The notes under the pieces are model-generated. The model worked only from the letters and a program-made list of their open reading frames with translations, was not told the DNA's origin and ran no database searches. DNA of 64,000 nucleotides from assembly GCA_000004695.1 (NCBI GenBank), contig CM000151.3:384001-448000 (forward strand). The letters are read 5' to 3'. Shown here one piece after another: positions 1 through 64,000 of the stretch; within the stretch, counting starts at the first letter, position 1; the number at the start of each line of letters is the position of its first letter. The position numbers were made by a program, and so were the translations under genes. Source of the stretch: Dictyostelium discoideum. Its lineage: Eukaryota.

Positions 1-873
1 TAGGAAGTCTATTTTCTTAAGCATTATGCTTGAGAGGATTGAGGATTTTTTTAATCTCCATCTGCGCTTGTTCATCTGTATGTTGGGTAGAGTGAAAGTG
101 GTTGATAGGAAGTTGTGATCTGATAGAGGTATGTCGTTAATTTTTGGGGGGATTAGGTTCCTTAAGTATAATTGGCTGTAGTTGATTAAGCTATTGTTAA
201 GGTATATTCTGTCTAGTCTCCTTTCCAAGATTCTTGTGAGGTTATTGTTTGTGTTGTGTATCGTTCTTGAGAAGGTGGGTCTTTTATTTAGTTGGTCCAT
301 ATCCATTAGGTTATTTGAAATTCTGATGGCTTCGATTACTGTGGCCATCTCATCTGGGGATTGTGTTGTCAGGTTGCCTTGGTCATCATTTGATGTGTGA
401 TTGTCATTGAAGTCTAAACAGTTGAAGTCGCCTGCTATGATGTCGATGTTTTTATTAGGGTTAGACGTTAGGTTGTGGTATTGGTTGTTGAAGTGTTTAT
501 TTAGTGTTGATGCTAGTGTTTTTCTTTTATCAGGTTGGGCCGGGGCGTATATGGCCAAGATTCTCGTTGTGGTATCTTTTATTAGAATGTCTGATATTAT
601 TAGTCTACCTTCTATTATGAATATTGGTGAGAGTTTTATGTTTTGGTTGTTGTGGTTTAGTATTCCTATTCCGTTGCCTCTGTTGGTTGCGCTAATGATG
701 GAGCCAGGAAATAGCTGGTGTGCTTGTGTTGCGTCGGCGTTGAGTTCATTGACTATGGTTAGTGCCAATGAGTTTGGGGGGGATTGGGATTTGATAAAGT
801 CTGTTTTGTTTTTGAAGGAGGTGTCAGTACCCCAACCTCTGACATTCCATTGGTTGATTTTGATTACTACCAT
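1..873 (-). CDS. Retrotransposon ORF2, N-terminal AP-endonuclease domain; partial, continues beyond position 1
   Basis: Hand translation of the minus strand from ATG (plus 873-871) gives MVVIKINQWNVRGWGTDTSFKNKTDFIKSQS... with no stop codon seen through the first ~290 codons. The track shows no ORF here because the ORF is open-ended. The plus-strand ORFs 182-883 are hydrophobic antisense artefacts. Confidence 0.65.
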   Translation of the reverse strand, partial: MVVIKINQWNVRGWGTDTSFKNKTDFIKSQSPPNSLALTIVNELNADATQAHQLFPGSIISATNRGNGIGILNHNNQNIKLSPIFIIEGRLIISDILIKDTTTRILAIYAPAQPDKRKTLASTLNKHFNNQYHNLTSNPNKNIDIIAGDFNCLDFNDNHTSNDDQGNLTTQSPDEMATVIEAIRISNNLMDMDQLNKRPTFSRTIHNTNNNLTRILERRLDRIYLNNSLINYSQLYLRNLIPPKINDIPLSDHNFLSTTFTLPNIQMNKRRWRLKKSSILSSIMLKKIDFL

Positions 874-1730
874 TATGAGATGATATCGATCTCCTCTTGG
901 GAGTCGTATAGCTGCGGTTTGGATGGTGAAGGGTAGATACTCTCTATGAAGCTCTCAATGATTCCTTTCCTTTCTTTATTGACAGGTGTCTTAGGGGTGG
1001 ATGGGATGTAAGGGTTGCTTCTGTTTATTGTTGGTGAGAGTTGGGTGACCTCGTTGTTTGAGTGGATTTCCTCGTTCTTGCGTTTATGTGATGGAGGGAT
1101 GTTTGGTGTCTTCTCTCTGTTTTCCGAGGATGAATGGATGTTAGTGCTCGTTTTGTTGGTATTGTCTTTTTGGATGGCGTTGGATGTTGTGGTAGTGGTT
1201 GTGGTGGGTTTGACAGATTGAGATTCTGCTTGGTTTTTGGGGGGAAGAGGTTGAGAGGACTTTTTTGATTGGGCTTTTTTCTCTTGGGTTGATTGTTTAT
1301 CAGACTGATTGTTTGCTGGGTCATTTGTTTGTTGTTGTGGTTTTGGTTGAGAGGATTTGATTGCTATCCTGTTTTGGGTGTTGGGAGGATCATCTGTCAT
1401 CTCATCTTCTAATGGTTCTTCCGTGTTGTTTGACTCTACTTTCTTATTTTTCTTTTGTGAGGAGTAGGTTTTGGTGGCCGTTCTGATGGTAAAGTTGGCG
1501 ATTTCTGTATTGTGTTGGCCAGATTTCATTTGATCGCCTATTTTGCATTCTATTAGACCGAATACTAGGAGGTGGTAGGTGGAGTATGTAGTATGGTATA
1601 TTGCATAGGGTATTTCTTCTGCAAAGGCAGTTTTGATGAGGGCGTCCACTATTCCTGCCTTTTCTTTTGGAATTCTTACTCTTCCTGTGAGGACGTGGTA
1701 GTCTCTACTGGAGGTGATGAAAGTTCCCAA
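873..1730 (-). CDS. Retrotransposon ORF1, C-terminal part (Thr/Gln/Asn-rich, basic)
   Basis: 285-aa minus-strand ORF with GC-richer codon usage. It ends 1 nt overlapping the ORF2 start. It is in a different frame from the upstream 120-aa ORF, so ORF1 looks split by a frameshift. Confidence 0.5.
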   Translation of the reverse strand: MGTFITSSRDYHVLTGRVRIPKEKAGIVDALIKTAFAEEIPYAIYHTTYSTYHLLVFGLIECKIGDQMKSGQHNTEIANFTIRTATKTYSSQKKNKKVESNNTEEPLEDEMTDDPPNTQNRIAIKSSQPKPQQQTNDPANNQSDKQSTQEKKAQSKKSSQPLPPKNQAESQSVKPTTTTTTTSNAIQKDNTNKTSTNIHSSSENREKTPNIPPSHKRKNEEIHSNNEVTQLSPTINRSNPYIPSTPKTPVNKERKGIIESFIESIYPSPSKPQLYDSQEEIDIIS

Positions 1731-1753
1731 TTTGCTTCTATCTCTAATGATAT

Positions 1754-2116
1754 TTAGGAGAGATTGTCGTTTTTAATCATCAGGTGTATCATTTTTCTAG
1801 TTCCTTTGCCTATGTATATCTTGTCGATTGGGATATCGTAGTTTGAGAGTGTTTTTCTCATTTCTTCTAACCCCATGAGATCCATTTTGGGGAATTCGAG
1901 TGTAATTGGGTAGAATCCGTTGTTTTTCTCGTAGGTTGAGAGCGCAGTCATGTTCAATATGGTCTCGCAGTATTTGGAGATGTCTTTGAGGCCTATTGAT
2001 AATTTGGGGTAGGTCTCCTTTATCTCTGCTGTTTTTGTGGAGAATTCCTTAATGAAGTTCTCTGATGCCTCGTCCATATGGGGGGCCATTTTAGCCGCGT
2101 CTGCGTAGGAATTCAT
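1754..2116 (-). CDS. Retrotransposon ORF1, N-terminal part, separated from the 285-aa ORF by a frameshift/stop
   Basis: 120-aa minus-strand ORF immediately upstream of 873-1730. (2116-1730) mod 3 = 2, so the two are in different frames. This suggests a degenerate ORF1 or a programmed frameshift. Confidence 0.45.
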   Translation of the reverse strand: MNSYADAAKMAPHMDEASENFIKEFSTKTAEIKETYPKLSIGLKDISKYCETILNMTALSTYEKNNGFYPITLEFPKMDLMGLEEMRKTLSNYDIPIDKIYIGKGTRKMIHLMIKNDNLS

Positions 2117-2241
2117 CTCGATGGGATTCCTTTGAATCGGCGATTTGGTAAGTTAGATCTGTAGATCGTGGTGGATTGGTGATTTTTTTTGAAAGATTGG
2201 TTAAAATTGACCGAGATTAAGGATAGAAAAGGATGAATTAC

Positions 2242-2359
2242 TTTTCACGTGTATCTTGTATCCTCTTGATCGCGGTACGGTTTTTTTTTCTCTTTTTATT
2301 GAAGTAACATTTTTCACGTGTATCTTGTATCCTCTTGATCGCGGTACGGTTTTTTTTTT
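2242..2359. repeat. Two 48-bp direct repeats at the 5' end of the TRE3-like element, separated by about 21 bp
   Basis: ttttcacgtgtatcttgtatcctcttgatcgcggtacggttttttttt occurs at 2242-2289 and again at 2311-2359. This resembles the repeated 5' modules of Dictyostelium TRE elements. Confidence 0.7.
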
Positions 2360-2365
2360 AAGTTT

Positions 2366-2397
<32 letters not shown>

Positions 2398-2406
2398 CAG
2401 CAACTT

Positions 2407-2411
2407 AAAAA
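2407..2411 (-). terminator. Pol III terminator (TTTTT) directly 3' of tRNA-Val
   Basis: Minus strand reads ...CTCTGAATA C TTTTT AAG, with the T-run immediately after the discriminator base. Confidence 0.7.
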
Positions 2412-2412
2412 G

Positions 2413-2486
2413 TATTCAGAGCGGGAATCGAACCCACGACCTAATCCGTGTTAAGGATTCGTGATAACCGACTACACCATCCGAAC
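2413..2486 (-). tRNA. tRNA-Val(AAC): tRNA-Val (anticodon AAC)
   Basis: Reverse complement is GTTCGGATGGTGTAGTCGGTTATCACGAATCCTTAACACGGATTAGGTCGTGGGTTCGATTCCCGCTCTGAATA. It has the canonical B box GGTTCGATTCC and an A box TGTAGTCGG. The anticodon stem AATCC/GGATT carries the loop TTAACAC, giving anticodon AAC. Acceptor stem is 7 bp and the discriminator is A. Confidence 0.85.
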
Positions 2487-2514
2487 TAATCTATAAAAAT
2501 TATTTTTAAACCGT

Positions 2515-2782
2515 TGTAATAAAGCTTGTTAGCTTTATAAATATATATAATTAATAATTATATAATTGAATAATACTTTGTTATCTTTATTTAATATTAA
2601 TTTATATTTATAATATTCAATATTGTTTATAAAATTATTCTTTAGTATTTATATTATTTATAATGAGTTGACAGTATTATTATTATTATTATTATTATAT
2701 TATTTAAATGTGTGTCAACTATAATTAGTAATGTAATATGCATATTTAATATCTATTAATTTTATAGAGTAACTTTATTACA
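2515..2782 (-). repeat. 3' LTR (268 bp) with terminal inverted repeat TGTAATAAAG...CTTTATTACA
   Basis: Near-identical to 4887-5154. It starts TG and ends CA, with the PPT adjacent on the minus strand. Confidence 0.85.
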
Positions 2783-3379
2783 TATCCCCCCCTTTTAGTT
2801 GAAAAAAATTTTTCAATCTTTTAATATAAAACACATCATGATTTTTAATATTATCCAATACTAATTTGAATTTTAAATCGCTAACTCTCTCATGTACTTT
2901 GAAAAGACCTTCCCAAGATTTATTGAGCTTTACTGGACCAACAGTGGATTGTAAATAGACATAATCTCCTACTTGAATATTTGAACGAGAAACTTTTTTA
3001 TTAATTTGTGATAATTGGTCTTTACCAAGATTATCCTTAATGAGACAAGGACGTTTGAGGTTATTATTTACAATTTGGGCGAAATTATGAGCAAAATCTA
3101 ATCTTGATAAATTTGTACATGGATTTCTTATTAATGGTTGAATTGAGGTTATTTGTGATTTAATTATTGAATTCTCTGTTTGATTTAATGATATTGATTT
3201 TAATGGTAAATTTGATGTTATTGGTGAATCTATTGGTTCTTGGAATAAGAATTCTGGAATATCGTAATCTATTGGTAGTTGTTCTTCAATAGTTGGATAC
3301 GATTTGATTGATAGTATATGATGAGAATTAAAATTTTCAATTAAATGATCAGTATCTGTTAATAATTCTGATTTTGATG

Positions 3380-3410
<31 letters not shown>

Positions 3411-4705
3411 TGAATAATCAGATACTGTTTTAAATATAGTTTGTATACATGGTTGGGTTTCTTTAGATATTAATTTGGTACCAACATTGAATTCAAGATT
3501 CTTAATGATCATTTCTTTAAAATCAATGACTAAATTTAATCCAATTATTGTATCAATGCCAAATATACAATCAATTGATGTATCATTATCTTTAACAACA
3601 TTAACTTTAACTCTAGCGAATGCTTTACCTAATTTAATTGTTGTGTTACTTATTCCAATGATTTTGATTTCATTATTTGATGCTGATTTAACAGAATATT
3701 GTTTATTTTCAATCTTTAATTTTAACTTTTTAGCAATACTTTCCCAAACAATAGTAAGTGATGAACCAGTATCAATCAAACCTCTAACATTTTTATTATT
3801 TATTAATAAAGCTGCATTCATACTATCTATTCCAATTGAATTAATTGTACTATTATTAACCATTGTAATTGCATTAGTGCTATGATTATTATATGATTGT
3901 TTATTCTCATTATAATTATTCTTTTTATCTTTAGACCAACACTCTTGAATTACATGACCTTTCTTTTTGCAATATTTACAAAATTTTGTGATTGAATTTA
4001 CTTGATTTTGTGGTGCTTTATAAGGGGATGATTGTGGTGACATTTGTGGTGATCGATTATAATATTGATTTTTAAAAATTGGTGTTGAAATTTCTTCAGA
4101 TTCAATTGATTGTTGTTCGTTTTGAGATGTAACATATTGAGGGGATGTTGCAGAATAACCAGAACCCGAACCTAGATATCTTTGATTACCAAATTCTTGC
4201 AACGTCTTTGCAACTAATTGACCAGTGTACATTGATCTACCTTTGATACGAATTGAACCATCTTCACAAGACTTTGCAATATCTATTGCTCTTTTTAATG
4301 ATTTTGGTGCACATTTTGTAATTTCAATACCCAATTCAGTACCAACAGCTGAATAAAACAATTGTATTTTAAACTTTTCTGAAATATCAACTGCTGAACA
4401 TTTTGATAGAAATTTACCAATTAATATATCTAATGTATTGTATTTATATTCTCCCAACTTTGTTAATTCTGTTAAATCATCACTATCACCAATATCAAAA
4501 GCATCTTTAAGATCTTCAATTATCTCCATTGCTGTTAAGTCTGTATCCAATGTTGCGGCATATTCCAATGCATTGTTTCTTAGTTTTCTAATAATATCAG
4601 CTTTCGATATTTCCTCGCCATGAATTAGTAAGAGTAAGTGTTTGAATTTACGAAATGATAAACCTTTTCCATCACCCGAAAAAATTACGTTTTCATTATT
4701 ACTCA

Positions 4706-4706
<1 letters not shown>
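2778..4706 (-). CDS. Gag-Pro polyprotein of the LTR element: capsid-like region, CCHC zinc knuckle, retroviral-type aspartic protease
   Basis: Contains CKYCKKKGHVIQECWSKD (Cx2Cx4Hx4C) and LIDTGSSLTIVW (the D-T/S-G active site of retropepsin). The ORF end runs through the PPT into the LTR edge. This fits an internal deletion that fuses the truncated pol to the LTR. Confidence 0.75.
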
Positions 4707-4776
<70 letters not shown>

Positions 4777-4886
4777 TATTAAATTAAATTTAATCTAATG
4801 TAAAATTTTAATTGATTGAATAATTTGATAACTTTATATTTATAGTATATTTTTTTTTTTTTTTTTTGAAAGACGATGTCGCCAAA

Positions 4887-5154
4887 TGTAATAAAGCTTG
4901 TTAGCTTTATAAATATATATAATTAATAATTATATAATTGAATAATACTTTGTTATCTTTATTTAATATTAATTTATATTTATAATATTCAATATTGTTT
5001 ATAAAATTATTCTTTAGTATTTATATTATTTATAATGAGTTGACAGTATTATTATTATTATTATTATTATATTATTTAAATGTGTGTCAACTATAATTAG
5101 TAATGTAATATGCATATTTAATATCTATTAATTTTATAGAGTAACTTTATTACA
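4887..5154 (-). repeat. 5' LTR (268 bp) of the same element
   Basis: Direct repeat of 2515-2782. A putative PBS TTTGGCGACATCGTC lies immediately internal on the minus strand (plus 4870-4886). Confidence 0.85.
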
Positions 5155-5412
5155 CCGTAATAATTATTAAAAATAGTTTAAAAGAATCATCCAAGTTGGC
5201 ACTTTTTTGTAATTACAAAAATTATATATGGGGACTCATATAAAATAATATGAACAATTTTGAAAAGTGCACTTAGATAGTTTTTATAATAACTAAATTT
5301 TTTTTTTTTTTTTTTGAGATATTTCATTATTTCCGAAATAATTTTTAAAATAAATTTTTTTTTTTTTTTTTCTTTTTTAAAAAAAAAACAATGGATAGAG
5401 ATAAAAATTATA

Positions 5413-8448
<3,036 letters not shown>

Positions 8449-8645
8449 TAATAATAGTTACTGAAAAAAAAAAAAAAAAAAAAAAAAAATTTATCTTTTT
8501 ATTTAAATAGGCGAACAACAAATTAAAAATAAATTTATCATTGATGTAATAATAAATAAATAATTAAATGAATTAATAAATAAATTAATAAATTAATAAA
8601 TAAATAAATAAAATAATTGTGTTTCTCTTGTGGTTAGTTCTACTA

Positions 8646-8700
<55 letters not shown>

Positions 8701-9192
8701 TTAAAAAAGTTTAAAACCTAAAAAAAGTTGAGAGTATATAAATAAATAAATAAATAAAAAAATAAATAAAAAAATAAATAAATAAATAAAAAAAATAAAA
8801 AATAAATAAATAAAAAAATAAATAAAAAAATAAATAAAAATAAAAAATAAAAAGGATATTAACTTTTTTTATTTTAGAAAATTGACGACGTGAAACATTG
8901 TTGAAAAAAAAAAAAAAAAATGAAAATCTAATTTAAAAATTTTTATCAATAATTATTTGCATTTTCCCAACACTCTCAAAACAGGTTCTACAAATAAATC
9001 CTCATTCTTTCTCGTTTTTTATTAAAATTAATTTTTTTTTTTGAATTTAATTAAATTTTTTTGTTAATTTTTGCAACATTAAGGAAACCAACGTTTTTAA
9101 AAAAATTTTTCAAAAAAAAAAACTTGAAAAAATAAAAAAAAAATATTAAATAAAGCAAAAAATTTTTTTTTTAATCACCATTGTAAAAAACA

Positions 9193-12354
<3,162 letters not shown>

Positions 12355-12819
12355 CTAATTTTTAAATAAATTTAATAAATAATAATAAATAATTGTTTTT
12401 TAAAATTATGATAATTTATTATAAATTGATACAAAATAGAATAACCTTTGGCATTGTAATTTATTGGATAATAGTTTGAGTTCTATAGAATTGTAATATT
12501 TGTACTATTTGATTTACCAAATTGTTGAACTTATGACTTTGAAAATTTGATACTCAATATCCTCAGATATATAATCTGATTTTCTAGCTTTTAATCTTTT
12601 TCTTTATATTTTTTTAAATTTTTTTTTTTTTTTAAAATTTTTTTAGTTTTTGATTGATTATTATCATTATTAAATAATTTATATAAATTAAATATTAAAT
12701 GATTAATTTTTTTTTTTTTTTTTAACAAAACCTCGGAACTTAAGAAATTTGCCGAGTTTCACATATGACCCTTTTTTTTTTTTTTTTTTTTTGATTTTTT
12801 TTTTTGTCAATTTGTTTTT

Positions 12820-12850
<31 letters not shown>

Positions 12851-12913
12851 TTTTGATTTTTTTTTGATTTTTTTTTTTGTAGGAAATAAAGATTTTCTTA
12901 ATTTATTTCCAAA

Positions 12914-15967
<3,054 letters not shown>

Positions 15968-16124
15968 AAAATTAGGACTACACTTTCAATTTGATAAATA
16001 AAAATAAAAATAAAAATTTATGTTTTAATTTAAATAGGTTAACAGTGAATTATAAAATAAATAATTTAATAAATAAACAATTGTTTCATCAAATTGGTTT
16101 CTTTATTATTAATCACTCAAAAAT

Positions 16125-16159
<35 letters not shown>

Positions 16160-16223
16160 TAAATTTTATTTATTTTAGTTTTGGTGAATGAGTTTAAACC
16201 AAATTTGTGAGAAACTGTTTCAA

Positions 16224-17250
16224 ATGGAAAGTCTTCTGATTGATTAACTTGTTTATGGTGATATGGAATAACCATTTGAACACAATATGATCTTTTAATG
16301 CATATTTAACATTTTCAACTGTAGCAGTATCGTTGCAATCTTAGTTTCATTTGATGTAATAACATGGCACCTTGTAACAATTGTTCACCTGATTCTTCTT
16401 TACCATTATTATTCTTATTGGTCAAGCATATATTAATATATAGGTTCCATTGCCACCAGTTGTTGAAGTTGTGATGGTTTGTGATAAGTTGGAACACCTC
16501 TTAAGAAAAATGGAATGTTTGCCATACCCATTTCTCTTTGATTGCATTTGGCCATCTTTGTTTTCATCATTGAATAAAATGAATCTATTCCATTTACATG
16601 TTGTAGTTTGCGTTATTGGTGGGAGTTTTGTTCTTGTGTTTGTGCTACTAGTAGTTGTTATGTGATGAGTGTTGTTGTTGTTGTAGATGAGATGTTATTG
16701 AAATAGTTTAAGGAATTGGCTGGTTTGTATTTGTCTATTGGAATATCAGCTTCAACACAATAATCACTTGGTGCTGCAACATATTCGAATTGATATTTAC
16801 CATCTGCTCTCGATTTGGTATTTCATTTCCATATTTATCAGTTAATCGTAATATCTGATAATGATGGTGAATTATCAGTACGTTTGCCAGTGTTAAACGA
16901 ATCTAACCAAACATTATCACCAACATTGTATGAGTCATAAATTCAAACAATATTTGACATCTGATTGGAATGGAGAGTCTTCTGATTGTTTATTACGTAG
17001 TGAAATAACCATTTGAACACAATATGATTCTGGTACTTTATCTTTTAATGCGTATTTACCATTTCATCTGTAACAGAATATCGCTGCGATCTTTGTTCCA
17101 TATGATGATGATGATGATGTAATAACAACATGAACACACCTGATTTTAACAGTTCATATGATTCTTCTTTACAATTGTTTTTCGTATCGACCATTTGGTT
17201 GTTGTTGTTGTTTCTAATACACTATCATTTGAAACGAGTAATGATAACTC
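16224..17250. repeat. Tandem ~740-bp direct repeat (copy 2 truncated), GC-richer, carrying degenerate coding-like sequence on the minus strand
   Basis: gga(a/g)agtcttctgattg and aaccatttgaacacaatatgat...ttttaatgc(a/g)tatttaac recur at ~16224 and ~16962. The minus strand gives short clean peptide stretches (DCNDTATVENVKYALKDHIVFKWLFHI; NGKYALKDKVPESYCVQMV; GKYQFEYVAAPSDYCVEADIP) interrupted by stops. It looks like a decayed, internally repetitive pseudogene. Confidence 0.5.
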
Positions 17251-17332
17251 TACACCTGGTAAGAATTGATTATTTTAATATTTAATTTTTTTTTTTATTT
17301 TTTTTAAATTTTTTTTTTTTTTAAGCACCGAA

Positions 17333-19230
17333 ATGGATAGAGATAAAAAATAAAAATATGGAAAATAATAATAATAATTTAGAAGATATTGAAACATTTA
17401 TTGACGAGAGTAATGAAATATTATTTTGGAAATTATTTAGAAATAATAATAATAATTTTGAAGATAATGAAACATGTATTTACGAGAATAATAATGAAAT
17501 ATTATTTTGGAAATTATTTAGAAACATAGTAATTTATAAAAAGATATTCTCATTTATGGATAGTCGATTCTCAATTAATTATGATTCAATGTCATCAATA
17601 TCAAATCTTATAAACAATAATCATTTCAATATAATAAAAGAAAAAGTATATAGAAATTGTAGATATTTACACTATACTTCAAATAATTGTAAAATAGAAC
17701 CTTCTTTGTTATTTGTTAAATTATTTTCAAATATTAAAGATGATGATTATAGATTATATAGAAACTTTTTAAATAGTGATAATTGCTATTATGATTCACA
17801 TTCAACTATATCAAAAGCATTAATTTTATCAAAGAAATTAGAAATAAATAAATTATATATAAATGAATTCGATTATAAACCAACAGAAACAGATCTTTTT
17901 TATTCAATTATAATAGGTTCAAATAAATTCATTAAATATATATTAGAAAATTAGGATATAAAAAATTAATAATCGATATATATAAATCATATTATTATCC
18001 AATTGAAAAAATTAAAATTTTCAAAGGATTGTTATGTTTTTTTAATATCATTGATGATCATAGTTATGAAGGTTATGAAAAGAATCATCATCAAATAGCA
18101 ATAGATGACCTCGTTTATTCTTTTACTAATAATCCATATGCTATCGATAAAGATCCTGGTTTTAATGAAACTCAACATTGAAAACATTAATCTCAATTTG
18201 TAAATTAATATTATTATTAAAGAAATCAATTGACAATGAAATAACATTGATAAAAGATGGTTATGATGATGATGATGATGGTGGTGATGATAATAATGAT
18301 AAAAAAAAATTAAGAAAATCATTTAAATCAATTCCAATAACAATAACCATTCAAGAAATTGATAATTTCATTATTGAAAAAATAGATAAGCAAACTTTAA
18401 AATCAATATTAGATAGTCCAATAAATTATAATAATAATAGTAATATAGAAGTTAAATGTTTTATTAAGAAGTTATTAGATTTATATCATTCAGTATTTCA
18501 ATATATACAAATAGATTTATATTTATGTTAATATGATTATGATGATGGCGTTTTAGATTACAATGATATTGTGAGTAATAAATATAAAGTTGCTTTTAAA
18601 TTTGGTAATTTCCAATTGTTACAAGGTGAGGATTTAGTTACTATCAATTATTACCAAACAAGTCTGTTAATTTTACCCATAATCCTCATTGGCAGAATGA
18701 CCCATTAAAAGAGAATTTTATAGTTTTATTCTCACATTGTTTTGATCAAAAGAAAAAGATTAAATTTATTGATCAATTGATTGAAATAAATACAAAAAAT
18801 CCAGATCCCAATTTTCAAAATCATTTCTTTTATATGCTTATAATGCATGGTGACATTGAATTATTAAAATACTTTTCAAATAAAGTTGGTACAACTTCAT
18901 TTTGTTTTTCCTTCATATGATTATATTATACCACCAACCTATTATATAGAATCAATAGAGATATTAGATTATTTATTTTATAATCATAGAGATTATTTAA
19001 TAGATCTGCAATTTCCAAATGGTTATTGCACATATTATAAAAGTTTACAATTATTACAACACTTTGAATCATTATTAGTTCAATATAAATCAGACAATCC
19101 ATCCATCATTGAATTTTGATTTCGTTTTCAAGGAGTCAGATGGTGGAATATTAACTTCTGACACTGAAACTGAAGTTAGAGAATTTCTTTCTGAATTTAT
19201 TACACTCCCAAAAAAATGAATTATGGCTCT
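17333..19230 (+). pseudogene. Member 4 of the SAP-like family, decayed by an early stop, frameshifts and internal deletions
   Basis: ATG GAT AGA GAT AAA AAA TAA (MDRDKK-stop) at 17333. Family-homologous ORF fragments follow in different frames: 17358-17954 (ILFWKLFRN, FSFMDSRF, NCRYL), 18178-18531 (TLISICKLIL, IQEIDNFIIEKIDKQTLKS), 18720-19119 (FSHCFDQKKKIKFIDQLIE, LLQHFESLL) and 19120-19230 (GGILTS...EFLSEFITLPK). Total span is about 1.9 kb against about 3 kb for the intact paralogs. Confidence 0.7.
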
Positions 19231-19903
19231 ATTCAAATGAAAGATTAAAATATTTTTTTAAAGATAACTTAAAATAATAATAATAATAATATTTAGAAAA
19301 AAGATAGAATAAAAAAATAAAGAATTTATGTTTTAATAAATGAAAAAAAAAATAAAAAATAAAAAATAAAAAATAAATAAAAAATTGTTTTTATGAAATA
19401 CAACTATAAATTTAATTGACCAAAAATTAGAATAAATGAAAAAAATAAAATAAAATAAAAATAATCGTTGTAATATAATTGTGTAAATAATAACAATTAT
19501 GTTTTAGAAAAAACTATTTTTATATTAAGATATTACTATACATAAAAATAGATAATATTATTTTAAAGAGAAAAAAAAAAAAATAAAAAAAAATAACAGT
19601 AATGATAACATTCATAGTGCAGTATCAAGATATTTGTATCAATTCAAAAAAAAAAAAAGATAATAAAAAAAAAAAAAAAAAAAAATGCCACGCTGGTTGA
19701 CCCGCCAAAATAAAAAGAAAATATCTTTTTTTTCGAAATCCTATTTTTAAAAAAAAAAAAAATAAAAAACAAATTAAAAAAGATTACACCACAAAAAATA
19801 TTTAAAAAATAAAATAAAAAAAAAAACAAAAATAAGAATTAATATTTTATTTTTATTTTTATATTATTTTTTTAATTACCTACTATTTTTTATTTGTATA
19901 AAA

Positions 19904-19934
19904 ATGAGTAACAACAGTAATAGTAATAATAGTA

Positions 19935-19991
<57 letters not shown>

Positions 19992-22636
19992 TAGTAATAA
20001 ATGAGGATGAAGATGGCAATGAATTAGAGAAAAAGGATTTAAAATCAGTTAAAGAGATTGCTCAATCATATGGTCTATCAACAAACAAATTAAATAAATT
20101 AGAAATCATTGAAAAGATTAAATCAGTTAAAAGAAAAAGAGATTATGAAGAAAAAGAAAATGTTAATTCGTTTAATAAAATTATTAAATTAACAATTACA
20201 GATAATATTGAACCTTCTGAAATACTATTTTGGAAATTATTTAGAAACATAGTAATTTATAAAAAGATATTCTCGTTTATGGATAAACGATTCTCAATTA
20301 ATTATGATTCAATGTCATCAATATCAAATCTTATAAACAATAATCAATTCAATATATTAAAAGAAAAAGTTTATAGAAATTGTAGATATTTACATTTAAC
20401 AACTCACGATTTGTATGATAAAATTAATGATATTTCTTGTTTGGTGAAACTATTTTCAAATATTAAAGATGACTATCAATTCTATAGAAACTTTTTTAAT
20501 AGTGATAATGGTCGTTATCTTTTAGCGACAAACATATCAACAGCATTAATTATATCAAAGAATTTAGAGATTTATAAATTATATATAACTGAATTCAATT
20601 ATGAGCCAACAGAAACAGATCTTATTTATTCAATTATAATAGGTTCACAAAAATTCATTAAATATATATTAGAATTAAATTCATCAAAATCATCGAAATC
20701 ACCATTTTATAATATTAATATTCAAAAATTTTATTTAAATGAATCATCATATTTTAATTTTCAAAAAGATAAAATATTTAAAGGATTACTATTTTATTTA
20801 AATAATAATAGTAAACAAGTATTTACAATAGATAATCTTTATGAATTTATTATTTATAGAAACGATAATGGATATGAAATTAATGAAAAATCAACATTAA
20901 AAACATTAATCACAATTTGTAAATTAATTTTAAAATTATATCCATCACCAACTATTGAAACAAAAACAAGCGAATTATTTAAATCGGTTCCAGATATTCA
21001 AGAAATTAATGGTTTTATTATTGAAAAAATGATTGATAAACAAATTTTAAAATCAAAATTAGATAATCCAATTTATTATAATAATAATAATAATAATAAC
21101 ATTGAAATTAAAAAGTTTATAATTAAATTATTAAATTTATATTATAAAACATTTATATATATACCAACAATTTTATATTTATGTTATTATGATTATGATG
21201 ATAATGAAAATTATCATTACTATTTCAAGCAATTTAATACTGACAAGGATGAACTGGAAATTGCATTTAGATTTGGAGATTTTAAAATTTTAGAACCTCG
21301 TGAAACTATTGATTATAAGAATATTTTACCAAGAGAATATAATTTCTGGGAAAAAGAGAATCATATAGTTTTATTCTCACATTGTTTTAATAAAGAGAAA
21401 AAGATTAAATTCATTGATCAATTGATTGAAAGAAATAATCAAAAGCCAGAATTGAATTTCGAAAATATTGTCTTCAATATGATTGTAATGAATGATGATA
21501 TTGAATTATTAAAATACTTTTCAAATAAAATTGGTTCAATTCTACCAGTCTATATTAATATTTCTGATTTTTCAATTTCTCCAACCTTTTTAATAGAATC
21601 AATTGAAATGTTGGACTATTTATTTAACAATCATAGAAAATACTTTATTGATAGAGAACTTATAAATAATTATAGTACATTTTTTAAAAATGTACAATTA
21701 TTACAACACTTTGAATCGTTATTATCAAAATTTAAACTTGACAATCCGTCGATCATTGAAAAGGATCCAATTCCTTTTATAAAAACTATAGATTTTAGTA
21801 GTATTTTATATTATAAAAAATACAAAGACTTTCTTAATTTTGCAAAACACTTTGCTACAAATTCACTATACAATAATGATGAATTAGATCGTATACAATT
21901 ATTAATATTATTAACTGATGCTGAATTATCATCTAAACAAATGGTCAACACAGAAACACTTGGAAATTTATTAATTTTTCCACACCACAAATCAAATCTA
22001 ATAGATCAAAGATCAAATAAACCATATTCAAAAGAATTTTTAAAATTAATTGAATGGTTATTTAATAACTACAATCATTTAATTGAAAAGGGTGGTCATC
22101 TATATCACAATAAAAAACACCATTACCATCTTCTTATTACACTAGATAGATTAGATCTCAACAACAACAACAACTATTGTTATAATAATATTGAAAAAAT
22201 TACTTACCTAATGGATATAGTAAATAATTCAACACCATTTTTATATGAAGCCAATAATTTTAAATTTTTAAATTGGTTTTTAACAATGATTGAAGATTAT
22301 CATTTTTCATCCAATTCAACAAATAATGATGAAAAATTAAAAATTAAAGCTTTAACAAAATCATTTCTTAACTATATTGTAGGCAATTCAAAATTACAAA
22401 TACTTGAATATGTTCATCAAAACTTTGGTTTCATTTTAAAAAAAGATTCAAATGGTGGAATATTACCAATTAAAGAATTAAAAGAATTCTTAATTTTATC
22501 AATTGGTTCATATTCAAATTTTAGTTCAATTAAAATTTCAGAATTTCTTTTTCAATTTATTACAATATCAAAAAGTGAATTTGAAAAGAAATCAAATAGA
22601 ATATCAAAACTAATCTTTGCAAATAAATTTAATTAA
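19904..22636 (+). CDS. Member 5 of the SAP-like tandem family (910 aa)
   Basis: MSNNSNSNNSS + N18, then ELEKKDLKSVKEIAQSYGLSTNKLNKLEIIEKIKS and the family C-terminal blocks. This is the most divergent intact copy. Confidence 0.7.
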
Positions 22637-22654
22637 AAGAAATAATATCTATTG

Positions 22655-22689
<35 letters not shown>

Positions 22690-22699
22690 TTTTTTTCTC

Positions 22700-22826
<127 letters not shown>

Positions 22827-22924
22827 CAATAGATATTATTTCTTTAAAGAAAAAACATAATAAATTTTGTAAGAATTTTCAAAGTAATAATTATTTCTTG
22901 TAACACTTTTATTATTTTAAATTT

Positions 22925-23452
22925 TCAAACATTTGAATGAGGATTATCAATTTCATACCATGCTTCTTCATTATTATCGTCATCTTTAAACATTTCAATA
23001 AATTTCAAACCTGATTTCTCTAATACTTTTCTTGAAGCTATATGATCTTTGTCAGCAAATGCACATATCTTTTCAATTTTTAAAATATTGAAACCATAAT
23101 TTATAAAGAATTGAGTTGCCTCTGTAGCATACCCTTTACCCCAATATCTCTTAATAAATCTATAACCAATATCATAATATGACTGACGACCATTAATATT
23201 ATTTTCAATTTTTAAACCTGCCCAACCAATAAATTCATTGGTTTCTTTTATTATTACTGCCATACGACCTATTCCATTAAGTTTATATTGATTTTGTATA
23301 CCTTTGATTGCAGCTCTACATTGATCGATATTAGTAACTGCACTTTTTAAATATTGATGAACTTCTTGGTCTGAATCTAATTCAAATAGATTTTCATCAT
23401 CATTGCTTTCTAACTCTCTAAAATAAAGACGTTGGCTTTCTAGTTTCGCCAT
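22925..23452 (-). CDS. GNAT-family N-acetyltransferase (RimJ/RimL-like, Acetyltransf_3-type), intronless, 175 aa
   Basis: GYRFIKRYWGKGYATEATQFFINYGF...ICAFADKDHIASRKVLEKSGLKF matches the GNAT acetyl-CoA-binding motif A (R/Q-x-x-G-x-G/A) and motif B. The ORF is compact with no low-complexity tracts. Confidence 0.75.
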   Translation of the reverse strand: MAKLESQRLYFRELESNDDENLFELDSDQEVHQYLKSAVTNIDQCRAAIKGIQNQYKLNGIGRMAVIIKETNEFIGWAGLKIENNINGRQSYYDIGYRFIKRYWGKGYATEATQFFINYGFNILKIEKICAFADKDHIASRKVLEKSGLKFIEMFKDDDNNEEAWYEIDNPHSNV

Positions 23453-24254
23453 TTTATGTTTGATGATTGCGCAATCATTACTGAAAATAAAAAAAAAAAA
23501 AAAAAAAAAAAATAATTAATAAAAAAAAAAAATTAAAAAAAAAAAAATTGATTTGATATTTTTTTTTTTATTTTTTTTTTATTTTTTTAAATATACTCTT
23601 TCTTTTATATCAACCAAAAATTTAATTCAATTTTCTTAAAACTAATTCCATCGATATTAATATTTAATAAAAAAAAAAAAAATTTAAAAAATGAAAATAA
23701 TTCTTTTCGTTTATTTTTTCATTTTGTTCACAATAAATTATAAATTAATAATAATAATTATTATTTTTTTTTTTTTATTTTATTTTTTTTTTTTTTTTTT
23801 TTTTTAGAAACACACATATACTTGGTTAGATATTTTTTTTTTTTTTTAAAAAAAATTACTAGGGGTAATGATATATGAAAAAATAAAAAATGATTAAATA
23901 TTAATTTTGACCAATCAAAACAATAATTGCAATGATAAACTTTTAAATTTTAATTGGTTGGATGAAATCAATTTTTAAAGACGACCAACTCGTCAGTTTT
24001 TTTTTTTTTTTTTTTTTTTTTCATGAAATCTCGAGATATTAATTCTACAGTTCTTTGAATTCGCTAGAAGATATTATTTTTTTTCCTAAATACCTATCAT
24101 TTGCTTTCTTTTTCTTTTTCTTTTCTTTTTTTTATTTATTTTTATTTTTTTTTTTATTTTTATTTTTTATTTTAATTTTTTATTTACTTTAAAATAAAAA
24201 TTTTAAAATTATTTTTATATTTTTTATTCCTGTGTAGAAATTATAATTCTAAAA

Positions 24255-24520
24255 ATGTATTATAAAATTTTACTTATATTTGCATTATTAATTTTTGTTA
24301 ATATTAATTTTGCTTCTTCTGAATTTAAAAAAAATGGTAATAATTATTTGAAACAATTAAAATATTAAATATATAAACGATTTGCTTTACTGATATTATT
24401 TTTATTTTAAATTTTTTTTTTTTTTTTTTCTTAAAATTAGAAACTGAATCTGCGACTTTAAAATCATTATATGCTAGTTATTTAATGCAAAATAACAATA
24501 ATACTAATTATAATAATACC

Positions 24521-24578
<58 letters not shown>

Positions 24579-24738
24579 GTAATAATACTAATATTTATAA
24601 TGATTCAGTAACAAAGAATAAATGTAAAAATAAGAATGAATTGACAGTTGGTATAATTGGTGGTGGTATTGCAGGTCTTTATGCTGGTATGTAATTTATT
24701 AATGATTATTATAAAATAATTTTTTGAAGGTATTAACC

Positions 24739-24770
<32 letters not shown>

Positions 24771-26625
24771 GTATGATTTTCGATGATTTAGGTATTGATT
24801 ATACAATCTTAGAAGCCAATAAGGAAAGAGTTGGTGGAAGAGTTTATACTCATAAATTTGATGATCATAAATATTCATATACTGATCTCGGTGCTATGCG
24901 TATTCCATTAACGCCATTAATGGATAGAATTGTATCAAACCAAAATTATTCATTATTTAGTAAATTGGCAAAAGGTGGATATCAAATTCCAACTGTACCA
25001 TTTTTAATGAGTGTTAATAATGAAATTAGTTATTATAATGGTATTAGAGTTTTAAAAGGTTCCCCAGTTTTAAATCCATCCGATCCATTTAATTATAGTG
25101 ATTCAAATAATGGTGGTCCAGGAAAAGGTATTCCAGACGAGTATGCAAATCGTACAGTTGACTCTTTAATTCTCCCAGTATTTTATCAATTCATTTACAA
25201 TTTAACAGTTGATTTTGATAATGGTTTTAAACAAATGTTAAAATATGATAGCTATTCTGCAAGAGATTATTTAAAAACATTCCATAATTATCCAAATTCA
25301 GTTGTGAGTATTTAAAAAAAAAAATTAAATTTATTAAAATATATAAATATTAAATTATATTATTTTTTTTATTTATTATTAGATTGATTATATTGAAAAT
25401 TTATCAACAAATACTGGAAGATTAGATCAATCATCTATTACTGAATTATTAATGAGTGTTTTTGATTTTAGTGGAGAAAAATTCGTTTGTGTTGAAGGTG
25501 GTACAGGTCTTATTGTTAAATCAATGAGTCAAATTATAAAGAAAAAAGTTGAAATGGGTAGTTTTGTTACTAAAATTTCAAAATCATATGATAAAAAGAA
25601 TAATGAAATCGATGGATTAAATGTTGAAGTAGTAAGAGATTCAAACTTTGGTGGTAGTGATACTGAAATATTGAAATTTAAACATGTAATTAGTACTACA
25701 ACTTTACCAGCATTACAAAGAATTGATACAAGTGATTTGAAATTACCATTGAAATTAAAGGTTGCAATTCGTTCACTTAAATACACTGGTGCTATTAAAC
25801 TTGCAATTAACTTTAAATATCGTTGGTGGGAAGATAGTGAATTTATGAGTGGTAAACCAATTAGAGGTGGTTCTTCAAATACCGATCTTTTACTTCGTCA
25901 AGTTGTTTATCCATCATATGGTATCAATAATGGTACAAAAGGTGTTAGCGGAGTTTTATTAGCAAGTTATAGTGGTGGTTTGGAATCAATCAGAGTAAGT
26001 TGTGAATAACATTATTATGTTTAAAATAATTAATATTAATTTTTCTTAAATTTTATAGATTAGTAGTATGATTGGTAAAAAAGATAAAGAAAGAAAACTT
26101 TTAAATATAGTTTTAAGAGATCTTGCTGAAATCCATAATGTTGATTTAAAGAAATTAAAAAATTTATATAAAGATCATTTCTTCCAAAGTTGGGATAATG
26201 ATGAATTTGTAAGTATTAAATTTTAATAAATATTTATTTTATTTTTGAAAATATTAATAAATTTTAATTTTATTTTAAAAAAAAAAAACAAATATTAGTC
26301 ATCAGGTGCTTTTGCATTATTTTCAATATCTCAATATACTGAACTTTTCCCAAGTACTGGACAATCACATGTTGATGGTAGATTCCATTTATCAGGTGAA
26401 TTAACCTCGGTTCATCATGCATGGATGATTGGTGGACTTAATAGTGCATATAGATCAGTTGATTTAATTTTAAAGAATGAAGGATTTGAAGATTTACGTA
26501 TCAAATTAAGAAATAATTGGGGCACTATTGAGCAAGCTGAATATCCATCATTAGATTGGTATAAATACGACTCTGATATTAATCATTATAATATTCAAGG
26601 AAAATCAATTGAAAAATTATATTAA
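24255..26625 (+). CDS. Secreted flavin-containing amine oxidase / L-amino-acid-oxidase-like protein, copy 1; 6 exons
   Basis: Exons are 24255-24336, 24441-24686, 24771-25303, 25383-25994, 26059-26208 and 26299-26625. Donors are GTAATA, GTATGT, GTGAGT, GTAAGT, GTAAGT and every acceptor is AG, with consistent phases. The signal peptide is MYYKILLIFALLIFVNINFASS. Exon 2 carries a poly-Asn run. The FAD fingerprint TVGIIGGGIAGLYAG spliced onto MIFDDLGIDYTILEANKERVGGRVYT matches the LAAO/MAO GxGxxG...E..x..GGR dinucleotide-binding motif. The C-terminal GRFHLSGELTSVHHAWMIGGLNSAYRSV matches the amine-oxidase C-terminal FAD contact. Confidence 0.7.
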
Positions 26626-26750
26626 ATAAATCAAAAAATTACCTATATATTGCTAGTTTATTTTCATTCTCATTTTAAGTTTATTTTATTTATTTATTTA
26701 TTTTTATTAGAGGAATTCCTCTTTTCTTCTTAGAAATTAATTAAATTTGG

Positions 26751-26789
<39 letters not shown>

Positions 26790-26790
<1 letters not shown>

Positions 26791-27010
26791 TTTAATTGGT
26801 GATTATGTATTTTTTAAAATTTTTTGGAAGTTAAAATTAAATTTAATTTCTTTTAAATTAAAAATATAATTTAAAATTAAATTAAATATTGATTTTAATT
26901 CATCTAATTCTTTAATTATAATTTTATAATGTCTAATTGATGTTAATGGTGAAGAAAATATATTTTCAAATAAATATTGATTAATTGTGTAACAAGATCT
27001 CAAAAACATC
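26790..27010 (-). pseudogene. Fragment homologous to the 3' part of the F-box-like gene at 31978-33927, carried along with LAAO duplicate 1
   Basis: Minus ORF 26803-27009, ...INQYLFENIFSSPLTSIRHYKIIIKELDELKSIFNLILNYIFNL, is nearly identical to residues ~540-600 of the 649-aa minus-strand protein. Confidence 0.6.
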
Positions 27011-27344
27011 TTGTTAATACTAATATTTATTTAATTTCATGAAATGTTCTAAACAGAACATTTAAAAATAACTATTAATATTGAATTAATAATTCAATAT
27101 TAATTATTACTAATTTAATTTATTTTAATAAATTGTTTCATTTTATATAATAAACTCACTAAACACAACTAAATAATAATTCAAAAAAATAAATAATAAT
27201 AATTTAGAATATAGTTTTGTTTCAACATTTTATTATAACACATACAATTCAGAAAATAATAATAATTTATTTTACTGTTTTGTTTAAAGGGGTTTTCTCC
27301 CGTTGTAATAAAATTTAATTAATTTTAAATTAAATTTAATTTTC

Positions 27345-27379
<35 letters not shown>

Positions 27380-27553
27380 TTTCACAAAAAGGTTTTCATA
27401 ATAGATATTAGATACCAGATATTAAAAATGTCACACAAAATCACCATATAAAATAATAATATAAATTTAAAAATAATTTAATTAAAAAGAAAATAATAAT
27501 TAATTAGAATAAAATTAAAATAATATAATTTTGCAGTTTAAATCGGATCTAAC

Positions 27554-27680
27554 CCTATAGGCTGAGGTTGGAGTAGTTAACAGATTTGAGTTCGCTCAAA
27601 TCTGAGGACTATAAAAAGAAACTAGGTTTCTAATTCAACCTCAGTAATAAATATATACAAATAATAAAATCACGATAGGG
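27554..27680. ncRNA. Candidate structured RNA or palindromic element: nested hairpins including a perfect 10-bp stem capped by a UUCG tetraloop
   Basis: A local GC-richer island in an AT desert. cagatttgag-TTCG-ctcaaatctg is at 27581-27604. It is enclosed by ctgaggttg (27562-70) / caacctcag (27636-44) and by ccctat (27554-59) / ataggg (27675-80). A further agaaac-TAG-gtttct mini-hairpin lies at 27617-27631. No match to U1/U2/U4/U5/U6 consensus sequences that I can recall. Confidence 0.3.
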
Positions 27681-27929
27681 CTACGGTCATCACTTAAATA
27701 TATGTGTACATTTATTTCTTAAAATAATTATTTTATTAAATAATTTATTTTAAAAGGATGTCAACTAATAATAATAATAACAACAATAATAATAATGAAG
27801 ATATTGATAATGATGAATCTCAACAACAGGATAATGAGGAACAACAACTTCAACAACCACAGGTATCAACATTCAATGAACAGCAATGTCAAATAAGGGA
27901 ACAGCAGGAAAAACTAACACTGATGACAC

Positions 27930-28390
27930 TGACCACCAGTTGTTACAAATTGAAATTCGTTCGTAATGTAATTCATCATTATTATTTGAAGAGGTACTAT
28001 ATTCAATGGATATATTCATTGGTAGTGGTGGTGGTCGATGTTGTTTATTATATGAATAAAAAATAAAATCGCTATAAGTTAAATGTAAATACTTAATTGA
28101 TTTATTATTTAATAAATTTGAAAATGAATTAATATTAAATAAACCATGGCAGTCTAATTTTGTTATTTCAATTGATGTATTTAATTATGAAAATAATGGT
28201 TTAAAATAATTTGAAAACATTTCTTTACTTTGATTTATGGTCTTAATTTAATTTTTATTTTTTTTCATCATCACAGTAATCATCCGAACCATATGCACTA
28301 TCACTATGTTGTCTATAATAATGATTGTTAATCAAATCTTCTATTCTAATGTTATATTTAAAATTTTTAAAGATTTACTTGAAATTAATG
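27930..28390 (-). pseudogene. Second decayed fragment of the F-box-like gene (homologous to 32310-32770)
   Basis: High nucleotide similarity between 27930-28070 and 32310-32440, and between 28080-28390 and 32440-32770, with indels and stops. Confidence 0.6.
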
Positions 28391-28407
28391 AATTCATCAT
28401 TTCTTTT

Positions 28408-28438
<31 letters not shown>

Positions 28439-28710
28439 TTTTTTTTTTTTTAAATAAACTTTTTTTATATCAAATTTAATAATTTAATTCAAATTTTCTT
28501 AAAACTAATACCAATTTTAATATTTATAAAAAAAAAAAAAAAAAAAACTAAAAAAAAAGAAAATTCTTTTCATTTATTAAAAATTTTTTATTTTGTTCAC
28601 AAGAAATTAATAATTATTTATATTATTTTATTTTTTTATTTTTTTATTTTTTTTTTTTAGAAACACACATATGCTTGATTAGATTTTTTTTTAAAATTAC
28701 TAGGGGTAAT

Positions 28711-29118
28711 TGTTGAACATTAACACAATAATTTAAATAAATGATTTATTAGTTTAAAATACTCATGTTTTATCAGAATCTTGTAATAGAAAAATAAAAT
28801 TAAATTAAATAAATAAATATATAAATAAAAATAAAGTAATAAGTTGATGTTATCGACAATATCTATAATTTATTATGAATGTTTTTTTATAGTTGAAAAT
28901 TTTTACTTTTTATATTTGAGATTTAAAAATATTTTTATGAGTTTTTCAATCCACATTAAAAACTCACCACGTCGCTTTTTCCCACCTAGGTGAGAAAAGT
29001 CTAATTATATAAACATAAATTATTTTAGTTTGCGAGCGAGATTGTATTCTAATTTAATATCTTGATAAAACATAATTTTATTGTAACAATTTAATTATTA
29101 CATAATTATATTACAACA
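28711..29118. mobile_element. Solo LTR (408 bp) inserted in the promoter region of LAAO copy 2, with a 6-bp target-site duplication GGTAAT
   Basis: Copy 1 reads actaggGGTAATgatat at the homologous point. Copy 2 reads actaggGGTAAT[TGTTGAAC...ATTACAACA]GGTAATgatatg. The insertion starts TG and ends CA, with inverted termini TGTTG/CAACA. Its size is compatible with Dictyostelium Skipper-type LTRs, but family assignment is not verifiable here. Confidence 0.55.
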
Positions 29119-29394
29119 GGTAATGATATGAAAAAATGACCACTCGAAACGATAAATTAAATGGTTGGATGAAATCAATTTTAAAAGACGACCAACTTGT
29201 CAGTTTTTTTTTTTTTAATATTATGAAATCTCCAGATATTATTTCTACAGTTCTTTGAATTAATTAGAAGATTTTTTTTTTTCTATCATTTGATTCTTTT
29301 TCTTTTCTTTTTTTTATTTATTATTATTTTACTTTAAAAATTTTAAAATTATTTTTATATTTTTTATTCCTGTATAGGAATTATTATTCTAAAA

Positions 29395-31679
29395 ATGTAT
29401 AAAAAAATTTTACTTATATTTGCATTATTTATTTTAGTTAATATTAATTTTGCTTCTTCTGAATTTAAAAAAAATGGTATTAAATATTTGAAACAATAAA
29501 AATATTATATATAAAACGATTCAATTTACTGATATTATTTTTATTTTAAATTTTTTTTTTTTTAAAAATTAGAAACTGAATCTGCAAATTTAAAATCGTT
29601 ATATGCTAGTTATTTAATGAAAAATAACAATAATACTAAATATAATAATAATGATAATAGTAATAATACTAATATTTATAATGATTCAGTAACAAAGAAT
29701 AAAAGTAAAAATAAGAATGAATTGACAGTTGGTATCATTGGTGGTGGTATTGCAGGTCTATATGCTGGTATGTTATTTATTAAAAGTATGATTATTATAA
29801 AATTATTTTTTGAAGGTGTTGACTTTTTTTTTTTTTTTTTTTTTTAAATCAAGGTATGATTTTCGATGATTTAGGTATTGATTATACAATCTTAGAAGCC
29901 AATAAGGAAAGAGTTGGTGGAAGAGTTTATACTCATAAATTTGATGATCATAAATATTCATATACTGATCTCGGTGCTATGCGTATTCCATTAACGCCAT
30001 TAATGGATAGAATTGTATCAAACCAAAATTATTCATTATTTAGTAAATTGGCAAAAGGTGGATATCAAATTCCAACTGTACCATTTTTAATTAGTGTTAA
30101 TAATGAAATTAGTTATTATAATGGTATTAGAGTTTTAAAAGGTTCCCCAGTTTTAAATCCATCCGATCCATTTAATTATAGTGATTCAAATAATGGTGGT
30201 CCAGGAAAAGGTATTCCAGACGAGTATGCAAATCGTACAGTTGATTCTTTAATTCTCCCAGTATTTTATCAATTCATTAACAATTTAACAGTTGATTTTT
30301 ATAATGGTTTTAAACAAATGTTAAAATATGATAGCTATTCTGCAAGAGATTATTTAAAAACATTCCATAATTATCCAAATTCAGTTGTGAGTATTTAAAA
30401 AAAATTTAATTTAAAAAAATATATTTATATTAATATTTTTTATTATTAGATTGAATATATTGAAAATTTATCAACAATTAGTGGAAGATTAGATCAAACA
30501 TCTATCACTGAATTATTAATGAGTGTTTTTGATTTTAGTGGAGAAAAATTCGTTTGTGTTGAAGGTGGTACAGGTCTTATTGTTAAATCAATGAGTCAAA
30601 TTATAAAGAAAAAAGTTGAAATGGGTAGTTTTGTTACTAAAATTTCAAAATCATTTGATAAAAAGAATAATGAAATCGATGGATTAAATGTTGAAGTAGT
30701 AAGAGATTCAAACTTTGGTGGTAGTGATACTGAAATATTGAAATTTAAACATGTAATTAGTACTACAACTTTACCAGCATTACAAAGAATTGATACAAGT
30801 GATTTGAAATTACCATTGAAATTAAAGGTTGCAATTCGTTCACTCAAATACACTGGTGCTATTAAACTTGCAATTAACTTTAAATATCGTTGGTGGGAAG
30901 ATAGTGAATTTATGAGTGGTAAACCAATTAGAGGTGGTTCTTCAAATACCGATCTTTTACTTCGTCAAGTTGTTTATCCATCATATGGTATCAATAATGG
31001 TACAAAAGGTGTCAGCGGAGTTTTATTAGCAAGTTATAGTGGTGGTTTGGAATCAATCAGAGTAAGTTGTAAATAACATTGATTAAGTTTAAAATAATTT
31101 AATATTAATCAAATTAATTTTTCTTAAATTTTATAGATTAGTAGTATGATTGGTAAAAAAGATAAAGAAAGAAAACTTTTAAATATAGTTTTAAGAGATC
31201 TTGCTGAAATCCATAATGTTGATTTAAAGAAATTAAAAAATTTATATAAAGATCATTTCTTCCAAAGTTGGGATAATGATGAATTTGTAAGTATTAAATT
31301 TTAATAAATATTTATTTTATTTTTGAAAATATTAATAAATTTTATTTTTATTTTAAAAAAAAAAAACAAATATTAGTCATCAGGTGCTTTTGCATTATTT
31401 TCAACATCTCAATATACTGAACTTTTCCCAAGTACTGGACAATCACATGTTGATGGTAGATTCCATTTATCAGGTGAATTAACCTCGGTTCATCATGCAT
31501 GGATGATTGGTGGACTTAATAGTGCATATAGATCAGTTGATTTAATTTTAAAGAATGAAGGATTTGAAGATTTACGTATCAAATTAAGAAATAATTGGGG
31601 TACTATTGAACAAGCTGAATATCCATCATTAGATTGGTATAAATACGACTCTGATATTAATCATTATAAATTATATTAA
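29395..31679 (+). CDS. Secreted flavin amine oxidase / LAAO-like protein, copy 2 (tandem duplicate); 6 exons
   Basis: Exons are 29395-29476, 29573-29767, 29854-30386, 30450-31061, 31137-31286 and 31377-31679. Intron positions are identical to copy 1 and coding identity is near-complete. Differences: a shorter poly-Asn tract in exon 2, a 24-nt in-frame deletion at the C-terminus (...INHYKLY* versus ...INHYNIQGKSIEKLY*), and a few substitutions such as M>I and Y>F. Confidence 0.7.
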
Positions 31680-31977
31680 ATAAATCAAAAAATTACCTAT
31701 ATATTGCTCGTATATTTTAAGTTTATTTTATTTATTTATTTATTAAAGGAATTTTATTTTTCTTTTCTTCATAGCAATTAAATAAATTTATTAAAACTAC
31801 AAAAGTTATATAGAAAATAAAAAAATAAAAGTAAAAAAAAAGAGGCGACAAACCCAGCGCCGCATAAAATTACTTTTCACCACTTTAATGCTGAAATTTT
31901 TACATCCATGTGTTTTTTTTTTTTTTTTATTATCGAAGAAATTTATTTATAGTAATAAAATAAATTCGGATTATTAT

Positions 31978-33927
31978 TTAATTGGTGAGTATGTATTTTT
32001 TAAAATTTTTTTGAAATCCCAAATTAACTTTGATTTCTTTCAAATTTATGTTGATATTTGTTGGTTTTTGTTGTTGCGTTTGAATTATAATATTATTTAT
32101 TAAATTATCATATTCATTTTTAAAATCATTAATTGGTATTTTAGTATTTTTGATATATAATACTATTGAATATAATTGTAAATTAAAAATATTATTTAAA
32201 ATTAATTTAAATATTGATTTTAATTCATCTAATTCTTTAATTTTACTTTTATAATGTCTAATTGATGTTAATGGTGAAGAAAATATATTTTCAAATAAAT
32301 ATTGATTAATTGAAATTCGTTCGTAATGAAATTCATCATTATTTAAATAAGTATTAAACGTATTTTTTTTCGTTGGTATTGGTGGCGGTGGTTGATATTG
32401 TTTATTATAAGAATAAAAAATAAAATCACTATCAGTTAAAATTAAATATTTAAGTGATTTATTTTTTAATAAATTCGAAAATGTATTGATATTAAATAAA
32501 CCATGACAGTCTAATTTTATTCTTTCAATTGATGTATTTAATTCTGAAAATAGTGGTTTAAAATAATTTGAAAACATTTCTTTACTTTGATTTATGGTTT
32601 TAATTAAATTTTTATTTTTTTCATCATTATAGTAATCATATGAACCACTATCACCATGCTGTCTATAATAATGGAATTTAATTATATCTTCAATATTTTC
32701 ATTACATAATGTTATATTTAAAAATTTTAAAGATTTACTTGAAATTAATGAATTAACCATTTCTTTTAAATTGGAGTTTACATTTTCTGAATGATATTCA
32801 AAATTAAATGAATTAGTTCCAATTTCATTAAATATATCTGATAATATTGAAACTGGTTTAATTGGTATTTTGATTGTATGTAAATTTTGAAATTCACCCA
32901 CTTTTATTAAATTACGAGGTTCAACGAAATCAATATCACCACTATATACTTTAATTGATTCAACTTGTTGGCCTGAATAAACTGGATTGAATAATGTTGA
33001 ATAATTGACATGTGTTTCTAAACTACAATTAATAAAATTTATATTTTTAAATTTGAAATAATTTAATACCTCGAATGAATCCTCATCATAATCATTTTCA
33101 CTTCTAGGTCCATTAATAACTATATTATTAAAACTTAATTCTGTTTGATGATTATTATAGCTTTTATTTATAATATTTTTAATACCATTAATGGTATCTT
33201 CAAGAAGCTCATTTCTAATTTCCATCTCTCTAATATTTAATTCTAAAATTTCAAATAACTTGTATAGTTTATCTTTTTGTTCTTTCGTCATTGTTGATAC
33301 ATATTTAAATATTTCAAATAAAATATCTTGTTTTTTGTCCCCATTTTCATCATAATCTAATACTTCGAAATTAACTAAAATTCTATTATAAATTAATTGA
33401 CCATTTTCAAACTGATTATGAATCGCCTTAAAATCATCAATTGTAATATTATGAAAAAATAAATTCAAACTAAAATAATCATTAATTATCGATTCTTTAA
33501 TTTTAATTATTGAAAATTCATTATTATAATTAATTTTATATAATTTCCTTCTACCATCTTCAAATGTTGAATTAAATATATTATTTTTATTATACTGATT
33601 TTCTTCTTTATTATATATAATATCATTTTTATTAAGGAATGATTCTTTAAAATAATTAATTTTTAACCAATGTTTAAATGATTTATTATTAATAATATTA
33701 TTTGAAATTATTAATGATATAAAATTAAACCATTTTTTTGAAACTAATATATAATTTAATAATTCGTTTCTATTTTTAAAAAATTTAATAAATTTAAATT
33801 GGTTATTATTTTTATTTTTATTACTTTTTAATAAATAATCAATAATTAATTTTAAAATTTCAAAATCAATTATATCTTGAAATATTTTAAAATTATTATC
33901 AACTTTAATTTTTTCAATTGATGACAT
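31978..33927 (-). CDS. Hypothetical 649-aa protein with an F-box-like N-terminus (IFQDIIDFEILKLIIDYLL) and a long Asn/Ile/Lys-rich body; source of the duplicated fragments
   Basis: Single long minus-strand ORF with ATG at 33927. Fragments of it recur at 26790-27010 and 27930-28390. Confidence 0.55.
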   Translation of the reverse strand: MSSIEKIKVDNNFKIFQDIIDFEILKLIIDYLLKSNKNKNNNQFKFIKFFKNRNELLNYILVSKKWFNFISLIISNNIINNKSFKHWLKINYFKESFLNKNDIIYNKEENQYNKNNIFNSTFEDGRRKLYKINYNNEFSIIKIKESIINDYFSLNLFFHNITIDDFKAIHNQFENGQLIYNRILVNFEVLDYDENGDKKQDILFEIFKYVSTMTKEQKDKLYKLFEILELNIREMEIRNELLEDTINGIKNIINKSYNNHQTELSFNNIVINGPRSENDYDEDSFEVLNYFKFKNINFINCSLETHVNYSTLFNPVYSGQQVESIKVYSGDIDFVEPRNLIKVGEFQNLHTIKIPIKPVSILSDIFNEIGTNSFNFEYHSENVNSNLKEMVNSLISSKSLKFLNITLCNENIEDIIKFHYYRQHGDSGSYDYYNDEKNKNLIKTINQSKEMFSNYFKPLFSELNTSIERIKLDCHGLFNINTFSNLLKNKSLKYLILTDSDFIFYSYNKQYQPPPPIPTKKNTFNTYLNNDEFHYERISINQYLFENIFSSPLTSIRHYKSKIKELDELKSIFKLILNNIFNLQLYSIVLYIKNTKIPINDFKNEYDNLINNIIIQTQQQKPTNININLKEIKVNLGFQKNFKKYILTN

Positions 33928-34579
33928 TGTGTATTGATTAAAAAAAAAAAAAAAAATGAAAAAAAAAAAAAAAAAAAAAATTGGTTTTGGTGGTTTGCAA
34001 TTTTTTCAAAAAAATAAAAAAAAAATAAAAAAAATGAAAAAAAAATAAAAAAAAAATAAAAAAATTAAAATCGATTAATTTTATCACTATATTATATATA
34101 TATTCAAAAAATAATATAGTGATAAATTAATTAAAAATAAAAAAAAAATTTAATAACCATACCAGGTGAACAATAAAATCAAAATTATTCTTTCAAATAA
34201 AAATAAAAAATAAAAAATCATGTAATTCAGTTTTTATTAAAAAAAAAAAAAAAATAAAAAAAATAAAAAAAAATCTAATCGAACCAATTAATTGAAATTA
34301 CGAAATAATCTCCACTATCTGGGAACTCTTATCCCAAATTACATTTTTTGTGGTTTTATAAAAAAAAAAATGAAAAAAAAAAAAAGGAAAAAAATAAAAA
34401 AATCTTTTTTTTTTCACAAAATCTTAACAAATCAAAAAAAGTTTTATTTATTTTTTTTAAAATAAAATTTATTTTCATCAGAAAAAAAAAAAAAAAAAGT
34501 TTATTTTTATTTTTTTATTTATTTTTTTTTTTTTTTTTCTGATCAAACATTTTTTCTCAAAATAAAAAAAAAAATAAAA

Positions 34580-37500
34580 ATGAAAGTAATAAATATAATT
34601 TTATTAATAATTTTATTTATTATTAATTGTGAAAATGTAAAATCGATTGATTGTTCATACAAACCAGAAATGATTAAAATTAATTCTTGTAGTCTTCAAG
34701 CAAGTTTGGAAGTACAAGATCAATATTATTCATTTGAAAATGTATATATTGAACCATTTTTACTACCAATTAATAGTGAAAATTCTTTTTATTATAATTT
34801 AAATAATGGTATTGAATATACTTTAAATATTCAAAACAAGGGTTGTAATAATAATGTAACAGAAAAATTTAAACCAACTGGAATGTACTATGAATTAATT
34901 ACTCAACCAAAATGTATGAATACTTTATTTAAATTTAATCTTTTTTATTATTACCTCAATGGAAGTTCAATTACAATCTCGACAAAACAAGGTAATTTAG
35001 AATATTATAATTATGATAAATCATGTAAGGCTAATTTTGTAATTGTTCCTCAAAGTGTAACAAATGGTGTTGTTCAAAATGGTGCTGTGAAAATAGTTAA
35101 TCCAACATGTGGTTTCAACAATGGTAGTATAACTGTTGACTTGACAAAAGGCTATTCAAATGTCCGTTTATTCCGTTTCAATGAAGGTGAATTAGATGAT
35201 GAAGTTCAACCAAGTAATATACCAGGTTCATTTTTGAATTTACCTTATAATAGTTATGTGATTTCTGTAGAATCTGAAGAATGTGGTAATGAAATTGTAA
35301 ATATTGAACTTATTAATACTTTACCTACATTAAATGTTGAAATTAAAGAAGTTCCAAACTTTTTTGAAGATTCAACTTTTTCATTTTCATTATCATCTGG
35401 AGAACAAGGAATTTTAAATAGTACAAATGCTTTTGTTTTCGTTAATGAAAATGACGATGAGCCTATAAGTAATTGGACAGATTATACTGCCCGTTTCACA
35501 AGTGGAACTTTAGAATATGGTTATTATTATAATGTTGATTTTTTACCAGGCAATGAAAAATCATGTGAAACATTCGAATATGTAAATGGAGTGATTCCAG
35601 CATCCGTATTAAAGTATACAATTACAAAACATGGTGATAGTTGTTTAAATGACCTCCTATTGACAGTTTATCAATTTTCCAATAACCCAATTTCTTTGTA
35701 TGATTTCAATGCTGATAGTATGATGACATTTGGGGATGGTGGTAATACAACAGTTATACCATATAATAGAGATTTTTCATTACAAGAGAAATATGCAGGC
35801 CCAACCCAATACTTTTCAACCGTATATAAAGTTCCAACTTATTCACTTGTTGAAACGACAAAAGGAGGTTTAACTGGATGTTGGAGAACTTTTAATATTA
35901 CAATTAATGACTATGAAAGTTTAGGTGATCTAGAATTAGAATTTAATTACAAAACTGATTCTATTTACTATCCAGTAGATGGTGTTTTTATTGATATTCC
36001 AAGTGGTCCTTATAGAATCTCCTATTTTGTTGGAGATTGTGATACTAAATCATATTTCACTATTTTAAATTCTAAAGAAGATGAATGTAATCAAGATGTT
36101 ATATCCACTTCATATAGAATTCTTCAAAATGCTACATGTTCGGAACCTTATGAAGTTGAATTTACAGCATCAACTCCACTTGGTTTGGTTAGTTATAACT
36201 TGAGTGTTTATTCTCTTTCCCATGTTGATGATAGATATGAATTTCCAAATAGTTTAGCTTATGTTGATGTATTATATTATAATCCAAATACTTTAATTTG
36301 GGATGATAAAGAATTTAATATATCTATTGGACATGATGCAAAATGTTCATTCACATATGGTACAATAGAATTAGAAATACCAAATGATCCATATAATCCA
36401 AATATACAATATAATGTAAAAAACGTTTTTGGTAATGATGGTAAACCACTAAGAAGTGCTGGTCCAGGTTTAAATTATTTAATACCACCTGGTGAGAATA
36501 ATTTAATCGTTCAATATTTTTATGGTGGTAATTATAATAACATATGTTATAAATCAAAATCAGTTAACATTAATGCTGAAATATCAATTAAACCACAATA
36601 TACTTCAAATGCTAATACCGATTGTCAAACACCAAATGGTAAAATCATTATATCAAATTATCAAGCATTTACTAATATTACAATTGAATTATCAGATCAA
36701 CAATCATTCATAATTGCAGTTAATGGTGAATTAACCAATCTTAAAGGTGGTGATTACAATGTTTTCTTTGAATCAGAATCATGTAGTGGTTTTGTTACTA
36801 TCAATGTCCCAACATCTGAAGATAATGTTGAAATTGAAACATCAATACTTCAAAATCCATCATGCCTTGTATATTTCTCTCCAGGTAATTCCGATGGTAA
36901 AATTAAAGTTAATGTTAAAAAAGATGGTGTACAATTAGACAATTTAATAGTTTCAGATTTAGCTGATTCACATTCAGATAATAATGTTTTTATTGGTGGA
37001 AAGGTTGGTTTAAATTCATTAATGATTAAATCAGGTAATTGCACTTGGTATAGAGATGTCAATGTTGAAAAAATTGATGGCCCAATGTTTTCACTTGAAA
37101 CTCTACTCAATGAAAGTTGTGGTTGGCCAAATGTTTATAAATTAAATATTGGAAATCCAAATGTCGTCATTAAACAGACTAGTTATTCCGATAGTAATAA
37201 AAACTTTTATCAAGGTTCCTATTATTTTGTATTGTCAAGTAGTACTTCCTATTCCCTTCTACTTCAATGGAGTACAATTTGTTCAGAAAGTTTTAATATA
37301 CCAGCAAAAAATAATATTCAAGATTATCAAGAATATCCAATTCAATATGAAATTGTAAAAGCTGATAATTGTCATTCATTGAAAATTGATATTATTATTA
37401 AAAATATGAATGAATTTTCAACAATGTCAATTTTTAGTAGAGTACCAGAATCAATTAATTCAACACATGCAATTTTCAGAAATTTACCACCAAATAAATA

Positions 37501-38227
37501 TTACAATGTTGAGTATTTAAAAACTAAACCTTATTGTTATTCTTATCAACAAATTGGTGAATATGAAATTTCAAGTGGTTTAACAAAAGAATCTTTAAAA
37601 ATTAAAAAATCAAATGATATGTGTCATAACGGTATTGGTAAAATTGAAATTCAAACTCCATTGGATACTGATAATTATTATTATTCAATGCAAAAGATTA
37701 ATGGTTTAATGTCAGGTGGTTACGAAACAAATACTCATCTCACTAATGATAATGCTGATCAAGTTTTATCAAATTTACCAAATGGTATCTATTATATTAC
37801 TCGTATTTGTAAATCAATTTTAAATTGTTACATTAGAGAAAAGGTTGAAATTATAAGTGAAAATCCATCAATTCAATCAATTACAATTAATCACTCGTAT
37901 AGTAATAAAAACAATGGTACTGTAGAAATTAAATTAAATTATAATACAACTAAATCTGTAACTTTTGAAATCGTAAATACTCAATTATCAAATAATAATG
38001 GTATTTTCTCAAATTTATCTCCAAACAATTATCAAATTAAAATCACTATCACTGATAGAATGTGTCCTGTAACTTTATATGAAAATTTCAGTATCAATTC
38101 AATTCCAACACCAAAACCTGTAGATCCATCTAAAGATCCATCTGATGAACTTTCAACTTCAACTTTAATTCAAATTAATCATTTATTATTATTATTAATT
38201 ATTTTAATTTTAACAATTATTATTTAA
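34580..38227 (+). CDS. Large secreted, N-glycosylated, Cys-patterned surface glycoprotein (1215 aa) with an N-terminal signal peptide and a C-terminal hydrophobic tail (GPI-anchor or TM-like); paralog A
   Basis: MKVINIILLIILFIINCENVKS signal. Many NxS/T sequons. Recurring C...NG.I modules (NPTCGFNNGSITVD, DMCHNGIGKIEIQ, RMCPVTLYENFSI). C-terminal Ser/Pro-rich stalk then LIQINHLLLLLIILILTIII. Intronless. Confidence 0.7.
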   Translation: MKVINIILLIILFIINCENVKSIDCSYKPEMIKINSCSLQASLEVQDQYYSFENVYIEPFLLPINSENSFYYNLNNGIEYTLNIQNKGCNNNVTEKFKPTGMYYELITQPKCMNTLFKFNLFYYYLNGSSITISTKQGNLEYYNYDKSCKANFVIVPQSVTNGVVQNGAVKIVNPTCGFNNGSITVDLTKGYSNVRLFRFNEGELDDEVQPSNIPGSFLNLPYNSYVISVESEECGNEIVNIELINTLPTLNVEIKEVPNFFEDSTFSFSLSSGEQGILNSTNAFVFVNENDDEPISNWTDYTARFTSGTLEYGYYYNVDFLPGNEKSCETFEYVNGVIPASVLKYTITKHGDSCLNDLLLTVYQFSNNPISLYDFNADSMMTFGDGGNTTVIPYNRDFSLQEKYAGPTQYFSTVYKVPTYSLVETTKGGLTGCWRTFNITINDYESLGDLELEFNYKTDSIYYPVDGVFIDIPSGPYRISYFVGDCDTKSYFTILNSKEDECNQDVISTSYRILQNATCSEPYEVEFTASTPLGLVSYNLSVYSLSHVDDRYEFPNSLAYVDVLYYNPNTLIWDDKEFNISIGHDAKCSFTYGTIELEIPNDPYNPNIQYNVKNVFGNDGKPLRSAGPGLNYLIPPGENNLIVQYFYGGNYNNICYKSKSVNINAEISIKPQYTSNANTDCQTPNGKIIISNYQAFTNITIELSDQQSFIIAVNGELTNLKGGDYNVFFESESCSGFVTINVPTSEDNVEIETSILQNPSCLVYFSPGNSDGKIKVNVKKDGVQLDNLIVSDLADSHSDNNVFIGGKVGLNSLMIKSGNCTWYRDVNVEKIDGPMFSLETLLNESCGWPNVYKLNIGNPNVVIKQTSYSDSNKNFYQGSYYFVLSSSTSYSLLLQWSTICSESFNIPAKNNIQDYQEYPIQYEIVKADNCHSLKIDIIIKNMNEFSTMSIFSRVPESINSTHAIFRNLPPNKYYNVEYLKTKPYCYSYQQIGEYEISSGLTKESLKIKKSNDMCHNGIGKIEIQTPLDTDNYYYSMQKINGLMSGGYETNTHLTNDNADQVLSNLPNGIYYITRICKSILNCYIREKVEIISENPSIQSITINHSYSNKNNGTVEIKLNYNTTKSVTFEIVNTQLSNNNGIFSNLSPNNYQIKITITDRMCPVTLYENFSINSIPTPKPVDPSKDPSDELSTSTLIQINHLLLLLIILILTIII

Positions 38228-38621
38228 AAAATAAATAATTAAATAAATTTTTCAATTTTCTATTGAAAAAAAAAAATGTTTATATCTTTTTGTTGAAAAT
38301 CAAAATTAAATAAAAAATTAAAAAATTAAAAAAATCTGAGGTGGGTGATACAACCACTCTTGTCACATCACACCAACACCCTTTAAAAAAAAAAAATAAA
38401 ATAAAAAAAAAAAATAAAAAAAAAAAAAAAAAAAACAAATTAAATTTTTATTAAAATTTAAACCACTAACACAATAACAATAACAACAACAAAAATAAAC
38501 CACTACCACAACAACAAAAAACAAAAAAACTTAAAAAACTAAAAAAATAAAAATTAAATTTTAATTACATGTAATTTAACTTTTTTAATTCAAAAAGATA
38601 TATATAAAAAAAAAAGATATA

Positions 38622-41600
38622 ATGAAATTGTACAAATATATTTTATTTTACATATTTTATATAATTATAAATAGAGAAATAAATGTTGTAAAATCAGTAA
38701 ATCAATGTACATCACCAATACTAGATCTAATAATAAAAGATTCATGTGGTTTAGATAGTTCAAAATTAATTATAAATCAAGATGATTTTTCATTACTTGA
38801 TATTATAAATTTATCACAATTATCACCACCACAACAAAAGCCACTACTACAACCAACTTATAATATAAATAATAAAGCATTTGAATGGAATTTAATTGAT
38901 GGTATAGATTATTTAATTGAATATAGATATAAGGGATGTAATGGTAATGGTTATACTAATAAACAAATTGTGAAATCAAATGGAATGTATTATAAACTTA
39001 AAACTCAACCATTATGTTTATACACTCAATTTAATTTTACAATTTATAATTTTAATTCATATGGTGATTCAAAAGAATTTCAAGCAACACCTTCAAATAT
39101 AAAAATTTCAAATCAAGATAATACATGTACACTCAATTTCTTCATTACTCCAATTAGTATAACAAAAGGTGCACTTCAAAATAACATTATATCATACACC
39201 CATCCAACATGTGGTTTTAAAAATGGTACAATTTCAATCACAATTCCCAAATCATCATCATTTTCAAATTATCATTTATTTTTTAAAAATGATTTAAATT
39301 TACAAAATGAAATTAAATCTATATCACCTTCAACCACAGATACAGAAACAGAAACAGAAACAGAAATGGAAACAACTATAAAATATATAAATTTAGATTC
39401 AGATGAATATTTAGTTTTTATAGATTCAGATGAATGTGGAAGAGAGAAAATTAAAATTAAACTTGATAATGTTTATCCACAAATTAATTTAGAATTAAAT
39501 CATTTTTCAAATAGTTTTTATAATAATTCAATAATGTCATTCAATGATAATCAATCATCAATTAATTTTAATAAATCAAATTTAGTATTATTTTATGGTT
39601 CACAAAATTCAAAATTTATAAAAAAAGTACAACAACAACAATTGAAAAATGATAATTTTCAAGATGTTTTTTATAAGGATTTAACTTTTGGTTATTATTA
39701 TAATAAAGATTTATCAATTAATCCAACTAACCAATTATTACCATCAATTTGTATATTTCAACAATATAGTAGTAATACAAGATCATTACCACAAATTAAT
39801 TATACAATAATAAATGGAGGTGATGAAAATAATAGTTGTTTAAATATGATTAAAATTGAAATTAACTCATTATATGGAGAAAATGATGAAATTATATTAA
39901 CGTCAATTACTGATAATTTAATTTACAAAATTGAAAAATTAAATATTAGTAATAATAATAATAATTATTATTATTATTATCAATCATATATTCCATACAA
40001 TAATGAATTTAAAATTACTTCTTTAATTGGTAAAGGTGATATTTATTTTTCAACAATTTATAAAAAACTAACTTATAAAATAATTGAAACTTCATCAATT
40101 GAACAAATTGGGTGTTGGAAAACATTTAATATTACAATTTATGATTTTCAAGATTATAAAGATTTAAAATTAATTGGTTCAAATGAAGTACTAATTTATC
40201 CATCAGTTGAAGGTGTATTTATAAATGTACCTTCAAATCAATTAACATTATCCTATTATTACGGTGACTGTATTACAGAGTCAAGAATTAATATTGCTAT
40301 AAATGATAATGATCATTCAAATTTTGGTTTACATTCAGATTATAATCCATTAGATAATGTTAAAATTGATTATTCAATAATTAAAAACTCAACTTGTTTT
40401 ACACCAGCCATTATCCAATATTCAGTAAATTCACCACTTGGCATTTTAAATGGTACTTTTGAAACTGACGATGAATATGAAAATTTTATAAAATTTCCAA
40501 ATTCACTTTGTTTTATACCATTATCATATTCAACACCAAATACAACACCAACTACATCACCAACTACAACAACATCAATACCTATTGATTTTAGTTATAA
40601 AGTAATTAAAACCCCATCTTGTTCAATTGATCAGTCAGGTTTAATTTCAATAAGATTAAATGATAGAAACTTTGTTAATTCAAATTTAATTTATAAAATT
40701 GAAAGTAATGGTGAAATTTTAATTCAACATCCATCAAACCATAATAATTATTTCATTAAATCTGGTGAAAATAAAATTAAAATTACTTTAAAAATTGGTA
40801 ATAAATTTTGTGTATCATCAATACAAAAATCAATTAATATTCCAAAGATAAATTCAATTAATCCAAAAGTTTTAATTACACCAATTACAAATTGTGAAAA
40901 TTCAAATGGTAAAATTGAAATTTTAAATTATCAAGAATTTACAACAATTGAATTATATTCAATAATTAATAATAAACTTTTAAATTCAATCAATAATGGT
41001 AGTACATTTTATAATCTTGAATCTTCAAACTATATATTAAATTTTAAATCACTAATTTGTTCAGGTTCAATAATAGTTAATGTACCATCATCATCTTCAT
41101 CAAATGATAAAAATAGTAAATATAAAATTACACCAACTATAATTCGTAATCCAACTTGTAGTAATGGTAATAGTTATTCAGATGGTAGAATTGGTATATC
41201 ATTGATTAAAGATGGTAATAAAATTAATAATTTTACAATTTCAAATATTAATGATAATCATAATTATTATTTTACAAATGGTATTTATGAAATTGCAACA
41301 GTTGGTTTAAATCAGTTAATAATTAAATATGGTTCATGTAAGTGGTATGAAAATATTACATTAGAATTTGATGATCCTAAATTCAAAATTCAAAATTTAT
41401 TTAATCAAACATGTGGTTTCAATTATAATTTATATAAAATCATTTCAAATAATTCAAATGTTCAAATTAATAAAATTACCTATGTCACTGCTACTGATTA
41501 TACAAATTATCAAAATGAACATTTTATTTCAAATCCTTTTAGATTCCCATTAATTTATACAATTCGTTGGAATGATTTATGTGAAAATACATTCACACAA

Positions 41601-42584
41601 TATTATGATATTAATAATAATAATGATATAAATAATCAACAAATTAATGTAAAATATGAAATTGTTTATCCAAATGATTGTTTATCAAGTTCATCATCAT
41701 CACCATCATTCAAATTTGATATTATTATTAAAAATATGAATTCATTTAAATCATTACTTTTATATGGTAGAGTTCCAACAATATCAATAAATTCAACTCA
41801 TTCAATTTTTAAAAATGTTGTACCTTCAGAAACATATGAATTCACTTATACTTCATTGTATGGTTGTGATGGTATTTTTTATATTTATAAAGACGATTTA
41901 CCAAAAACAAATGTTAATCAAAAATTAGATATTAAAATTACAAATGATATTTGTCATTCTGGTCTTGGTTCAATTCAATTTTCAAATTTTGATAATGATA
42001 ATTATTATTATTATTTAAGATCATTGAAATTAAACTATAAAGAAAATGATAATGATGTCGATCATTCATATAGTATACCAATTTATAATGCCAATAATAA
42101 TAATAATTATAATAATAATATTAGTAATAATAATAATAATTACACATTCAATTTAAAAGTTGGAACTTATAATATTTATCGTGGTTGTAAATCAATGATT
42201 AATTGTATAATTGATGAAAAAATAACAATTGGTAATGATGATCCAGTAATTGAATCAATCAATCTTTTAGATTCTTTTAATAGTTCAAAAAATGGTTCTG
42301 TCGAGGTTAAATTAAATTTCAATTCATCATTTCCAATTGTTTATGAAATCGTTGGAACAAAATTTTCAAATTTAAATGATGGTAAATTTTTAAATTTACC
42401 ACCAAATTCATATGAATTAAAAATAATTATCACTGATAAAATGTGTCCAATCGTCTTGACAAAGAACTTCACCATTAATTTAATTCCAACCGAGAAAACA
42501 AATAGACAACCTTCAAATTCAACTATTCTAAAATTTAATTACTTATTATTTTTAATTGGATTTTTAATTATAATTATTTTTTAA
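38622..42584 (+). CDS. Paralog B of the surface glycoprotein (1320 aa), tandem and same orientation
   Basis: Signal MKLYKYILFYIFYIIINREINVVKS. Shared blocks include THPTCGFKNGTISI, FKFDIIIKNMNSFKSLLLYGRVPTISINSTHSIFKNV (against IDIIIKNMNEFSTMSIFSRVPESINSTHAIFRNL in A), NDICHSGLGSIQF and KMCPIVLTKNFTINLIPT. Thr/Pro-rich stalk (PNTTPTTSPTTTTS) and a C-terminal hydrophobic tail FNYLLFLIGFLIIIIF. Confidence 0.7.
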   Translation: MKLYKYILFYIFYIIINREINVVKSVNQCTSPILDLIIKDSCGLDSSKLIINQDDFSLLDIINLSQLSPPQQKPLLQPTYNINNKAFEWNLIDGIDYLIEYRYKGCNGNGYTNKQIVKSNGMYYKLKTQPLCLYTQFNFTIYNFNSYGDSKEFQATPSNIKISNQDNTCTLNFFITPISITKGALQNNIISYTHPTCGFKNGTISITIPKSSSFSNYHLFFKNDLNLQNEIKSISPSTTDTETETETEMETTIKYINLDSDEYLVFIDSDECGREKIKIKLDNVYPQINLELNHFSNSFYNNSIMSFNDNQSSINFNKSNLVLFYGSQNSKFIKKVQQQQLKNDNFQDVFYKDLTFGYYYNKDLSINPTNQLLPSICIFQQYSSNTRSLPQINYTIINGGDENNSCLNMIKIEINSLYGENDEIILTSITDNLIYKIEKLNISNNNNNYYYYYQSYIPYNNEFKITSLIGKGDIYFSTIYKKLTYKIIETSSIEQIGCWKTFNITIYDFQDYKDLKLIGSNEVLIYPSVEGVFINVPSNQLTLSYYYGDCITESRINIAINDNDHSNFGLHSDYNPLDNVKIDYSIIKNSTCFTPAIIQYSVNSPLGILNGTFETDDEYENFIKFPNSLCFIPLSYSTPNTTPTTSPTTTTSIPIDFSYKVIKTPSCSIDQSGLISIRLNDRNFVNSNLIYKIESNGEILIQHPSNHNNYFIKSGENKIKITLKIGNKFCVSSIQKSINIPKINSINPKVLITPITNCENSNGKIEILNYQEFTTIELYSIINNKLLNSINNGSTFYNLESSNYILNFKSLICSGSIIVNVPSSSSSNDKNSKYKITPTIIRNPTCSNGNSYSDGRIGISLIKDGNKINNFTISNINDNHNYYFTNGIYEIATVGLNQLIIKYGSCKWYENITLEFDDPKFKIQNLFNQTCGFNYNLYKIISNNSNVQINKITYVTATDYTNYQNEHFISNPFRFPLIYTIRWNDLCENTFTQYYDINNNNDINNQQINVKYEIVYPNDCLSSSSSSPSFKFDIIIKNMNSFKSLLLYGRVPTISINSTHSIFKNVVPSETYEFTYTSLYGCDGIFYIYKDDLPKTNVNQKLDIKITNDICHSGLGSIQFSNFDNDNYYYYLRSLKLNYKENDNDVDHSYSIPIYNANNNNNYNNNISNNNNNYTFNLKVGTYNIYRGCKSMINCIIDEKITIGNDDPVIESINLLDSFNSSKNGSVEVKLNFNSSFPIVYEIVGTKFSNLNDGKFLNLPPNSYELKIIITDKMCPIVLTKNFTINLIPTEKTNRQPSNSTILKFNYLLFLIGFLIIIIF

Positions 42585-43491
42585 ATATTTAAAAAAAAAA
42601 AAAAAAAATAAGATATATAAAATAAATAATATAAATACATAAACAAAAAAAAAAAAAAATCCCATAGTTTTGTAAAATAAAAAAAAAAAAAAAAAAAAAT
42701 CAATATTCAAAACAGATAAAATTTAAAATAATATATAATTATTAAGAGCTATTTGTATTAAATTATAAAAAATTAAAAAGTTTAAAAAAGTTTTTTTAAT
42801 TTTGAATTAATGATAACTAAATTTAAATTACTATAGTAAATTGGGAATTAAAAAAAAAAAAAAAATTTATTTAGTTTGACTAAATAAAAAAATATTCTTT
42901 TATTAAAAAAAACCAATCAACAATCTGTTTAATAAAAGGAAGAATATTAAAAGTCTAAAAAAAGAGTTTTTTTTTTTTAATTATTATTAAATTATAATAA
43001 ATTTCAATTATTTTAAGATTACCAAATAAAAAAAACCATCCAAAAAATCTTAAACTCTGGACAATACAGCCCAAATGGCTTTTAAAAAAAATAATAAAAT
43101 TATTTATTTAAAAAAAAAAAATAATTCTTTTTTTTTATATTATTTTTTTTTTTTTTTATTCTTTGTAATAAAAACAGATAATTGATAAGATACGCTGAAA
43201 CTCTTTTTTTTTTATTCTTTTTTATTCTTTGTAATATTCTTTTGTTATATTAAAATCAAAAAACCGAATCTGTTTCGAAATAAACAATACGATATGTATA
43301 AAAAAAGTTTTTTTTTTTTTTTTTTCTATTCATTTTTTTATTCTTTTTTTTTTTTTTTTCTATTCATTTTTTTCTAATTATTTTATTCTTTGTAATATTC
43401 TTTTTTCCTTTTAAAAAAAAAATATCTAAAAAAAAAAAAAAAAAAAGTAGATTTTACCCAAGACCCACAGATTTCGAAAAACAGTTATTTG

Positions 43492-43526
<35 letters not shown>

Positions 43527-43654
43527 AAACTTTAAAAATAAGAAACGAAAAAAAAAATGACATTTTTGATTTGATATCTTTTTTTTCGTAAAAATAAGAA
43601 AAATAAAACAAATCAAAAAAAAAAAAAAAAAAATTTTTATTATCAATTATTTCA

Positions 43655-43689
<35 letters not shown>

Positions 43690-43692
<3 letters not shown>

Positions 43693-43831
43693 AAAAAAGA
43701 AAATGGAAACTGTGATACTGAACCTATTCCCTTATCAATAATATTATCTAATGATAATGAAAATACAAACGAAACCATCATAGAAACCAATAATAAAAGT
43801 GATACCAGCGGTAATGATAATAATAATAATG

Positions 43832-43866
<35 letters not shown>

Positions 43867-45366
43867 GAGAATAAAGAAAAAGAGCATCACCATCATAAAG
43901 TACCTATTTTTGCCTATGTAATATTAGGATTTGCATTATTAGCAATGTCAAGTAGTGGTGTTGCATTAAAATCAATTGAAGCACCGCCACTTCTTAAAGC
44001 AAGTTGGAGACTTCAATCAACATCAATATTATTATTTTTTGGATTAATCTATGAAGTTACAATGATTTATAACTTTCATAAAAAGATTATACAAAAGTTA
44101 CCAAAATCTTTAATTTTATTATTACCAAATAAAATTTCAATTATTTATAATAATTTTGATAAATTAAAAGAAGAAGAAGAACAAGAACAAGAACAAAATG
44201 AAGATGAACAAAATGAAACAAATTACAATAATCAAAAAAAAGAAATTGAAAAAGAAAAAAATAAAGAAGAAATTAAAATTAAATTATTTCAAAGGAAAAC
44301 TATTTTAATTTTACTTGGTACAGGGATAATCCTTGGATTTCATTTTTCATTTTGGATTGTAAGTGCGATTTTTTAATTTTTCATTTTAGGTCGTAGATGC
44401 GATTTTTTAATTTTTTAATTTAATTAATTTATTATAATATAAAGATATCTTTAGATAAAACCACTTTAGCTCACAGTTTATTATTTGTAACTTCATCACC
44501 AATTATGATAGTTTTGGTAATGATAATAAGAAGAGCACCAATTTCAAAAGGTGAAATTATAGGTTGCATTTTAGGTTTTATTGGATTAATAATTACATTA
44601 TTCGATTCTTTATTTTTTAATAATAATAATAATAATAACAATAATGATGATAGTATTGGTAGTGGTAGTGGTAGTAGTAGTATTGGTAGTGGTAAATCTA
44701 ATCAAAATCCAACAGTATATGGTGACTTTTTAGCATTAATGGGTGCAGTATGTATTGTTTTTTATTTATTTGCAGGTTCATTACTTAGAAAATGGATGCC
44801 ATTATTTTGTTATGCATTTCCTGTAACTTTTATAGCTTCAATATTCTGTTCAATTGCATCATTAATTTTTGAAGAAACAGATTTATTCATATTTGGTTGG
44901 GTTTCAAAATCTTTTATATTATTAACTTGTTATTTAGCTGGTAAGTTTTGATTTTTTATTTTATTTTCTTATCATTTTAAAATTAATTTAATTAACTTTT
45001 TTTTTTTTAAAAAAAATACAAATAAATTTAAAATAGTTTTCCCTGGATTTATTGGGCATACGGGAATGAACGCGATTATTAAATATATTGAACCTGTTGT
45101 TGTAAGAATTTTATTTTATTTTTAATTTTAGTTTTCTTTTTTTTTTCTTTTTTTTTATTTTTTTTTTTTTATTAATAATAAAACAATTTTTAAAAATTTA
45201 TAAATCTATAGATTAGTGTTACATTATTATTAGAACCTCCAATTGGATCATTAATGGGATACGTAGTTGGTGTTGAAGGTTTACCAACATTTTTTACATT
45301 CATTGGTGGTCCTTTCATTATTGGTGGTTGTTTATTAGTAACAATTTCATCACATCTCAGAAATAA

Positions 45367-45452
<86 letters not shown>

Positions 45453-45466
45453 CACAACAAAACTAA
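43690..45466 (+). CDS. EamA/DMT-superfamily (drug/metabolite transporter-like) multi-pass membrane protein; 4 exons; N-terminal poly-Asn and C-terminal poly-Gln
   Basis: Exons are 43690-44358, 44445-44940, 45037-45101 and 45212-45466. Donors are GTAAGT, GTAAGT, GTAAGA and every acceptor is AG, with phases consistent. TM-rich blocks (VPIFAYVILGFALLAMSSSGVALKSIEAPPLLKASWR; IIGCILGFIGLIITL; YGDFLALMGAVCIVFYLFAGSLLRKW; FPGFIGHTGMNAIIKYIEPVV; GYVVGVEGLPTFFTFIGGPFIIGGCLLV) fit two EamA repeats. (CAA)29 at 45371-45460 encodes Q-run. Confidence 0.6.
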
Positions 45467-45592
45467 ATATTAATAATAATAATAGTATAATGAATATTAA
45501 TAATAGAATAAAGAACAACACTAATTAATTTTACGATGTTGTCAAATTTCAATCTATTCATATGAAATTTTCTTCCAAAAAAGGTTTTATTC

Positions 45593-45642
<50 letters not shown>

Positions 45643-45751
45643 GAATTTTAAATAATTGATAAAAAAAAAAAAAAAAAAAAAACCAAATAAAAGTAGTATA
45701 AACCATTTCTTTTCTCAAACCTTTTAAAATCCTAAAAGCCTATCTTAATTA

Positions 45752-45773
45752 GGAAATAGCTATTTCCATATGG
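45752..45773. promoter_or_regulatory. Perfect 16-bp palindrome GGAAATAGCTATTTCC abutting the palindromic CCATATGG, in the intergenic region between the DMT transporter and the small Pro/Gln-rich ORF
   Basis: Seen directly. It is a GC-richer motif in an A/T desert, about 280 bp upstream of ORF 46036. Confidence 0.25.
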
Positions 45774-46035
45774 AAAGAAAAAAAAAAAATTAAAAAAATT
45801 AAAAAAAAAAATTAAAAAAATTAAAAAAAAAAAAATTTCGAAAAAGTTTCTAAAAATGGTAAAAAGAAAAAAAAAAAAAAATTTAGAAATTAATAATAAA
45901 ATGTATTTTTTTTTTTTTTCCTCTGTAATTATTTTCAAAAACAATAAATAATAAATAATAGATAAAAAAAATATCTAAACAAATTAAAATTTTTCAAATT
46001 TCAAATAAAGAAATAAAAATAAACCTAAAGAAAAA

Positions 46036-46353
46036 ATGAGAAGAAGAGGACCAATGAGAAGAGGACCAGTTATAGTTGCACCAAGAAGGGGTGTAGGTTT
46101 AGGTACATTAGCAGCTGGTGTTGGTGTTGGTATGTTAGCATCAAGTGCTTCACGTCCCCATTATGCACCTCCACCACCACCACCACCACAACAAGTAATT
46201 CATACATATCAACAACTACCTCCACAAGTAATTGTTCAACAACCAGGAGTTCAACCTCAAATGATATTCGATCCAGCAACAGGACAATACTATCAAGTTG
46301 CTCAACCACCTATTGTTCAAACTACAACTGTCCAAAATCCTTATGGATATTAA
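46036..46353 (+). CDS. Small (105 aa) Arg/Gly N-terminal, Pro/Gln-rich protein, hypothetical
   Basis: GC-richer, codon-biased ORF: MRRRGPMRRGPVIVAPRRGVGLGTLAAGVGVGMLASSA...PPPPPPPQQVIHTYQQLPPQVIVQQPGVQPQ... Confidence 0.4.
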   Translation: MRRRGPMRRGPVIVAPRRGVGLGTLAAGVGVGMLASSASRPHYAPPPPPPPQQVIHTYQQLPPQVIVQQPGVQPQMIFDPATGQYYQVAQPPIVQTTTVQNPYGY

Positions 46354-46598
46354 ACAAATTTGAACAAAACTAAATAATAATAATAATAATAATAGTAATA
46401 AAAAAAAAAAATTAAAAAAATTAAAAATTAAAAATTAAATCAAAATCTGCAAATTAATAAATAAATAAATAATAAATATTTTTAAAAAATTAAAATTTAT
46501 ATATATTTATATTTTTTTTTTTGTTTTAATACTTAAAAAATAAAAGAAAAAAATATATAATTTATTATTATTATCTAAGTTTTTTTTTTTTTTTTTTT

Positions 46599-48413
46599 TT
46601 ATGAATCTTCGCCAGTTAAATATTTGAGAGAAAGTTTTGCATTTTTAACAGCAGAAGGAACATCATCGAATTGAAGTGAACTGATTACCCATTTAGAATA
46701 TTTCTCAGCACTTGCTTTATCGGTATCAGATGGTGTATGATTTAAGTTCATTGACATATTGCCACCTCCACCGCCACCGCTCATTAATTGTTTTTGTTGT
46801 TGTTGAATTTGTTTTTGAAGTAGTTGGATTTGTTGTTGTTGTTGTTGAAGTTGTTGTTGTTGAAGTTGAATTTGTTGTTGTTTTTGTTCCACCTCATCTT
46901 GTAACATTTGATTTTGATGTTTTTGTTTTTGAATAGTTAAATTTTGTTGAGCAACTTGTTGTTGATATTTAATTAAAGCTTCATTATCATGACTATTGTG
47001 ATGTTGTTGTGGTGGTGACTGTTTATGTTGTTGTGGTGGTGATTGTTTAAATTCGTATGCTGGTGGTGGTGGTTGATTATATTCATTATTGTGACTATTT
47101 GAAGGGAATTTTGGGAATGAAGATGAAGTTGATTTTTGTTGTTGTTTTTCACTATAATCTTCCACTTCTTCTTGCTCTTCTTCTTCATCACTTTCAAATA
47201 CTTGTCTCTTTTGATTTGTAGAATTTGGAAATGTTGGGAATGATGGTTGTTGACTATTATTATTATTATTATTACTATTGGTTGGTGATGTGAAAGATGG
47301 GAAAGAAGGGAATGATGGTTGTTGACTATTATTACTACTACTATTGGTTGGTGAAGGTGTTGATGGAAATTTAGGGAAAGAAGGTGCGCTATCAGAATTG
47401 GTTGTTGTTGGTGGTGATGGGAATGATGGAAATGATGGAAATGCTGGTTTATTATTATTACTATTATTATCTGAATTAGTTGGTGATGGGAATGATGGGA
47501 ATGAAGGGAATGATGGTGTAGTATTATTATTATTATTATTATTATTTGGAATTGAAGGGAAAGATGGGAAAGAAAGTGATGATGACATACCTTCACTAAC
47601 ACTATTAGTTGTAATTATGGTTGATGATGACATATTATTATTATTATTATTATCTTGTTGTAAAGTTGCTTTTGCTAAATTTAATTCCATTTCTAATTGT
47701 TTCAATTGTGCATCCTCTTCAGTTTCTCCACTTGCTCCACCTTCTTCATTTTGGTCAATTGATGGTGGTGGTGATGGTGCAACACCGTTTTTAATTGCTG
47801 TATTGATATCAACAGATCTCCAACTTGCATACTTTTTCTTTAATTTAACTTCTTCACTAACTTCACCCATATGTTCTAAAACATTAAAAAATAAAAATGC
47901 TGAATAAAATGTTGTTGATGTTGCTCTAATAATTTAAATTTAAAAAAAAATATTAATAAATTTACTATTCATTTACTTTTTTTTACTTTTTTTACTTTTT
48001 TTTTTCTACATACTTATTTGCTTTACCGGCACGATCTTGAGTATCAGCAAATGAAAATGCTTTCATAGCAAATGCTTCTACATATTTTGCTTCATCTTCT
48101 TCATCTAATCTTGATCCTAATTTTGCTTTATCCTATATAAATTTTTTTTTATTAAAATTTATTTAAATTATTTTTTAAAAAAAAAATAAATAAATAAAAA
48201 ACTTACAGCATCACCTTGATCTAAAATTTTAACAATTGGTATACTAAGGAATGAACCTGATGCACCCATTTTTTGTTTTATATCCATTGCCATTTGTATT
48301 GCATGAACTCTACAATAATATGCCATAAGTAAATCATGTTTTTCTAATTGTTGTGATTGTTTTAAGTATGGTATAATTGGTTTTAATGCTGGTGGTAAAC
48401 TTGCTAAATCCAT
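46599..48413 (-). CDS. vta1: Vta1 ortholog (ESCRT/Vps4 cofactor, LIP5/Vta1 family); 3 exons, with a greatly expanded low-complexity linker
   Basis: Minus-strand exons are 48413-48207 (MDLASLPPALKPIIPYLKQSQQLEKHDLLMAYYCRVHAIQMAMDIK...ILDQGDA), 48132-48014 (DKAKLGSRLDEEDEAKYVEAFAMKAFSFADTQDRAGKANK) and 47925-46599 (ATSTTFYSAFLFFNVLEHMGEV...). Donors are GTAAGT and GTATGT; acceptors are AG. This aligns with human VTA1 at LPPALKPIQPFL...RDPVVAYYCRLYAMQ, ALKMFLYADNEDRAGRF and SFYTASLL. The C-terminal VSL-like end is KASAEKYSKWVISSLQFDDVPSAVKNAKLSLKYL. The linker holds PSFPSFPSFPSP repeats and a poly-Q coiled region. Confidence 0.75.
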
Positions 48414-48757
48414 ATTTTTTTTTTTTTTTTGCAAATAAATAAAGTTTGAAAGGGAAAATTAAAGTTATATATATATATAAATATATATAAATATTATATA
48501 TATAAATATATTAAAATAAAAGAATAAGAAAAAGAAAAAAAAAAATTGAAAAAAAAAAAAAAAAAAATTGATATTTGTAAAAAAAATTTAAATTAAATTT
48601 AAAAAAAAAAAATTAAATAAAAAAAAAAAAAAAAATAAAAATTAAAAAAGTGAGTAAAAACAAAACTCATTTTTTTGGGAGATTTAATATTTAGAAATAA
48701 AATATTTATTCTTTTTTATTATAATTGTATATATATATATATAAATAGTTTTTGAAT

Positions 48758-48788
<31 letters not shown>

Positions 48789-48795
<7 letters not shown>

Positions 48796-49745
48796 GTTGG
48801 TGTTAAAGTTAACATAATACAACCATGTGGTGGAATTAAAGAATCACTTTCATAAGATTCAGTAAAAGTTCCAAGATTTGTTTGAGTCCATAAATTTCTA
48901 ATTGATAATTGTTGAGATGGCTCCATCCAAATATTGCCCCATAATAATTCAATAGTGGCTGGATTAGTATCGGTATTGAATAAAACTACAGCTCTAGCAC
49001 CATTTGATAAAGGTTTAGCCCAAATTTGTTGTAAACCACCATTATATGATTTAACCAATGATCCTTGTACACCTAATGGATCTTGATTAATTGCAATGAC
49101 TTCAGAGGCTGTTAAAATTGATAATGTCTCTTGATCAATATCAATCAAGTCACATCCTGCAATGAGTGGGGCATTCAATAAGGACCATAAGGAAAAGTGT
49201 GACACGTACTCTGTGTTGGACATACCACCATTGCCAACCATCATCATGTCAGGGTCGTTGAAACCACCGATACCCGAGAAGGAGGTGATTGGTGCTTGTG
49301 CCATAAGGTTGGAGAGCATGCTGTCCCAATTGTCTTTAATATCTGGTGTAGTTCTCCAAGAGTTGCCGACACTCATACCAAAAGTCCAAGGATTCTCATA
49401 ACCCCAATCACAGAGTGAAAAGAACATTGGTCTACCAGTTGCATTTAATGCTTGTGACATAATTTGATAACGTTGTTGTGGATTCTCCAATGTAGCATAA
49501 CACCAATCTTCCTTAACATAATCAATACCCCATTCTGCGTAAGTTTGTGCGTCATTAGCTTCATATCCATAACTACCAACTCTCTTTTGACATGTTTCAG
49601 TACCAGCATCAGTATAAATACCAATCTTTAATCCTAAAGAATGTATATAATCTGCAACATATTTAATACCATTTGGGAAATTAGTTGGATCACTTAAAAA
49701 AAAAAAAAAAAAAAAAAATTAGGATATTTTTTTTTTGGGAATTTG

Positions 49746-49780
<35 letters not shown>

Positions 49781-50039
49781 CTTACGCATAAACAGTACCA
49801 TTTGGATATCTACCACCAGCCCAACAATCATCAATGTTAACATATGTATAACCAGCGTCAGCCATACCATTTGATACCATTGCTTTGGCAGTGTTCATGA
49901 TAACGGATTCATTGATATTACATGCATAGAAATTCCAACTACTCCAACCCATTTGTGGTGTTAAAGCTAAACCATTATCCAAAGCATTTACTGTTGCTAA
50001 TGCAATTGTTGCTAATAAAGTTGCAGCAATTTTCATCAT
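48789..50039 (-). CDS. Secreted alpha-galactosidase (melibiase) / alpha-N-acetylgalactosaminidase, glycoside hydrolase family 27; 2 exons
   Basis: Exon 1 is 50039-49786 (minus). It holds the signal [19 protein letters not shown], then [23 protein letters not shown]...YVNIDDCWA, the GH27 catalytic signature. A GTAAGT donor and a 93-nt intron follow. Exon 2 is 49692-48789, continuing [34 protein letters not shown]...YVKEDWC... to the stop. Confidence 0.8.
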
Positions 50040-50641
50040 TTTTTTTTTTTATTTTATTTCTTTAAAAAAATTTAGAATGAATAAAAAATAATAAAAAAAA
50101 AAAAAAATGAAAAAAAAAAAAAAATAAAAAAAAATTCAATTTTAACTTTTTTTTTATAAAATTGATTGAAAATATCTAAATTTTATTTTTTTATTTTTTT
50201 TTTTTTAAATTTCAATTTTATTCACAAGCATGGTATCCCAATCAAAAATACTGGTGGGAAAAATGAAAAAAACCAAAAGATATTACAAACAAATCGGTCA
50301 AGCTTGAAGAAAAAAAAAAAAAAAAAAAAAAAATGAAAAAATGAAAAATAAATAAATCACTAAAAAAAATAAAAAAAAAATTTAGTAACAAAAGATATTT
50401 TGATAACAATTGTTGGAAACGTCTTAAAGTCGAACTTAATTTTTTTTTATTTTGTTATTTGAAAATGATGATGATGGCATTATTTTTATTTTATTTTTTT
50501 TTATTTTTTTTTAATTTTTTTTTTTTGACACTTTTAAAATTTTCAAGACGTCCAAAAAATTATTTTTTTATTTACGAATTTTTTTTTTTTTTCCTCTAAA
50601 GTTAATCATTACACTGTTATAATATTTACTTCTTATTTAGA

Positions 50642-50675
<34 letters not shown>

Positions 50676-50922
50676 AAATAAAAAATGATAATAAAAATAA
50701 AAAGATAAAAGTATAAAAAATAAAAAAAGATAATATTATTAATTATAATAATAATAATAACCAGGCGAAAAATAATAAAATTAAAATAAAATAATAGTCA
50801 AAATGAAAAAATAGGTTATTTTCAAACAGAATTCCTAAAAAAAAAATAAAAAAAAAAAATAAAATAAAAAAATAAAAATATATTAGGGGAAAATAGTAAA
50901 CACACAATTTTGGTGAAATTAT

Positions 50923-50957
<35 letters not shown>

Positions 50958-51144
50958 GGTTTATTAAGCTATAATTCACCTGATTAAGGTGGGCATCACC
51001 GCGGCTTTATCACTATTTTGTGTGTGAAAGCATGCTTTGAATATTTCAGCCAACATTCAAAATTTTTTTTTTTAAAAAAAAAAATTTTAAAAAAAAATAA
51101 AATAAAAATAAAAATAAAAAAACAATAAATAAAAAAATATATTT

Positions 51145-51191
<47 letters not shown>

Positions 51192-51996
51192 GTTAATTTT
51201 ATTTTTATTTTTTTAATTTATTTTTTTTTTTTTTTTTTTTCATTACATTTAATTCTGTTCTATTCCTTTCTCAACAATACTTTTTTGTTCATTTTTCCCA
51301 AAAAAAAAGAACAACAACCTTTTTTTTCATATTTTTTTTTATAGTTCGCCGATTTCCCAACCTTGTTTTTTTTTTTATTTTATTTTATTTTTTTTTTTTG
51401 TTCATTTTTCCTTTTTCTATTTTTTTCAATATTTGCTCTTGTGTTTAAAAAAAAAAAATAAAATAAAATAAAAACACTCACAAAAAGTATACCACACACA
51501 CCCACTCAAACAGTATCAATCATTATTATAATTTAAAAAATTAATTTTATTTAAATTAAAATAATAAAAATAATAAAAATAATAATAATAACAAAAACAC
51601 AAAAAAAAAAAAAAAAAAACAAAAAAATAAAAAATAAAAAAAAAAAAAAATTTATTATAATTGTCAATAATAAATTTGTTACTACTATACTCAGCAACAT
51701 ATATATTAAATGTTAATTTAAGTGTGATTTTTTAATTTTTATTTATTTTATTATTTTAATTTATTTTTTTTTTTTTTATAAAAAAAAAAAATAATTTAAT
51801 TTTTTTTTTAAGTACAAATTACATTTATAAAAAACACTCTACACTATCAAGTTTTTATTTTTATTTATTTTTAGTAGTTACACCATTATATATATTTTAA
51901 TATATGTATAAAAAAAAAAAAAAAAAAAAAACAATAATAACAAAATAATAAAATAATAAAATAAACAATATATATTTAAATAATAAATAATCAAAA

Positions 51997-54658
51997 ATGT
52001 TTAGGAATAATAATAACGATAATAATAATAATGATAATGGCTTTGATGATGAAAATAAAGGTATTTTCTTAGATAGTAAGATAGAGATTAGTGATGAAAC
52101 GTCATTAATTCATAAACCTTATCATGATGATTACGACGAAAATGGATTAATCAATAATAATAATAATAGTCATAATAATAATAATGGTGGTAACAATAAC
52201 AACCATGGTCCATCAAAAGTTACTCATAGAAGAGGTAAACATACATTCACAGAAGCAGATAAATTAAAAATGACAAAATTTGAAGTAAGTAAATAATTAT
52301 AATAATTATAATTATATTATAAAATTTTAATAATTTATTTATTTATTTATTAAGAGTTTAGATTTTCCAATTATTGATAATCAAATTTATAGAGAATATA
52401 TAAGAAGGACATCAAAATTAAATCATATGTTAAAAACATTTGGTAAATGGATAATTTGTTTTATGATTGGTGTATTAGTTGGTATAACGGCATATTTGGT
52501 TAAACAAAGTGTTGAATTTGTAAATGAATTCAAATTTGATCAATCAGGAAAATATTTAGAAGATGAAAGAAAGTTTATAGCATTTTTAGTTTATTATTCA
52601 ATCAATATATTATTTGGTGTTAGTGCATCATTGGTTATTATACCAGTGGGTCAAATCGCATCGGGTTCAGGTATACCAGAGGTAAAGGGTTATTTGAATG
52701 GTATACGTATTCCTCAATCGATGAATGTGAAAACATTGGTTGGTAAATTGGTGTCATTAATACTCGCCTACTCTAGCGGACTAATATTGGGACCTGAGGG
52801 ACCGATGATTCACATTGGAAGTATGTTGGGTGGAGCAATTGGCCAAGTTAAATCAAAAACATTGAAATGGTATCCCAAGGTGCTTTGGAAGTACCATAAC
52901 GACCGTGACAGAAGAGACTTCATATCAACTGGTGCTGCTGCTGGTGTCGCCGCTGCTTTTGGTGCACCCATTGGCGGTGTTTTGTTTGGCTTTGAAGAGG
53001 CTTCATCATTTTGGTCACGTCAATTAACTTGGAGAACTTTCTTTGCTTGTTTAATCGCCACATTCACCACCAATATCATTCTACAGGGTTTCGATATGCA
53101 ACTTCATGACTATGGTGTATTGAAATTTGGTCTCTCCAATAAATATCTTTACAAATATTCAGAGTTAATTCCATTCGCATTGATAGGTGTTGCAGGTGGT
53201 TTATTCGGTGCATTATTTGTCAATTTAAATGCACATTTATCTCAATGGAGAAGTAAATTCTTTGCAAATAAAAAGATTTATTTACGTGTTTTAGAGGTTT
53301 TCATTTTAATTACAATTACATCAACCATTTTATATTGTTGTGCAGCTTTTACACCATGTCGTTCAAAAACTCAGGCAAATGGTTCACAAACAAATTCTTT
53401 AGATACCTCATCCTCCTCAATTTTATCATCATCAGGTGATAATTCAAAAAATTCAACAAAACTTTTTAAATTATTAAATAATGCAAGTGGTGAAGATAAA
53501 CAAGAAGATAAATTCATTGCATTCTTTTGTGAACAAGGTGAATATAATCAAATGGCAGGTTTATCATTTAATAGTTTAGATGCAGCATTACGTTTATTAT
53601 TTAGTACAAGTACCGATATTTTCACAATACCAACTTTAGCAGTATTTTCCTTGATTTCATTCATTTTAACTACAATCACTAGTGGTTTAATGTTGGCAAG
53701 TGGTTTATTCATTCCAATGATGTTAGTTGGTGCTACCTTTGGTAGATTGGTTGGTCAAGTGATTGCATTATTCGTATCTGTGGATCCATGTATCTATGCT
53801 TTGGTTGGTGCTTCAGCTATGATGGCAGGTTTTTCACGTATGACCATTTCCTTGGCAATTATTATGGTGGAATTAACAGAGGGTACACAATATATGCTTC
53901 CTGTGATCTTATCAGTTATGATTGCCAAATGGGTTGGTGATTTCTTTAATGAATCCATTTATGAACATTTAATTGAACAGAAATGTTATCCATTCCTTCA
54001 ATCACAACCTCCAAAATCAATGATCAAATTGGGTGTAGTCGATATTATGAAGACTGAAGTCGTGACATTGCATGAGGTGGAGCGTGTTAGCAAGGTTATT
54101 GAAGTATTGAAGTCAGAACAACATTTCCACAATGGCTTCCCAGTTATTGAACGTCCAAGACCACTCGATCCAAATAGGAAGGATGCTTATGGCAATTTAG
54201 AATACTATGAAGATGAAACCACCTATAGTGGTTTAATATTACGTAATCAATTGATTTGTTTACTCTATTATAGAATCTTTTGTCATGAACAACCATTACC
54301 TCAAAATCCACGTTTACTTGGAGGCAATTCAAATAGACGTTACAATCAACGTCGTTTTGGTCGTCCAACCGAATATGGCTACGCTCCTGCTGATCCAAGA
54401 ATGACCTATGAACTAATGACTCAATCATTGGCAAGACATTTCCCACCAATCGATAAAATGAACCTTAAAAAAGAAGAGATCGAAACAATGTATATCGATC
54501 TTAGACCCTATATGAATCTAAGTACAATCGTTGCAAATGAAACTTATTCCTACTCGGAAACTTATTCAATTTTTAGAACTATTGGTCTTAGACATTTACC
54601 TGTTGTAAATAAAAAGAATGAAGTTGTTGGTATTGTAACAAGAAAAGATCTTTTATAA
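51997..54658 (+). CDS. CLC-family voltage-gated chloride channel / Cl-/H+ antiporter with a C-terminal CBS pair; 2 exons
   Basis: Exon 1 is 51997-52284 (Asn-rich N-terminus), then a GTAAGT donor and an AG acceptor at 52353-54. Exon 2 is 52355-54658. CLC selectivity-filter motifs are GSGIPEVKGY, GPEGPMIHIG and GGVLFGFEEASSFW. The C-terminal CBS-like regions are VVDIMKTEVVTL and GLRHLPVVNKKNEVVGIVTRKDLL. Confidence 0.85.
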
Positions 54659-56349
54659 AAATTAAAAAATAAAAAAAAAAAGAAATATAAAAAAATAAAA
54701 TAAAACAATTAAAAAATAATAATAATAATAAATAATAAAAATAAAAAGATATTTTAGTTAAAAGTAATTTAAAATTGTAAAGTGTTTTTTATTTATTTTA
54801 AAAAGGTAAGATTGATTGATCACCTTATTTTTTTTTTTTAAAAAAAAATAAAAAAAAGTTTAAAAACAACATGAGTTACAAAATTGTTAAAAAAAGATGA
54901 TGAACAAATATGACTCTAACGACTTGTGTGAAACTACCTTGGAAAGTGACATAAAATGCTTTTTCATCCTTTTATTAGTTCAATCATAATTACTATGGGA
55001 ATTAATGGTATTTTTTTTTTTCTTTTTTAAAAATTAAAATTTGGAATGTTGGTACCGTTTGGCTCACTATTTAAATTGAAAAAAATAGTGATTCTTTTAT
55101 AGTACTCGGGATCTCGGTATGTTTTGGCGAAAATATCACATCGCGAAATTGCTAGTAACTTATCGATGGCAAAAACAATCCTTGCTTTTTGATCTACCTT
55201 TTTAATTTTTTAAAGCATTGTTTTAATATTATCTTTTGAAAACTTAATGTTATGGGTCAAATATTCGTTTTTTTATTTTCGTTTTTTTAAAAAAAACATT
55301 TATTTTTATTTTTTTTTTTTTTTTTTTTTTCAATTTTTCAATTTTTTTTAAGTTGTTTAAAAAATAAAATTCCCTTTATGGTCGTCACATTTTATTTTTT
55401 ATCATTTATAATATTTTATTATAATTTTTATTATTTTTTTCTTTTTTTTTTTTTTTTTTCTTTTTTGATTTCTTTTTTTGAGATATTTTGGGCTCGTCGG
55501 AATTTTAAAAATTATAAAAAAAAAAAAGAAAAAAAAAAAAAGAAAAAAAATTCAAAGGTTATAAAAAATTTAAAGTCTGAATTTTAATAATTAAATAATA
55601 TATATATATATATATATACTCTTTCTTATATTTTCTTTTTTTTTATTTTTTTTTATTAACAATAATAAAGTTAATAAATATATTTTTTTTTTTTTATATT
55701 TTTTTTTTTCAATTTCTTGGTTTAAGCATTTTTGGCCAAACTATAAATAAAAAAAAAAATGGGTTTTTTATTAGTTTCCAAGAAAACAAAGTCGCTTTTC
55801 AAAAAAATAATTTAAGCATCAAAGTCGCTGATCAGGTTTTTTTTTTTTTTTTATTTTCTTTGATTAATCCCCACAGACCGGTATTTTATCAAATTTGCAA
55901 CCAGAAGTTCAAAATATACAAAAAAAAAAAATTCCCATGGCTTTTTTTACTGTTTTTTTTTAAAAAATTTAATTTTTTTTTAATTTTTTTTATTTTTTTT
56001 TTGAATTTTTTAATTTTTTTTATTTTTATTTTTTTTATTTTTAATCATTTTAATGTGTTACTATTTGTGTGTGTAAAAAAAAAAAAAAATAAATAAATAA
56101 TATTTAAAAAAATAAAAAATAAACAGTTTTTTTTTTTTCACACATCAAAATTATTATTATAAAAACAAATTTTTTTTTTTTTTTATTCATTTCATTTATT
56201 CCATCATCAACAACATCATCATCGTCATCATAAATAAAAAAAAAAAAAACCAACAATAACAACAACAAAAACAACAACAATAACAACAAAAACAACTTGT
56301 ATTATTAATATTATTTATTTATTTTATAAATTTTAAAAAATTTTCAAAA

Positions 56350-64000: not shown

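Follow-up and report, generated by a model that had tools for sequence, protein, structure and literature searches.

A tRNA-Val(AAC) gene of Dictyostelium discoideum has very probably been used once each as a landing mark by two unrelated tRNA-targeting retroelement families, DGLT-A on its upstream side and TRE3 on its downstream side, in independent events, a reading to which we assign a probability of about 0.93. The gene lies in the window analyzed here, i.e., a stretch of 64,000 nucleotides (GCA_000004695.1 CM000151.3:384001-448000), and the same locus was found in a second assembly (GCA_054883475.1; locus L002) with 0 mismatches across 8.3 kb of unique flank. The species is also borne out by D. 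discoideum assemblies whose proteins are 97-100% identical to those encoded here. The sequence-only reading of the window had placed this gene between a DGLT-A-like and a TRE3-like element, and the geometry, the orientation and both families were upheld by our analysis. It had also presented the locus as a compact natural example of two targeting mechanisms. Two targeting families are indeed found at one tRNA gene, but the DGLT-A copy lacks targeting proteins of its own. Insertion beside tRNA genes in this manner is frequent and well documented for both families, and the DGLT-A/tRNA/TRE3 arrangement was already known, so that this is an ordinary locus and a textbook situation rather than a discovery. 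All the features described below are on the minus strand and are given in window coordinates.

Structure of the tRNA gene and its two neighbors

The tRNA-Val(AAC) gene (2413-2486) has an intact cloverleaf with an A box and a B box, and it was detected both by Rfam (2413-2486, minus strand, 57.9 bits, E = 8e-11) and by ARAGORN (2412-2486, minus strand). Its B-box region, GTCGTGGGTTCGATTC, agrees with the published consensus GTCnnnnGTTCRAnYC, and the Val(AAC)rev primer described in PMC3159450 matches the gene exactly. The 3' flank (2398-2412) reads C-TTTTT-AAGTTGCTG; its T5 run (2407-2411) is the Pol III terminator, and a palindrome arm has its left end in this flank. Taken together, these data bear out the earlier description of an intact gene with A box, B box and TTTTT terminator.

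The upstream LTR element spans 2.64 kb (2515-5154). Its 3' LTR (2515-2782) and 5' LTR (4887-5154) are 268 nt each, with TG...CA ends, and are 100% identical, which indicates that the insertion is young. The element is flanked by a 4-bp target-site duplication, ACGG (5155-5158 and 2511-2514), and the second of these copies forms the distal 4 nt of a spacer (2487-2514) that separates tRNA position 1 from the 3' LTR by exactly 28 nt, the distance already claimed for it. A primer-binding site, TGGCGACATCGTC (4872-4884), is located 2 nt past the 5' LTR and has the TGG signature described for DGLT-A, and a polypurine tract, AAAAGGGGGGGA (2785-2796), is located 2 nt before the 3' LTR. A single 642-aa ORF (2778-4706) encodes a Gag with a CX2CX4HX4C knuckle, an aspartic protease with a DTG motif (Pfam Asp_protease_2, E = 8e-11), a linker and an integrase C-terminal SH3/GPY-F-like tail (weak SH3_Tf2-1 match) that extends only ~39 aa after the GPY/F-like motif WEGLFKV. 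Neither the Pfam search nor the translation of this ORF contained a reverse transcriptase (RT), an RNase H or an integrase core, and Pfam gave no chromodomain match in it. Without an RT, an RNase H or an integrase core, this copy is an internally deleted, non-autonomous derivative, and proteins encoded by it could not have directed it to the tRNA gene.

The downstream non-LTR element has a 5' UTR (2117-2356) in which a 48-nt sequence occurs twice as an exact direct repeat (2242-2289 and 2311-2358); the number and spacing of these repeats differ among copies when the 5' ends of three of them are aligned. ORF1 (873-2116) starts with an ATG at 2116 and ends with a TAA at 875-873 that overlaps the ORF2 ATG (873-871) by 1 nt in a -1 arrangement (TAATGG at 875-870), as the sequence-only reading had noticed. 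Alignment with two other copies (L007 and L008) revealed a private 1-nt deletion around position 1768 of the window that leads to a stop at 1756-1754; the intact ORF1 of sister copies (L007) encodes 417 aa. The N-terminal 291 codons of ORF2 (1-873), which runs past the window start, encode an apurinic/apyrimidinic-type endonuclease domain, as had also been proposed, although its match to Pfam Exo_endo_phos (residues 9-253) is weak (E = 7.6e-4, under the gathering score); the segment is 97-98% identical to D. discoideum proteins, and none of the database proteins matched is named as a TRE. The continuation of ORF2 in the second assembly contains an RVT_1 domain (E = 5e-34), and the C-terminal part of ORF2 carries a CX2CX10HX4C (CCHC) motif, CPLCKEDMSKDPYGHLFFSC. 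The ORF2 of that assembly also has a mutated start codon and a small inversion. With the ORF1 frameshift inside the window and these ORF2 lesions outside, the window copy is dead.

The 3' end of this element is beyond the window, and in the second assembly it consists of a ~39-nt poly(A) tail and, directly after it, GCAACTTAAA, a repeat of the 5' flank. The 5' copy of this target-site duplication (2357-2366) reads CAAACTTAAA in the window and GCAACTTAAA in the second assembly, where it is perfect with the 3' copy. The duplication sets the 5' end of the element at ~2356, i.e., 56 nt from the tRNA 3' end, in line with the 50-60 bp estimated previously. An A31 tract (2367-2397) accounts for 31 of these 56 nt. 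The spacer differs in the second, near-identical assembly, where it is 73 nt long; the centre of a 64-nt palindrome carrying the external-B-box-like GATCGACTC is found there in place of the A31 tract. Using the consensus of PMC3159450, no external B box was found between the tRNA and the element in the window version of the spacer.

Family assignment of the two elements

The window LTR element is a DGLT-A, an assignment made through its LTR identity with a sister copy (L006), its hallmarks and its position upstream of tRNA genes. The LTRs of the window copy and of L006 share 99.6% identity, and the whole elements share 92%. The GPY/F segment of L006 matches 35/36 positions of the published Dd_DGLT-A, the consensus compared being the 35-aa GPY/F segment of PMC5006619 (Fig. 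S1). The final ~100 aa of the window ORF diverge from the consensus-like L006, and it is through its LTRs and the first two-thirds of its ORF that the window copy is linked, indirectly, to DGLT-A. DGLT-A has been defined by the lack of a chromodomain and by a short extension past the integrase GPY/F motif (PMC5006619), together with a TGG primer-binding site and a polypurine tract, whereas Skipper has a polypyrimidine tract in place of the TGG primer-binding site (PMC5006619, PMC6101501). Related 2.6-kb copies are located upstream of tRNA genes in 5/5 cases, at 12-28 bp, each with its own 4-bp duplication; the other four are at 12, 14, 14 and 14 bp, in either orientation, the 28 bp of the window being the outlier.

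The non-LTR element behaves as a TRE3, judged on its structure and on the genomic behavior of its family rather than on an alignment with a type sequence. [quoted passage not shown] The published TRE3 layout, with ORF2 in the -1 frame and endonuclease, RT and zinc-finger domains, corresponds to the one found here. Tandem stacking of TRE3 has been published as well, and it is also seen behind the tRNA gene here. The element is ~5.27 kb long without its tail, which fits TRE3-A/Tdd-3 (5,229 bp) or TRE3-B (5,279 bp) as candidate subfamilies (lengths from PMC5006619). TRE3-C (4,734 bp) was discarded by its length, and TRE3-D by the existence of full-length copies.

Two other assignments were weighed. 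The LTR element might be Skipper-2 (formerly DGLT-P) or Skipper-1, being of the Ty3/gypsy type and having a C-terminal stretch of 36 aa that is just 50% identical to the published DGLT-A GPY/F segment; the sequence-only reading itself had named Skipper and DGLT-P as the families to watch for. But Skipper-2 is located downstream of tRNA genes and Skipper-1 in centromeres (PMC5006619), and both carry a chromodomain and a polypyrimidine tract, whereas the window element has a TGG site, no chromodomain match and a short tail after its GPY/F-like motif, its relatives are upstream of tRNA genes in every copy, and its LTR is 99.6% identical to that of the copy with the nearly perfect DGLT-A segment. 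Skipper is effectively refuted by these features and is an extremely improbable identity for the DGLT-A copy. On the other side of the gene, the non-LTR element, of which only the 5' 2.36 kb is within the window and which was assigned by structure and behavior, might be a TRE5-type or unrelated LINE lying beside the tRNA by accident, e.g., one that targeted another Pol III gene outside the window. TRE5 elements, however, insert upstream of tRNA genes at a distance of ~50 bp and in head-to-head orientation (PMC3159450), with their 5' end facing the tRNA 5' end, and the window family departs from this rule at three independent loci, where it is downstream and co-oriented; the stacking behind one tRNA gene is also typical of TRE3. 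We consider a non-TRE3 element highly unlikely.

Origin of the arrangement

In the history that we propose, a 2.64-kb deleted Ty3/gypsy derivative of DGLT-A integrated upstream of the tRNA coding sequence, at 24-28 bp from it, and generated the 4-bp target duplication. At that time, ~280 bp separated the tRNA gene from a divergently oriented protein-coding gene, and the insertion fell between them. The coding capacity of the window copy is limited to Gag, protease and an integrase tail, so that RT, RNase H and integrase would have been supplied in trans by an autonomous DGLT-A. Targeting may have been guided by TFIIIC, as suggested by the two-hybrid finding that the RNase H and integrase N-terminal domains of DGLT-A dock on the TFIIIC subunit Tfc4 (PMC6101501). 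On the other side, a full-length, L1-like TRE3 of ~5.3 kb landed 56 nt beyond the tRNA 3' end (73 nt in the second assembly), in the tRNA orientation, by target-primed reverse transcription, of which the poly(A) tail and the 10-bp target duplication are the traces. An older TRE3 of another subfamily, truncated at its 5' end, was already located behind the tRNA gene, and the new copy came to lie between the two.

DGLT-A derivatives of 2.6 kb form a family in D. discoideum that has transposed. It comprises at least five insertions, each with its own 4-bp duplication and with LTR pairs that are 98.5-100% identical. All its lineages, which differ by dS values of up to 0.6, retain an intact ORF (632-642 aa), and dN/dS is ~0.2 for the Gag-protease part. 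Beyond mere decay, these Gag-protease derivatives might form a non-autonomous sub-family in its own right, with repeated and recent transposition, although we hold this to be somewhat doubtful. If true, a DGLT-A helper with RT, RNase H and integrase would exist, or would have existed very recently, in D. discoideum, which would run counter to the published suggestion that DGLT-A amplification has ended; the published statement covers only the absence of a full-length copy.

The intact ORF in five diverged copies and the low dN/dS could also be expected if the 642-aa Gag-protease ORF were a domesticated host gene outside any transposon, and the protein set of AX4 does include its paralogue DDB_G0279931, where it is listed as an ordinary hypothetical protein. 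However, each copy is located at a different tRNA gene and has its own pair of LTRs, 4-bp duplication, primer-binding site and polypurine tract, which points to transposition and not to a fixed host locus, and purifying selection is also expected where lineages must package themselves. Domestication is very improbable, and the ORF is better regarded as that of a transposed derivative. A functional link between the two insertions, either because one recruits or favors the other or because selection maintains the sandwich as insulation for the tRNA gene, could be invoked from the fact that a second DGLT-A/tRNA/TRE3-fragment sandwich is found at a tRNA-Ile(AAT) locus (L001), so that two of the five DGLT-A loci inspected also have TRE3 at the same tRNA gene. 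But TRE3 was not found downstream at the other three, and, given 139 TRE3 copies adjoining ~403 tRNA genes and 18 DGLT-A copies on the upstream side of such genes (counts including those of PMC5006619), ~6 co-occupied genes would be expected by chance. The observed frequency fits chance and the co-occurrence is as predicted from published element densities. A link of this kind seems very improbable, and we infer that the two insertions at tRNA-Val(AAC) were independent of one another.

Comparison with known systems

The window copy shares with DGLT-A an LTR of about the published 265 bp (PMC5006619), the TG...CA ends, the TGG primer-binding site, the polypurine tract, a single ORF opening with Gag (CCHC knuckle) and protease, the short tail after GPY/F and the lack of a chromodomain. 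It is not full-length, in agreement with the report that all D. discoideum DGLT-A copies are incomplete (PMC5006619): it measures 2.64 kb vs. the 5,054-bp consensus, and its ORF lacks the RT, RNase H and integrase core of the full GAG-PR-RT-RNH-IN ORF of 1,437 aa (PMC6101501). The downstream element shares with TRE3-A/Tdd-3 or TRE3-B the length of ~5.3 kb, the poly(A) tail, the target-site duplication, an ORF1 that would be of 417 aa if intact and that overlaps ORF2 in the -1 frame, and the endonuclease, RT and CCHC domains of ORF2; it differs by its ORF1 frameshift and, in the second assembly, by the ORF2 start mutation and inversion. Both distances had been called canonical, and both are within the published ranges, i.e., 13-33 bp upstream in either orientation for DGLT-A (PMC5006619) and 40-150 bp for TRE3 (14-228 bp in Table 1 of PMC5006619), but neither is modal, since 28 bp comes close to the upper limit for DGLT-A and 56 bp is below the TRE3 mode of ~100 bp.

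Ty3 of Saccharomyces cerevisiae resembles DGLT-A in being a Ty3/gypsy element that inserts upstream of tRNA genes, within a few tens of bp, and reads the Pol III transcription complex. The target-site duplications of Ty3 are of 5 bp, whereas DGLT-A makes 4-bp duplications here. The integrase of Ty3 binds TFIIIB and the element inserts at the transcription start, whereas in DGLT-A it is the RNase H and the integrase N-terminal domain that bind the TFIIIC subunit Tfc4 (PMC6101501).

The tRNA-Val(AAC) gene and its surroundings

The only tRNA gene of the 64-kb window is a tRNA-Val(AAC) gene located on the minus strand (2412/2413-2486), identified by ARAGORN and also by Rfam (57.9 bits, E=8e-11), which gave no other match within positions 1-8000. 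The sequence-only reading considered this gene intact, with a B box and a TTTTT terminator, and we agree: every stem pairs (standard or G-U), the B-box region GTCGTGGGTTCGATTC matches the D. discoideum consensus GTCnnnnGTTCRAnYC, and a T5 run is found one base past the gene. In addition, the primer Val(AAC)rev (PMC3159450) is the exact reverse complement of the 3' part of the gene.

The window is AT-rich (GC ~20% outside the transposon at the window start), and the proteins encoded by positions 1-5160 share 97-100% identity with predicted proteins of Dictyostelium discoideum assemblies. An exact-protein look-up located the same locus (L002) in contig JBTAPE010000001.1 of assembly GCA_054883475.1. 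There are 0 mismatches between the window and L002 across the 8.3-kb flank, the only differences there being in homopolymer and triplet-repeat runs, which vary in length. The remaining 59 kb of the window contain no other copy of either retroelement.

The upstream LTR element precedes the start codon (ATG at 5413) of a divergently transcribed gene by ~260 bp. It landed in an intergenic region that originally measured ~280 bp, and exemplifies the "safe haven" idea. The genes adjoining the element (5413-8448 and 9193-12354) are tandem paralogues of ~1,000 aa each that share 58% protein identity and whose sole functional clue is a weak Rho_N-like match. A third large ORF (12914-15967) is unrelated to them. 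The long TTA/AAT and homopolymer runs of this gene region differ in length between the window and L002.

The upstream DGLT-A element and its short relatives

The upstream element (2515-5154) is bounded by direct LTRs of 268 nt (2515-2782 and 4887-5154) that are 100% identical, start with TG and end with CA, and it is flanked by the 4-bp target-site duplication (TSD) ACGG (5155-5158 and 2511-2514). A TGG primer-binding site, TGGCGACATCGTC, is located 2 nt inside the 5' LTR, and a polypurine tract, AAAAGGGGGGGA, 2 nt before the 3' LTR. The element encodes a single ORF of 642 aa on the minus strand (4706..2778), comprising a Gag-like region (CX2CX4HX4C knuckle), an aspartic protease (Pfam Asp_protease_2, E=8e-11), and a terminal part with a weak Tf2-1-type integrase SH3 or GPY/F-like tail. 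Reverse transcriptase (RT), RNase H, and the integrase core are absent from the element. The published DGLT-A is a 5,054-bp element with 265-bp LTRs, a TGG primer-binding site, and one 1,437-aa GAG-PR-RT-RNH-IN ORF that has no chromodomain; it inserts in either orientation at 13-33 bp upstream of tRNA genes, and the genome does not contain any full-length copy (PMC5006619, PMC6101501, PMC5911963).

Related copies were obtained for comparison through their proteins. The L006 copy shares 99.6% identity with the window element in the LTRs and 92% across the whole 2.6 kb, and in its C-terminal GPY/F segment 35/36 aligned positions agree with the published Dd_DGLT-A (PMC5006619 Fig. S1). Since the 3' LTR ends exactly 28 nt from position 1 of the tRNA and a sister with near-identical LTRs matches Dd_DGLT-A so closely, the proposal of a DGLT-A element 28 bp upstream of the gene is confirmed. 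A Skipper or Skipper-2 identity was rejected, given that the element has a TGG primer-binding site, carries no chromodomain, and is located upstream of a tRNA gene, and it is also opposed by the match of the sister copy to the published fragment.

The window copy and its near-twin in L001 (97% DNA identity) share just 50% identity with the published GPY/F segment, versus 97% for L006, which indicates that they have DGLT-A LTRs and a DGLT-A Gag-protease region but a divergent variant of the 3' internal part. The combination of a divergent C-terminal part with near-identical LTRs and Gag-protease makes the window element a mosaic or recombinant. Positions 2781-3100, i.e., the last ~100 codons of the ORF, are where the window and L001 copies diverge strongly from the consensus-like L006.

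The comparison set comprises five copies of ~2.6 kb, all of them with the Gag-protease-integrase-tail architecture and each one upstream of a different tRNA gene. Apart from the window/L002 copy (2515-5154; TSD ACGG, 28 bp from Val-AAC), these are L001 5569-8162 (TSD TTTC, 14 bp from Ile-AAT), L006 6562-9179 (TSD CTAA, 14 bp from Leu-TAA), L004 6509-9179 (TSD TCCG, 12 bp from Leu-CAA), and L005 6513-9179 (TSD CATA, 14 bp from Leu-AAG). The LTR pairs within the copies are 98.5-100% identical and the ORF is intact in 5/5 (632-642 aa). Between lineages, dN/dS is ~0.2 for the Gag-protease region, with dS up to 0.62, and 0.56-0.83 for the linker and integrase tail.

The possession of own TSDs at different tRNA genes, the near-identical LTR pairs, and the intact ORFs argue that the short form itself has transposed repeatedly. 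Because this form lacks RT, RNase H, and integrase, we infer that these proteins came in trans, including the RNase H and integrase N-terminal domains, which have been reported to bind the TFIIIC subunit Tfc4 (PMC6101501). The window element is a DGLT-A copy that landed correctly although it is devoid of the domains implicated in targeting. Taken together, the 2.6-kb copies look like a repeatedly trans-mobilised non-autonomous sub-family, of which we found no description in the literature searched.

There is also a practical annotation point. The gene DDB_G0279931 of strain AX4 is the ORF of the sister derivative located 14 bp upstream of tRNA-Ile(AAT) (L001 6001-7911), and therefore a transposon gene sits in the host gene set. 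Its annotation in AX4 is hypothetical protein or peptidase A2 domain-containing protein.

The downstream TRE3 element and the tRNA-TRE3 spacer

The non-LTR element had been described as TRE3-like and beginning 50-60 bp past the 3' end of the tRNA gene. Its TSD-defined 5' end is at ~2356, 56 nt from the tRNA, and elsewhere the family is also downstream of tRNA genes and co-oriented with them: L007 carries a tandem of three same-family copies ~104 bp downstream of tRNA-Leu(CAA), and L009 one copy 82 bp downstream of tRNA-Asp(GTC), with 96-99% DNA identity. TRE5 elements occupy the upstream side of the tRNA gene in head-to-head orientation; since this family shows another position and orientation at three loci, a TRE5 identity was rejected. 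Among the TRE3 subfamilies, TRE3-C is ruled out by its length (4,734 bp) and TRE3-D because full-length copies exist, leaving TRE3-A (5,229 bp) or TRE3-B (5,279 bp) by length. The full element with its tail has 5,306 bp.

Both ORFs are encoded on the minus strand, in the orientation of the tRNA gene, ORF1 with its ATG at 2116 and ORF2 at 873-871. The last base of the ORF1 stop is the A of the ORF2 ATG, so that the 1-nt overlap recognized in the motif TAATGG is real; this -1 arrangement has been published for TRE elements. Pfam gave no match for ORF1. Such a match is not expected for a TRE ORF1. An endonuclease-type ORF2 had been anticipated, and residues 9-253 indeed show a weak endonuclease/exonuclease/phosphatase match. 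The remainder of the element was studied in L002, reaching 3.2 kb past window position 1, where the same ORF2 runs on into RVT_1 (E=5e-34) and then a CX2CX10HX4C motif. There the element terminates with a poly(A) of ~39 nt, and the sequence after it, GCAACTTAAA, is a repeat of the 5' flank. Its distant database relatives are L1-like elements that carry endonuclease, RT, and zf-RVT domains. Pieces of ORF2 matched unnamed D. discoideum "hypothetical protein" entries and DDB_G0274837, and a full-text literature search for the DDB gene ids found no mention of them.

The 5' UTR contains a 48-nt repeat (A9-CCGTACCGCGATCAAGAGGATACAAGATACACGTGAAAA) whose arrangement differs from one TRE3 copy to the next. 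Two exact repeats are present on the minus strand of the window (2242-2289 and 2311-2358), 69 nt apart, whereas the sister element in L007 (4516-4600) has two that are 38 nt apart and the one in L008 (4566-4615) has a single copy. This variation resembles that of the 5' modules of TRE5-A.

ORF1 of the window copy is split by a private 1-nt deletion (AAAAACG-ACAAT) at ~1768, while the sister copies have an intact ORF1 of 417 aa. Outside the window, a segment of ORF2 of ~125 nt (L002 ~12425-12550) is inverted with respect to the L001 and L007 copies, and this inversion creates in-frame stops. Directly after the 3' TSD there is an older, 5'-truncated TRE3-like ORF2 in the same orientation (L002 13684-13929), belonging to a different subfamily (~40% identical, by eye), so that the newer element must have landed between the tRNA gene and a TRE3 already in place. 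Such stacking behind one tRNA gene is the published "tandem" pattern.

The spacer between the tRNA gene and TRE3 differs between the two assemblies. The window has A31 followed by CAAACTTAAA (2397-2357), and L002 (8301-8367), with a spacer of 73 nt, has instead of A31 a perfect 64-nt palindrome with 26-nt arms, AAGTTGCTGGGACCTAGACGCAGGAT-cgactctgtagt-ATCCTGCGTCTAGGTCCCAGCAACTT (predicted folding energy -38.7 kcal/mol, z=-15.9). At its centre, ~31-39 nt past the tRNA gene, GATCGACTC differs by one mismatch from the external-B-box consensus GTTCRAnYC; external B boxes lie ~41 bp downstream in 66% of tRNA genes (PMC3159450). Given this palindrome, there is no support for reading A31 as the tail of an earlier TRE3 insertion that was truncated or had zero length. 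L002 has a perfect TSD (GCAACTTAAA), the window an imperfect one.

The spacer difference could be a real strain difference or polymorphism. The mismatches between the window and L002 are all grouped (8/8) within 682-1239, and 6/8 of the window bases agree with other family copies, including the G of the ORF2 ATG (position 871), which is A in L002. This cluster points to gene conversion or to a mixing of reads from different copies in one assembly. The spacer difference could likewise have arisen, together with the cluster, by gene conversion, or both could be cross-copy assembly or cloning artefacts in one assembly.

Co-occupancy of tRNA genes by DGLT-A and TRE3

The sequence-only reading presented the tRNA-Val(AAC) gene as sandwiched between DGLT-A and TRE3, and it was right in both observation and interpretation. 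Its claim of canonical distances holds in that both are inside the published ranges, but neither is modal: DGLT-A is at 28 bp versus ~14 bp in the sister copies, and TRE3 at 56 nt versus a mode of ~100 bp.

The combination is not remarkable. According to published counts, 139 TRE3 copies are directly adjacent to ~403 tRNA genes, 18/20 DGLT-A insertions are upstream of tRNA genes, and a TRE element accompanies 61% of tRNA genes. From 139 TRE3 copies, ~403 tRNA genes, and 18 DGLT-A insertions, we calculate that chance alone would place both elements at ~six genes. TRE3 sequence was found downstream of the same tRNA gene at two of the five DGLT-A loci inspected, i.e., the window and L001, the latter with a co-oriented TRE3-like ORF2 fragment ~240 bp downstream of tRNA-Ile. 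As a teaching example, the locus shows cleanly how two "safe-haven" strategies converge, and it has little weight beyond annotation. In D. discoideum, descriptions of DGLT-A and TRE3 elements targeting tRNA genes go back to the 1990s, genome-wide catalogues of such insertions exist, and the locus is a standard, already known kind of tRNA-gene neighbourhood in this organism.

Follow-up and report, generated by a model that had tools for sequence, protein, structure and literature searches.

A short Dictyostelium discoideum DGLT-A element that retains Gag and protease is a probable copy of a non-autonomous subfamily inserted upstream of tRNA genes

How an LTR retrotransposon that encodes no polymerase comes to lie, with intact ends, upstream of a tRNA gene is the question raised by a 2.6-kb element in a stretch of 64,000 nucleotides of D. 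discoideum DNA (contig CM000151.3, positions 384,001–448,000; i.e. the window). The original prediction had described a non-autonomous derivative that may still be mobilisable in trans, a proposal that is supported by repeated insertion of the short form at independent tRNA sites. The element most probably belongs to a non-autonomous DGLT-A subfamily, whose short form is mobilised with enzymes supplied in trans. DGLT-A was reportedly first described by Glockner et al. in 2001. It is a Ty3/gypsy LTR retrotransposon with a consensus of 5054 bp and one 1437-aa Gag-Pol ORF (Spaller et al. 2016; Kling et al. 2018).

The element is oriented on the minus strand, and its 5′ LTR is therefore the copy at 4887–5154 and its 3′ LTR the copy at 2515–2782. 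The 5′ LTR (268 bp, TGTAATAAAG...CTTTATTACA) is 100% identical to the 3′ LTR (268/268 positions), and both end in TGTAA..TTACA, matching the prediction of full-length repeats with TG..CA termini. A reading of the feature as a solo LTR pair was rejected. The predicted 4-bp target-site duplication, CCGT (ACGG in the sense of the element), was read directly at 5155–5158 on the 5′ side of the element and at 2511–2514 on its 3′ side. A primer-binding site (PBS; TGGCGACATCGTCTTTC, 4868–4884, minus strand) starts 2 nt past the 5′ LTR, after ‘TT’, and is identical in both string and 2-nt offset to that of the published DGLT-A (PMC5006619); its first 13 nt are conserved across all subfamilies. The polypurine tract (PPT; AAAAGGGGGGGATA, 2783–2797, minus strand) abuts the 3′ LTR, as it does in DGLT-A, and is likewise conserved across all subfamilies, so that both priming signals stand where a PPT and a putative PBS had been proposed. 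Between the PBS and the coding region is an untranslated leader (4707–4867, minus strand) with many A/T homopolymer runs; the lengths of these runs alone set the window copy apart from its counterpart at this locus of assembly GCA_054883475.1. All cis signals for replication (i.e. LTRs with conserved ends, PBS and PPT) have been kept.

The target is a tRNA-Val(AAC) gene (2412–2486, minus strand) detected by ARAGORN and matched by the Rfam tRNA model at 57.9 bits. The element is upstream of this gene and in the same orientation, its LTR end being separated from tRNA nucleotide 1 by 28 nt, a distance inside the published DGLT-A insertion window of 13–33 bp upstream of tRNA genes (PMC5006619). 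The PBS string and offset, together with this location, identify the repeats as LTRs of a known element, DGLT-A. The LTR type and termini (268 bp here as compared to a published 265 bp) and the 4-bp duplication agree with this assignment.

A single ORF (2778–4706, minus strand; 642 aa plus stop) occupies 1926 of the 2104 bases of the internal region (2783–4886) and corresponds exactly to the D. discoideum AX4 gene DDB_G0271456 (XP_645785.1, UniRef100_Q55B27). Residues 1 to ~290 (3837–4706, minus strand) are assigned to Gag from their position, a CCHC knuckle and the DGLT-A literature, no Gag domain having been detected by Pfam in the ORF. The knuckle (CKYCKKKGHVIQEC; aa 243–256, 3939–3980, minus strand) has the CX2CX4HX4C pattern of DGLT-A and gave weak zf-CCHC Pfam matches. 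An AlphaFold2 model built on a six-sequence alignment was unusable (mean pLDDT 30.5) and gave no structural support for the Gag label. As in DGLT-A, Gag is followed by a retroviral-type aspartic protease (aa ~291–419; 3450–3836, minus strand) with its active-site D-T-G at 3765–3773 (aa 312–314). This region matched Asp_protease_2 (8.4e-11, aa 301–385) and gag-asp_proteas (9.7e-10) in Pfam, and retroviral-like aspartic protease 1 and DDI1 among PDB sequences. Over Gag-PR the window copy and a long DGLT-A copy, L006, share ~79% amino acid identity.

Downstream of the protease the ORF contains three further segments. The first (aa 420–469, ~50 codons; 3300–3449, minus strand) is what remains, in diverged form, of the N-terminal leader of RT, and stops about where long copies read VYTPPYK. 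Its local DNA similarity to the leader of L006 and of the long copy L008 was significant, with the observed score reached in 0/1000 and 0/300 shuffles. The second is an in-frame linker of 63 codons (aa 470–532; 3114–3299, minus strand) that is 100% identical to the linker of short copy L002. In comparisons of the linker, as protein and as DNA and with shuffle controls, to the start of the L006 RT, to the 1.97 kb of interior sequence in L008 and to the integrase of D. dimigraforme, no match was significant. The third is an integrase C-terminal tail of ~110 aa (aa 532–642; 2781–3113, minus strand) with an SH3-like GPY/F module (WEGLFKV) and a 7-codon extension to the LTR. Pfam SH3_Tf2-1 matched the window tail weakly, below threshold (18.9 bits); Integrase_p58_C meets its cut-off on the tail of a second short type (type B, below), which carries the published Dd_DGLT-A GPY/F motif, IQTGDFVYLHTPYSQTSIGPKKFYKPWRGPFKVQEK. 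Relative to the canonical tail, the window tail has diverged by 26% at the DNA level, and the GPF of DGLT-A has been replaced by GLF. No chromodomain was matched in the tail, in line with the chromodomain-free GPY/F C-terminus of DGLT-A.

Pfam detected no RT, RNase H or integrase core (rve) in the 642-aa ORF, the small ORFs in other frames of the internal region had no domain matches, and tblastn across the 64-kb window revealed no further DGLT-A coding sequence. The predicted interior of ~2.1 kb lacking RT, RNase H and integrase was thus recovered, with no such Pfam match in any frame. The RT, the RNase H and the zinc-finger and catalytic core of the integrase have been lost, and because the enzymes are absent the element is a derivative of DGLT-A and not an autonomous DGLT-A. 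It is ~2.4 kb shorter than the published element, and the 63-codon linker fills the gap left by the missing enzymes. Description of the coding region as ‘only gag-protease’ therefore holds for the catalytic domains but has to be amended for the RT leader remnant, linker and integrase tail, which remain in frame. The proposed read-through of the ORF into the 3′ LTR does occur but covers just 5 nt, with the TAA stop at LTR positions 3–5. It results from a 1-nt homopolymer length difference that removes the usual stop, located 21 nt before the LTR in other copies, so that the window copy differs from DGLT-A in lacking the normal stop codon.

The original prediction proposed a search for other copies with the same deletion, and this search was positive: four more copies of types A and B and four of type C share the boundaries of the window copy. 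Five A/B-type copies (i.e. the window copy and four others) are present in the AX4 lineage and the four C-type copies in another strain. Over their full length, linker and both junctions included, type A copies L002, L009 and L010 share 98.8–99.3% identity with the window copy. Copy L003, of type B, has the same junctions as type A; its LTRs are 99.6% identical to those of the window copy, which are 87% identical to the LTRs of L008. The type C copies (L004, L005, L011 and L012) are 99.8–100% identical to each other and 76% identical to the window copy. Strong homology to L008 stops at L008 position 5255/5256 and resumes at 7232/7233 in all three types (A, B and C), and these subfamilies have their 3′ boundary at an identical nucleotide.

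Intact ends were observed in seven of the nine short copies, each with a private 4-bp duplication beside a different tRNA gene; in the remaining two, one LTR end has been cut by a later insertion. The duplications and neighbours are ACGG and tRNA-Val for the window copy, TTTC and tRNA-Ile for L002, CTAA and tRNA-Leu(UAA) for L003, TCCG and tRNA-Leu(CAA) for L004, CATA and tRNA-Leu(AAG) for L005, AAAT and tRNA-Gly for L011, and TTAT and tRNA-Leu(AAG) for L012. The sister copies are situated 12–22 nt upstream of their tRNA genes. The presence of the same junctions at independent sites with private duplications indicates that the deleted form itself transposed, and for this it would have needed enzymes in trans.

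Seven LTR pairs were compared (five short, i.e. the window copy, L002, L003, L004 and L011, and two long) and none contained a substitution. The window insertion, which had been predicted to be recent, indeed looks young, but the recency does not extend to the deletion, which appears to be old because its junction is common to subfamilies that are only 76% identical in DNA. Identical LTRs could also result partly from gene conversion rather than recent insertion. The mutation rate of D. discoideum is low, which could likewise help to explain them.

Which element would supply the missing enzymes was approached through the long copies. All those found were incomplete: L008 (4.24 kb, in another strain) has no RNase H and L006 is truncated. 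An intact DGLT-A helper was not found, AX4 yielding only the integrase fragment DDB_G0286503, and protein searches for a full-length D. discoideum DGLT-A protein returned only fragments. Published data agree, with none of the nine AX4 copies containing internal sequence being full length and the suggestion that the family may no longer amplify (PMC5006619). Contact between short and long forms is suggested by copy L003, which in a piecewise three-way alignment matches the A type everywhere except at element positions ~910–1095 and 2040–2350, where it follows the long type at 30/45 and 77/94 informative sites. L003 is therefore a recombinant with a long DGLT-A. Its mosaic structure is what template switching between RNAs packaged together would be expected to yield; gene conversion among copies in the genome, instead of co-packaging, could also have produced it.

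For the favoured reading, a trans-mobilised short DGLT-A, the following life cycle is proposed. The 5′ LTR (4887–5154, minus strand) would drive an LTR-to-LTR transcript, which would be translated into a Gag-PR-tail protein and then packaged. Reverse transcription would be primed at the PBS and PPT, using RT and RNase H from a longer DGLT-A in the same particle, and the integrase of that longer element would insert the DNA upstream of a tRNA gene, generating the 4-bp duplication. The helper is presumed to be a long DGLT-A, and the Gag-PR of the short element would probably be used in cis. DGLT-A targeting has been tied to contacts of RNase H and the integrase N-terminus with the TFIIIC subunit Tfc4 (Kling et al. 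2018).

An extension of this scheme, rather unlikely on present evidence, is that short Gag-PR elements form half of a two-component DGLT-A system in which surplus capsid and protease come from short elements and RT, RNase H and integrase from long ones. A separate Gag-PR lineage, maintained by selection, could provide such a surplus because the fused Gag-Pol ORF of DGLT-A has no frameshift to generate an excess of Gag. The lineage would be old, as the junction is common to subfamilies of 76% identity and D. dimigraforme also has a Gag-PR-only derivative. If so, the lineage may have outlived its intact autonomous partner in AX4, and activity may have been sustained via complementation among individually defective copies.

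Short copies might instead have arisen without any short lineage, each being made afresh from full-length RNA by an RT template jump at a hotspot, like defective-interfering genomes. A hotspot could also produce the identical 3′ boundary nucleotide of types A, B and C, and the Gag of type A is nearer to that of long copy L006 than to that of type C. However, the RT leader remnant and linker are strongly diverged from, or unmatched in, the long copies and yet 97–100% identical among A/B copies; a private 50-nt segment is common to the window-type and C-type linkers (p=0.002); and the type A protease is nearer to that of short type C (dS 0.38) than to that of long L006 (dS 1.04). These shared derived features of leader, linker and protease indicate that the short form was copied as such, and recurrent de novo deletion is very unlikely.

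It is also highly improbable that the short copies are moved by the machinery of a different retroelement, such as Skipper, and not by that of DGLT-A. Two Skipper-1 copies with intact ORFs have been reported, whereas for DGLT-A an intact helper is not known in AX4. Against this, the LTR termini, PBS and PPT are of DGLT-A type and conserved with the long DGLT-A copies, whereas most Skipper elements have a polypyrimidine tract instead of the DGLT-A PBS. Skipper-1 also lacks tRNA-gene targeting, while all short insertions fall within the upstream window typical of DGLT-A.

The constraint on the ORF was assessed from dN/dS between lineages, which was 0.17–0.23 for Gag, 0.13–0.35 for the protease, ~1 for the linker and 0.4–0.5 for the tail. 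Gag and protease are under purifying selection and the linker is neutral, with the proviso that part of the low dN/dS may have been gained while Gag-PR still resided in long elements. Intact, selected ORFs would also be expected of a host gene family in which Gag-protease had been co-opted and the LTRs left over, and AX4 annotates the ORFs as ordinary protein genes (‘Peptidase A2 domain-containing protein’): the A/B copies correspond to DDB_G0271456, G0279931, G0277283, G0276009 and G0287455. Such domestication is nevertheless extremely unlikely, as the copies have LTR pairs free of substitutions, PBS, PPT, a private duplication and a tRNA neighbour, near-identical copies occupy different loci, and among the annotated proteins of the collection examined the copy sets differ by strain, with types A and B in the AX4 lineage and type C in GCA_054859385.1. 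Almost no weight can be given to a dead, one-off deletion relic multiplied by segmental duplication or ectopic recombination, for despite published AX4 copies all being incomplete and possibly immobile, the flanking sequences are dissimilar from the LTR ends outwards, with nothing shared beyond the duplication, and intact copies differ in 4-bp duplication and tRNA neighbour and occur in either orientation with respect to the tRNA gene.

Several known systems resemble the short DGLT-A form. Elements termed LARD and TRIM are LTR-bounded, lack RT and integrase, are mobilised in trans and have no coding capacity. The window element differs from these in its 642-aa ORF, with purifying selection on Gag-PR. 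Other parallels are the TR-GAG elements of plants, non-autonomous LTR elements in which Gag is the only ORF and whose enzymes are thought to be supplied by an autonomous relative; one transposed in an Arabidopsis ddm1 mutant (PMC8704663). Common to both are two LTRs, one structural-protein ORF, the absence of polymerase and integrase, and multiple copies. The Dictyostelium element differs in also having a protease and an in-frame integrase C-terminal domain, in deriving from a Ty3/gypsy fused Gag-Pol, in being strictly targeted to tRNA genes and in its amoebozoan rather than plant host. Ty3 of Saccharomyces cerevisiae is also of Ty3/gypsy type and integrates ~15 bp upstream of tRNA genes (PMC5006619), and the knuckle-protease region of the window copy weakly matched Ty3 Gag-Pol (E=0.052). 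Ty3 is, in contrast, autonomous, has separate GAG3 and POL3 frames and relies on integrase-TFIIIB contacts, as compared to the Tfc4 route reported for DGLT-A.

The short DGLT-A form has two LTRs, PBS, PPT and an intact Gag ORF but neither RT nor integrase catalytic domains, and its internal structure recurs in nine short copies, seven of them with private duplications at different tRNA genes. It is an additional example of an already known class, the Gag-retaining non-autonomous LTR elements. This class, so far mainly from plants, is thereby extended to Amoebozoa, and there may be earlier mention of the short form. Five AX4 ‘hypothetical protein’ genes can be flagged as transposon ORFs.

DGLT-A serves as a model of the way in which retrotransposons in compact genomes locate safe integration sites at tRNA genes, and its targeting could be assayed by trans-mobilisation of the window element, which offers a natural substrate of 2.6 kb. 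At least five of the nine reported AX4 copies with internal sequence belong to one discrete, ORF-preserving short subfamily. Mobilisation in trans is suggested indirectly by the substitution-free LTR pairs, the identical copies at different loci and the mosaic copy, and the findings point to activity recent enough that every LTR pair examined lacks substitutions. The non-autonomous lineage appears to carry much of the survival of the DGLT-A family.

The long ORF between the LTRs of the short element lies on the minus strand and the element was therefore assigned to this strand. Both LTRs (i.e. 5' LTR, 4887-5154; 3' LTR, 2515-2782; both minus strand) are 268 bp in length, start with TGTAA, end with TTACA and are identical at 268/268 positions, and the pair is bordered on both sides by a CCGT target duplication (2511-2514 and 5155-5158). 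A PBS (TGGCGACATCGTCTTTC, 4868-4884, minus) is located two bases past the 5' LTR and a PPT consisting of a purine run (AAAAGGGGGGGATA, 2783-2797, minus) adjoins the 3' LTR. These features, and the 2104 bp between the LTRs, confirmed the original prediction of intact LTRs with TG..CA ends, an intact target duplication, a PPT, a putative PBS and an internal region of ~2.1 kb. The ORF of 642 codons (4706 to 2778, minus) does read into the 3' LTR as predicted, the overlap being 5 nt with a TAA stop at bases 3-5 of the LTR. The stop codon of sister copies is 21 nt earlier, and was lost from the window copy because of a 1-nt change in the length of a homopolymer run. In assembly GCA_054883475.1, this locus differs from the window copy solely in leader homopolymer lengths.

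DGLT-A has been described as a 5054-bp consensus with 265-bp LTRs and a single 1437-aa Gag-Pol ORF that integrates 13-33 bp upstream of tRNA genes (PMC5006619, PMC6101501). The window copy matched published D. discoideum DGLT-A in PBS string, 2-bp PBS offset, PPT position, LTR size and position upstream of a tRNA gene, with the first base of a tRNA-Val(AAC) gene (2412-2486, minus, as the element) being 28 nt from the LTR end. A CX2CX4HX4C knuckle (CKYCKKKGHVIQEC, aa 243-256) also agreed with published DGLT-A. By all cis and coding criteria the short element is a DGLT-A derivative, lacking only an autonomous ORF. Downstream of tRNA-Val, window 1-2400 contains minus-strand ORFs at 2116 to 1754 (120 aa) and 1730 to 873 (285 aa), a perfect 48-nt direct repeat (2242-2289 and 2311-2358) and a long A-run (2361-2397), and RVT_1 genes come next at this locus in GCA_054883475.1. 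This region resembles the 5' portion of a non-LTR retrotransposon, and thus the tRNA-Val gene would have retrotransposons on both sides, DGLT-A upstream and a candidate TRE3-like element downstream. On the other side of the element, a 9-nt tandem repeat (GGTAGTGTT, 6358-6417) within the neighbouring 1011-codon ORF (5401-8436) is an ordinary coding microsatellite.

The window ORF is identical to AX4 protein DDB_G0271456 (XP_645785.1). In Pfam searches, its aa 301-385 matched an aspartic protease (E 8e-11; D-T-G at 312-314), and matches to CCHC and SH3_Tf2-1 (aa 593-634) were weak. As predicted, no Pfam match to RT, RNase H or the integrase core was observed in the 642 codons; small ORFs in other frames of the element also had no Pfam match. 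The ORF was aligned to longer DGLT-A copies of other strains (i.e. L006, 5' part only; L008, 4.24 kb with an ORF of 1176 aa). Strong homology covered element positions 1-1726, as far as the protease end. The RT N-terminal leader (aa 420-469) was diverged, yet significantly similar to the longer copies (0 shuffles reached the observed score), and no source of the following 63-codon linker (aa 470-532) was detected in this comparison. Homology restarted at L008 position 7232 and comprised the last ~110 integrase residues (GPY/F or SH3-like module). In the type-B copy, one of three short subfamilies (A-C), this tail reached the Pfam Integrase_p58_C cut-off and bore the published Dd_DGLT-A GPY/F motif, indicating that the predicted content of 'only gag-protease' needs amending: Gag and protease are kept, as is an in-frame, non-catalytic integrase tail.

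Eight sister copies with the same internal deletion were found in the AX4 lineage (types A and B) and in strain GCA_054859385.1 (type C), with AX4 gene names taken from a protein cluster look-up. Three type-A copies were 98.8% (L002, DDB_G0279931; whole length including junctions), 99.3% (L009, DDB_G0287455) and 99.0% (L010, DDB_G0276009) identical to the window copy. The type-B copy (L003, DDB_G0277283) has the same junctions and is a mosaic, and the four type-C copies exhibited 76% identity to the window and 99.8-100% among themselves. AX4 and UniProt label the five AX4 ORFs (window 2778-4706 and sister loci) as ordinary hypothetical or 'Peptidase A2 domain-containing' proteins, and a literature search found no paper for these identifiers. 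Each intact-ended copy has a private 4-bp duplication and precedes, by 12-28 nt, a tRNA gene not shared with the others, in either orientation relative to it: ACGG (i.e. CCGT on the forward strand), Val(AAC), 28 nt for the window; TTTC, Ile(AAU), 14 nt for L002; CTAA, Leu(UAA), 14 nt for L003; and, for type-C copies L004, L005, L011 and L012, TCCG, Leu(CAA), 12 nt; CATA, Leu(AAG), 14 nt; AAAT, Gly(GCC), 15 nt; and TTAT, Leu(AAG), 22 nt. LTR pairs contained no substitutions in 5/5 copies compared (window, L002, L003, L004 and L011), with one 4-nt indel in L004. Segmental duplication was ruled out as the origin of the copies by the differing flanks and private duplications. On this sequence evidence, the deleted form itself transposed at least nine times. 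The 5' LTR end of L009 (~2583) and 3' LTR end of L010 (~5145) were removed by insertions with a terminal poly(A) or poly(T), which probably represent TRE elements that integrated later into the same tRNA-proximal sites; the 3-kb flanks of either copy contained no tRNA gene.

Strong homology to L008 had the same limits to within one nucleotide in types A, B and C, stopping at 5255/5256 and restarting at 7232/7233. A 50-nt homologous segment (p=0.002) is common to the linkers of A and C, and is situated in C inside a 42-45-nt unit that is repeated three times in tandem (L004 11385-11518) and encodes TTTTIQPI(V/I)NNPP with the frame kept. In the protease, the dS of type A was 0.38 to short type C and 1.04 to long L006, the short type being the closer; for type-A Gag the pattern was reversed. 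These opposite affinities were interpreted as a single old deletion lineage with subsequent exchange of segments with long elements; separate deletions arising at a hotspot retain a residual probability as the source of the short types. The informative sites of L003 (9562-12179) were essentially all of type A outside two patches, element ~910-1095 (mid-Gag) and 2040-2350 (whole integrase tail), where 30/45 and 77/94 informative sites, respectively, followed long canonical DGLT-A. Such a pattern would be expected of template switching between short and long RNAs packaged together, with gene conversion as the alternative. The frame was open from Gag to the tail in all nine short copies, bar a late frameshift in one; gene predictions of newer assemblies place spurious introns near the 3' end of these ORFs. 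Between lineages, dN/dS was 0.17-0.23 for Gag, 0.13-0.35 for protease, 0.4-0.5 for the tail and ~1 for leader and linker.

The short form combines a conserved Gag-PR ORF, absence of polymerase and integrase catalytic domains, and repeated independent insertions upstream of tRNA genes. Its cis signals are complete and conserved with long copies whilst divergence elsewhere in the LTR reaches 25%. Sequence comparisons hence support the proposal of a non-autonomous element mobilised in trans, and extend it to a family with independent insertions. The transcript would be packaged, probably by its own Gag, and a longer DGLT-A would supply RT, RNase H and integrase for reverse transcription and integration, with tRNA targeting possibly occurring via the contacts that RNase H and integrase are reported to make with Tfc4 (Kling et al. 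2018). No full-length DGLT-A has been reported in AX4, where the family may be extinct (PMC5006619). An intact helper was not found, the long remains being an AX4 integrase fragment (DDB_G0286503) and the 4.24-kb copy outside AX4, which is without RNase H. This copy (L008 3602-7845, GCA_054859385.1) is 4244 bp with identical 255-bp LTRs and an ATTT duplication, and lies 13 nt upstream of a tRNA-Ala(AGC) gene. The 1176-aa ORF of L008 contains Gag, protease, partial RT and full integrase with no RNase H match; the copy is a second, different deletion derivative and looks young as well.

Plant TR-GAG elements consist of LTRs and a Gag ORF and are mobilised in trans (PMC8704663). The short DGLT-A would resemble these functionally, but differs in retaining a protease and the C-terminal domain of integrase, and in its targeting of tRNA genes. 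AX4 copies have been listed as just 'not full-length' (PMC5006619), and no non-autonomous subfamily is named in the DGLT-A papers covered here. A Gag-protease-only element upstream of a tRNA-Met gene was observed in Dictyostelium dimigraforme (L013 5590-7660), with a 414-aa ORF whose stop directly precedes a PPT (AAAAGGGGGATTG) and an LTR starting TGTAATGAAG; its two LTRs share only 82% identity over 123 nt, and it is without the integrase tail. This is a different, older deletion in a sister species, and therefore Pol was lost and Gag-PR retained on more than one occasion in this clade.

Follow-up and report, generated by a model that had tools for sequence, protein, structure and literature searches.

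An older tandem segmental duplication with homogenised gene bodies as a probable origin of the L-amino-acid oxidase gene pair on Dictyostelium discoideum AX4 chromosome 2

Introduction

The closest described relatives of the enzymes considered here are two fungal flavoenzymes: LysOX of Trichoderma viride, an L-lysine alpha-oxidase (PDB 3X0V, 7C3H; precursor 7D4C), and hcLAAO4 of Hebeloma cylindrosporum, a broad-spectrum L-amino-acid oxidase (PDB 9ENH-9ENN). For LysOX, a list of functional residues is available that includes R68, Y369, A475, W476, F216, F439 and A440, and the alpha8-alpha9 loop is known to adjoin the substrate pocket (PMC7844570). More distant are the snake-venom and other animal L-amino-acid oxidases (LAAOs; 1F8R, 1REO), which are secreted H2O2 producers and underlay the defensive role suggested in the original prediction for this locus.

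Concerted evolution of tandem paralogues through gene conversion has been described for many tandem gene pairs. Here we analyze an oxidase gene pair in a 64,000-nucleotide stretch of D. discoideum AX4 chromosome 2 (the window; GCA_000004695.1, contig CM000151.3, positions 384,001 to 448,000). The pair is a genuine tandem segmental duplication, its products are LAAOs of the fungal LysOX/hcLAAO4 type, and the duplication is probably older than the similarity of the two copies implies.

Results

Extent and boundaries of the duplication

Self-comparison of the window and per-feature alignments resolved two adjacent units, and the present gene order is GNAT, oxidase 1, a dead 3' fragment of DDB_G0271478, oxidase 2 and intact DDB_G0271478. 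The features are as follows.

22925-23452, minus strand: DDB_G0271470, upstream neighbor, a GNAT acetyltransferase (Pfam Acetyltransf_3, 3.7e-30; exact match to XP_645792)
23561-28407, plus strand: unit A, 4.85 kb, with oxidase copy 1, its promoter and its 3' flank, and with a truncated, insert-split DDB_G0271478 fragment (blastn self-comparison, per-feature alignment)
24255-26625, plus strand: oxidase copy 1, 649 aa; exons 24255-24336, 24441-24686, 24771-25303, 25383-25994, 26059-26208 and 26299-26625 (gene model)
26784-26987, minus strand: DDB_G0271478 pseudogene piece from the 3' end, covering about codons 539-584 and sequence near the stop; ~130 bp matching 32047-32175 are deleted (self-comparison, alignments)
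26988-27947, no strand: 960-bp insert splitting the fragment, present in AX4 and FIT only (homologue search, fold test)
27948-28407, minus strand: second DDB_G0271478 pseudogene piece, covering about codons 389-540 and about 85-86% identical to 32308-32767 (protein 63.5%; self-comparison, alignments)
28408-28425, no strand: junction between the units, in a T-run; the parental right edge (32764-32767) has a TTTT microhomology in common with the T-tract at 23559-23590 (sequence read directly)
28426-32767, plus strand: unit B, 4.34 kb, with oxidase copy 2, its promoter and its 3' flank, and with 790 bp from the 3' end of intact DDB_G0271478 (blastn self-comparison, per-feature alignment)
28693-29156, no strand: 464-bp insertion in the copy 2 promoter, where copy 1 has ~110 bp at 23841-23949 (self-comparison, homologue search)
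29395-31679, plus strand: oxidase copy 2, DDB_G0271476, 624 aa; exons 29395-29476, 29573-29767, 29854-30386, 30450-31061, 31137-31286 and 31377-31679 (gene model)
31978-33927, minus strand: DDB_G0271478, intact neighbor and source of the fragments, 649 aa, single exon (exact match to XP_645796)

The longest gapped match joins 24154-26595 to 29294-31672 (93.7% over 2459 columns, gaps included), and homology continues on both sides: upstream between 23561-23840 and 28426-28692 (80%) and between 23950-24184 and 29157-29368 (79%), downstream between 26614-26694 and 31668-31744, 26784-26859 and 31970-32046 (87%), and 26851-26987 and 32176-32312 (96%). The transcription-unit homology begins ~100 nt upstream of the ATG at 24255; the predicted extent was roughly right, with 23560-24254 being promoter and not exon. 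An independent long-contig assembly (GCA_054883475.1, locus L005 on a 3.6-Mb contig) is colinear over both copies; the alignment, 18,645 columns long, has 6 substitutions and 39 gap positions.

The neighbor fragments, which mark the unit ends, lie close to where they had been predicted (26790-27010 and 27930-28390) and together correspond to DDB_G0271478 codons about 389-649; since this gene is on the minus strand, its 3' end was the part copied. The copied block comprised the oxidase promoter and body together with one third, at the 3' end, of the convergently transcribed neighbor. The description of that neighbor as F-box-like was not borne out, as DDB_G0271478 matched no Pfam family even at E <= 10 and an F-box was not detectable. 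DDB_G0271470 lies outside the AX4 duplication, yet falls within the duplicated unit of lineage FIW (gene order of locus L001). The insert lacks homologues elsewhere in the window and in loci L001-L004, L006 and L007; it holds a strongly structured element of ~140 nt (27546-27688; fold z = -5.27) with no Rfam match, and a small low-complexity open reading frame (27758-28066) begins inside it.

Unequal crossing-over had been suggested as one possible mechanism. The parental edges, read directly, have the T-run microhomology but lack long repeats. With only ~4 nt of homology at the junction, template switching or end joining at the microhomology, or else a later deletion, would be a better explanation than exchange between long repeats.

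Two intact oxidase genes of the fungal type

As predicted, both copies have six exons with identical intron positions, and GT/AG was found at all boundaries. The exons of copy 1 measure 82/246/533/612/150/327 nt, and those of copy 2 measure 82/195/533/612/150/303 nt. The differences that had been noted were all recovered: a 51-nt poly-Asn difference at copy 1 24510-24560, where the (AAT)n expansion is derived in copy 1; a derived 24-nt in-frame C-terminal deletion in copy 2, equal to copy 1 26592-26615; and 28 exon mismatches. Copy 1 retains ancestral residues as well as the ancestral C-terminus, and 607 of the 624 aligned residues (97.3%) are the same in both proteins. The AX4 protein XP_645795 equals the copy 2 model plus 6 residues from an alternative intron-2 donor.

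The predicted LAAO-like assignment was confirmed by sequence and fold. Copy 1 matched Pfam Amino_oxidase (PF01593) at 3.2e-35, and the PDB sequence matches included L-lysine alpha-oxidase (7c3i, 1.8e-70, residues 97-612) and hcLAAO4 (9enh, 1.4e-64). An AF2 model (pLDDT 82, pTM 0.84) had the LysOX precursor 7d4c as its best Foldseek match (E = 7e-44, TM 0.74/0.78), and the best 45 matches were all LAAOs or closely related amino-acid-oxidizing flavoenzymes. Across 46 homologues, R153, K426, Y483 and W583 are invariant, as is G106 of the GxGxxG motif, while G101 and G103 are kept in at least 90%. None of the differences between the copies hits these positions or those aligned to the LysOX backbone-binding and pocket residues. 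With both genes intact and no residue that binds FAD or the amino-acid backbone lost, FAD binding is predicted and L-amino-acid oxidation expected of each. The N-terminus is signal-peptide-like, consistent with the secretion that had been proposed; once in the secretory pathway, each copy would turn L-amino acids into keto acids, ammonia and H2O2.

Gene bodies and flanks give different ages

The copies had been called near-identical and the duplication young. Near-identity is confined to exons 3-6, and divergence in introns, promoter and fragments is 7-35%. Between the units, divergence rises from 1.5% in exons and 6.9% in introns to 11.3% in the fragment, a pseudogene that evolves faster than its functional source, and to 13.5% in the proximal and 20-35% in the distal promoter. 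Alignment of the flanks is difficult, their DNA being AT-rich and of low complexity. With introns as the neutral yardstick the contrast is modest (6.9% versus 11.3%, p = 0.018).

The youth of the duplication is doubtful because the gene-body similarity probably reflects homogenization and not recency. We consider an older duplication with later homogenization of the gene bodies to be moderately probable: the non-genic flanks would date the event to about the split of AX4 from the FIW and FIR lineages, or earlier, and gene conversion or unequal exchange would since have kept the bodies alike. A single recent duplication, with all differences arising later in unconstrained low-complexity flanks and no gene conversion, is possible but unlikely. 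Such an event would agree with the colinearity of the units and their one simple junction, with the pairing of the gene bodies (c1, c2) at 100% bootstrap in the NJ tree, and with a gene-body dS of 0.028 between the AX4 copies versus 0.10 to the nearest other lineage. The fragment does not fit it. In the NJ tree the fragment falls outside the (AX4, FIW, FIR) orthologue clade at 92.6% bootstrap, a basal place that long-branch attraction may inflate, and its distances to the AX4, FIW and FIR orthologues are equal (0.104, 0.105 and 0.099). It carries 1 of 11 substitutions specific to the AX4-lineage DDB_G0271478, whereas the gene bodies have 13 derived sites shared versus 12 unique (Fisher p = 0.025; binomial P = 0.004 against the roughly half expected from the gene-body ratio), the informative sites being few (11 and 25).

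The promoter and introns likewise argue against recency. The copy 2 promoter is as far from copy 1 (13.5%) as from FIW and FIR (12-13.7%) and has 5-7 derived sites in common with the neighbor-adjacent FIW and FIR copies versus 2 with copy 1; D289E and N297I are also common to copy 2 and these FIW/FIR copies. Intron divergence between the AX4 copies is already near that between AX4 and FIW (7.8-10.1%). A Sawyer run test detected conversion between the FIW tandem copies (P = 0.0002). Within the AX4 pair the same test was not significant (P = 0.49), as a recent duplication would predict, and it is therefore solely the contrast between bodies and flanks that suggests conversion here. Since other lineages have different junctions, independent duplications in the lineages, instead of one old event, are also possible.

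Turnover of oxidase copies

Purifying selection still acts on copy 1, and copy 2 is near-neutral in amino-acid change. The branch counts differ (14N:4S in copy 2 versus 3N:6S in copy 1; Fisher 0.039), with omega ~0.9 and ~0.13, respectively; the copy 2 rate departs from the orthologue background (p = 0.002), and a departure from neutrality was not detectable (p = 0.77). These values bear on the proposal of adaptive expansion, in which positive selection would be changing the substrate specificity of copy 2 as a neofunctionalized, defensive, H2O2-producing secreted enzyme. We think this improbable. The derived changes of copy 2, 14 in amino acids and 4 synonymous, would suit it, as would the clustering of D289E, N297I, T298S and S304T in a 16-residue stretch aligned to the LysOX alpha8-alpha9 loop, the intact reading frame, splice sites and catalytic residues of copy 2, and the multiple oxidase copies, in varied arrangements, of AX4/FIT, FIW and FIR. 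However, the copy 2 omega is statistically like neutral drift, and the poorly conserved pre/pro region accounts for 6 of the 14 changes. Moreover, the FIW counterpart of copy 2 is dead, having lost the GxGxxG FAD motif, and two lineages have a single oxidase copy, which fits birth-and-death turnover without selection. The duplication is an ordinary gene-family event.

A two-step origin, in which the DDB_G0271478 3' end was duplicated first and the oxidase copied in later, would account for old flanks with younger gene bodies. Lineage FIZ (locus L006) has an arrangement of this kind: GNAT and a single oxidase are followed by a fragment corresponding to 31970-32621 and then by a full DDB_G0271478 counterpart. 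We nevertheless give this origin little credence. In AX4 the homology passes without a break from the 3' flank of the oxidase gene into the fragment, as if gene and fragment had been copied as a single block; the copy 2 promoter is old too. FIZ and AX4 share no junction sequence, and the FIZ fragment is probably a separate event, because it is nearer the FIZ gene (0.198) than the AX4 fragment (0.233). False expansion of one gene during assembly, suspected beforehand only because AT-rich low-complexity DNA is hard to assemble, has virtually no chance of being correct, as artefactual copies would be identical whereas these differ by 55 gene-body substitutions and several indels, with much more in the flanks, and as the whole structure recurs in GCA_054883475.1 and two-copy arrangements are present in two additional assemblies.

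Discussion

Together, these data favor, with somewhat better than even confidence, a tandem duplication of non-recent age, made by a microhomology join or reshaped by later deletion, in which the gene bodies have been homogenized and both copies remain intact.

Among known enzymes, LysOX is the best match by both sequence and fold. The Dictyostelium protein has the same three-domain LAAO architecture; the backbone-binding R68, Y369, A475 and W476 and the pocket residues F216, F439 and A440 of LysOX all align to identical residues; and, as in the LysOX precursor, an N-terminal extension of ~75 residues with a predicted helix lies ahead of the Rossmann strand. In Dictyostelium this extension follows a predicted signal peptide and carries the poly-Asn tract. 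Identity to LysOX is only ~30%, and the lysine-recognizing D212, D315 and W371 are replaced by Ser312, Gly422 and Gly485, so that lysine specificity is not expected. For this reason the enzyme may be functionally nearer to hcLAAO4, the second-best match (fold about 5e-43, TM 0.70/0.83), which belongs to the same fungal-type LAAO clade at a similarly low identity of about 29-30%. The animal LAAOs have the same fold and the Arg/Tyr pair that binds the carboxylate but are far more distant (E about 1e-28, 22-25% identity), and the defence analogy drawn from them is uninformative on the role in the amoeba.

In its evolution, the pair compares with tandem paralogues known to evolve in concert. It differs from them in that the AX4 copies show no discrete tract, and homogenization would have to span the whole body or be old enough to have blurred. 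It resembles them in that paralogues within the genome are closer than orthologues, the duplicated flanks appear older than the gene bodies they enclose, and a significant conversion tract is found in the related FIW pair.

A tandem duplication of an oxidase gene in the reference genome

Gapped self-comparison of the window (G+C ~20%) resolved two adjacent, colinear units on the same strand, meeting at one junction and each carrying one copy of an oxidase gene:

22925-23452, minus strand: GNAT gene, DDB_G0271470
23561-28407: unit A
24255-26625: oxidase copy 1
26784-26987 and 27948-28407: two pieces of the neighbour gene
26988-27947: 960-bp insert
28426-32767: unit B
29395-31679: oxidase copy 2, DDB_G0271476
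31978-33927, minus strand: neighbour gene, DDB_G0271478 (649 aa)

The GNAT gene and the neighbour gene exactly matched proteins of the reference strain AX4 (XP_645792 and XP_645796, both on the 8.48-Mb chromosome 2 record) and copy 2 corresponded to XP_645795, placing the finding within a long-published reference genome. Neither the exact 649-aa copy 1 product nor its variant in the related strain FIT (T54N) had a match in the protein collection searched. When both oxidase genes were modelled by hand, each had six exons and the intron positions were identical, as the original prediction had stated, with GT/AG at every boundary.

Exon lengths and products of the two oxidase copies
Copy; exon lengths (nt); product
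Copy 1; 82/246/533/612/150/327; 649 aa
Copy 2; 82/195/533/612/150/303; 624 aa

Of 624 aligned positions, the two proteins agree at 607. All the differences expected between the copies were found: the (AAT)n stretch encoding the poly-Asn tract of exon 2 differs in length by 51 nt, copy 2 has lost 24 nt in frame shortly before its stop codon, and there are a few substitutions (28 in exons). Across the gene body the copies differ by 55 substitutions plus indels, and the flanks differ far more. The decayed pieces of the neighbour gene also lie in unit A as anticipated; since that gene is on the minus strand, the copied part is its 3' end (about codons 389-649). This fragment carries a ~130-bp deletion and is split by the 960-bp insert, for which neither the rest of the window nor any of four other lineages has a counterpart. 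With a transposon origin in mind, we found no second copy of this insert, or of a 464-bp insert upstream of copy 2, in the window or the related loci. The label "F-box-like" for the neighbour did not hold up: its 649-aa product matched no Pfam family at E <= 10, F-box included.

An independent assembly (GCA_054883475.1, locus L005, strain FIT, on a 3.6-Mb contig) was colinear with window positions 19356-38000. Over 18,645 columns it showed 6 substitutions and 39 gap positions, and it had both copies, the fragment and both inserts in place. This reproduction, together with the differences between the copies, rules out an assembly artefact. As FIT is nearly identical to AX4, it represents an independent assembly and not an independent lineage. 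The locus is a real, well-delimited tandem duplication of an L-amino-acid oxidase (LAAO) gene, and the event itself is of an ordinary kind; the Dictyostelium genome is known for tandem duplicates. The structural description in the original prediction was essentially right, while its dating, its label for the neighbour gene and its proposed mechanism need correction.

The product is predicted to be a fungal-type L-amino-acid oxidase

The oxidase matched PF01593 (Flavin-containing amine oxidoreductase, Amino_oxidase) at 3.2e-35 (122.7 bits against a curated cut-off of 19.8), with residues 104-599 spanning profile positions 1-443 of 443, and NAD_binding_8 at 1.4e-06. Both copies contain the GxGxxG dinucleotide-binding (Rossmann) motif VGIIGGGIAGLYAG, in which G106 is invariant and G101 and G103 are nearly invariant among 46 homologues. 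R153, K426, Y483 and W583 are invariant in the alignment of the same number of homologues, and these residues and the motif glycines are the same in copy 1 and copy 2. The nearest solved structures by sequence were Trichoderma viride L-lysine alpha-oxidase (LysOX; 1.8e-70, residues 97-612) and then the Hebeloma cylindrosporum L-amino-acid oxidase hcLAAO4 (1.4e-64).

We used an AlphaFold2 model of the AX4 copy 2 protein (pLDDT 82.1, pTM 0.84) to search the PDB with Foldseek. The matches ranked 1-45 were L-amino-acid oxidases or closely related amino-acid-oxidising flavoenzymes, those at 43-45 being an oxidase/monooxygenase and tryptophan 2-monooxygenase, and the best match was the LysOX precursor 7d4c (E = 7.2e-44, TM 0.74/0.78). 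The modelled fold is that of a three-domain LAAO of the fungal LysOX/hcLAAO4 clade. Profile, sequence and fold searches all agree with the earlier call of an LAAO-like flavoenzyme, and we read the sequence as that of a putative fungal-type L-alpha-amino-acid oxidase that would not be lysine-specific. Among the papers searched, we found none naming DDB_G0271476, DDB_G0271472, DDB_G0271474 or DDB_G0271478, nor one on any Dictyostelium L-amino-acid oxidase.

A ~47% identical paralogue, P0007 of D. discoideum strain FIR (1080 aa), has an extra N-terminal region of ~480 residues, an FAD-oxidoreductase (DAO-like, PF01266) fused to the LAAO domain in an unusual two-oxidase architecture.

The junction may have formed on a short stretch of T

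The parental right edge reads ...CATTTCTTTT up to the breakpoint and AAATTGGAG beyond it, the left edge lies within a long T-tract, and the junction itself reads ...CATTTCTTTTTTATTTTTTTTTTTTTAATTTT.... The parental edges (23500-23640 and 32720-32860) have only a T-run in common, with TTTT as the microhomology. Because they lack long direct repeats, classical unequal crossing-over between repeats, one of two mechanisms put forward by the original prediction, is not supported. The other, replication template switching, fits the ~4-nt T microhomology, as does end joining; the join would have formed on these ~4 nt by either route. If instead the arrangement in the related strain FIW is ancestral and its larger unit the original one, the AX4 junction could be the scar of a later deletion.

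Exon similarity may understate the age of the duplication

Identity between copy 1 and copy 2 is very uneven along the unit.

Identity or mismatches between the two copies by region
Region; identity or mismatches
Exons 3-6; identity 98.7-100%
Exons 1-2; identity 95%
Introns; 27 mismatches in 394 (6.9%), and indels
101 nt directly upstream of the ATG; identity 83%
Proximal promoter, where alignable; 13.5% mismatched
Distal promoter; identity 65-80%, copy 2 having a 464-bp insertion
Neighbour-gene fragment; 75 mismatches in 663 (11.3%)

By their coding sequences the copies are close relatives. Their dS is 0.028, against ~0.10 to FIW and FIR, 0.135-0.16 to FIY and FIZ, and 0.50 to D. firmibasis; the gene-body tree joins them at 100% bootstrap, and they have 13 derived sites in common against 12 unique to each. 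The fragment gave a different picture. Of the 11 substitutions derived in the AX4 neighbour gene it has only 1, its distances to the AX4, FIW and FIR orthologues are about equal (0.104, 0.105 and 0.099), and it fell outside the AX4/FIW/FIR clade in 92.6% of bootstraps. The shared-derived ratios differ between gene body (13:12) and fragment (1:10; Fisher p = 0.025); under the gene-body ratio, 1 or fewer shared sites out of 11 would occur with probability 0.004. Dating by the fragment carries the caveat that pseudogenes change faster than the genes they derive from. The placement of the fragment, together with the divergence of introns and fragment against near-identical exons, casts doubt on the "young" duplication of the original prediction.

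Promoter sites were counted over a proximal block of ~230 nt only, as a MAFFT alignment of the whole promoter misplaced the distal part of copy 2. Over this block copy 2 is no closer to copy 1 (31/230 mismatches) than to the neighbour-adjacent copies of FIW (FIW_b, 26/217) and FIR (FIR_syn, 29/211), and it has 5-7 derived states in common with those two and 2 with copy 1. D289E and N297I of copy 2 also occur in FIW_b and FIR_syn. The few sites hinting at orthology of copy 1 with FIW_a and copy 2 with FIW_b lie in the promoter and close to where exon 4 begins; across the gene body such pairing had no tree signal and was rejected.

These trees would be reconciled most simply if the duplication is older and gene conversion has since homogenised the gene bodies, and we lean modestly toward this reading. 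Gene conversion operates at this locus: a Sawyer-type run test identified a tract in the FIW pair (24431-25009, P = 0.0002). Paralogues also group by genome, and gene bodies look younger than the flanks duplicated with them, the pattern by which concerted evolution is recognized. Against homogenisation in AX4, the same test on the AX4 pair was not significant (P = 0.49), the counts of shared sites are small, the flanks are low-complexity DNA, and their excess divergence over introns is less than two-fold (p = 0.018). A plain younger duplication, with which the low dS and the gene-body tree agree and the position of the fragment does not, seems to us rather unlikely, and a two-step origin very improbable. 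If an old duplication was indeed homogenised, this is a case where exon similarity understates duplication age, and coding identity alone can misdate tandem duplicates in AT-rich genomes.

The locus turns over among related lineages

Seven related loci from six assemblies, representing five distinct lineages, showed at least four architectures.

Architecture of the oxidase locus
Strain; arrangement
AX4 and FIT; tandem pair with neighbour-gene fragment
FIW; tandem pair including the GNAT gene, one copy presumably dead
FIR; syntenic copy plus inverted distal copy of a different haplotype
FIY; single copy without neighbour-gene fragment
FIZ; single copy plus separate neighbour-gene fragment

In FIW the order is GNAT, oxidase, neighbour-gene piece, GNAT, oxidase, neighbour, and the piece comes from the 5' half of the gene and is equivalent to window 33341-33638. 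In the neighbour-adjacent copy (FIW locus L001, 13990-16260), a loss of ~120 nt from exon 2 has removed the GxGxxG FAD-binding motif and causes a frameshift; without most of this exon the copy is presumably dead, and its annotated 579-aa product probably derives from a pseudogene. FIW_b and FIR_syn group at 100%, which implies that the FIW duplication predates the FIW-FIR split and that one copy has since been lost in FIR. The inverted second copy of FIR (L002 9143-16275) is separated from the syntenic one by ~11.6 kb, taken as the gap between two segments of a single contig, and is closer to the FIY haplotype in every segment: oxidase and flanks are 93-96% identical to that haplotype versus 83-92% to the FIR syntenic locus (loci L003 and L004 compared). 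It may represent an old paralogue or, alternatively, a segment acquired by introgression.

In D. firmibasis there is a single copy (L007 10001-12225) of four exons, without introns 4 and 5, whose 1092-nt last exon is the equivalent of exons 4-6. Synteny is lacking, as the genes next to it encode a methyltransferase and an RRM protein. The overall pattern is one of birth-and-death turnover at a duplication-prone locus.

Copy 2 has evolved faster than copy 1

We polarised the coding differences against six outgroup sequences and left out the three columns that the C-terminal indel disturbs. Copy 2 accumulated 14 non-synonymous and 4 synonymous changes and copy 1 accumulated 3 and 6, giving omega values of ~0.9 and ~0.13 (Fisher p = 0.039). 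Against the orthologue background copy 2 is significantly different (p = 0.002); against neutrality it is not (p = 0.77). Eight of its 14 changes are in the mature enzyme, and four of these, D289E, N297I, T298S and S304T, fall within 16 residues that align with the alpha8-alpha9 loop of LysOX, next to the substrate pocket. The clustering is suggestive, but the domain concerned is also the least conserved.

The N-terminus consists of M-Y-(Y/K)-K and 16 hydrophobic residues (mean Kyte-Doolittle 2.65) followed by the polar SSEFKKNETES, and looks like a signal peptide. Copy 1 retains the ancestral C-terminus NIQGKSIEKLY; the C-terminal deletion in copy 2 and the poly-Asn expansion in copy 1 are derived. 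Both differences map to regions that the AlphaFold2 model predicts as disordered (residues 53-68 and 612-630, pLDDT below 50), and they are probably of little consequence.

The AX4 annotation of copy 2, XP_645795 (630 aa), uses a GT intron-2 donor 18 nt downstream (29761-29790 region), adding LFIKSM in the Rossmann helix. The 624-aa model is backed by the annotations of other strains, by the D. firmibasis orthologue and by the LysOX alignment. In the AlphaFold2 model pLDDT drops below 50 at residues 100-104, which cover the last part of the six-residue insertion and the positions right behind it. The AX4 model of DDB_G0271476 probably carries a spurious 6-residue insertion.

Other elements in and near the duplicated region

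The window also contains the following elements:

1-2000: G+C 40% with strong GC skew (0.36), against ~20% G+C elsewhere
2412-2486, minus strand: tRNA-Val
2412-5154: repeat-flanked element beside the tRNA gene
5458-22636: older tandem array
27546-27688, plus strand: GC-richer structured element
27758-28066, plus strand: small low-complexity ORF

The ~140-nt element at 27546-27688, within the 960-bp insert, has nested long stems and a perfect 10-bp hairpin with a TTCG loop, and its RNA fold reaches -47.8 kcal/mol (z = -5.27 against shuffles). Rfam gave no match to it, and neither the window nor the related loci held a second copy; it may be an unannotated ncRNA or a small inverted-repeat element. 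The ORF at 27758-28066 (L005 8370-8821; 102 aa unspliced, a 111-aa gene call in FIT) begins in the insert and crosses the pseudogene fragment antisense; either the call is spurious or the ORF is a chimera that arose de novo. The duplicated region holds no tRNA, the only one found being the tRNA-Val, and positions 22000-35000 gave no Rfam match at E <= 1.

Immediately upstream, the array comprises five units of ~3.7 kb that are 78-87% mutually identical, several with ORFs of ~900-1040 aa (for example 5314-8448, 12914-15967 and 19904-22636); the two scanned, 12914-15967 and 19904-22636, had no Pfam domain. The oxidase duplication hence adjoins a duplication-prone gene family. At 2412-5154, two identical 268-bp direct repeats (2515-2782 and 4887-5154) enclose an ORF of 642 aa in which an aspartyl protease domain of retroviral type was recognised (8e-11), and the left repeat begins 29 bp from the 5' end of the tRNA-Val. 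The arrangement resembles an LTR retroelement that inserted next to a tRNA gene and has an internal deletion. In the GC-rich first 2000 nt, the minus-strand ORFs 873-1730 and 1754-2116 had no Pfam match.

Significance of the locus

Two "hypothetical" Dictyostelium genes gain a concrete, testable identity as predicted fungal-type, non-lysine-specific L-amino-acid oxidases. If secreted and active, the enzyme would give this bacterivorous social amoeba a candidate effector that produces H2O2, and the copy-number and structural variation among lineages would be natural material for questions of dosage or specificity. We consider it a long shot that the locus is a structurally hypervariable hot spot in the D. 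discoideum complex, where gain, homogenisation and loss of copies, with a fast copy 2 whose changes cluster beside the substrate funnel, would reflect diversifying selection on a secreted, H2O2-generating, antibacterial or anti-competitor enzyme. The significance is modest, and lies mainly in an uncharacterised amoebozoan LAAO, in the disagreement between how similar the exons are and how old the flanks look, and in the varied structure of the locus across lineages.

Comparison with LysOX and other L-amino-acid oxidases

In LysOX the substrate backbone is contacted by R145, Y446, A552 and W553, and the lysine side chain by F293, W448, F516, D289, D392 and A517 (precursor numbering; PMC7844570). 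We converted these to mature numbering by subtracting the 77-residue propeptide and read the equivalents from the sequence alignment. R68, Y369, A475 and W476, which bind the alpha-carboxylate and alpha-amino group of the substrate (PMC7844570), correspond to R153, Y483, A582 and W583 of copy 1; these four and F216, F439 and A440 are identical in the Dictyostelium protein. In contrast, the residues that recognize the lysine side chain, D212 and D315 (through waters) and W371, are Ser312, Gly422 and Gly485. With all three replaced, we rejected a strict L-lysine alpha-oxidase (EC 1.4.3.14). The alanines printed at 212 and 315 in our alignment arise because chain 7c3i is the D212A/D315A mutant.

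Snake-venom LAAOs gave weaker sequence matches (~1e-28). LysOX is made as an inactive precursor, with a cleavable N-terminal propeptide whose helix lies between the helical and FAD domains, and this precursor, 7d4c, was the best fold match over 609 aligned columns. The Dictyostelium protein has a ~75-residue extension after its signal-like segment, modelled by AlphaFold2 as a helix at 34-52 (pLDDT about 66-69) followed by the disordered poly-Asn tract.

Follow-up and report, generated by a model that had tools for sequence, protein, structure and literature searches.

D. discoideum is a model for the RNAi control of transposons, and a folded module within a transposon RNA is a candidate cis-acting replication signal or Dicer entry point. 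Structured leaders and R-region hairpins occur in retroviruses and LTR retrotransposons, with the TAR and poly(A) hairpins of HIV-1 as examples, and in Ty1 the GAG frame starts inside the LTR. MITEs typically measure less than about 600-800 bp and have no coding capacity. Tdd-4 has TG...CA ends. Small RNAs from the hairpin of thug-S were reportedly described by Avesson et al. 2012. Among the mobile elements of the species, both Tdd-4 and Tdd-5 show 5-bp target duplications, and they possess an integrase-like gene and terminal inverted repeats that measure 145-297 bp (PMC2836005), and the LTRs of Skipper-1 and Skipper-2 are 390 and 208 bp long (PMC5006619). The DNA transposon thug-S carries an intron-borne hairpin yielding a Dicer-dependent miRNA and is the only D. 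discoideum transposon for which such a hairpin is known (PMC4894637); its genes carry a _TE tag (PMC12405889).

In the window (the whole 64,000-nucleotide stretch of D. discoideum DNA analysed here), a GC-richer island had been described in a first-pass annotation as a nested hairpin with a UUCG-capped stem, and interpreted either as a small structured RNA, pre-miRNA-like or snoRNA-like, or as the remnant of a palindromic MITE. The comparisons below place it inside a larger mobile element, which removes the tempting false lead of a free-standing structured RNA gene.

The hairpin lies in a 960-bp insertion

Part of the window is duplicated in tandem, 24154-26987 corresponding to 29294-32312 and 27948-28407 to 32308-32767 in this segmental duplication. 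The two blocks abut in copy B and are separated in copy A by 960 bp (26988-27947), of which the hairpin forms positions 547-712. The island had been assigned to a spacer between the duplicates; it sits within this insertion in copy A. At the filled site in copy A the junctions read ...GATTAATTG|TGTAACAAG...GTTGTTACA|AATTGAAATTCG, the right junction also being written CAGTTGTTACA|AATTGAAATTCG, compared with ...GATTAATTGAAATTCG where the site is empty, namely in copy B (about 32297) and at L001, the orthologous single-copy locus of another strain (GCA_054859385.1), from which the element is missing. The 960 bp are identified as an insertion because of these filled and empty sites, the 5-bp duplication AATTG and the perfect 8-bp terminal inverted repeat. 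The window copy is a degenerate insertion within a pseudogene (Table 1). Exact look-up of the 649-aa ORF of the intact paralogue gave no record. A reading of the element as a minus-strand intron of the host gene was rejected: the 17 nt left over would not keep the frame, and the gene copy it interrupts is in any case a truncated pseudogene.

Table 1. Features of the element, its structured island, the insertion site and the further copies. Positions are those of the window unless a locus is named.
Feature	Position	Strand	Remarks
Host target: truncated 3' part of gene, copy A	26803-28407	-	split by element
Left target-site duplication AATTG	26983-26987	.	filled versus empty sites
Mobile-element copy, 960 bp, internally deleted	26988-27947	+	absent from paralogous and orthologous sites
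Left-end terminal palindrome	26990-27016	+	TAACAAGAT / ATCTTGTTA, 9 bp, 9-nt loop
First subterminal palindrome	27042-27063	+	AAATGTTCT-AAAC-AGAACATTT
Second subterminal palindrome	27069-27109	+	AT-rich, 20-nt arms
Poly(A) run	27345-27373	+	length differs between copies and assemblies
Whole structured GC-richer island	27536-27699	+	outer helices enclosing Y core and 29-nt single strand
Outermost A/U helix	27536-27541 with 27694-27699	+	6 bp
Interrupted closing helix	27546-27558 with 27675-27688	+	12 bp
Y-shaped three-way-junction core	27561-27645 (85 nt)	+	P1 12 bp, P2 6 + 10 bp, P3 6 bp
P1	27561-27572 with 27634-27645	+	12 bp
P2	27573-27590 with 27595-27612	+	6 + 10 bp, UUCG cap
P2 tetraloop	27591-27594	+	TTCG in window copy
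P3	27617-27622 with 27626-27631	+	6 bp, AGAAAC-UAG-GUUUCU
Element ORF (MSTNNN...EDIDNDELQQQ...)	27758-27947	+	shortened and frame-shifted in window copy
Right target-site duplication AATTG	27948-27952	.	filled versus empty sites
Intact paralogue in copy B, 649-aa ORF	31978-33927	-	large D. discoideum gene family
Full copy (L007)	L007:9164-10326		1163 bp; ends TGTAACAAGATC...CAGTTGTTACA; duplication AGTTT
Full copy (L008a)	L008:3715-4911		about 1197 bp; 6-bp deletion in left end; duplication CATAT
Rearranged copy	L008:9441-10489		5'-truncated 9441-10166; right-end piece 10489-10299 inverted
Diverged left-end fragment	L006:20668-20800		other strain; 76% identity

A low-copy mobile family

An exhaustive phmmer search with the 63 in-element codons of the window ORF returned two further proteins sharing its N-terminus, P0093 and P0094, and because their loci contain the element, further copies could be located in L007 and L008, both belonging to the same genome as the window copy. 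The full copies L007 and L008a are 90-94% identical. Compared with them, the window copy has undergone two losses, one of 85 bp of AT-rich sequence near 27730 and one of 161 bp at 27906/27907. In the window copy and L007 the element runs 5'-TGTAACAA...TTGTTACA-3', a perfect 8-bp inverted repeat with TG...CA ends, and L008a and L008c have this same right end. The target duplications are 5 bp each and differ per insertion (AATTG in the window, AGTTT in L007, CATAT in L008a); with three independent duplications of this kind, the element represents a bona fide mobile family. Further copies with target duplications, which the first-pass annotation had listed as a sign of a MITE, were thus found for the larger element and not for the hairpin alone. 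The mobile context it proposed stands, the mobile unit being the 960-bp insertion and the hairpin arms not being terminal inverted repeats.

No second copy occurs in the window. The transposon-rich loci L003-L006, sampled by way of DGLT-A-like proteins, yielded no full copy and, in L006, only the diverged fragment of a left end. Two parts of the hairpin, used as exact patterns, had no match in collections of metagenomes and prokaryotic genomes, and a full-text literature search with the hairpin and end sequences returned only unrelated primers. The phmmer search described above, whose query was the N-terminal part of the ORF, covered 1.84 billion representatives; its hits were four short proteins, and Gag-Pol was not among them. 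When the ORF was used in a word-indexed search of proteins, no candidates emerged, a negative that is unreliable, as the self-protein in the collection was missed too; exact look-up of the AX4 protein P0092 gave no record.

Relation to known elements

The ends and 5-bp duplications match the products of a retroviral-type integrase, and the element is either solo-LTR-like or a non-autonomous element mobilised by an integrase; this assignment is made because of the TG...CA ends, the inverted repeat of 8 bp and the target duplications of 5 bp at three copies. With Tdd-4 and Tdd-5 (Ginger2) it has in common a 5-bp target duplication and, with Tdd-4, TG...CA ends, differing in terminal repeats of 8 bp only, where Tdd-type elements would have about 50-300 bp, and in a short, domainless ORF. 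With solo LTRs it shares TG...CA ends, a short terminal repeat, a target duplication in the 4-6 bp range expected of integrase-type units and the absence of a transposase gene. Its layout, in which a structured region comes after an AT-rich part resembling a promoter, is also like a U3-R-U5 arrangement. At 1163 bp, however, it is three to five times longer than the Skipper LTRs and four times longer than the DGLT-A-type LTR in the window (268 bp), and would need to hold more than 100 ORF codons inside the LTR. Neither a full-length element with paired LTRs flanking gag-pol nor an autonomous partner was found in the roughly 215 kb searched, and in a test for LTR-LTR substructure the two halves of the 960 bp proved not to be similar (z about 1.5). 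The sequence TGTAATAAA after AAAGGGG, at about 27285-27312, was considered as a polypurine tract and LTR start and is taken as chance.

Comparison with individual families gives partial likenesses. The element ends agree at 7/8 positions with the DGLT-A LTR ends in the window (TGTAATAA...TTATTACA; also TGTAATAAAG...CTTTATTACA), but DGLT-A has 4-bp duplications in the five insertions examined, against 5 bp for the element. A 5-bp duplication, as in the element, flanks a Skipper-like LTR element in L006. The LTRs of both families have no internal similarity to the element, and for DGLT-A none extends beyond the terminal 8 nt. MITEs have a terminal inverted repeat, a target duplication and multiple copies in common with the element, at the level of the 0.96-1.2-kb unit and not of the hairpin; the element is nevertheless not a typical MITE, because it spans 960-1197 bp and contains a conserved ORF of 108-116 codons.

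Like the present family, thug-S is a small multi-copy D. discoideum element with a small ORF and a conserved hairpin. Its hairpin is a long, near-perfect inverted repeat within an intron, whereas that of the element is a branched Y upstream of the ORF, and its genes are _TE-tagged, whereas NCBI gives DDB_G0271474, the annotated gene beginning inside the element, no label beyond hypothetical protein. The thug-S miRNA hairpin (AUUAAUUUCGGCAGCCAUAUU / UAUGGCUGCUGAAAUUAAUGUGG) has no match in the window at up to 4 mismatches. Within L007 and L008, thug-S matches lie only outside the element copies, at L007 1951-4607, and BLAST of the element against the L007 region with thug-S-type hairpins gave no match. 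Retroviral and LTR-retrotransposon leaders resemble the element in that a stable hairpin domain separates the promoter part from the start codon. Further likenesses are the AAUAAA that follows the core immediately on its 3' side and the ORF, which begins within the terminal unit and reads out of it; they differ in that no sequence or structural homology connects the two, and the only hint of reverse transcription is an ambiguous, intron-like deletion (see below). The family matches none of those compared (DGLT-A, Skipper and the thug-S hairpin), and may already bear a name.

Element anatomy and coding capacity

From left to right, the element consists of three palindromes, an AT-rich part, the structured island of ~160 nt, an AT-rich spacer and the ORF. 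The left-end terminal palindrome is present in L007 and partly deleted in L008a; the subterminal palindromes (27042-27109) are conserved in other copies and are among the most over-structured windows of the 64 kb. The ORF begins about 110-200 nt past the island and reads out through the right end. In full copies it has 108-116 codons and no stop before that end. L007 and L008a differ in it by 5 synonymous and 3 non-synonymous changes, and all indels are in frame, which suggests that the ORF is a real coding sequence. No Pfam domain was detected in it.

In the window copy the ORF is interrupted by the 161-bp deletion at 27906/27907 and runs on by chance to a stop at 28064-28066. The resulting 102-aa ORF starts in the element and is identical to the AX4 protein DDB_G0271474; in a newer annotation the same ATG opens ACTFIT_002117, a spliced gene model of 111 aa. 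Both models are probably artefacts, because they begin in the element and extend beyond it into pseudogene sequence read in antisense, making the annotated gene a chimera of a transposon ORF and such sequence. The deletion removes CAG and the segment GTAATAG...CATTAG; on the assumption that one (CAG)n unit had slipped as well, the missing piece would be 158 bp with GT...AG borders. Precise intron loss, if true, would indicate an RNA intermediate. The deleted 158-161 bp have a coding-like and not an intron-like composition and their alignment is ambiguous, so that the observation is only a lead. The same GT is used as a splice donor by the gene predictor in L008 (P0093).

Fold of the island

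Folded as RNA on the + strand, 27540-27700 (161 nt) reaches -46.4 kcal/mol, compared with -24.9 +/- 3.8 kcal/mol for dinucleotide shuffles (z = -5.7), none of 200 being as good. This is the folding check that had been proposed with the first-pass annotation, and the energies bear out the structure it had recognised. The minus strand folds to -40.7 kcal/mol (z = -4.35), and with DNA parameters the island gives z = -5.7. For the core, here taken as 27558-27648 (91 nt), the + strand value is -38.4 kcal/mol with z = -7.6, the minimum-energy structure making up 56% of the ensemble; the minus strand reaches -32.2 kcal/mol, so that the + strand is better by 6 kcal/mol. Among 6388 overlapping 130-nt windows covering both strands of the 64 kb, the hairpin locus ranks first in excess stability once GC content has been regressed out, and several other top-ranked windows fall in the same 960-bp stretch. 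Complementarity of this degree had been judged unlikely to arise by chance, and both measures agree; a chance origin of the fold is rejected on the same figures.

The layout of the structure differs from the one first drawn. The stems of the supposed single nested hairpin are all there, but they meet in a three-way junction whose third arm, P3, had been overlooked (Table 1). What was counted as a 9-bp stem is P1, of 12 bp, and the outer 6-bp pairing belongs to the interrupted 12-bp helix that closes the junction. Inside this closing helix runs an A/U-rich single strand of 29 nt, which carries AAUAAA (27646-27651) directly 3' of the core.

Conservation across copies

The hairpin occupies the same internal position in all four copies that contain it, with conserved flanks on both sides, and the predicted fold is identical in each (-34.2 to -38.4 kcal/mol, z from -6.6 to -8.2). 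Of 52 pairs, 48 are invariant and one changes from A-U to G-U, while each of the other three is disrupted in a single copy; 31 of the 34 core pairs are invariant, as is every one of the 12 pairs in the 27546-27558/27675-27688 helix, and 98.6% of pair cells across the four copies are paired. Within the island, variable positions are concentrated outside the stems (3/103 paired versus 11/63 unpaired positions, Fisher p = 0.002; counts from three full-length-comparable copies). The stems are 2.9% variable, against 3.5% for the AT-rich left part, and their conservation does not significantly exceed that of the remaining element sequence (46/739 variable, 6.2%; p = 0.26). No compensatory, both-sides change occurs among the 52 pairs in the four copies, which are related by descent, and RNA pairing is for that reason not separable from simple sequence conservation.

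The P2 tetraloop reads TTCG in the window copy and L007, TCTG in L008a and CGAA in L008b. Much weight had been placed on the ultra-stable UUCG loop; it occurs in only two of the four copies, and because the tetraloop differs between copies the UUCG is incidental. The CGAA of L008b is the exact reverse complement of TTCG, a flipped loop, and the flip is a DNA-level event typical of palindromes. The conserved G-U pairs number six on the + strand, against one A-C apposition, an asymmetry that leans weakly towards an RNA of the + strand (two-sided p about 0.125). In 215 kb, the only matches to a covariance model built on the core were the four element copies.

A possible leader RNA and its alternatives

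The explanation we favour, to which we attach roughly an even chance of being right, is that the hairpin is a conserved module of a low-copy, integrase-type element of ~1.2 kb and works as a cis-acting leader RNA. The island would be transcribed on the + strand in the 5' leader (R/U5-like) of the element's own RNA, lying between the promoter-like AT-rich part and the ORF, with transcript, start site and poly(A) site all predicted. It would act in cis as a folded RNA, with possible roles in transcript stability, in strand transfer or packaging during copying, or in translational control, and selection on the propagating lineage would keep the stems as loop and linkers drift. If the element is LTR-like, the island and its AAUAAA might be equivalent to an R-type hairpin, with an ORF that would start in U5 as in Ty1. 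The + strand is favoured because of the G-U pairs, the better + strand fold and the conserved ORF, which lies downstream on the same strand.

It is also conceivable, if doubtful, that the hairpin is a small-RNA precursor that would be cut by DrnB/RbdB into miRNA-like or siRNA species, following the example of the thug-S hairpin. The 85-nt core falls within the range of Amoebozoan pre-miRNAs, mostly 75-125 nt (PMC11014262), its arms are conserved and its loop variable, and the + strand tolerates G-U pairs. The precursor would, however, be branched, with a 21-nt insertion (P3 and linkers) in the 3' arm between P2 and P1, and because the P3 branch splits that arm there is no uninterrupted 21-bp duplex; the tight 4-nt loop is also atypical. 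None of the miRNAs in Table 2 of PMC4894637 occurs in the window. Five arm substrings and one loop-spanning substring are absent from the text supplements of PMC11014262 and PMC6161686, which are incomplete, the mir-1176 control being absent too. Of several small-RNA studies on AX2/AX4-type strains, which carry the element, none was found to report the hairpin in the parts of these sources that are available.

Equally unlikely in our estimation is a role for the palindrome at the level of DNA, in which the stems would count as duplex or extruded-hairpin DNA, as a site bound by a dimeric protein, as an intermediate of transposition or replication, or as a self-maintaining palindrome with no RNA role. 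Such a role would fit an element rich in palindromes, three of them at its left end, a DNA fold that is equally significant (z = -5.7), the absence of compensatory changes, and the TTCG to CGAA flip, a signature of hairpin- or cruciform-mediated inversion. Against it, a DNA hairpin would be weakened by the six conserved G-T appositions, whose asymmetry favours a + strand RNA, and a three-way junction with a long-range helix closing it over 29 nt of A/U-rich single strand is seen more typically in RNA domains than in palindromes that bind proteins.

An independent small ncRNA gene, snoRNA-like or other, whether a host gene or a passenger of the element, is very improbable. In the AT-rich intergenic DNA of Dictyostelium, islands richer in GC often turn out to be ncRNA genes, and the minus strand has a GUGAUGA beside the outer helix, with CCGA and a complementary UUUAA/UUAAA pair at the opposite end. 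However, no Rfam family matches at the gathering threshold or at E up to 10, and the island is confined to element copies in the 215 kb covered by the covariance model. The snoRNA-like suggestion of the first-pass annotation fails at the same points: the C-box-like GUGAUGA is absent from the other three copies, which read UUAAUGA or UUGAUGA, so that a box C/D snoRNA was rejected on a C box, consensus RUGAUGA, present in the window copy only and a D-like box CCGA in place of CUGA. CCCAYAA is the upstream element motif of ncRNA genes, and it is not seen on either side of the island. Other classes were likewise set aside: for a hammerhead or other self-cleaving ribozyme, whose core would read CUGANGA...GAAA, the CUGAGGA and GAAAC present here are misplaced around the junction and no Rfam ribozyme appears at E up to 10, and for H/ACA, vault and Pol III box readings the motifs do not fit and Rfam gives no match. 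The idea that the hairpin is itself a palindromic MITE remnant can be dismissed, since its arms are indeed inverted repeats in a transposon-like context but have no flanking target duplication, and the hairpin holds a fixed internal position in a larger element and was never found alone (four-copy alignment, 215 kb).

A bolder reading, which we hold to be improbable, would make the family new to the D. discoideum repeat catalogue and one that moves via RNA, as the deletion in the window copy hints, its Y hairpin serving as an R-like cis element or as a branched small-RNA precursor alongside thug-S.

Other features of the window

The window matches contig JBTAPE010000001.1 of GCA_054883475.1; over 20.5 kb the two differ at five substituted positions and in the lengths of homopolymers. 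The only tRNA that ARAGORN predicts in the window is a tRNA-Val at 2412-2486, and an internally deleted DGLT-A-type LTR element (2515-5154) lies 29 bp upstream of it.

Variation among element copies

Copies of the mobile element differ from one another in the loop of the conserved hairpin, in internal content and in overall arrangement. At L008, a locus of the same genome that carries further copies, the hairpin loop at 9751-9754 is the exact reverse complement of the tetraloop at 27591-27594 in the window (CGAA in place of TTCG), and the stems around the flipped loop are identical. This pattern is typical of palindrome-mediated inversion. The rearranged copy at 9441-10489 of this locus is truncated at its 5′ end at approximately position 316, and its final ~190 bp are inverted, with 132 bp of other sequence lying between them and the remainder of the copy. 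The window copy lacks, at 27906/27907, a segment that is present at 10127-10284 of L007, a locus bearing a full copy. This segment has GT...AG borders, provided that one CAG repeat unit may slip; such borders could mean that the element was spliced before it inserted, or they could be a coincidence.

Coordinates of features in the window and at sampled loci
Feature	Location	Strand	Description
Tandem segmental duplication	window 24154-28407 and 29294-32767		~5.1 kb
DDB_G0271474 (AX4)	window 27758-28209 region		102 aa
ACTFIT_002117	window 27758-28209 region		111 aa; predicted intron 27963-28078
DGLT-A-type LTR retrotransposon	window 2515-5154	minus	internally deleted
tRNA-Val(AAC)	window 2412-2486
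Rearranged element copy	L008 9441-10489
Tandem units	L003 195-7708		n = 3, ~2.75 kb each
Skipper-like LTR retrotransposon	L006 988-7827		full-length

Host duplication and gene models at the insertion

The insertion lies in a tandem segmental duplication that contains an amine-oxidase gene and the 3′ part of a gene of the 649-aa family. The two duplication copies are 85-96% identical, and the duplication is missing at the orthologous locus (L001) of strain GCA_054859385.1. Two annotated genes, DDB_G0271474 and ACTFIT_002117, start at the transposon ATG and then run on into antisense pseudogene sequence; both are probably spurious chimeric gene models. A word-indexed protein search with a 51-aa, Q/N-rich query from the element ORF returned no candidate, though an identical annotated protein was present in the collection, and it was an exhaustive phmmer search that recovered this protein. 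When a query is short and of low complexity, a negative result from the word-indexed search therefore cannot be relied on.

Other mobile and repeated sequences

The DGLT-A-type element of the window is positioned 29 bp upstream of the tRNA-Val(AAC) gene and is flanked by a 4-bp duplication, ACGG. Its 268-bp LTRs are 100% identical to each other, and both a primer-binding site (TTTGGCGACATCG) and a polypurine tract (AAAAGGGGGGGATA) are present. The 642-aa ORF, 97% identical to AX4 DDB_G0279931, encodes a zinc knuckle, a protease and the C-terminal part of an integrase; reverse transcriptase is absent from it. Just downstream of the tRNA gene, a perfect 48-bp direct repeat occupies 2242-2289 and 2311-2358.

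Among the transposon-rich loci reached through DGLT-A-like proteins, L003 contains tandem units that are 98-99.6% identical, with one 444-aa gene per unit; their neighbours are a DGLT-A-type element and a gene for reverse transcriptase. The Skipper-like element of L006, a locus of another strain, has 367-bp LTRs that are 100% identical, a 5-bp duplication (AATTT) and the ends TGTAAAAG...TCTAACA. The published thug-S miRNA pair has repeated matches, with one mismatch, at 1951-2067, 3741-3890 and 4583-4607 of L007, a few kb away from the element copy at that locus. A gene with an integrase-core match adjoins these thug-S-type sequences, so that several transposons appear to be clustered in this region.

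The stretch that ranks second for over-structure within the window (46200-46400, minus strand; z = -3.6) falls within coding sequence that is Q-rich, and it has no apparent connection with the hairpin.

Follow-up and report, generated by a model that had tools for sequence, protein, structure and literature searches.

Introduction

The reference genome of Dictyostelium discoideum is compact and gene-dense, and it is the standard example of mobile elements that integrate into 'safe havens', namely the vicinity of tRNA genes and the centromeric clusters. Every LTR element described to date in the dictyostelids is of the Ty3/gypsy type, with published LTR lengths in D. discoideum of 390 bp for Skipper-1, 265 bp for DGLT-A and 208 bp (AX4 consensus) for Skipper-2, formerly DGLT-P (PMC5006619). 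Insertions of DGLT-A lie 13-33 bp upstream of tRNA genes and those of Skipper-2 8-23 bp downstream of them; Skipper-1 shows no preference for tRNA genes and is concentrated in centromeric clusters, and solo LTRs are common in the species, 10 having been reported for Skipper-1 and 5-11 for DGLT-A (PMC5006619). A 5′ end of the form TGTNR is shared by Gypsy-type LTRs and Ginger transposons, the latter including Tdd-4 and Tdd-5 (Ginger2) of D. discoideum, which have terminal inverted repeats (TIRs) of 260-297 bp and target-site duplications (TSDs) of 5 bp (PMC2836005).

The locus described here lies in a stretch of 64,000 nucleotides, referred to as the window, which contains a duplicated pair of amine-oxidase genes; a 408-bp block with LTR-like ends was found in the promoter of one of the pair. 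The original prediction, made from the window, had called this block a solo LTR and had named Skipper, DGLT-A and DGLT-P as families to which it might belong.

Comparator loci and searches

The gene downstream of the block is DDB_G0271476; the loci of those members of its 90% protein cluster that come from recently deposited strain assemblies served as comparators. Over 22.3 kb, L004 (locus-tag prefix ACTFIT) showed 6 substitutions and 39 homopolymer indel positions relative to the window. It is most probably the laboratory strain AX2-214, as judged by elimination against a published strain table (PMC12745789); it was not treated as an independent population sample relative to AX4. L002 and L003 are wild D. 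discoideum isolates that were only 92-95% identical at the locus, and L009, a strain designated 'D. cf. discoideum', may according to the same paper represent a cryptic species (PMC12745789). The locus of D. firmibasis (L001) was not syntenic and its promoter aligned only proximally, so that it was set aside as uninformative for the insertion site. The promoter alignment comprised seven promoter copies, taken from the window and the strain loci.

Reference LTRs were recovered from the window and the strain assemblies, starting with the Gag-PR ORF of the DGLT-A element in the window, which led to a full-length polyprotein. The RT-IN core of this DGLT-A polyprotein led to a transposon cluster in the wild isolate L005, which contained a chromodomain element of the Skipper type (RT-RNaseH at 3771-5597, IN-SH3-Chromo at 5705-7144, polypurine tract AAAGAAGGAAGGGGAAGG, LTR start TGTTAGAGACTC). 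The Skipper integrase, used as query, gave Skipper-1 from the lineage of the window itself (L007), an insertion resembling Skipper (L006) and an intact-looking element (L008). The Skipper-1 LTRs tested were L005:7188-7549, L007:13706-14100 and L006:12100-12490, which represent three lineages. In a shuffle test that served as control, Skipper-1 LTRs of different lineages matched one another at 81-94%, with z = 107.

Structure of the inserted element

The element and its parts are located as follows (positions in the window; none of these features was assigned a strand):

28711-29118, inserted LTR-like element, 408 bp, 18.4% GC, from TGTTG to CAACA
28711-28715, 5′ terminus TGTTG, which matches TGTNR of Gypsy-type LTR and Ginger ends (PMC2836005)
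29114-29118, 3′ terminus CAACA, reverse-complementary to TGTTG at every position
28705-28710, left TSD copy GGTAAT, present singly at empty sites
29119-29124, right TSD copy GGTAAT, completing a 6-bp TSD
28951-29044, sole G+C-containing core of the element, with CCACATTAAAAACTCACCACGTCGCTTTTTCCCACCTAGGTGAGAAAAGTC, the inverted hexamers CTCACC/GGTGAG, then TATATAAAC as a TATA-like motif, and GTTTGCGAGCGAGATTG

The coordinates originally given for the 408-bp block, its TGTTG/CAACA ends and the GGTAAT repeated around it proved exact. The termini are complementary at 5/5 positions and thus form a short inverted repeat with TG...CA at its outer ends. GGTAAT stands on both flanks, which places the TSD within the 4-6 bp range; the bases beside the two copies differ, so the duplication measures exactly 6 bp. 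Per random segment of the window, the probability of finding a 6-bp flanking direct repeat was approximately 0.003, that of a 5-bp terminal inverted repeat approximately 0.006 and that of TG..CA ends approximately 0.003. The three features occurred jointly in 0 of 2,000,000 random segments drawn from this very A/T-rich window.

Within the 408 bp, no terminal inverted repeat longer than 5 bp was detected, the longer inverted matches being A/T-rich and 70-75% identical, which is chance level. Terminal direct repeats were likewise absent from the element, the only direct repeats being two A/T-rich internal pairs of 19-24 nt, and a TRIM was rejected on this ground. The 3′ end is CAACA, with no A-rich tail or poly(A), and no tRNA-like or other Rfam signal was found in the element; a SINE or other tRNA-derived retroposon was discarded for want of a tRNA or Rfam match and of an A-tail.

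The longest ORF inside the element has 49 codons, and exact-product look-ups of its 48-aa and 49-aa ORFs among public assemblies returned no record. Both strands contain TATA-like and AATAAA motifs, which at 18% GC are uninformative for a U3-R-U5 layout or for orientation. The genuine Dictyostelium LTRs examined here also have an A/T-rich stretch and, with it, a small core that contains G+C, in a comparison that is qualitative only. The element sits in a euchromatic gene promoter, outside transposon clusters, and the nearest tRNA gene, at 2412-2486 and the only one in the window, is 26 kb away.

The empty site and the direction of the event

The insertion was compared with the corresponding site of the paralogue, for which the following features are needed:

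29395-31676, + strand, amine-oxidase copy 2 (AX4 DDB_G0271476, chromosome 2), the gene downstream of the insertion
24255-26595, + strand, amine-oxidase copy 1, the paralogue with the empty site
23864-23869, no strand assigned, empty target site in the copy-1 promoter, GGTAAT once, the pre-insertion state

The duplication on which the prediction had relied is real, 29157-31789 aligning with 23950-26748 at approximately 90% and 28426-28710 with 23563-23869 at 76%, and the block is present only in copy 2, as had been stated. In copy 1 the site context reads TTACTAGGGGTAATGATAT, with a single GGTAAT at 23864-23869. After removal of the element and of one GGTAAT, no gap remained when copy 2 was aligned with copy 1 and another five promoter copies; the difference between filled and empty site is exactly the element plus one GGTAAT.

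Empty sites were found in copy 1 of the window, in copy 1 of AX2, in copy 1 of L002, in L003 and in L009. The target occurs once in ...TTACTAGGGGTAAT..., which is exact in L002 copy 1 and L009 and carries one substitution in L003, and in L002 copy 2 a small deletion spans the insertion site. L002, L003 and L009 all lack the element, and no part of the 408 bp was present there. The AX2-type assembly, in turn, contains the element at the same site (L004:9317-9724) with 100% identity, and since this assembly was made independently, the element is not an assembly artefact. The empty site is ancestral, being shared by copy 1 of the window and of AX2, by two wild isolates and by a putative cryptic species, and the insertion took place after the duplication in the window's lineage. 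Both its polarity and its timing as originally proposed are thereby confirmed, and the insertion is specific to the laboratory-strain (NC4/AX) lineage.

A separate comparison of window 22.9-32.8 kb with L002, L003, L004 and L009 showed that the oxidase locus is structurally dynamic and has undergone independent duplications across lineages. AX4 and AX2 have the order oxidase-spacer-oxidase, and L002 the order GNAT-oxidase-GNAT-oxidase, in which the duplicated unit takes in the acetyltransferase; L003 and L009 carry a single oxidase copy at the locus.

The amine-oxidase genes and their promoters

Both duplicated genes carry the Pfam domain Amino_oxidase. Their nearest named relatives outside Dictyostelium are fungal proteins annotated as 'amine oxidase' or 'L-amino-acid oxidase', at approximately 30% identity, so that the designation 'LAAO' used in the prediction holds at the level of the family and not as a specific name. 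Three intron-free ORFs of the window were 100% identical to AX4 DDB_G0271470 (GNAT acetyltransferase), DDB_G0271478 and DDB_G0271456, and these identities place the window on AX4 chromosome 2. A literature search on the identifiers of the host genes returned no paper.

The ATG of copy 2 is at 29395, and the distance from the element to it was measured as 276 bp, for which the earlier figure of 280 bp was adequate. In the seven-copy alignment, two sets of conserved promoter blocks enclose the site:

28659-28684, + strand, conserved promoter block upstream of the insertion, AGAAACACACATATGCTTGATTAGAT, kept in 6/7 aligned copies
29137-29203, + strand, conserved blocks downstream of the insertion, TGACCA(A/C)TCGAAACGATAA and GGTTGGATGAAATCAATTTT.AAAGACGACCAACT, kept in 7/7 copies

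The seventh promoter extract, that of L009, begins inside the upstream block and is diverged there. Conserved non-coding sequence reads AGAAACA(C/T)ACATAT..GCTTGGTTAGAT approximately 25-50 bp upstream of the site and GACCAATCGAAACGATAA and GGTTGGATGAAATCAATTTTTAAAGACGACCAACT downstream of it, and the insertion site itself is the 3′ edge of a conserved ACTAGGGGTAAT motif. By the insertion, the upstream block has been shifted 414 bp further from the gene and from the proximal blocks, and expression of DDB_G0271476 may be altered relative to its paralogue.

Two further differences were noted in the copy-2 promoter. At 29125-29160 (versus 23870-23949 in copy 1), it lacks approximately 30 bp (…TAAAAAATGATTAAATATTAATTT…) that are found in all other promoter copies, and it also lacks a 22-bp segment common only to copy 1, AX2 copy 1 and L009. 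The spacer between the oxidase copies contains a 102-aa N/Q-rich ORF at 27758-28066 (+ strand), which is an annotated gene (111 aa) in the AX2-type assembly; it gave only weak, sub-threshold Pfam matches, and its status as a real gene is doubtful.

Search for a family and for further copies

The element was compared with every recovered LTR in both orientations, and z did not exceed 2, the sole exception being a local match to Skipper-1 at z of approximately 7. This match corresponds to an (AAATT)n/(AAATA)n low-complexity run, which also matches dozens of ordinary intergenic sites, and was rejected as homology. Against the DGLT-A LTR of the window (2515-2782), z was approximately 0, a variant DGLT-A LTR showed no homology, and against the Skipper-2/DGLT-P LTR (L008:11909-12287) z was approximately 1. 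The suggested assignment to Skipper, DGLT-A or DGLT-P is hence contradicted by the lack of homology to the recovered LTRs, and the published LTR lengths of these families (390, 265 and 208 bp) and their target preferences do not fit either.

A triple repeat of approximately 390 bp in L005, considered by its length as a Skipper LTR, was dismissed in view of a heat-shock-element-like palindrome and associated tyrosine-recombinase genes, which point to DIRS-1. No similarity was found between the element and the DIRS-like repeat L005:8875-9267. A DIRS-1 derivative was rejected on account of this result and of the TSD, DIRS-1 having inverted terminal repeats and no TSD. A 32-bp match at L008:2531-2562 proved to be an A/T-rich stretch of an intron and was dismissed as chance.

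BLASTN of the element against the 64-kb window gave A/T-rich low-complexity matches only and no second copy. In approximately 260 kb, consisting of the window and nine loci (approximately 200 kb fetched, including 88 kb of transposon clusters), neither a second copy nor a full-length parent was found. Two metagenome collections, a prokaryote-genome collection and a viral collection gave 0 pattern matches; Dictyostelium is not expected there. A literature search with the GC-containing words of the element, on both strands, produced no relevant paper.

Other mobile elements of the window and of the strain loci

An internally deleted DGLT-A is located at 2515-5154 of the window on the − strand and measures 2,640 bp versus 5,054 bp of the consensus. 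It has two 100%-identical 268-bp LTRs (TGTAATAAAG...CTTTATTACA) with TGTAA...TTACA ends, a CCGT TSD (4-5 bp), the primer-binding site TGGCGACATCG and a G-rich polypurine tract, and it is situated 28 bp upstream of the tRNA-Val(AAC) gene at 2412-2486. It lacks the RT-RNaseH-IN core, yet a 642-aa ORF is open, in which Gag-PR is fused to the C-terminus of the integrase (= AX4 DDB_G0271456). Near-identical ORFs were present at several further loci of AX4 and AX2, an indication that the deleted form itself was propagated.

Positions 1-2300 of the window (− strand) are occupied by a GC-richer (approximately 40%) non-LTR retrotransposon downstream of the same tRNA-Val gene, with ORFs at 1754-2116, 876-1772 and, running off the window edge, 1-954, the last with a weak match to an APE-type endonuclease. 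Position and layout fit a TRE3-type element; the tRNA-Val gene would then be flanked by DGLT-A upstream and by TRE3 downstream.

In the 'D. cf. discoideum' locus L006, a block of approximately 8.1 kb (5361-13504, corresponding to the window spacer 38262-38518) separates two large genes which lie next to each other in AX4. It holds a Skipper-like RT/RNaseH and LTR fragments of the Skipper-1 type and represents another euchromatic, non-tRNA, lineage-specific insertion of an LTR element, approximately 10 kb from the amine-oxidase locus. The wild-isolate locus L008 contains, at 6366-12287 and a few bp downstream of a tRNA gene, an intact-looking chromodomain LTR retrotransposon with two LTRs that are 96% identical and lengthened by (AAT)n, and with ORFs for Gag-PR-RT-RNaseH and IN-SH3-Chromo. 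This placement is the behaviour of Skipper-2/DGLT-P, a family whose copies in AX4 are all reported to be degenerate. At L005:9276-12100, likewise in a wild isolate, a Ty3/gypsy element 53% identical to the DGLT-A core (polypurine tract AGAGAGGGGG, LTR start TGTGATGATTC) was found approximately 30 bp upstream of a tRNA gene. Within D. discoideum sensu lato, this element would seem to form a second lineage of the DGLT-A type.

Origin of the 408-bp block

The 408-bp block is probably a solo LTR left behind by an integrase-mediated insertion. Within the NC4/AX lineage, an LTR retrotransposon would have entered the copy-2 promoter, its integrase making a 6-bp staggered cut at GGTAAT and so giving rise to the target duplication. 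Recombination between the two LTRs would later have deleted the internal region and left one LTR between intact copies of the TSD. The existence of a former full-length element at this site is inferred. Since a solo LTR contains neither a primer-binding site nor a polypurine tract, its identity as an LTR is read solely from the end signature. Of the original term 'solo LTR', the LTR-like end structure was borne out; the name as a whole was drawn from that signature only, and no family match was obtained for it.

The same end grammar is displayed by the DGLT-A of the window, which speaks for a solo LTR. Pointing the other way, the sampled DNA yielded neither a second copy nor a full-length parent, homology to the recovered LTRs is absent, a TSD of 6 bp exceeds the 4-5 bp seen in the two Ty3/gypsy elements with readable junctions, and the promoter site matches neither the tRNA-gene nor the centromeric-cluster targeting of D. 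discoideum LTR elements (PMC5006619). The parent would fall outside the LTR families catalogued for D. discoideum and would be extinct, very low-copy or undescribed.

Three other origins were weighed against a solo LTR. One is a non-autonomous, MITE-like DNA transposon, mobilized by a DDE/integrase-type transposase that also recognizes TG...CA ends and derived from Tdd-4/Tdd-5 (Ginger2) or from another integrase-related superfamily; it would suit an element that is short, non-coding and apparently single-copy in the sampled DNA, and a few DNA-transposon superfamilies do make 6-bp TSDs. Ginger/Tdd transposons have Gypsy-like TGTNR ends and are present in D. discoideum (PMC2836005), but the inverted terminus of the element is 5 bp only, with longer inverted matches at chance level, in a comparison with Tdd made by description only. 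The absence of long TIRs and of direct repeats, the 6-bp TSD and the lack of an A-tail or tRNA signal argue against a MITE of the Tdd-4/5 type as well as against a TRIM or a SINE. A MITE is accordingly regarded as unlikely, and with these three disfavoured a solo LTR is the simplest reading left.

The block might also be captured DNA, i.e., a 408-bp piece from elsewhere in the genome that was joined in where a double-strand break had left staggered ends; fill-in would account for the flanking repeat, and the TG...CA ends would be coincidental. No other copy or family in the sampled DNA and a structurally dynamic locus, with independent duplications in different lineages, would agree with this, but a joint end signature that was seen in 0 of 2,000,000 random segments, and the lack of a match in the rest of the window, make capture quite improbable. 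Finally, an ancestral 408 bp could have been deleted from copy 1 via the GGTAAT microhomologies, an alternative that had been named together with the prediction. One GGTAAT, just as observed in copy 1, would remain after such a deletion between short direct repeats. The same empty site, however, is present in five independent comparators, including the single-copy loci of a wild isolate and of a putative cryptic species that had split off before the duplication in the window, and none of these holds any part of the 408 bp, so that a deletion in copy 1 is effectively refuted.

A further proposal goes beyond the solo LTR itself and is offered tentatively, its truth being rather doubtful: the 408 bp could represent a family of LTR retrotransposons (or of integrase-type transposons) outside the curated D. 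discoideum catalogue, one that, once the NC4/AX lineage had separated from tropical isolates, was active in it, generated a 6-bp TSD and integrated into an ordinary gene promoter, not into the 'safe havens'. If true, one more entry would be added to a catalogue that is usually treated as complete, and the locus would provide a rare example of a promoter-disrupting insertion in the D. discoideum genome. The paralogues and strains with and without the insertion would constitute a natural experiment on expression. Should the element be assigned to a known repeat, it would merely be one more solo LTR. The insertion belongs to an ordinary class of events and is mildly interesting for its twist, namely an LTR-like relic outside the catalogued families and outside safe-haven targets.

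Comparison with known systems

Among the described elements, Skipper-1 resembles the inserted element in LTR length (390 versus 408 bp), in an LTR start with TGTT (Skipper-1 TGTTAGAG, element TGTTGAAC), in A/T-richness with an (AAATT)n-like run and in showing no preference for tRNA genes; it differs in that LTR homology is absent and that Skipper-1 is concentrated in centromeric clusters, whereas the element is in a gene promoter. DGLT-A ('H3R' elements) shares the formation of solo LTRs, TGT...ACA ends and short TSDs, but has a 265-bp LTR beside tRNA genes and a TSD of 4-5 bp, versus 6 bp for the element, whose nearest tRNA gene is 26 kb off. Skipper-2/DGLT-P is an LTR retrotransposon of the same genome with an LTR start TGT..., yet it is tRNA-targeted and has a 208-bp LTR, and the element has neither sequence similarity to it nor a tRNA gene nearby. 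Tdd-4/Tdd-5 have integrase-type TGTNR ends and short TSDs in common with the element; their long TIRs and 5-bp TSD contrast with its 5-bp inverted terminus and 6-bp TSD. Termini of the form TGTTG...CAACA are typical of several Ty1/copia elements, and some retroviral integrases make 6-bp TSDs. In both respects, as these groups are generally described, the element resembles Ty1/copia and retroviral elements, whereas the dictyostelid LTR retrotransposons described to date are all of the Ty3/gypsy type (PMC5006619).

Follow-up and report, generated by a model that had tools for sequence, protein, structure and literature searches.

The model we propose for two adjacent genes of Dictyostelium discoideum, here called A and B, is that they encode GPI-anchored, disulfide-stabilised Ig-like rods presenting fast-evolving distal domains for adhesion, a proposal that we hold, taken as a whole, to be reasonably probable; a GPI-anchored adhesion or recognition rod is the most likely role of the two proteins. 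The products of these old tandem paralogs would enter the secretory pathway via an N-terminal signal peptide and would fold into about 14 disulfide-stabilised Ig/FN3-like beta-sandwich domains, at least six of them of the SprB type, which start with C-x2-N/D-G-x-I-x-I and end with G-x-Y-x-V/I-x5-C. A GPI anchor would replace the C-terminal hydrophobic peptide and hold the chain on the outer leaflet of the plasma membrane, from which a rod, of predicted shape and length, may project a few tens of nm. The fast-evolving N-terminal domains would be presented to a ligand, which could be another amoeba, the matrix or substratum, or a bacterium, and the proteins, having no cytosolic part, would work as adhesins or spacers or by way of a cis partner, and not by direct signalling. 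It is the architecture alone that suggests the adhesive activity.

Both genes are neighbours on chromosome 2 of strain AX4, in the window, that is, the whole stretch of 64,000 nucleotides analysed here (positions below are those of the window):

34580..38227, + strand: gene A, DDB_G0271480 (Q55B15), open reading frame of 1215 aa in a single exon, identical to the AX4 protein.
38228..38621, no strand: A/T-rich intergenic spacer of 394 bp between A and B, read from the sequence; the same-strand tandem order is conserved.
38622..42584, + strand: gene B, DDB_G0271482 (Q55B14), open reading frame of 1320 aa in a single exon, 100% match to the AX4 protein.

Since these translations equal the annotated AX4 proteins, A and B are intronless as annotated, and the two tandem intronless paralogs of 1215 and 1320 aa described in an earlier note on this DNA were exact. 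About 9% of random codons are stops at ~22% GC, as calculated from base composition, so reading frames of this length are not attributable to chance. The two proteins, both annotated as hypothetical in AX4, are collinear paralogs with 32% identity over their full length (E=1e-157), in agreement with the strong divergence that had been noticed. Logan contigs of ~3.86 kb containing gene A were considered as mRNAs and rejected: their ends coincide with genomic A/T runs, at which they are simply broken, and they are therefore not expression evidence for the gene. Our literature search returned nothing relevant on DDB_G0271480, DDB_G0271482, dduB or the SprB repeat in Dictyostelium, and no published function for A, B, dduB or DDB_G0271238.

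The predicted structure is that of a string of about 14 Ig/FN3-like beta-sandwich domains of ~85 aa each. The AF2 model (pLDDT 81.9) is essentially all-beta, with ~90 strands and a single 4-residue helix, and both proteins appear as extracellular tandem beta-sandwich domains in the range of ~80-100 aa. Among solved structures compared with Foldseek, GhpA ranked best (E=6e-15; PDB 9flp, 9fly, 9flw and others), followed by generic Ig/FN3 arrays; the PDB sequence search with A and B gave no match. The earlier note had called for a check on Ig, IPT/TIG or other beta-sandwich modules: the Ig/FN3-like sandwiches are there in the AF2 and Foldseek results, and the Pfam scan found no IPT/TIG or E-set domain at E<=1. 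Neither Pfam, nor the PDB sequence search, nor Foldseek gave a catalytic domain or an enzyme family, and the possibility that A and B are enzymes is rejected on this absence of a catalytic fold. The adhesion reading had been made to depend on the termini and on the lack of homology to an enzyme family; the termini are signal-like and GPI-like, no enzyme family matched, and the cell-adhesion-type architecture, with secreted, membrane-tethered, Cys-patterned beta-sandwich modules, is supported.

The modules recognised along the two proteins are the following:

34646..35083, + strand: membrane-distal head of A, residues 23-168, a pair of small Ig-like sandwiches containing 5 conserved Cys.
35090..35326, + strand: SprB-like module of A, residues 171-249, by module HMM; 19.3 bits with Pfam PF13573 against a cut-off of 28.
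36329..37108, + strand: three consecutive SprB-like modules of A, residues 584-670, 677-758 and 757-843, by module HMM.
37604..38107, + strand: two membrane-proximal SprB-like modules of A, residues 1009-1099 and 1102-1176, by module HMM.
39198..39449, + strand: SprB-like module of B, residues 193-276, by an HMM from gene A modules only.
40611..41384, + strand: three SprB-like modules of B, residues 664-747, 756-827 and 840-921, by module HMM.
41934..42479, + strand: two membrane-proximal SprB-like modules of B, residues 1105-1202 and 1221-1286, by module HMM.

The HMM built from the A modules alone recovered six modules in B, both proteins carry at least six of the SprB type, and profile-profile comparison links 8-9 of the 14 modules with one another. 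In the region of the three consecutive modules of A, it is profile positions ~640-770 to which the Bacteroidota SprB-repeat proteins align; the two membrane-proximal modules of A match repeats of Saprospiraceae T9SS proteins and are, in sliding windows, the slowest-evolving part of the protein, with the lowest dN.

A direct scan with Pfam PF13573 (SprB; gathering score 28 bits) gave for A one stretch, residues 171-191, below that threshold (E=9e-4), no match for B, and a sub-threshold match in only 4 of 36 relatives, with none above it. The family profile, searched against 1.84 billion representative sequences, gave 222 matches, and those that were looked up fall into two groups, dictyostelid proteins collinear over their full length and T9SS proteins of Bacteroidota with Pfam SprB repeats, the best of the latter reaching a whole-library E of 3e-67; a composition heuristic for sorting the matches into dictyostelid and bacterial ones was uninformative. 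The SprB gathering score was attained by 8 of the 11 non-dictyostelid matches scanned with Pfam, several of which carry Por_Secre_tail or CHU_C, T9SS sorting domains that Pfam finds in neither A nor B. The Bacteroidota proteins contain 4-43 matching repeats each, and single bacterial repeats score only 5-36 bits each; it is the large number of repeats, and of proteins containing them, that carries the link. In residue-level alignments the repeats of both sides share their motif grammar, and at the level of profile homology the A and B modules can be placed with the SprB-type repeats.

The anchoring of the rod depends on the two ends of the chain, which are listed here with an internal stretch of B:

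34580..34645, + strand: signal-peptide-like N-terminus of A, residues 1-22, MKVINIILLIILFIINCENVKS, Kyte-Doolittle above 1.8 at residues 1-3, with VKS, judged by rule.
38135..38227, + strand: GPI-signal-like C-terminus of A, …DPSDELSTSTLIQINH followed by LLLLLIILILTIII and the stop, hydrophobic to the last residue.
42507..42584, + strand: GPI-signal-like C-terminus of B, …QPSNSTILKFNY followed by LLFLIGFLIIIIF and the stop, a hydrophobic tail by inspection.
40494..40625, + strand: internal Ser/Thr/Pro-rich stretch of B, about residues 625-668, including STPNTTPTTSPTTTTS, from the top STP 30-aa windows.

Judged by rule, the hydrophobic N-termini of both proteins end in VKS, compatible with the -3/-1 cleavage rule; VKS precedes the first conserved Cys in A, a pattern common to family members, most of which keep the hydrophobic h-region and this site, and signal-like N-termini are conserved across 14 close members. 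The last 13-15 residues of A and B form the only other strongly hydrophobic stretch, with no residue after it, and are preceded by a polar spacer of ~7 aa and by the small residues S-T-S some 8-10 aa upstream. On inspection, this succession of small omega residues, spacer and hydrophobic tail is seen in 14/14 close members, so the hydrophobic tail of the earlier note stands, and its signal peptide and GPI anchor are probable readings of the conserved termini, judged by rule and inspection. GPI anchoring is the most likely meaning of this C-terminus; as an alternative, the proteins may have a type I topology, tail-anchored and with no residue in the cytosol. The distant paralog DDB_G0288437, which ends in a TM helix and a charged cytosolic tail of ~35 aa instead of the GPI-like end, illustrates the non-GPI form within the family.

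The modular Cys-containing repeats described before are confirmed: A has 28 Cys and B 27, ~25 of which are invariant in 14 family members and 11 across 36 dictyostelid homologs. Dictyostelium matrix and coat proteins often consist of Cys-rich repeats, and the many conserved Cys and the long repetitive beta structure would also suit structural matrix proteins, shed and built into the slime sheath, stalk tube, spore coat or macrocyst wall and cross-linked via their Cys. We regard this as very improbable: the Cys are spaced, as we infer, in the way of a single pair within each ~85-aa domain and not of free cross-linking Cys, the conserved membrane-anchoring tail favours a cell-surface location, and Pfam gives no similarity to known coat or sheath families. 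Two further features of the earlier note are not confirmed in the form given there. The Ser/Thr/Pro stalk is reduced to a short linker before the tail, with only ~25 STP-rich residues in A and ~15 in B, and the longer stretch of B (63-67% STP in the top 30-aa windows, which start at residues 625-639) lies mid-protein, away from the membrane. The heavy glycosylation finds no counterpart in the N-glycosylation sequons, whose numbers are about those expected from composition (19 vs ~22 in A, 26 vs ~30 in B); glycosylation is possible, and seven of the sequons recur in 11 or more of the 14 family members.

The earlier note could not name the family; the genes are now placed with dduB and the modules with the SprB-type repeats. 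The family spans the dictyostelids, and its AX4 members include dduB (DDB_G0271234), DDB_G0271238 and the transmembrane relative DDB_G0288437. Like A and B, dduB and DDB_G0271238 form an adjacent gene pair with orthologs in the D. discoideum species complex; they are of ~1190-1320 aa, collinear over the full length at 33-37% identity, and share the invariant Cys, the signal-like N-terminus and the '(P)SDELSTS…hydrophobic' C-terminus. The A and B clades are separate from and older than this pair, and B differs from it by extra low-complexity insertions. DDB_G0288437 and the homologs of T. lacteum, D. purpureum, P. violaceum, H. album and Synstelium have collinear ectodomain modules, and the distant dictyostelid homologs share conserved Cys with A and B at 17-23% identity; DDB_G0288437 evolves more slowly than A (95% and 92% identity, vs 92-93% and 75%). 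A further homolog search with the family alignment brought no useful additional relatives. The name 'ddu' might stand for a dedifferentiation screen, and the sexual-fusion glycoprotein gp138 might belong to the family; no AX4 family match carries the name gp138.

The A-B pair is single-copy, same-strand and syntenic in five other genomes, and its proteins diverge fast between species: identities are 75% (D. cf. discoideum), 58% (D. citrinum) and 53% (D. dimigraforme) for A, and 84% (D. cf. discoideum), 67-68% (D. citrinum) and 55% (D. firmibasis) for B. The overall dN/dS of 0.3-0.7 indicates that the proteins are functional and not decaying; with dN/dS below 1 and reading frames intact in six genomes, pseudogenes or decaying duplicates are rejected. 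In a McDonald-Kreitman-type comparison with the cryptic sister species, computed by a simple counting script from three ingroup sequences of deep lineages, both A (Dn/Ds 324/103, Pn/Ps 111/71, p=0.0003) and B (p=0.018) show an excess of fixed nonsynonymous changes, which is absent in the pooled neighbouring control genes (ratio 0.90, p=0.76). Against cf. discoideum, dN is highest in the first 75 codons of A and of B, a window that includes the signal peptide and is not significant alone. A and B are under purifying selection with accelerated between-species change.

The fast divergence, the excess of fixed changes and the high dN of the first codons count in favour of A and B as recognition molecules, which would act in kin or allorecognition at aggregation or in species or gamete recognition during the sexual (macrocyst) cycle, with specificity in the variable distal domains. 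The cryptic sister lineage is reported to show poor mating with AX2, and the ingroup isolates good mating (PMC12745789), which would fit as well, given our inferred mapping of assemblies to strains. Within the group, the divergence is not above that of the flanks: between AX4 and two interfertile tropical isolates, three haplotypes that make a weak test, A and B have dS of 0.07-0.09 (flanks 0.05-0.12) and dN/dS of 0.31-0.39, the same as the flanking genes, and an unrelated upstream gene diverges alike. The paralogs dduB and DDB_G0288437 reach 92% and 95% identity in a comparison of these strains, so the divergence of the strains concerns the whole genome. The baseline for this divergence was drawn from flanking genes, the chromosome 5 paralog and PMC12745789; exact-sequence look-ups of other window proteins for a genome-wide baseline gave no matches. 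The high polymorphism across wild isolates that the earlier note named as support for recognition is not seen in these three haplotypes, and its candidate self/non-self or mating-type system is not supported, given the lack of TIG domains, the stable single-copy tandem and a within-species divergence equal to that of the flanks. Both genes lie on chromosome 2 and are not known to lie at the mat or tgrBC loci. The evidence lends no support to a part in allorecognition or mating type; the fast between-species evolution and the McDonald-Kreitman excess partly rescue the recognition reading, which we consider unlikely, the more so as the latter counts come from so few ingroup sequences. Between species A and B change rapidly, and within the species they lack the hypervariability that marks a self/non-self locus.

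If A and B were receptors or adhesins for bacteria or substratum in feeding amoebae, binding bacterial surfaces or soil particles and aiding phagocytosis or traction, their fast evolution would follow shifts in prey or pathogens. The lineage-specific expansion to four chromosome 2 paralogs and the adaptive-looking divergence are typical of environment-facing proteins, a GPI-type anchor without signalling tail suits a passive binder, and the repeat type is common to Bacteroidota adhesins for gliding (SprB) and prey capture (GhpA). However, no lectin or known carbohydrate-binding fold was found in the head, and a repeat fold shared with bacterial adhesins is uninformative on the ligand; we judge this role rather unlikely.

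Dictyostelium is the main model for free-living cells that turn multicellular and tell kin from non-kin, and to our knowledge only a few molecules of adhesion and recognition have been catalogued in it: csA, DdCAD-1, Sib and Tgr. An unannotated family can now be described by its architecture, its probable topology and the signature of its evolution, and the SprB-type module offers a way to annotate many dictyostelid surface proteins now listed as 'hypothetical'; should A and B prove to be adhesins of an ordinary kind, no more than annotation will have been gained. As the SprB-type repeats are otherwise found in Bacteroidota type-IX-secreted adhesins, how did the module reach amoebae? It may, for example, have been transferred long ago from bacteria taken as prey.

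In comparison with known systems, the SprB-repeat proteins (the SprB gliding adhesin and the HYR/T9SS giants) are, like A and B, long extracellular Ig-like strings with modules of ~85-100 aa, a P-x-I linker, the same C-x2-N/D-G-x-I-x-I start and the end F-x-N-L-x-P-G-x-Y-x-V…C. A and B differ in being eukaryotic and of ~1200 aa vs 2000-7500 aa, in their GPI-like tail instead of a T9SS C-terminal domain and in having only ~6-9 of 14 modules recognisably of the SprB type; motor-driven gliding, the function of SprB, does not apply to them. GhpA of Aureispira, a T9SS protein with 52 Ig-like repeats, resembles them in the Ig-like repeats of its stem, with intramolecular disulfides and glycosylation, and catches another cell; unlike them, it is of 5898 aa, heptameric and T9SS-secreted, with a hook module (bioRxiv 10.1101/2024.01.29.577165). 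TgrB1 and TgrC1 are, like A and B, large social-amoeba surface glycoproteins with Ig-like domains, encoded by adjacent genes, and the between-species identity of A and B is in a similar or lower range than theirs (over the same genomes, PMC12745789 reports 80-90% for curated TgrB1, 65-70% for TgrC1 and dN/dS <1 for each). Tgr proteins span the membrane, carry TIG/IPT and E-set domains and have a cytoplasmic part that signals, and the tgrB1/C1 loci are pairs that share a single promoter, duplicate and rearrange (PMC12745789); A and B have no TIG match, for which Tgr family membership is rejected, no cytoplasmic part, a stable same-strand tandem and, among three haplotypes, no exceptional within-species polymorphism. 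It is conceivable, though distinctly unlikely, that A, B, dduB and DDB_G0271238 form a second, Tgr-independent recognition class of GPI-anchored rods, whose distal domains would diversify adaptively between incipient species and aid species-specific cell or gamete recognition, with a repeat acquired by the ancestor of Dictyostelia from its Bacteroidota prey.

The interpretation we favour, which is the best supported, makes A and B two secreted, probably GPI-anchored rods, each built from about 14 disulfide-stabilised Ig-like domains. Both genes are intronless, and the databases list their products as hypothetical proteins; our search found no literature or expression data on either. The two long same-strand ORFs lie exactly where the earlier note had placed them:

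34580-38227, + strand: gene A (AX4 DDB_G0271480), ORF of 1215 aa
38622-42584, + strand: gene B (AX4 DDB_G0271482), ORF of 1320 aa

The B ORF matches DDB_G0271482, which lies on the 8.48-Mb chromosome 2 record, at 100% identity. The window is AT-rich (~20-25% GC in most 2-kb windows) and, by our own arithmetic, ~9% of random codons would be stops at this composition, so that neither ORF is a chance product.

The two proteins align from end to end (32% identity, E=1e-157), and their N-termini are hydrophobic stretches with VKS at the end. A contains 28 cysteines and B 27, of which ~25 are invariant among 14 close relatives; 11 are invariant across 36 dictyostelid homologs (17-75% identity). Besides the N-terminus, the sole strongly hydrophobic segment consists of the last 13-15 residues, with zero residues beyond, and is preceded by a conserved …(P)SDELSTS-x-F/L-x-Q-x-N motif. 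In its ectodomain plan the distant paralog DDB_G0288437 agrees with A and B. Its C-terminus, unlike those of A, B and their paralog dduB (DDB_G0271234), consists of a transmembrane helix followed by a cytosolic tail that is charged. The tail-less C-termini are thus a distinct, conserved state, which supports, without proving, GPI anchoring. The reading of A and B as a matrix component is given a lower probability. The Ser/Thr/Pro stalk described from the sequence is reduced to short linkers of ~25 aa in A and ~15 aa in B, together with an internal STP-rich stretch in B. Heavy glycosylation, also proposed, is unproven: the 19 sequons of A and 26 of B are close to the number expected from the Asn-rich composition (own arithmetic), and seven N-glycosylation sequons are conserved in the family.

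A search of the PDB by sequence gave no match for A or B, and a Pfam scan gave a single sub-threshold one, to the SprB repeat (19.3 bits vs a cut-off of 28). A profile built from 12 family members and searched against 1.84 billion representative proteins yielded 222 matches of two classes. The first comprises collinear full-length relatives of ~1000-1400 aa and some giant proteins; all the members looked up are dictyostelid (Tieghemostelium lacteum, D. purpureum, Polysphondylium violaceum, Heterostelium album, Synstelium polycarpum and D. discoideum DDB_G0288437). The second gives many matches per protein, to profile positions ~640-770 and 1040-1180, and its members, where identified, are Bacteroidota type-IX-secretion (T9SS) substrates, namely a Saprospiraceae T9SS protein, a Salegentibacter HYR-domain protein and metagenomic proteins; in Pfam they carry above-threshold SprB repeats and Por_Secre_tail or CHU_C sorting domains. 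Residue-level alignments reveal a repeat grammar common to the family and the Bacteroidota: a P-x-I linker, C-x2-N/D-G-x-I-x-I, then F-x-N-L-x-P-G-x-Y-x-V…C. Taken one by one, the repeats reach no more than 5-36 bits, so the homology depends on how many matches there are and how consistent they are. Within the pair, an HMM made from six A modules detects six in B at equivalent places, and profile-profile comparison links 8-9 of the 14 modules (~85 aa each) to one another. Two Synstelium polycarpum homologs, P0031 (5003 aa) and P0034 (3222 aa), enclose an 850-990-residue segment collinear with the family inside far longer chains; either eukaryotic proteins of much greater size also employ the module set, or the two gene models are fusions.

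The AlphaFold2 model of A (residues 22-1190, alignment of 36 sequences) has a mean pLDDT of 81.9 and is made of nearly all strands (~90), with one 4-residue helix. The top Foldseek matches in the PDB are fragments of GhpA (E=6e-15), followed by generic Ig/FN3/MG arrays. The module array would form a rod.

In a neighbour-joining tree, A, B and DDB_G0271238/dduB form three separate clades, none of them occurring outside the D. discoideum species complex; a T. lacteum protein is their sister. The A-B tandem is kept in order and orientation in D. cf. discoideum, D. citrinum and two tropical D. discoideum isolates, and an AX2-type assembly encodes A and B proteins identical to those of AX4.

The comparison genomes come from PMC12745789, which reports that CR116C and OT3A, two tropical isolates, show genetic divergence from AX4 yet still form macrocysts with AX2, and that M4B and S6B mate poorly and may be cryptic species; the assignment of assemblies to these strains was deduced from assembly names. 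Comparison of AX4 with the two tropical isolates gives identities of 91-93% for A and 93% for B (dS 0.07-0.09, dN/dS 0.31-0.39), 92% for dduB and 95% for the chromosome 5 paralog DDB_G0288437. The flanking genes have the same dS (0.05-0.12), and the unrelated upstream gene has the same dN/dS. Since A and B match their flanks, the locus lacks the local excess of polymorphism expected of an allorecognition locus, although three haplotypes make this a weak test.

Between species, A and B evolve fast: the orthologs of A are 75% (D. cf. discoideum), 58% (D. citrinum) and 53% (D. dimigraforme) identical, and those of B 84% (D. cf. discoideum), 67-68% (D. citrinum) and 55% (D. firmibasis). The proteins remain constrained, with dN/dS of 0.43-0.70. 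The corresponding identities of TgrB1 and TgrC1 are 80-90% and 65-70%, with dN/dS <1 for both (PMC12745789). A McDonald-Kreitman-type count was made with our own script.

McDonald-Kreitman-type counts (ingroup, AX4 and two tropical isolates; outgroup, D. cf. discoideum)
A: Pn/Ps 111/71, Dn/Ds 324/103, ratio 2.0, p=0.0003
B: Pn/Ps 81/63, Dn/Ds 143/64, ratio 1.74, p=0.018
Upstream 649-aa gene: Pn/Ps 63/33, Dn/Ds 118/38, ratio 1.63, p=0.11
Pooled acetyltransferase and amine-oxidase exons: Pn/Ps 48/47, Dn/Ds 35/38, ratio 0.90, p=0.76

These counts point to fixation that was adaptive or accelerated between incipient species rather than to balanced polymorphism. Conservation is highest in the membrane-proximal modules; the highest rate falls in the first 75 codons, a result not significant alone. 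Domain content, locus behaviour and within-group divergence do not support the self/non-self or mating-type system of the earlier note. They leave room for a species-level recognition role, and the reading of A and B as species, gamete or kin recognition molecules is given a lower probability than the favoured one.

Against the cryptic sister species D. cf. discoideum, dN is 2.5-fold higher in A (0.146) than in B (0.059), and dS is also higher in A (0.21) than in its neighbour (0.13). This disparity may reflect unequal coalescence depth, or gene conversion acting over as little as 4 kb.

The rest of the window has features of its own. Positions 1-2000 combine unusually high GC (40%) with a strong skew. 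A tRNA-Val(AAC) (2412-2486, - strand) adjoins an ORF (2778-4706, - strand) that carries a retroviral-type aspartyl protease domain and a Tf2 SH3 domain; this is a retroelement next to a tRNA gene, the typical arrangement in Dictyostelium. Four paralogous ORFs of ~910-1050 aa in tandem (5314-8448, 9193-12354, 12914-15967 and 19904-22636, + strand), in which no Pfam domain was found, are a second uncharacterised tandem family of the window; an ortholog of the fourth from one isolate shares 47-49% identity with the first three. Two amine-oxidase-like genes (~24377-26622 and ~29823-31676, + strand), a tandem duplication, vary in copy number and arrangement between isolates, with one at the tropical locus L003 and two at the other, L004. 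The 649-aa gene just upstream of A (31978-33927, - strand) has no Pfam match, equals A and B in its rate of evolution (72% identity with D. cf. discoideum, dN/dS 0.34-0.48) and has two copies in D. citrinum. In L003 (18403-22393, against window 43690-47870), a Vta1-type gene directly follows B and precedes an EamA-type gene; with respect to AX4 and the other tropical isolate, the gene order is locally rearranged.

In the model of an anchored Ig-like rod, the distal, fast-evolving domains would be displayed to an external ligand, and A and B would act in adhesion or recognition, without the capacity for direct signalling. A rival reading, in which A and B bind prey bacteria or the substratum, is given a lower probability. 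What the analysis establishes is gene structure, family, repeat homology, class of fold, the conservation of cysteines and termini, constraint and synteny; the GPI anchor, the rod geometry and adhesion itself are inferred. Surface adhesion molecules made of tandem Ig-like domains are a well-known general kind. What appears to be new is the placement of this dictyostelid family in the class of SprB-type repeats, with a GPI-type anchor of the eukaryotic kind where the T9SS signal would be, and a signature of divergence that is rapid and in part adaptive; our literature search found no paper linking the SprB repeat to Dictyostelium. An ancient transfer from Bacteroidota may have brought the repeat to the Dictyostelia. 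The closest structural counterpart in our search, GhpA, is the T9SS 'grappling hook' protein of Aureispira, whose stem comprises 52 Ig-like repeats that contain intramolecular disulfides; its authors compared it to SprB (bioRxiv 10.1101/2024.01.29.577165).
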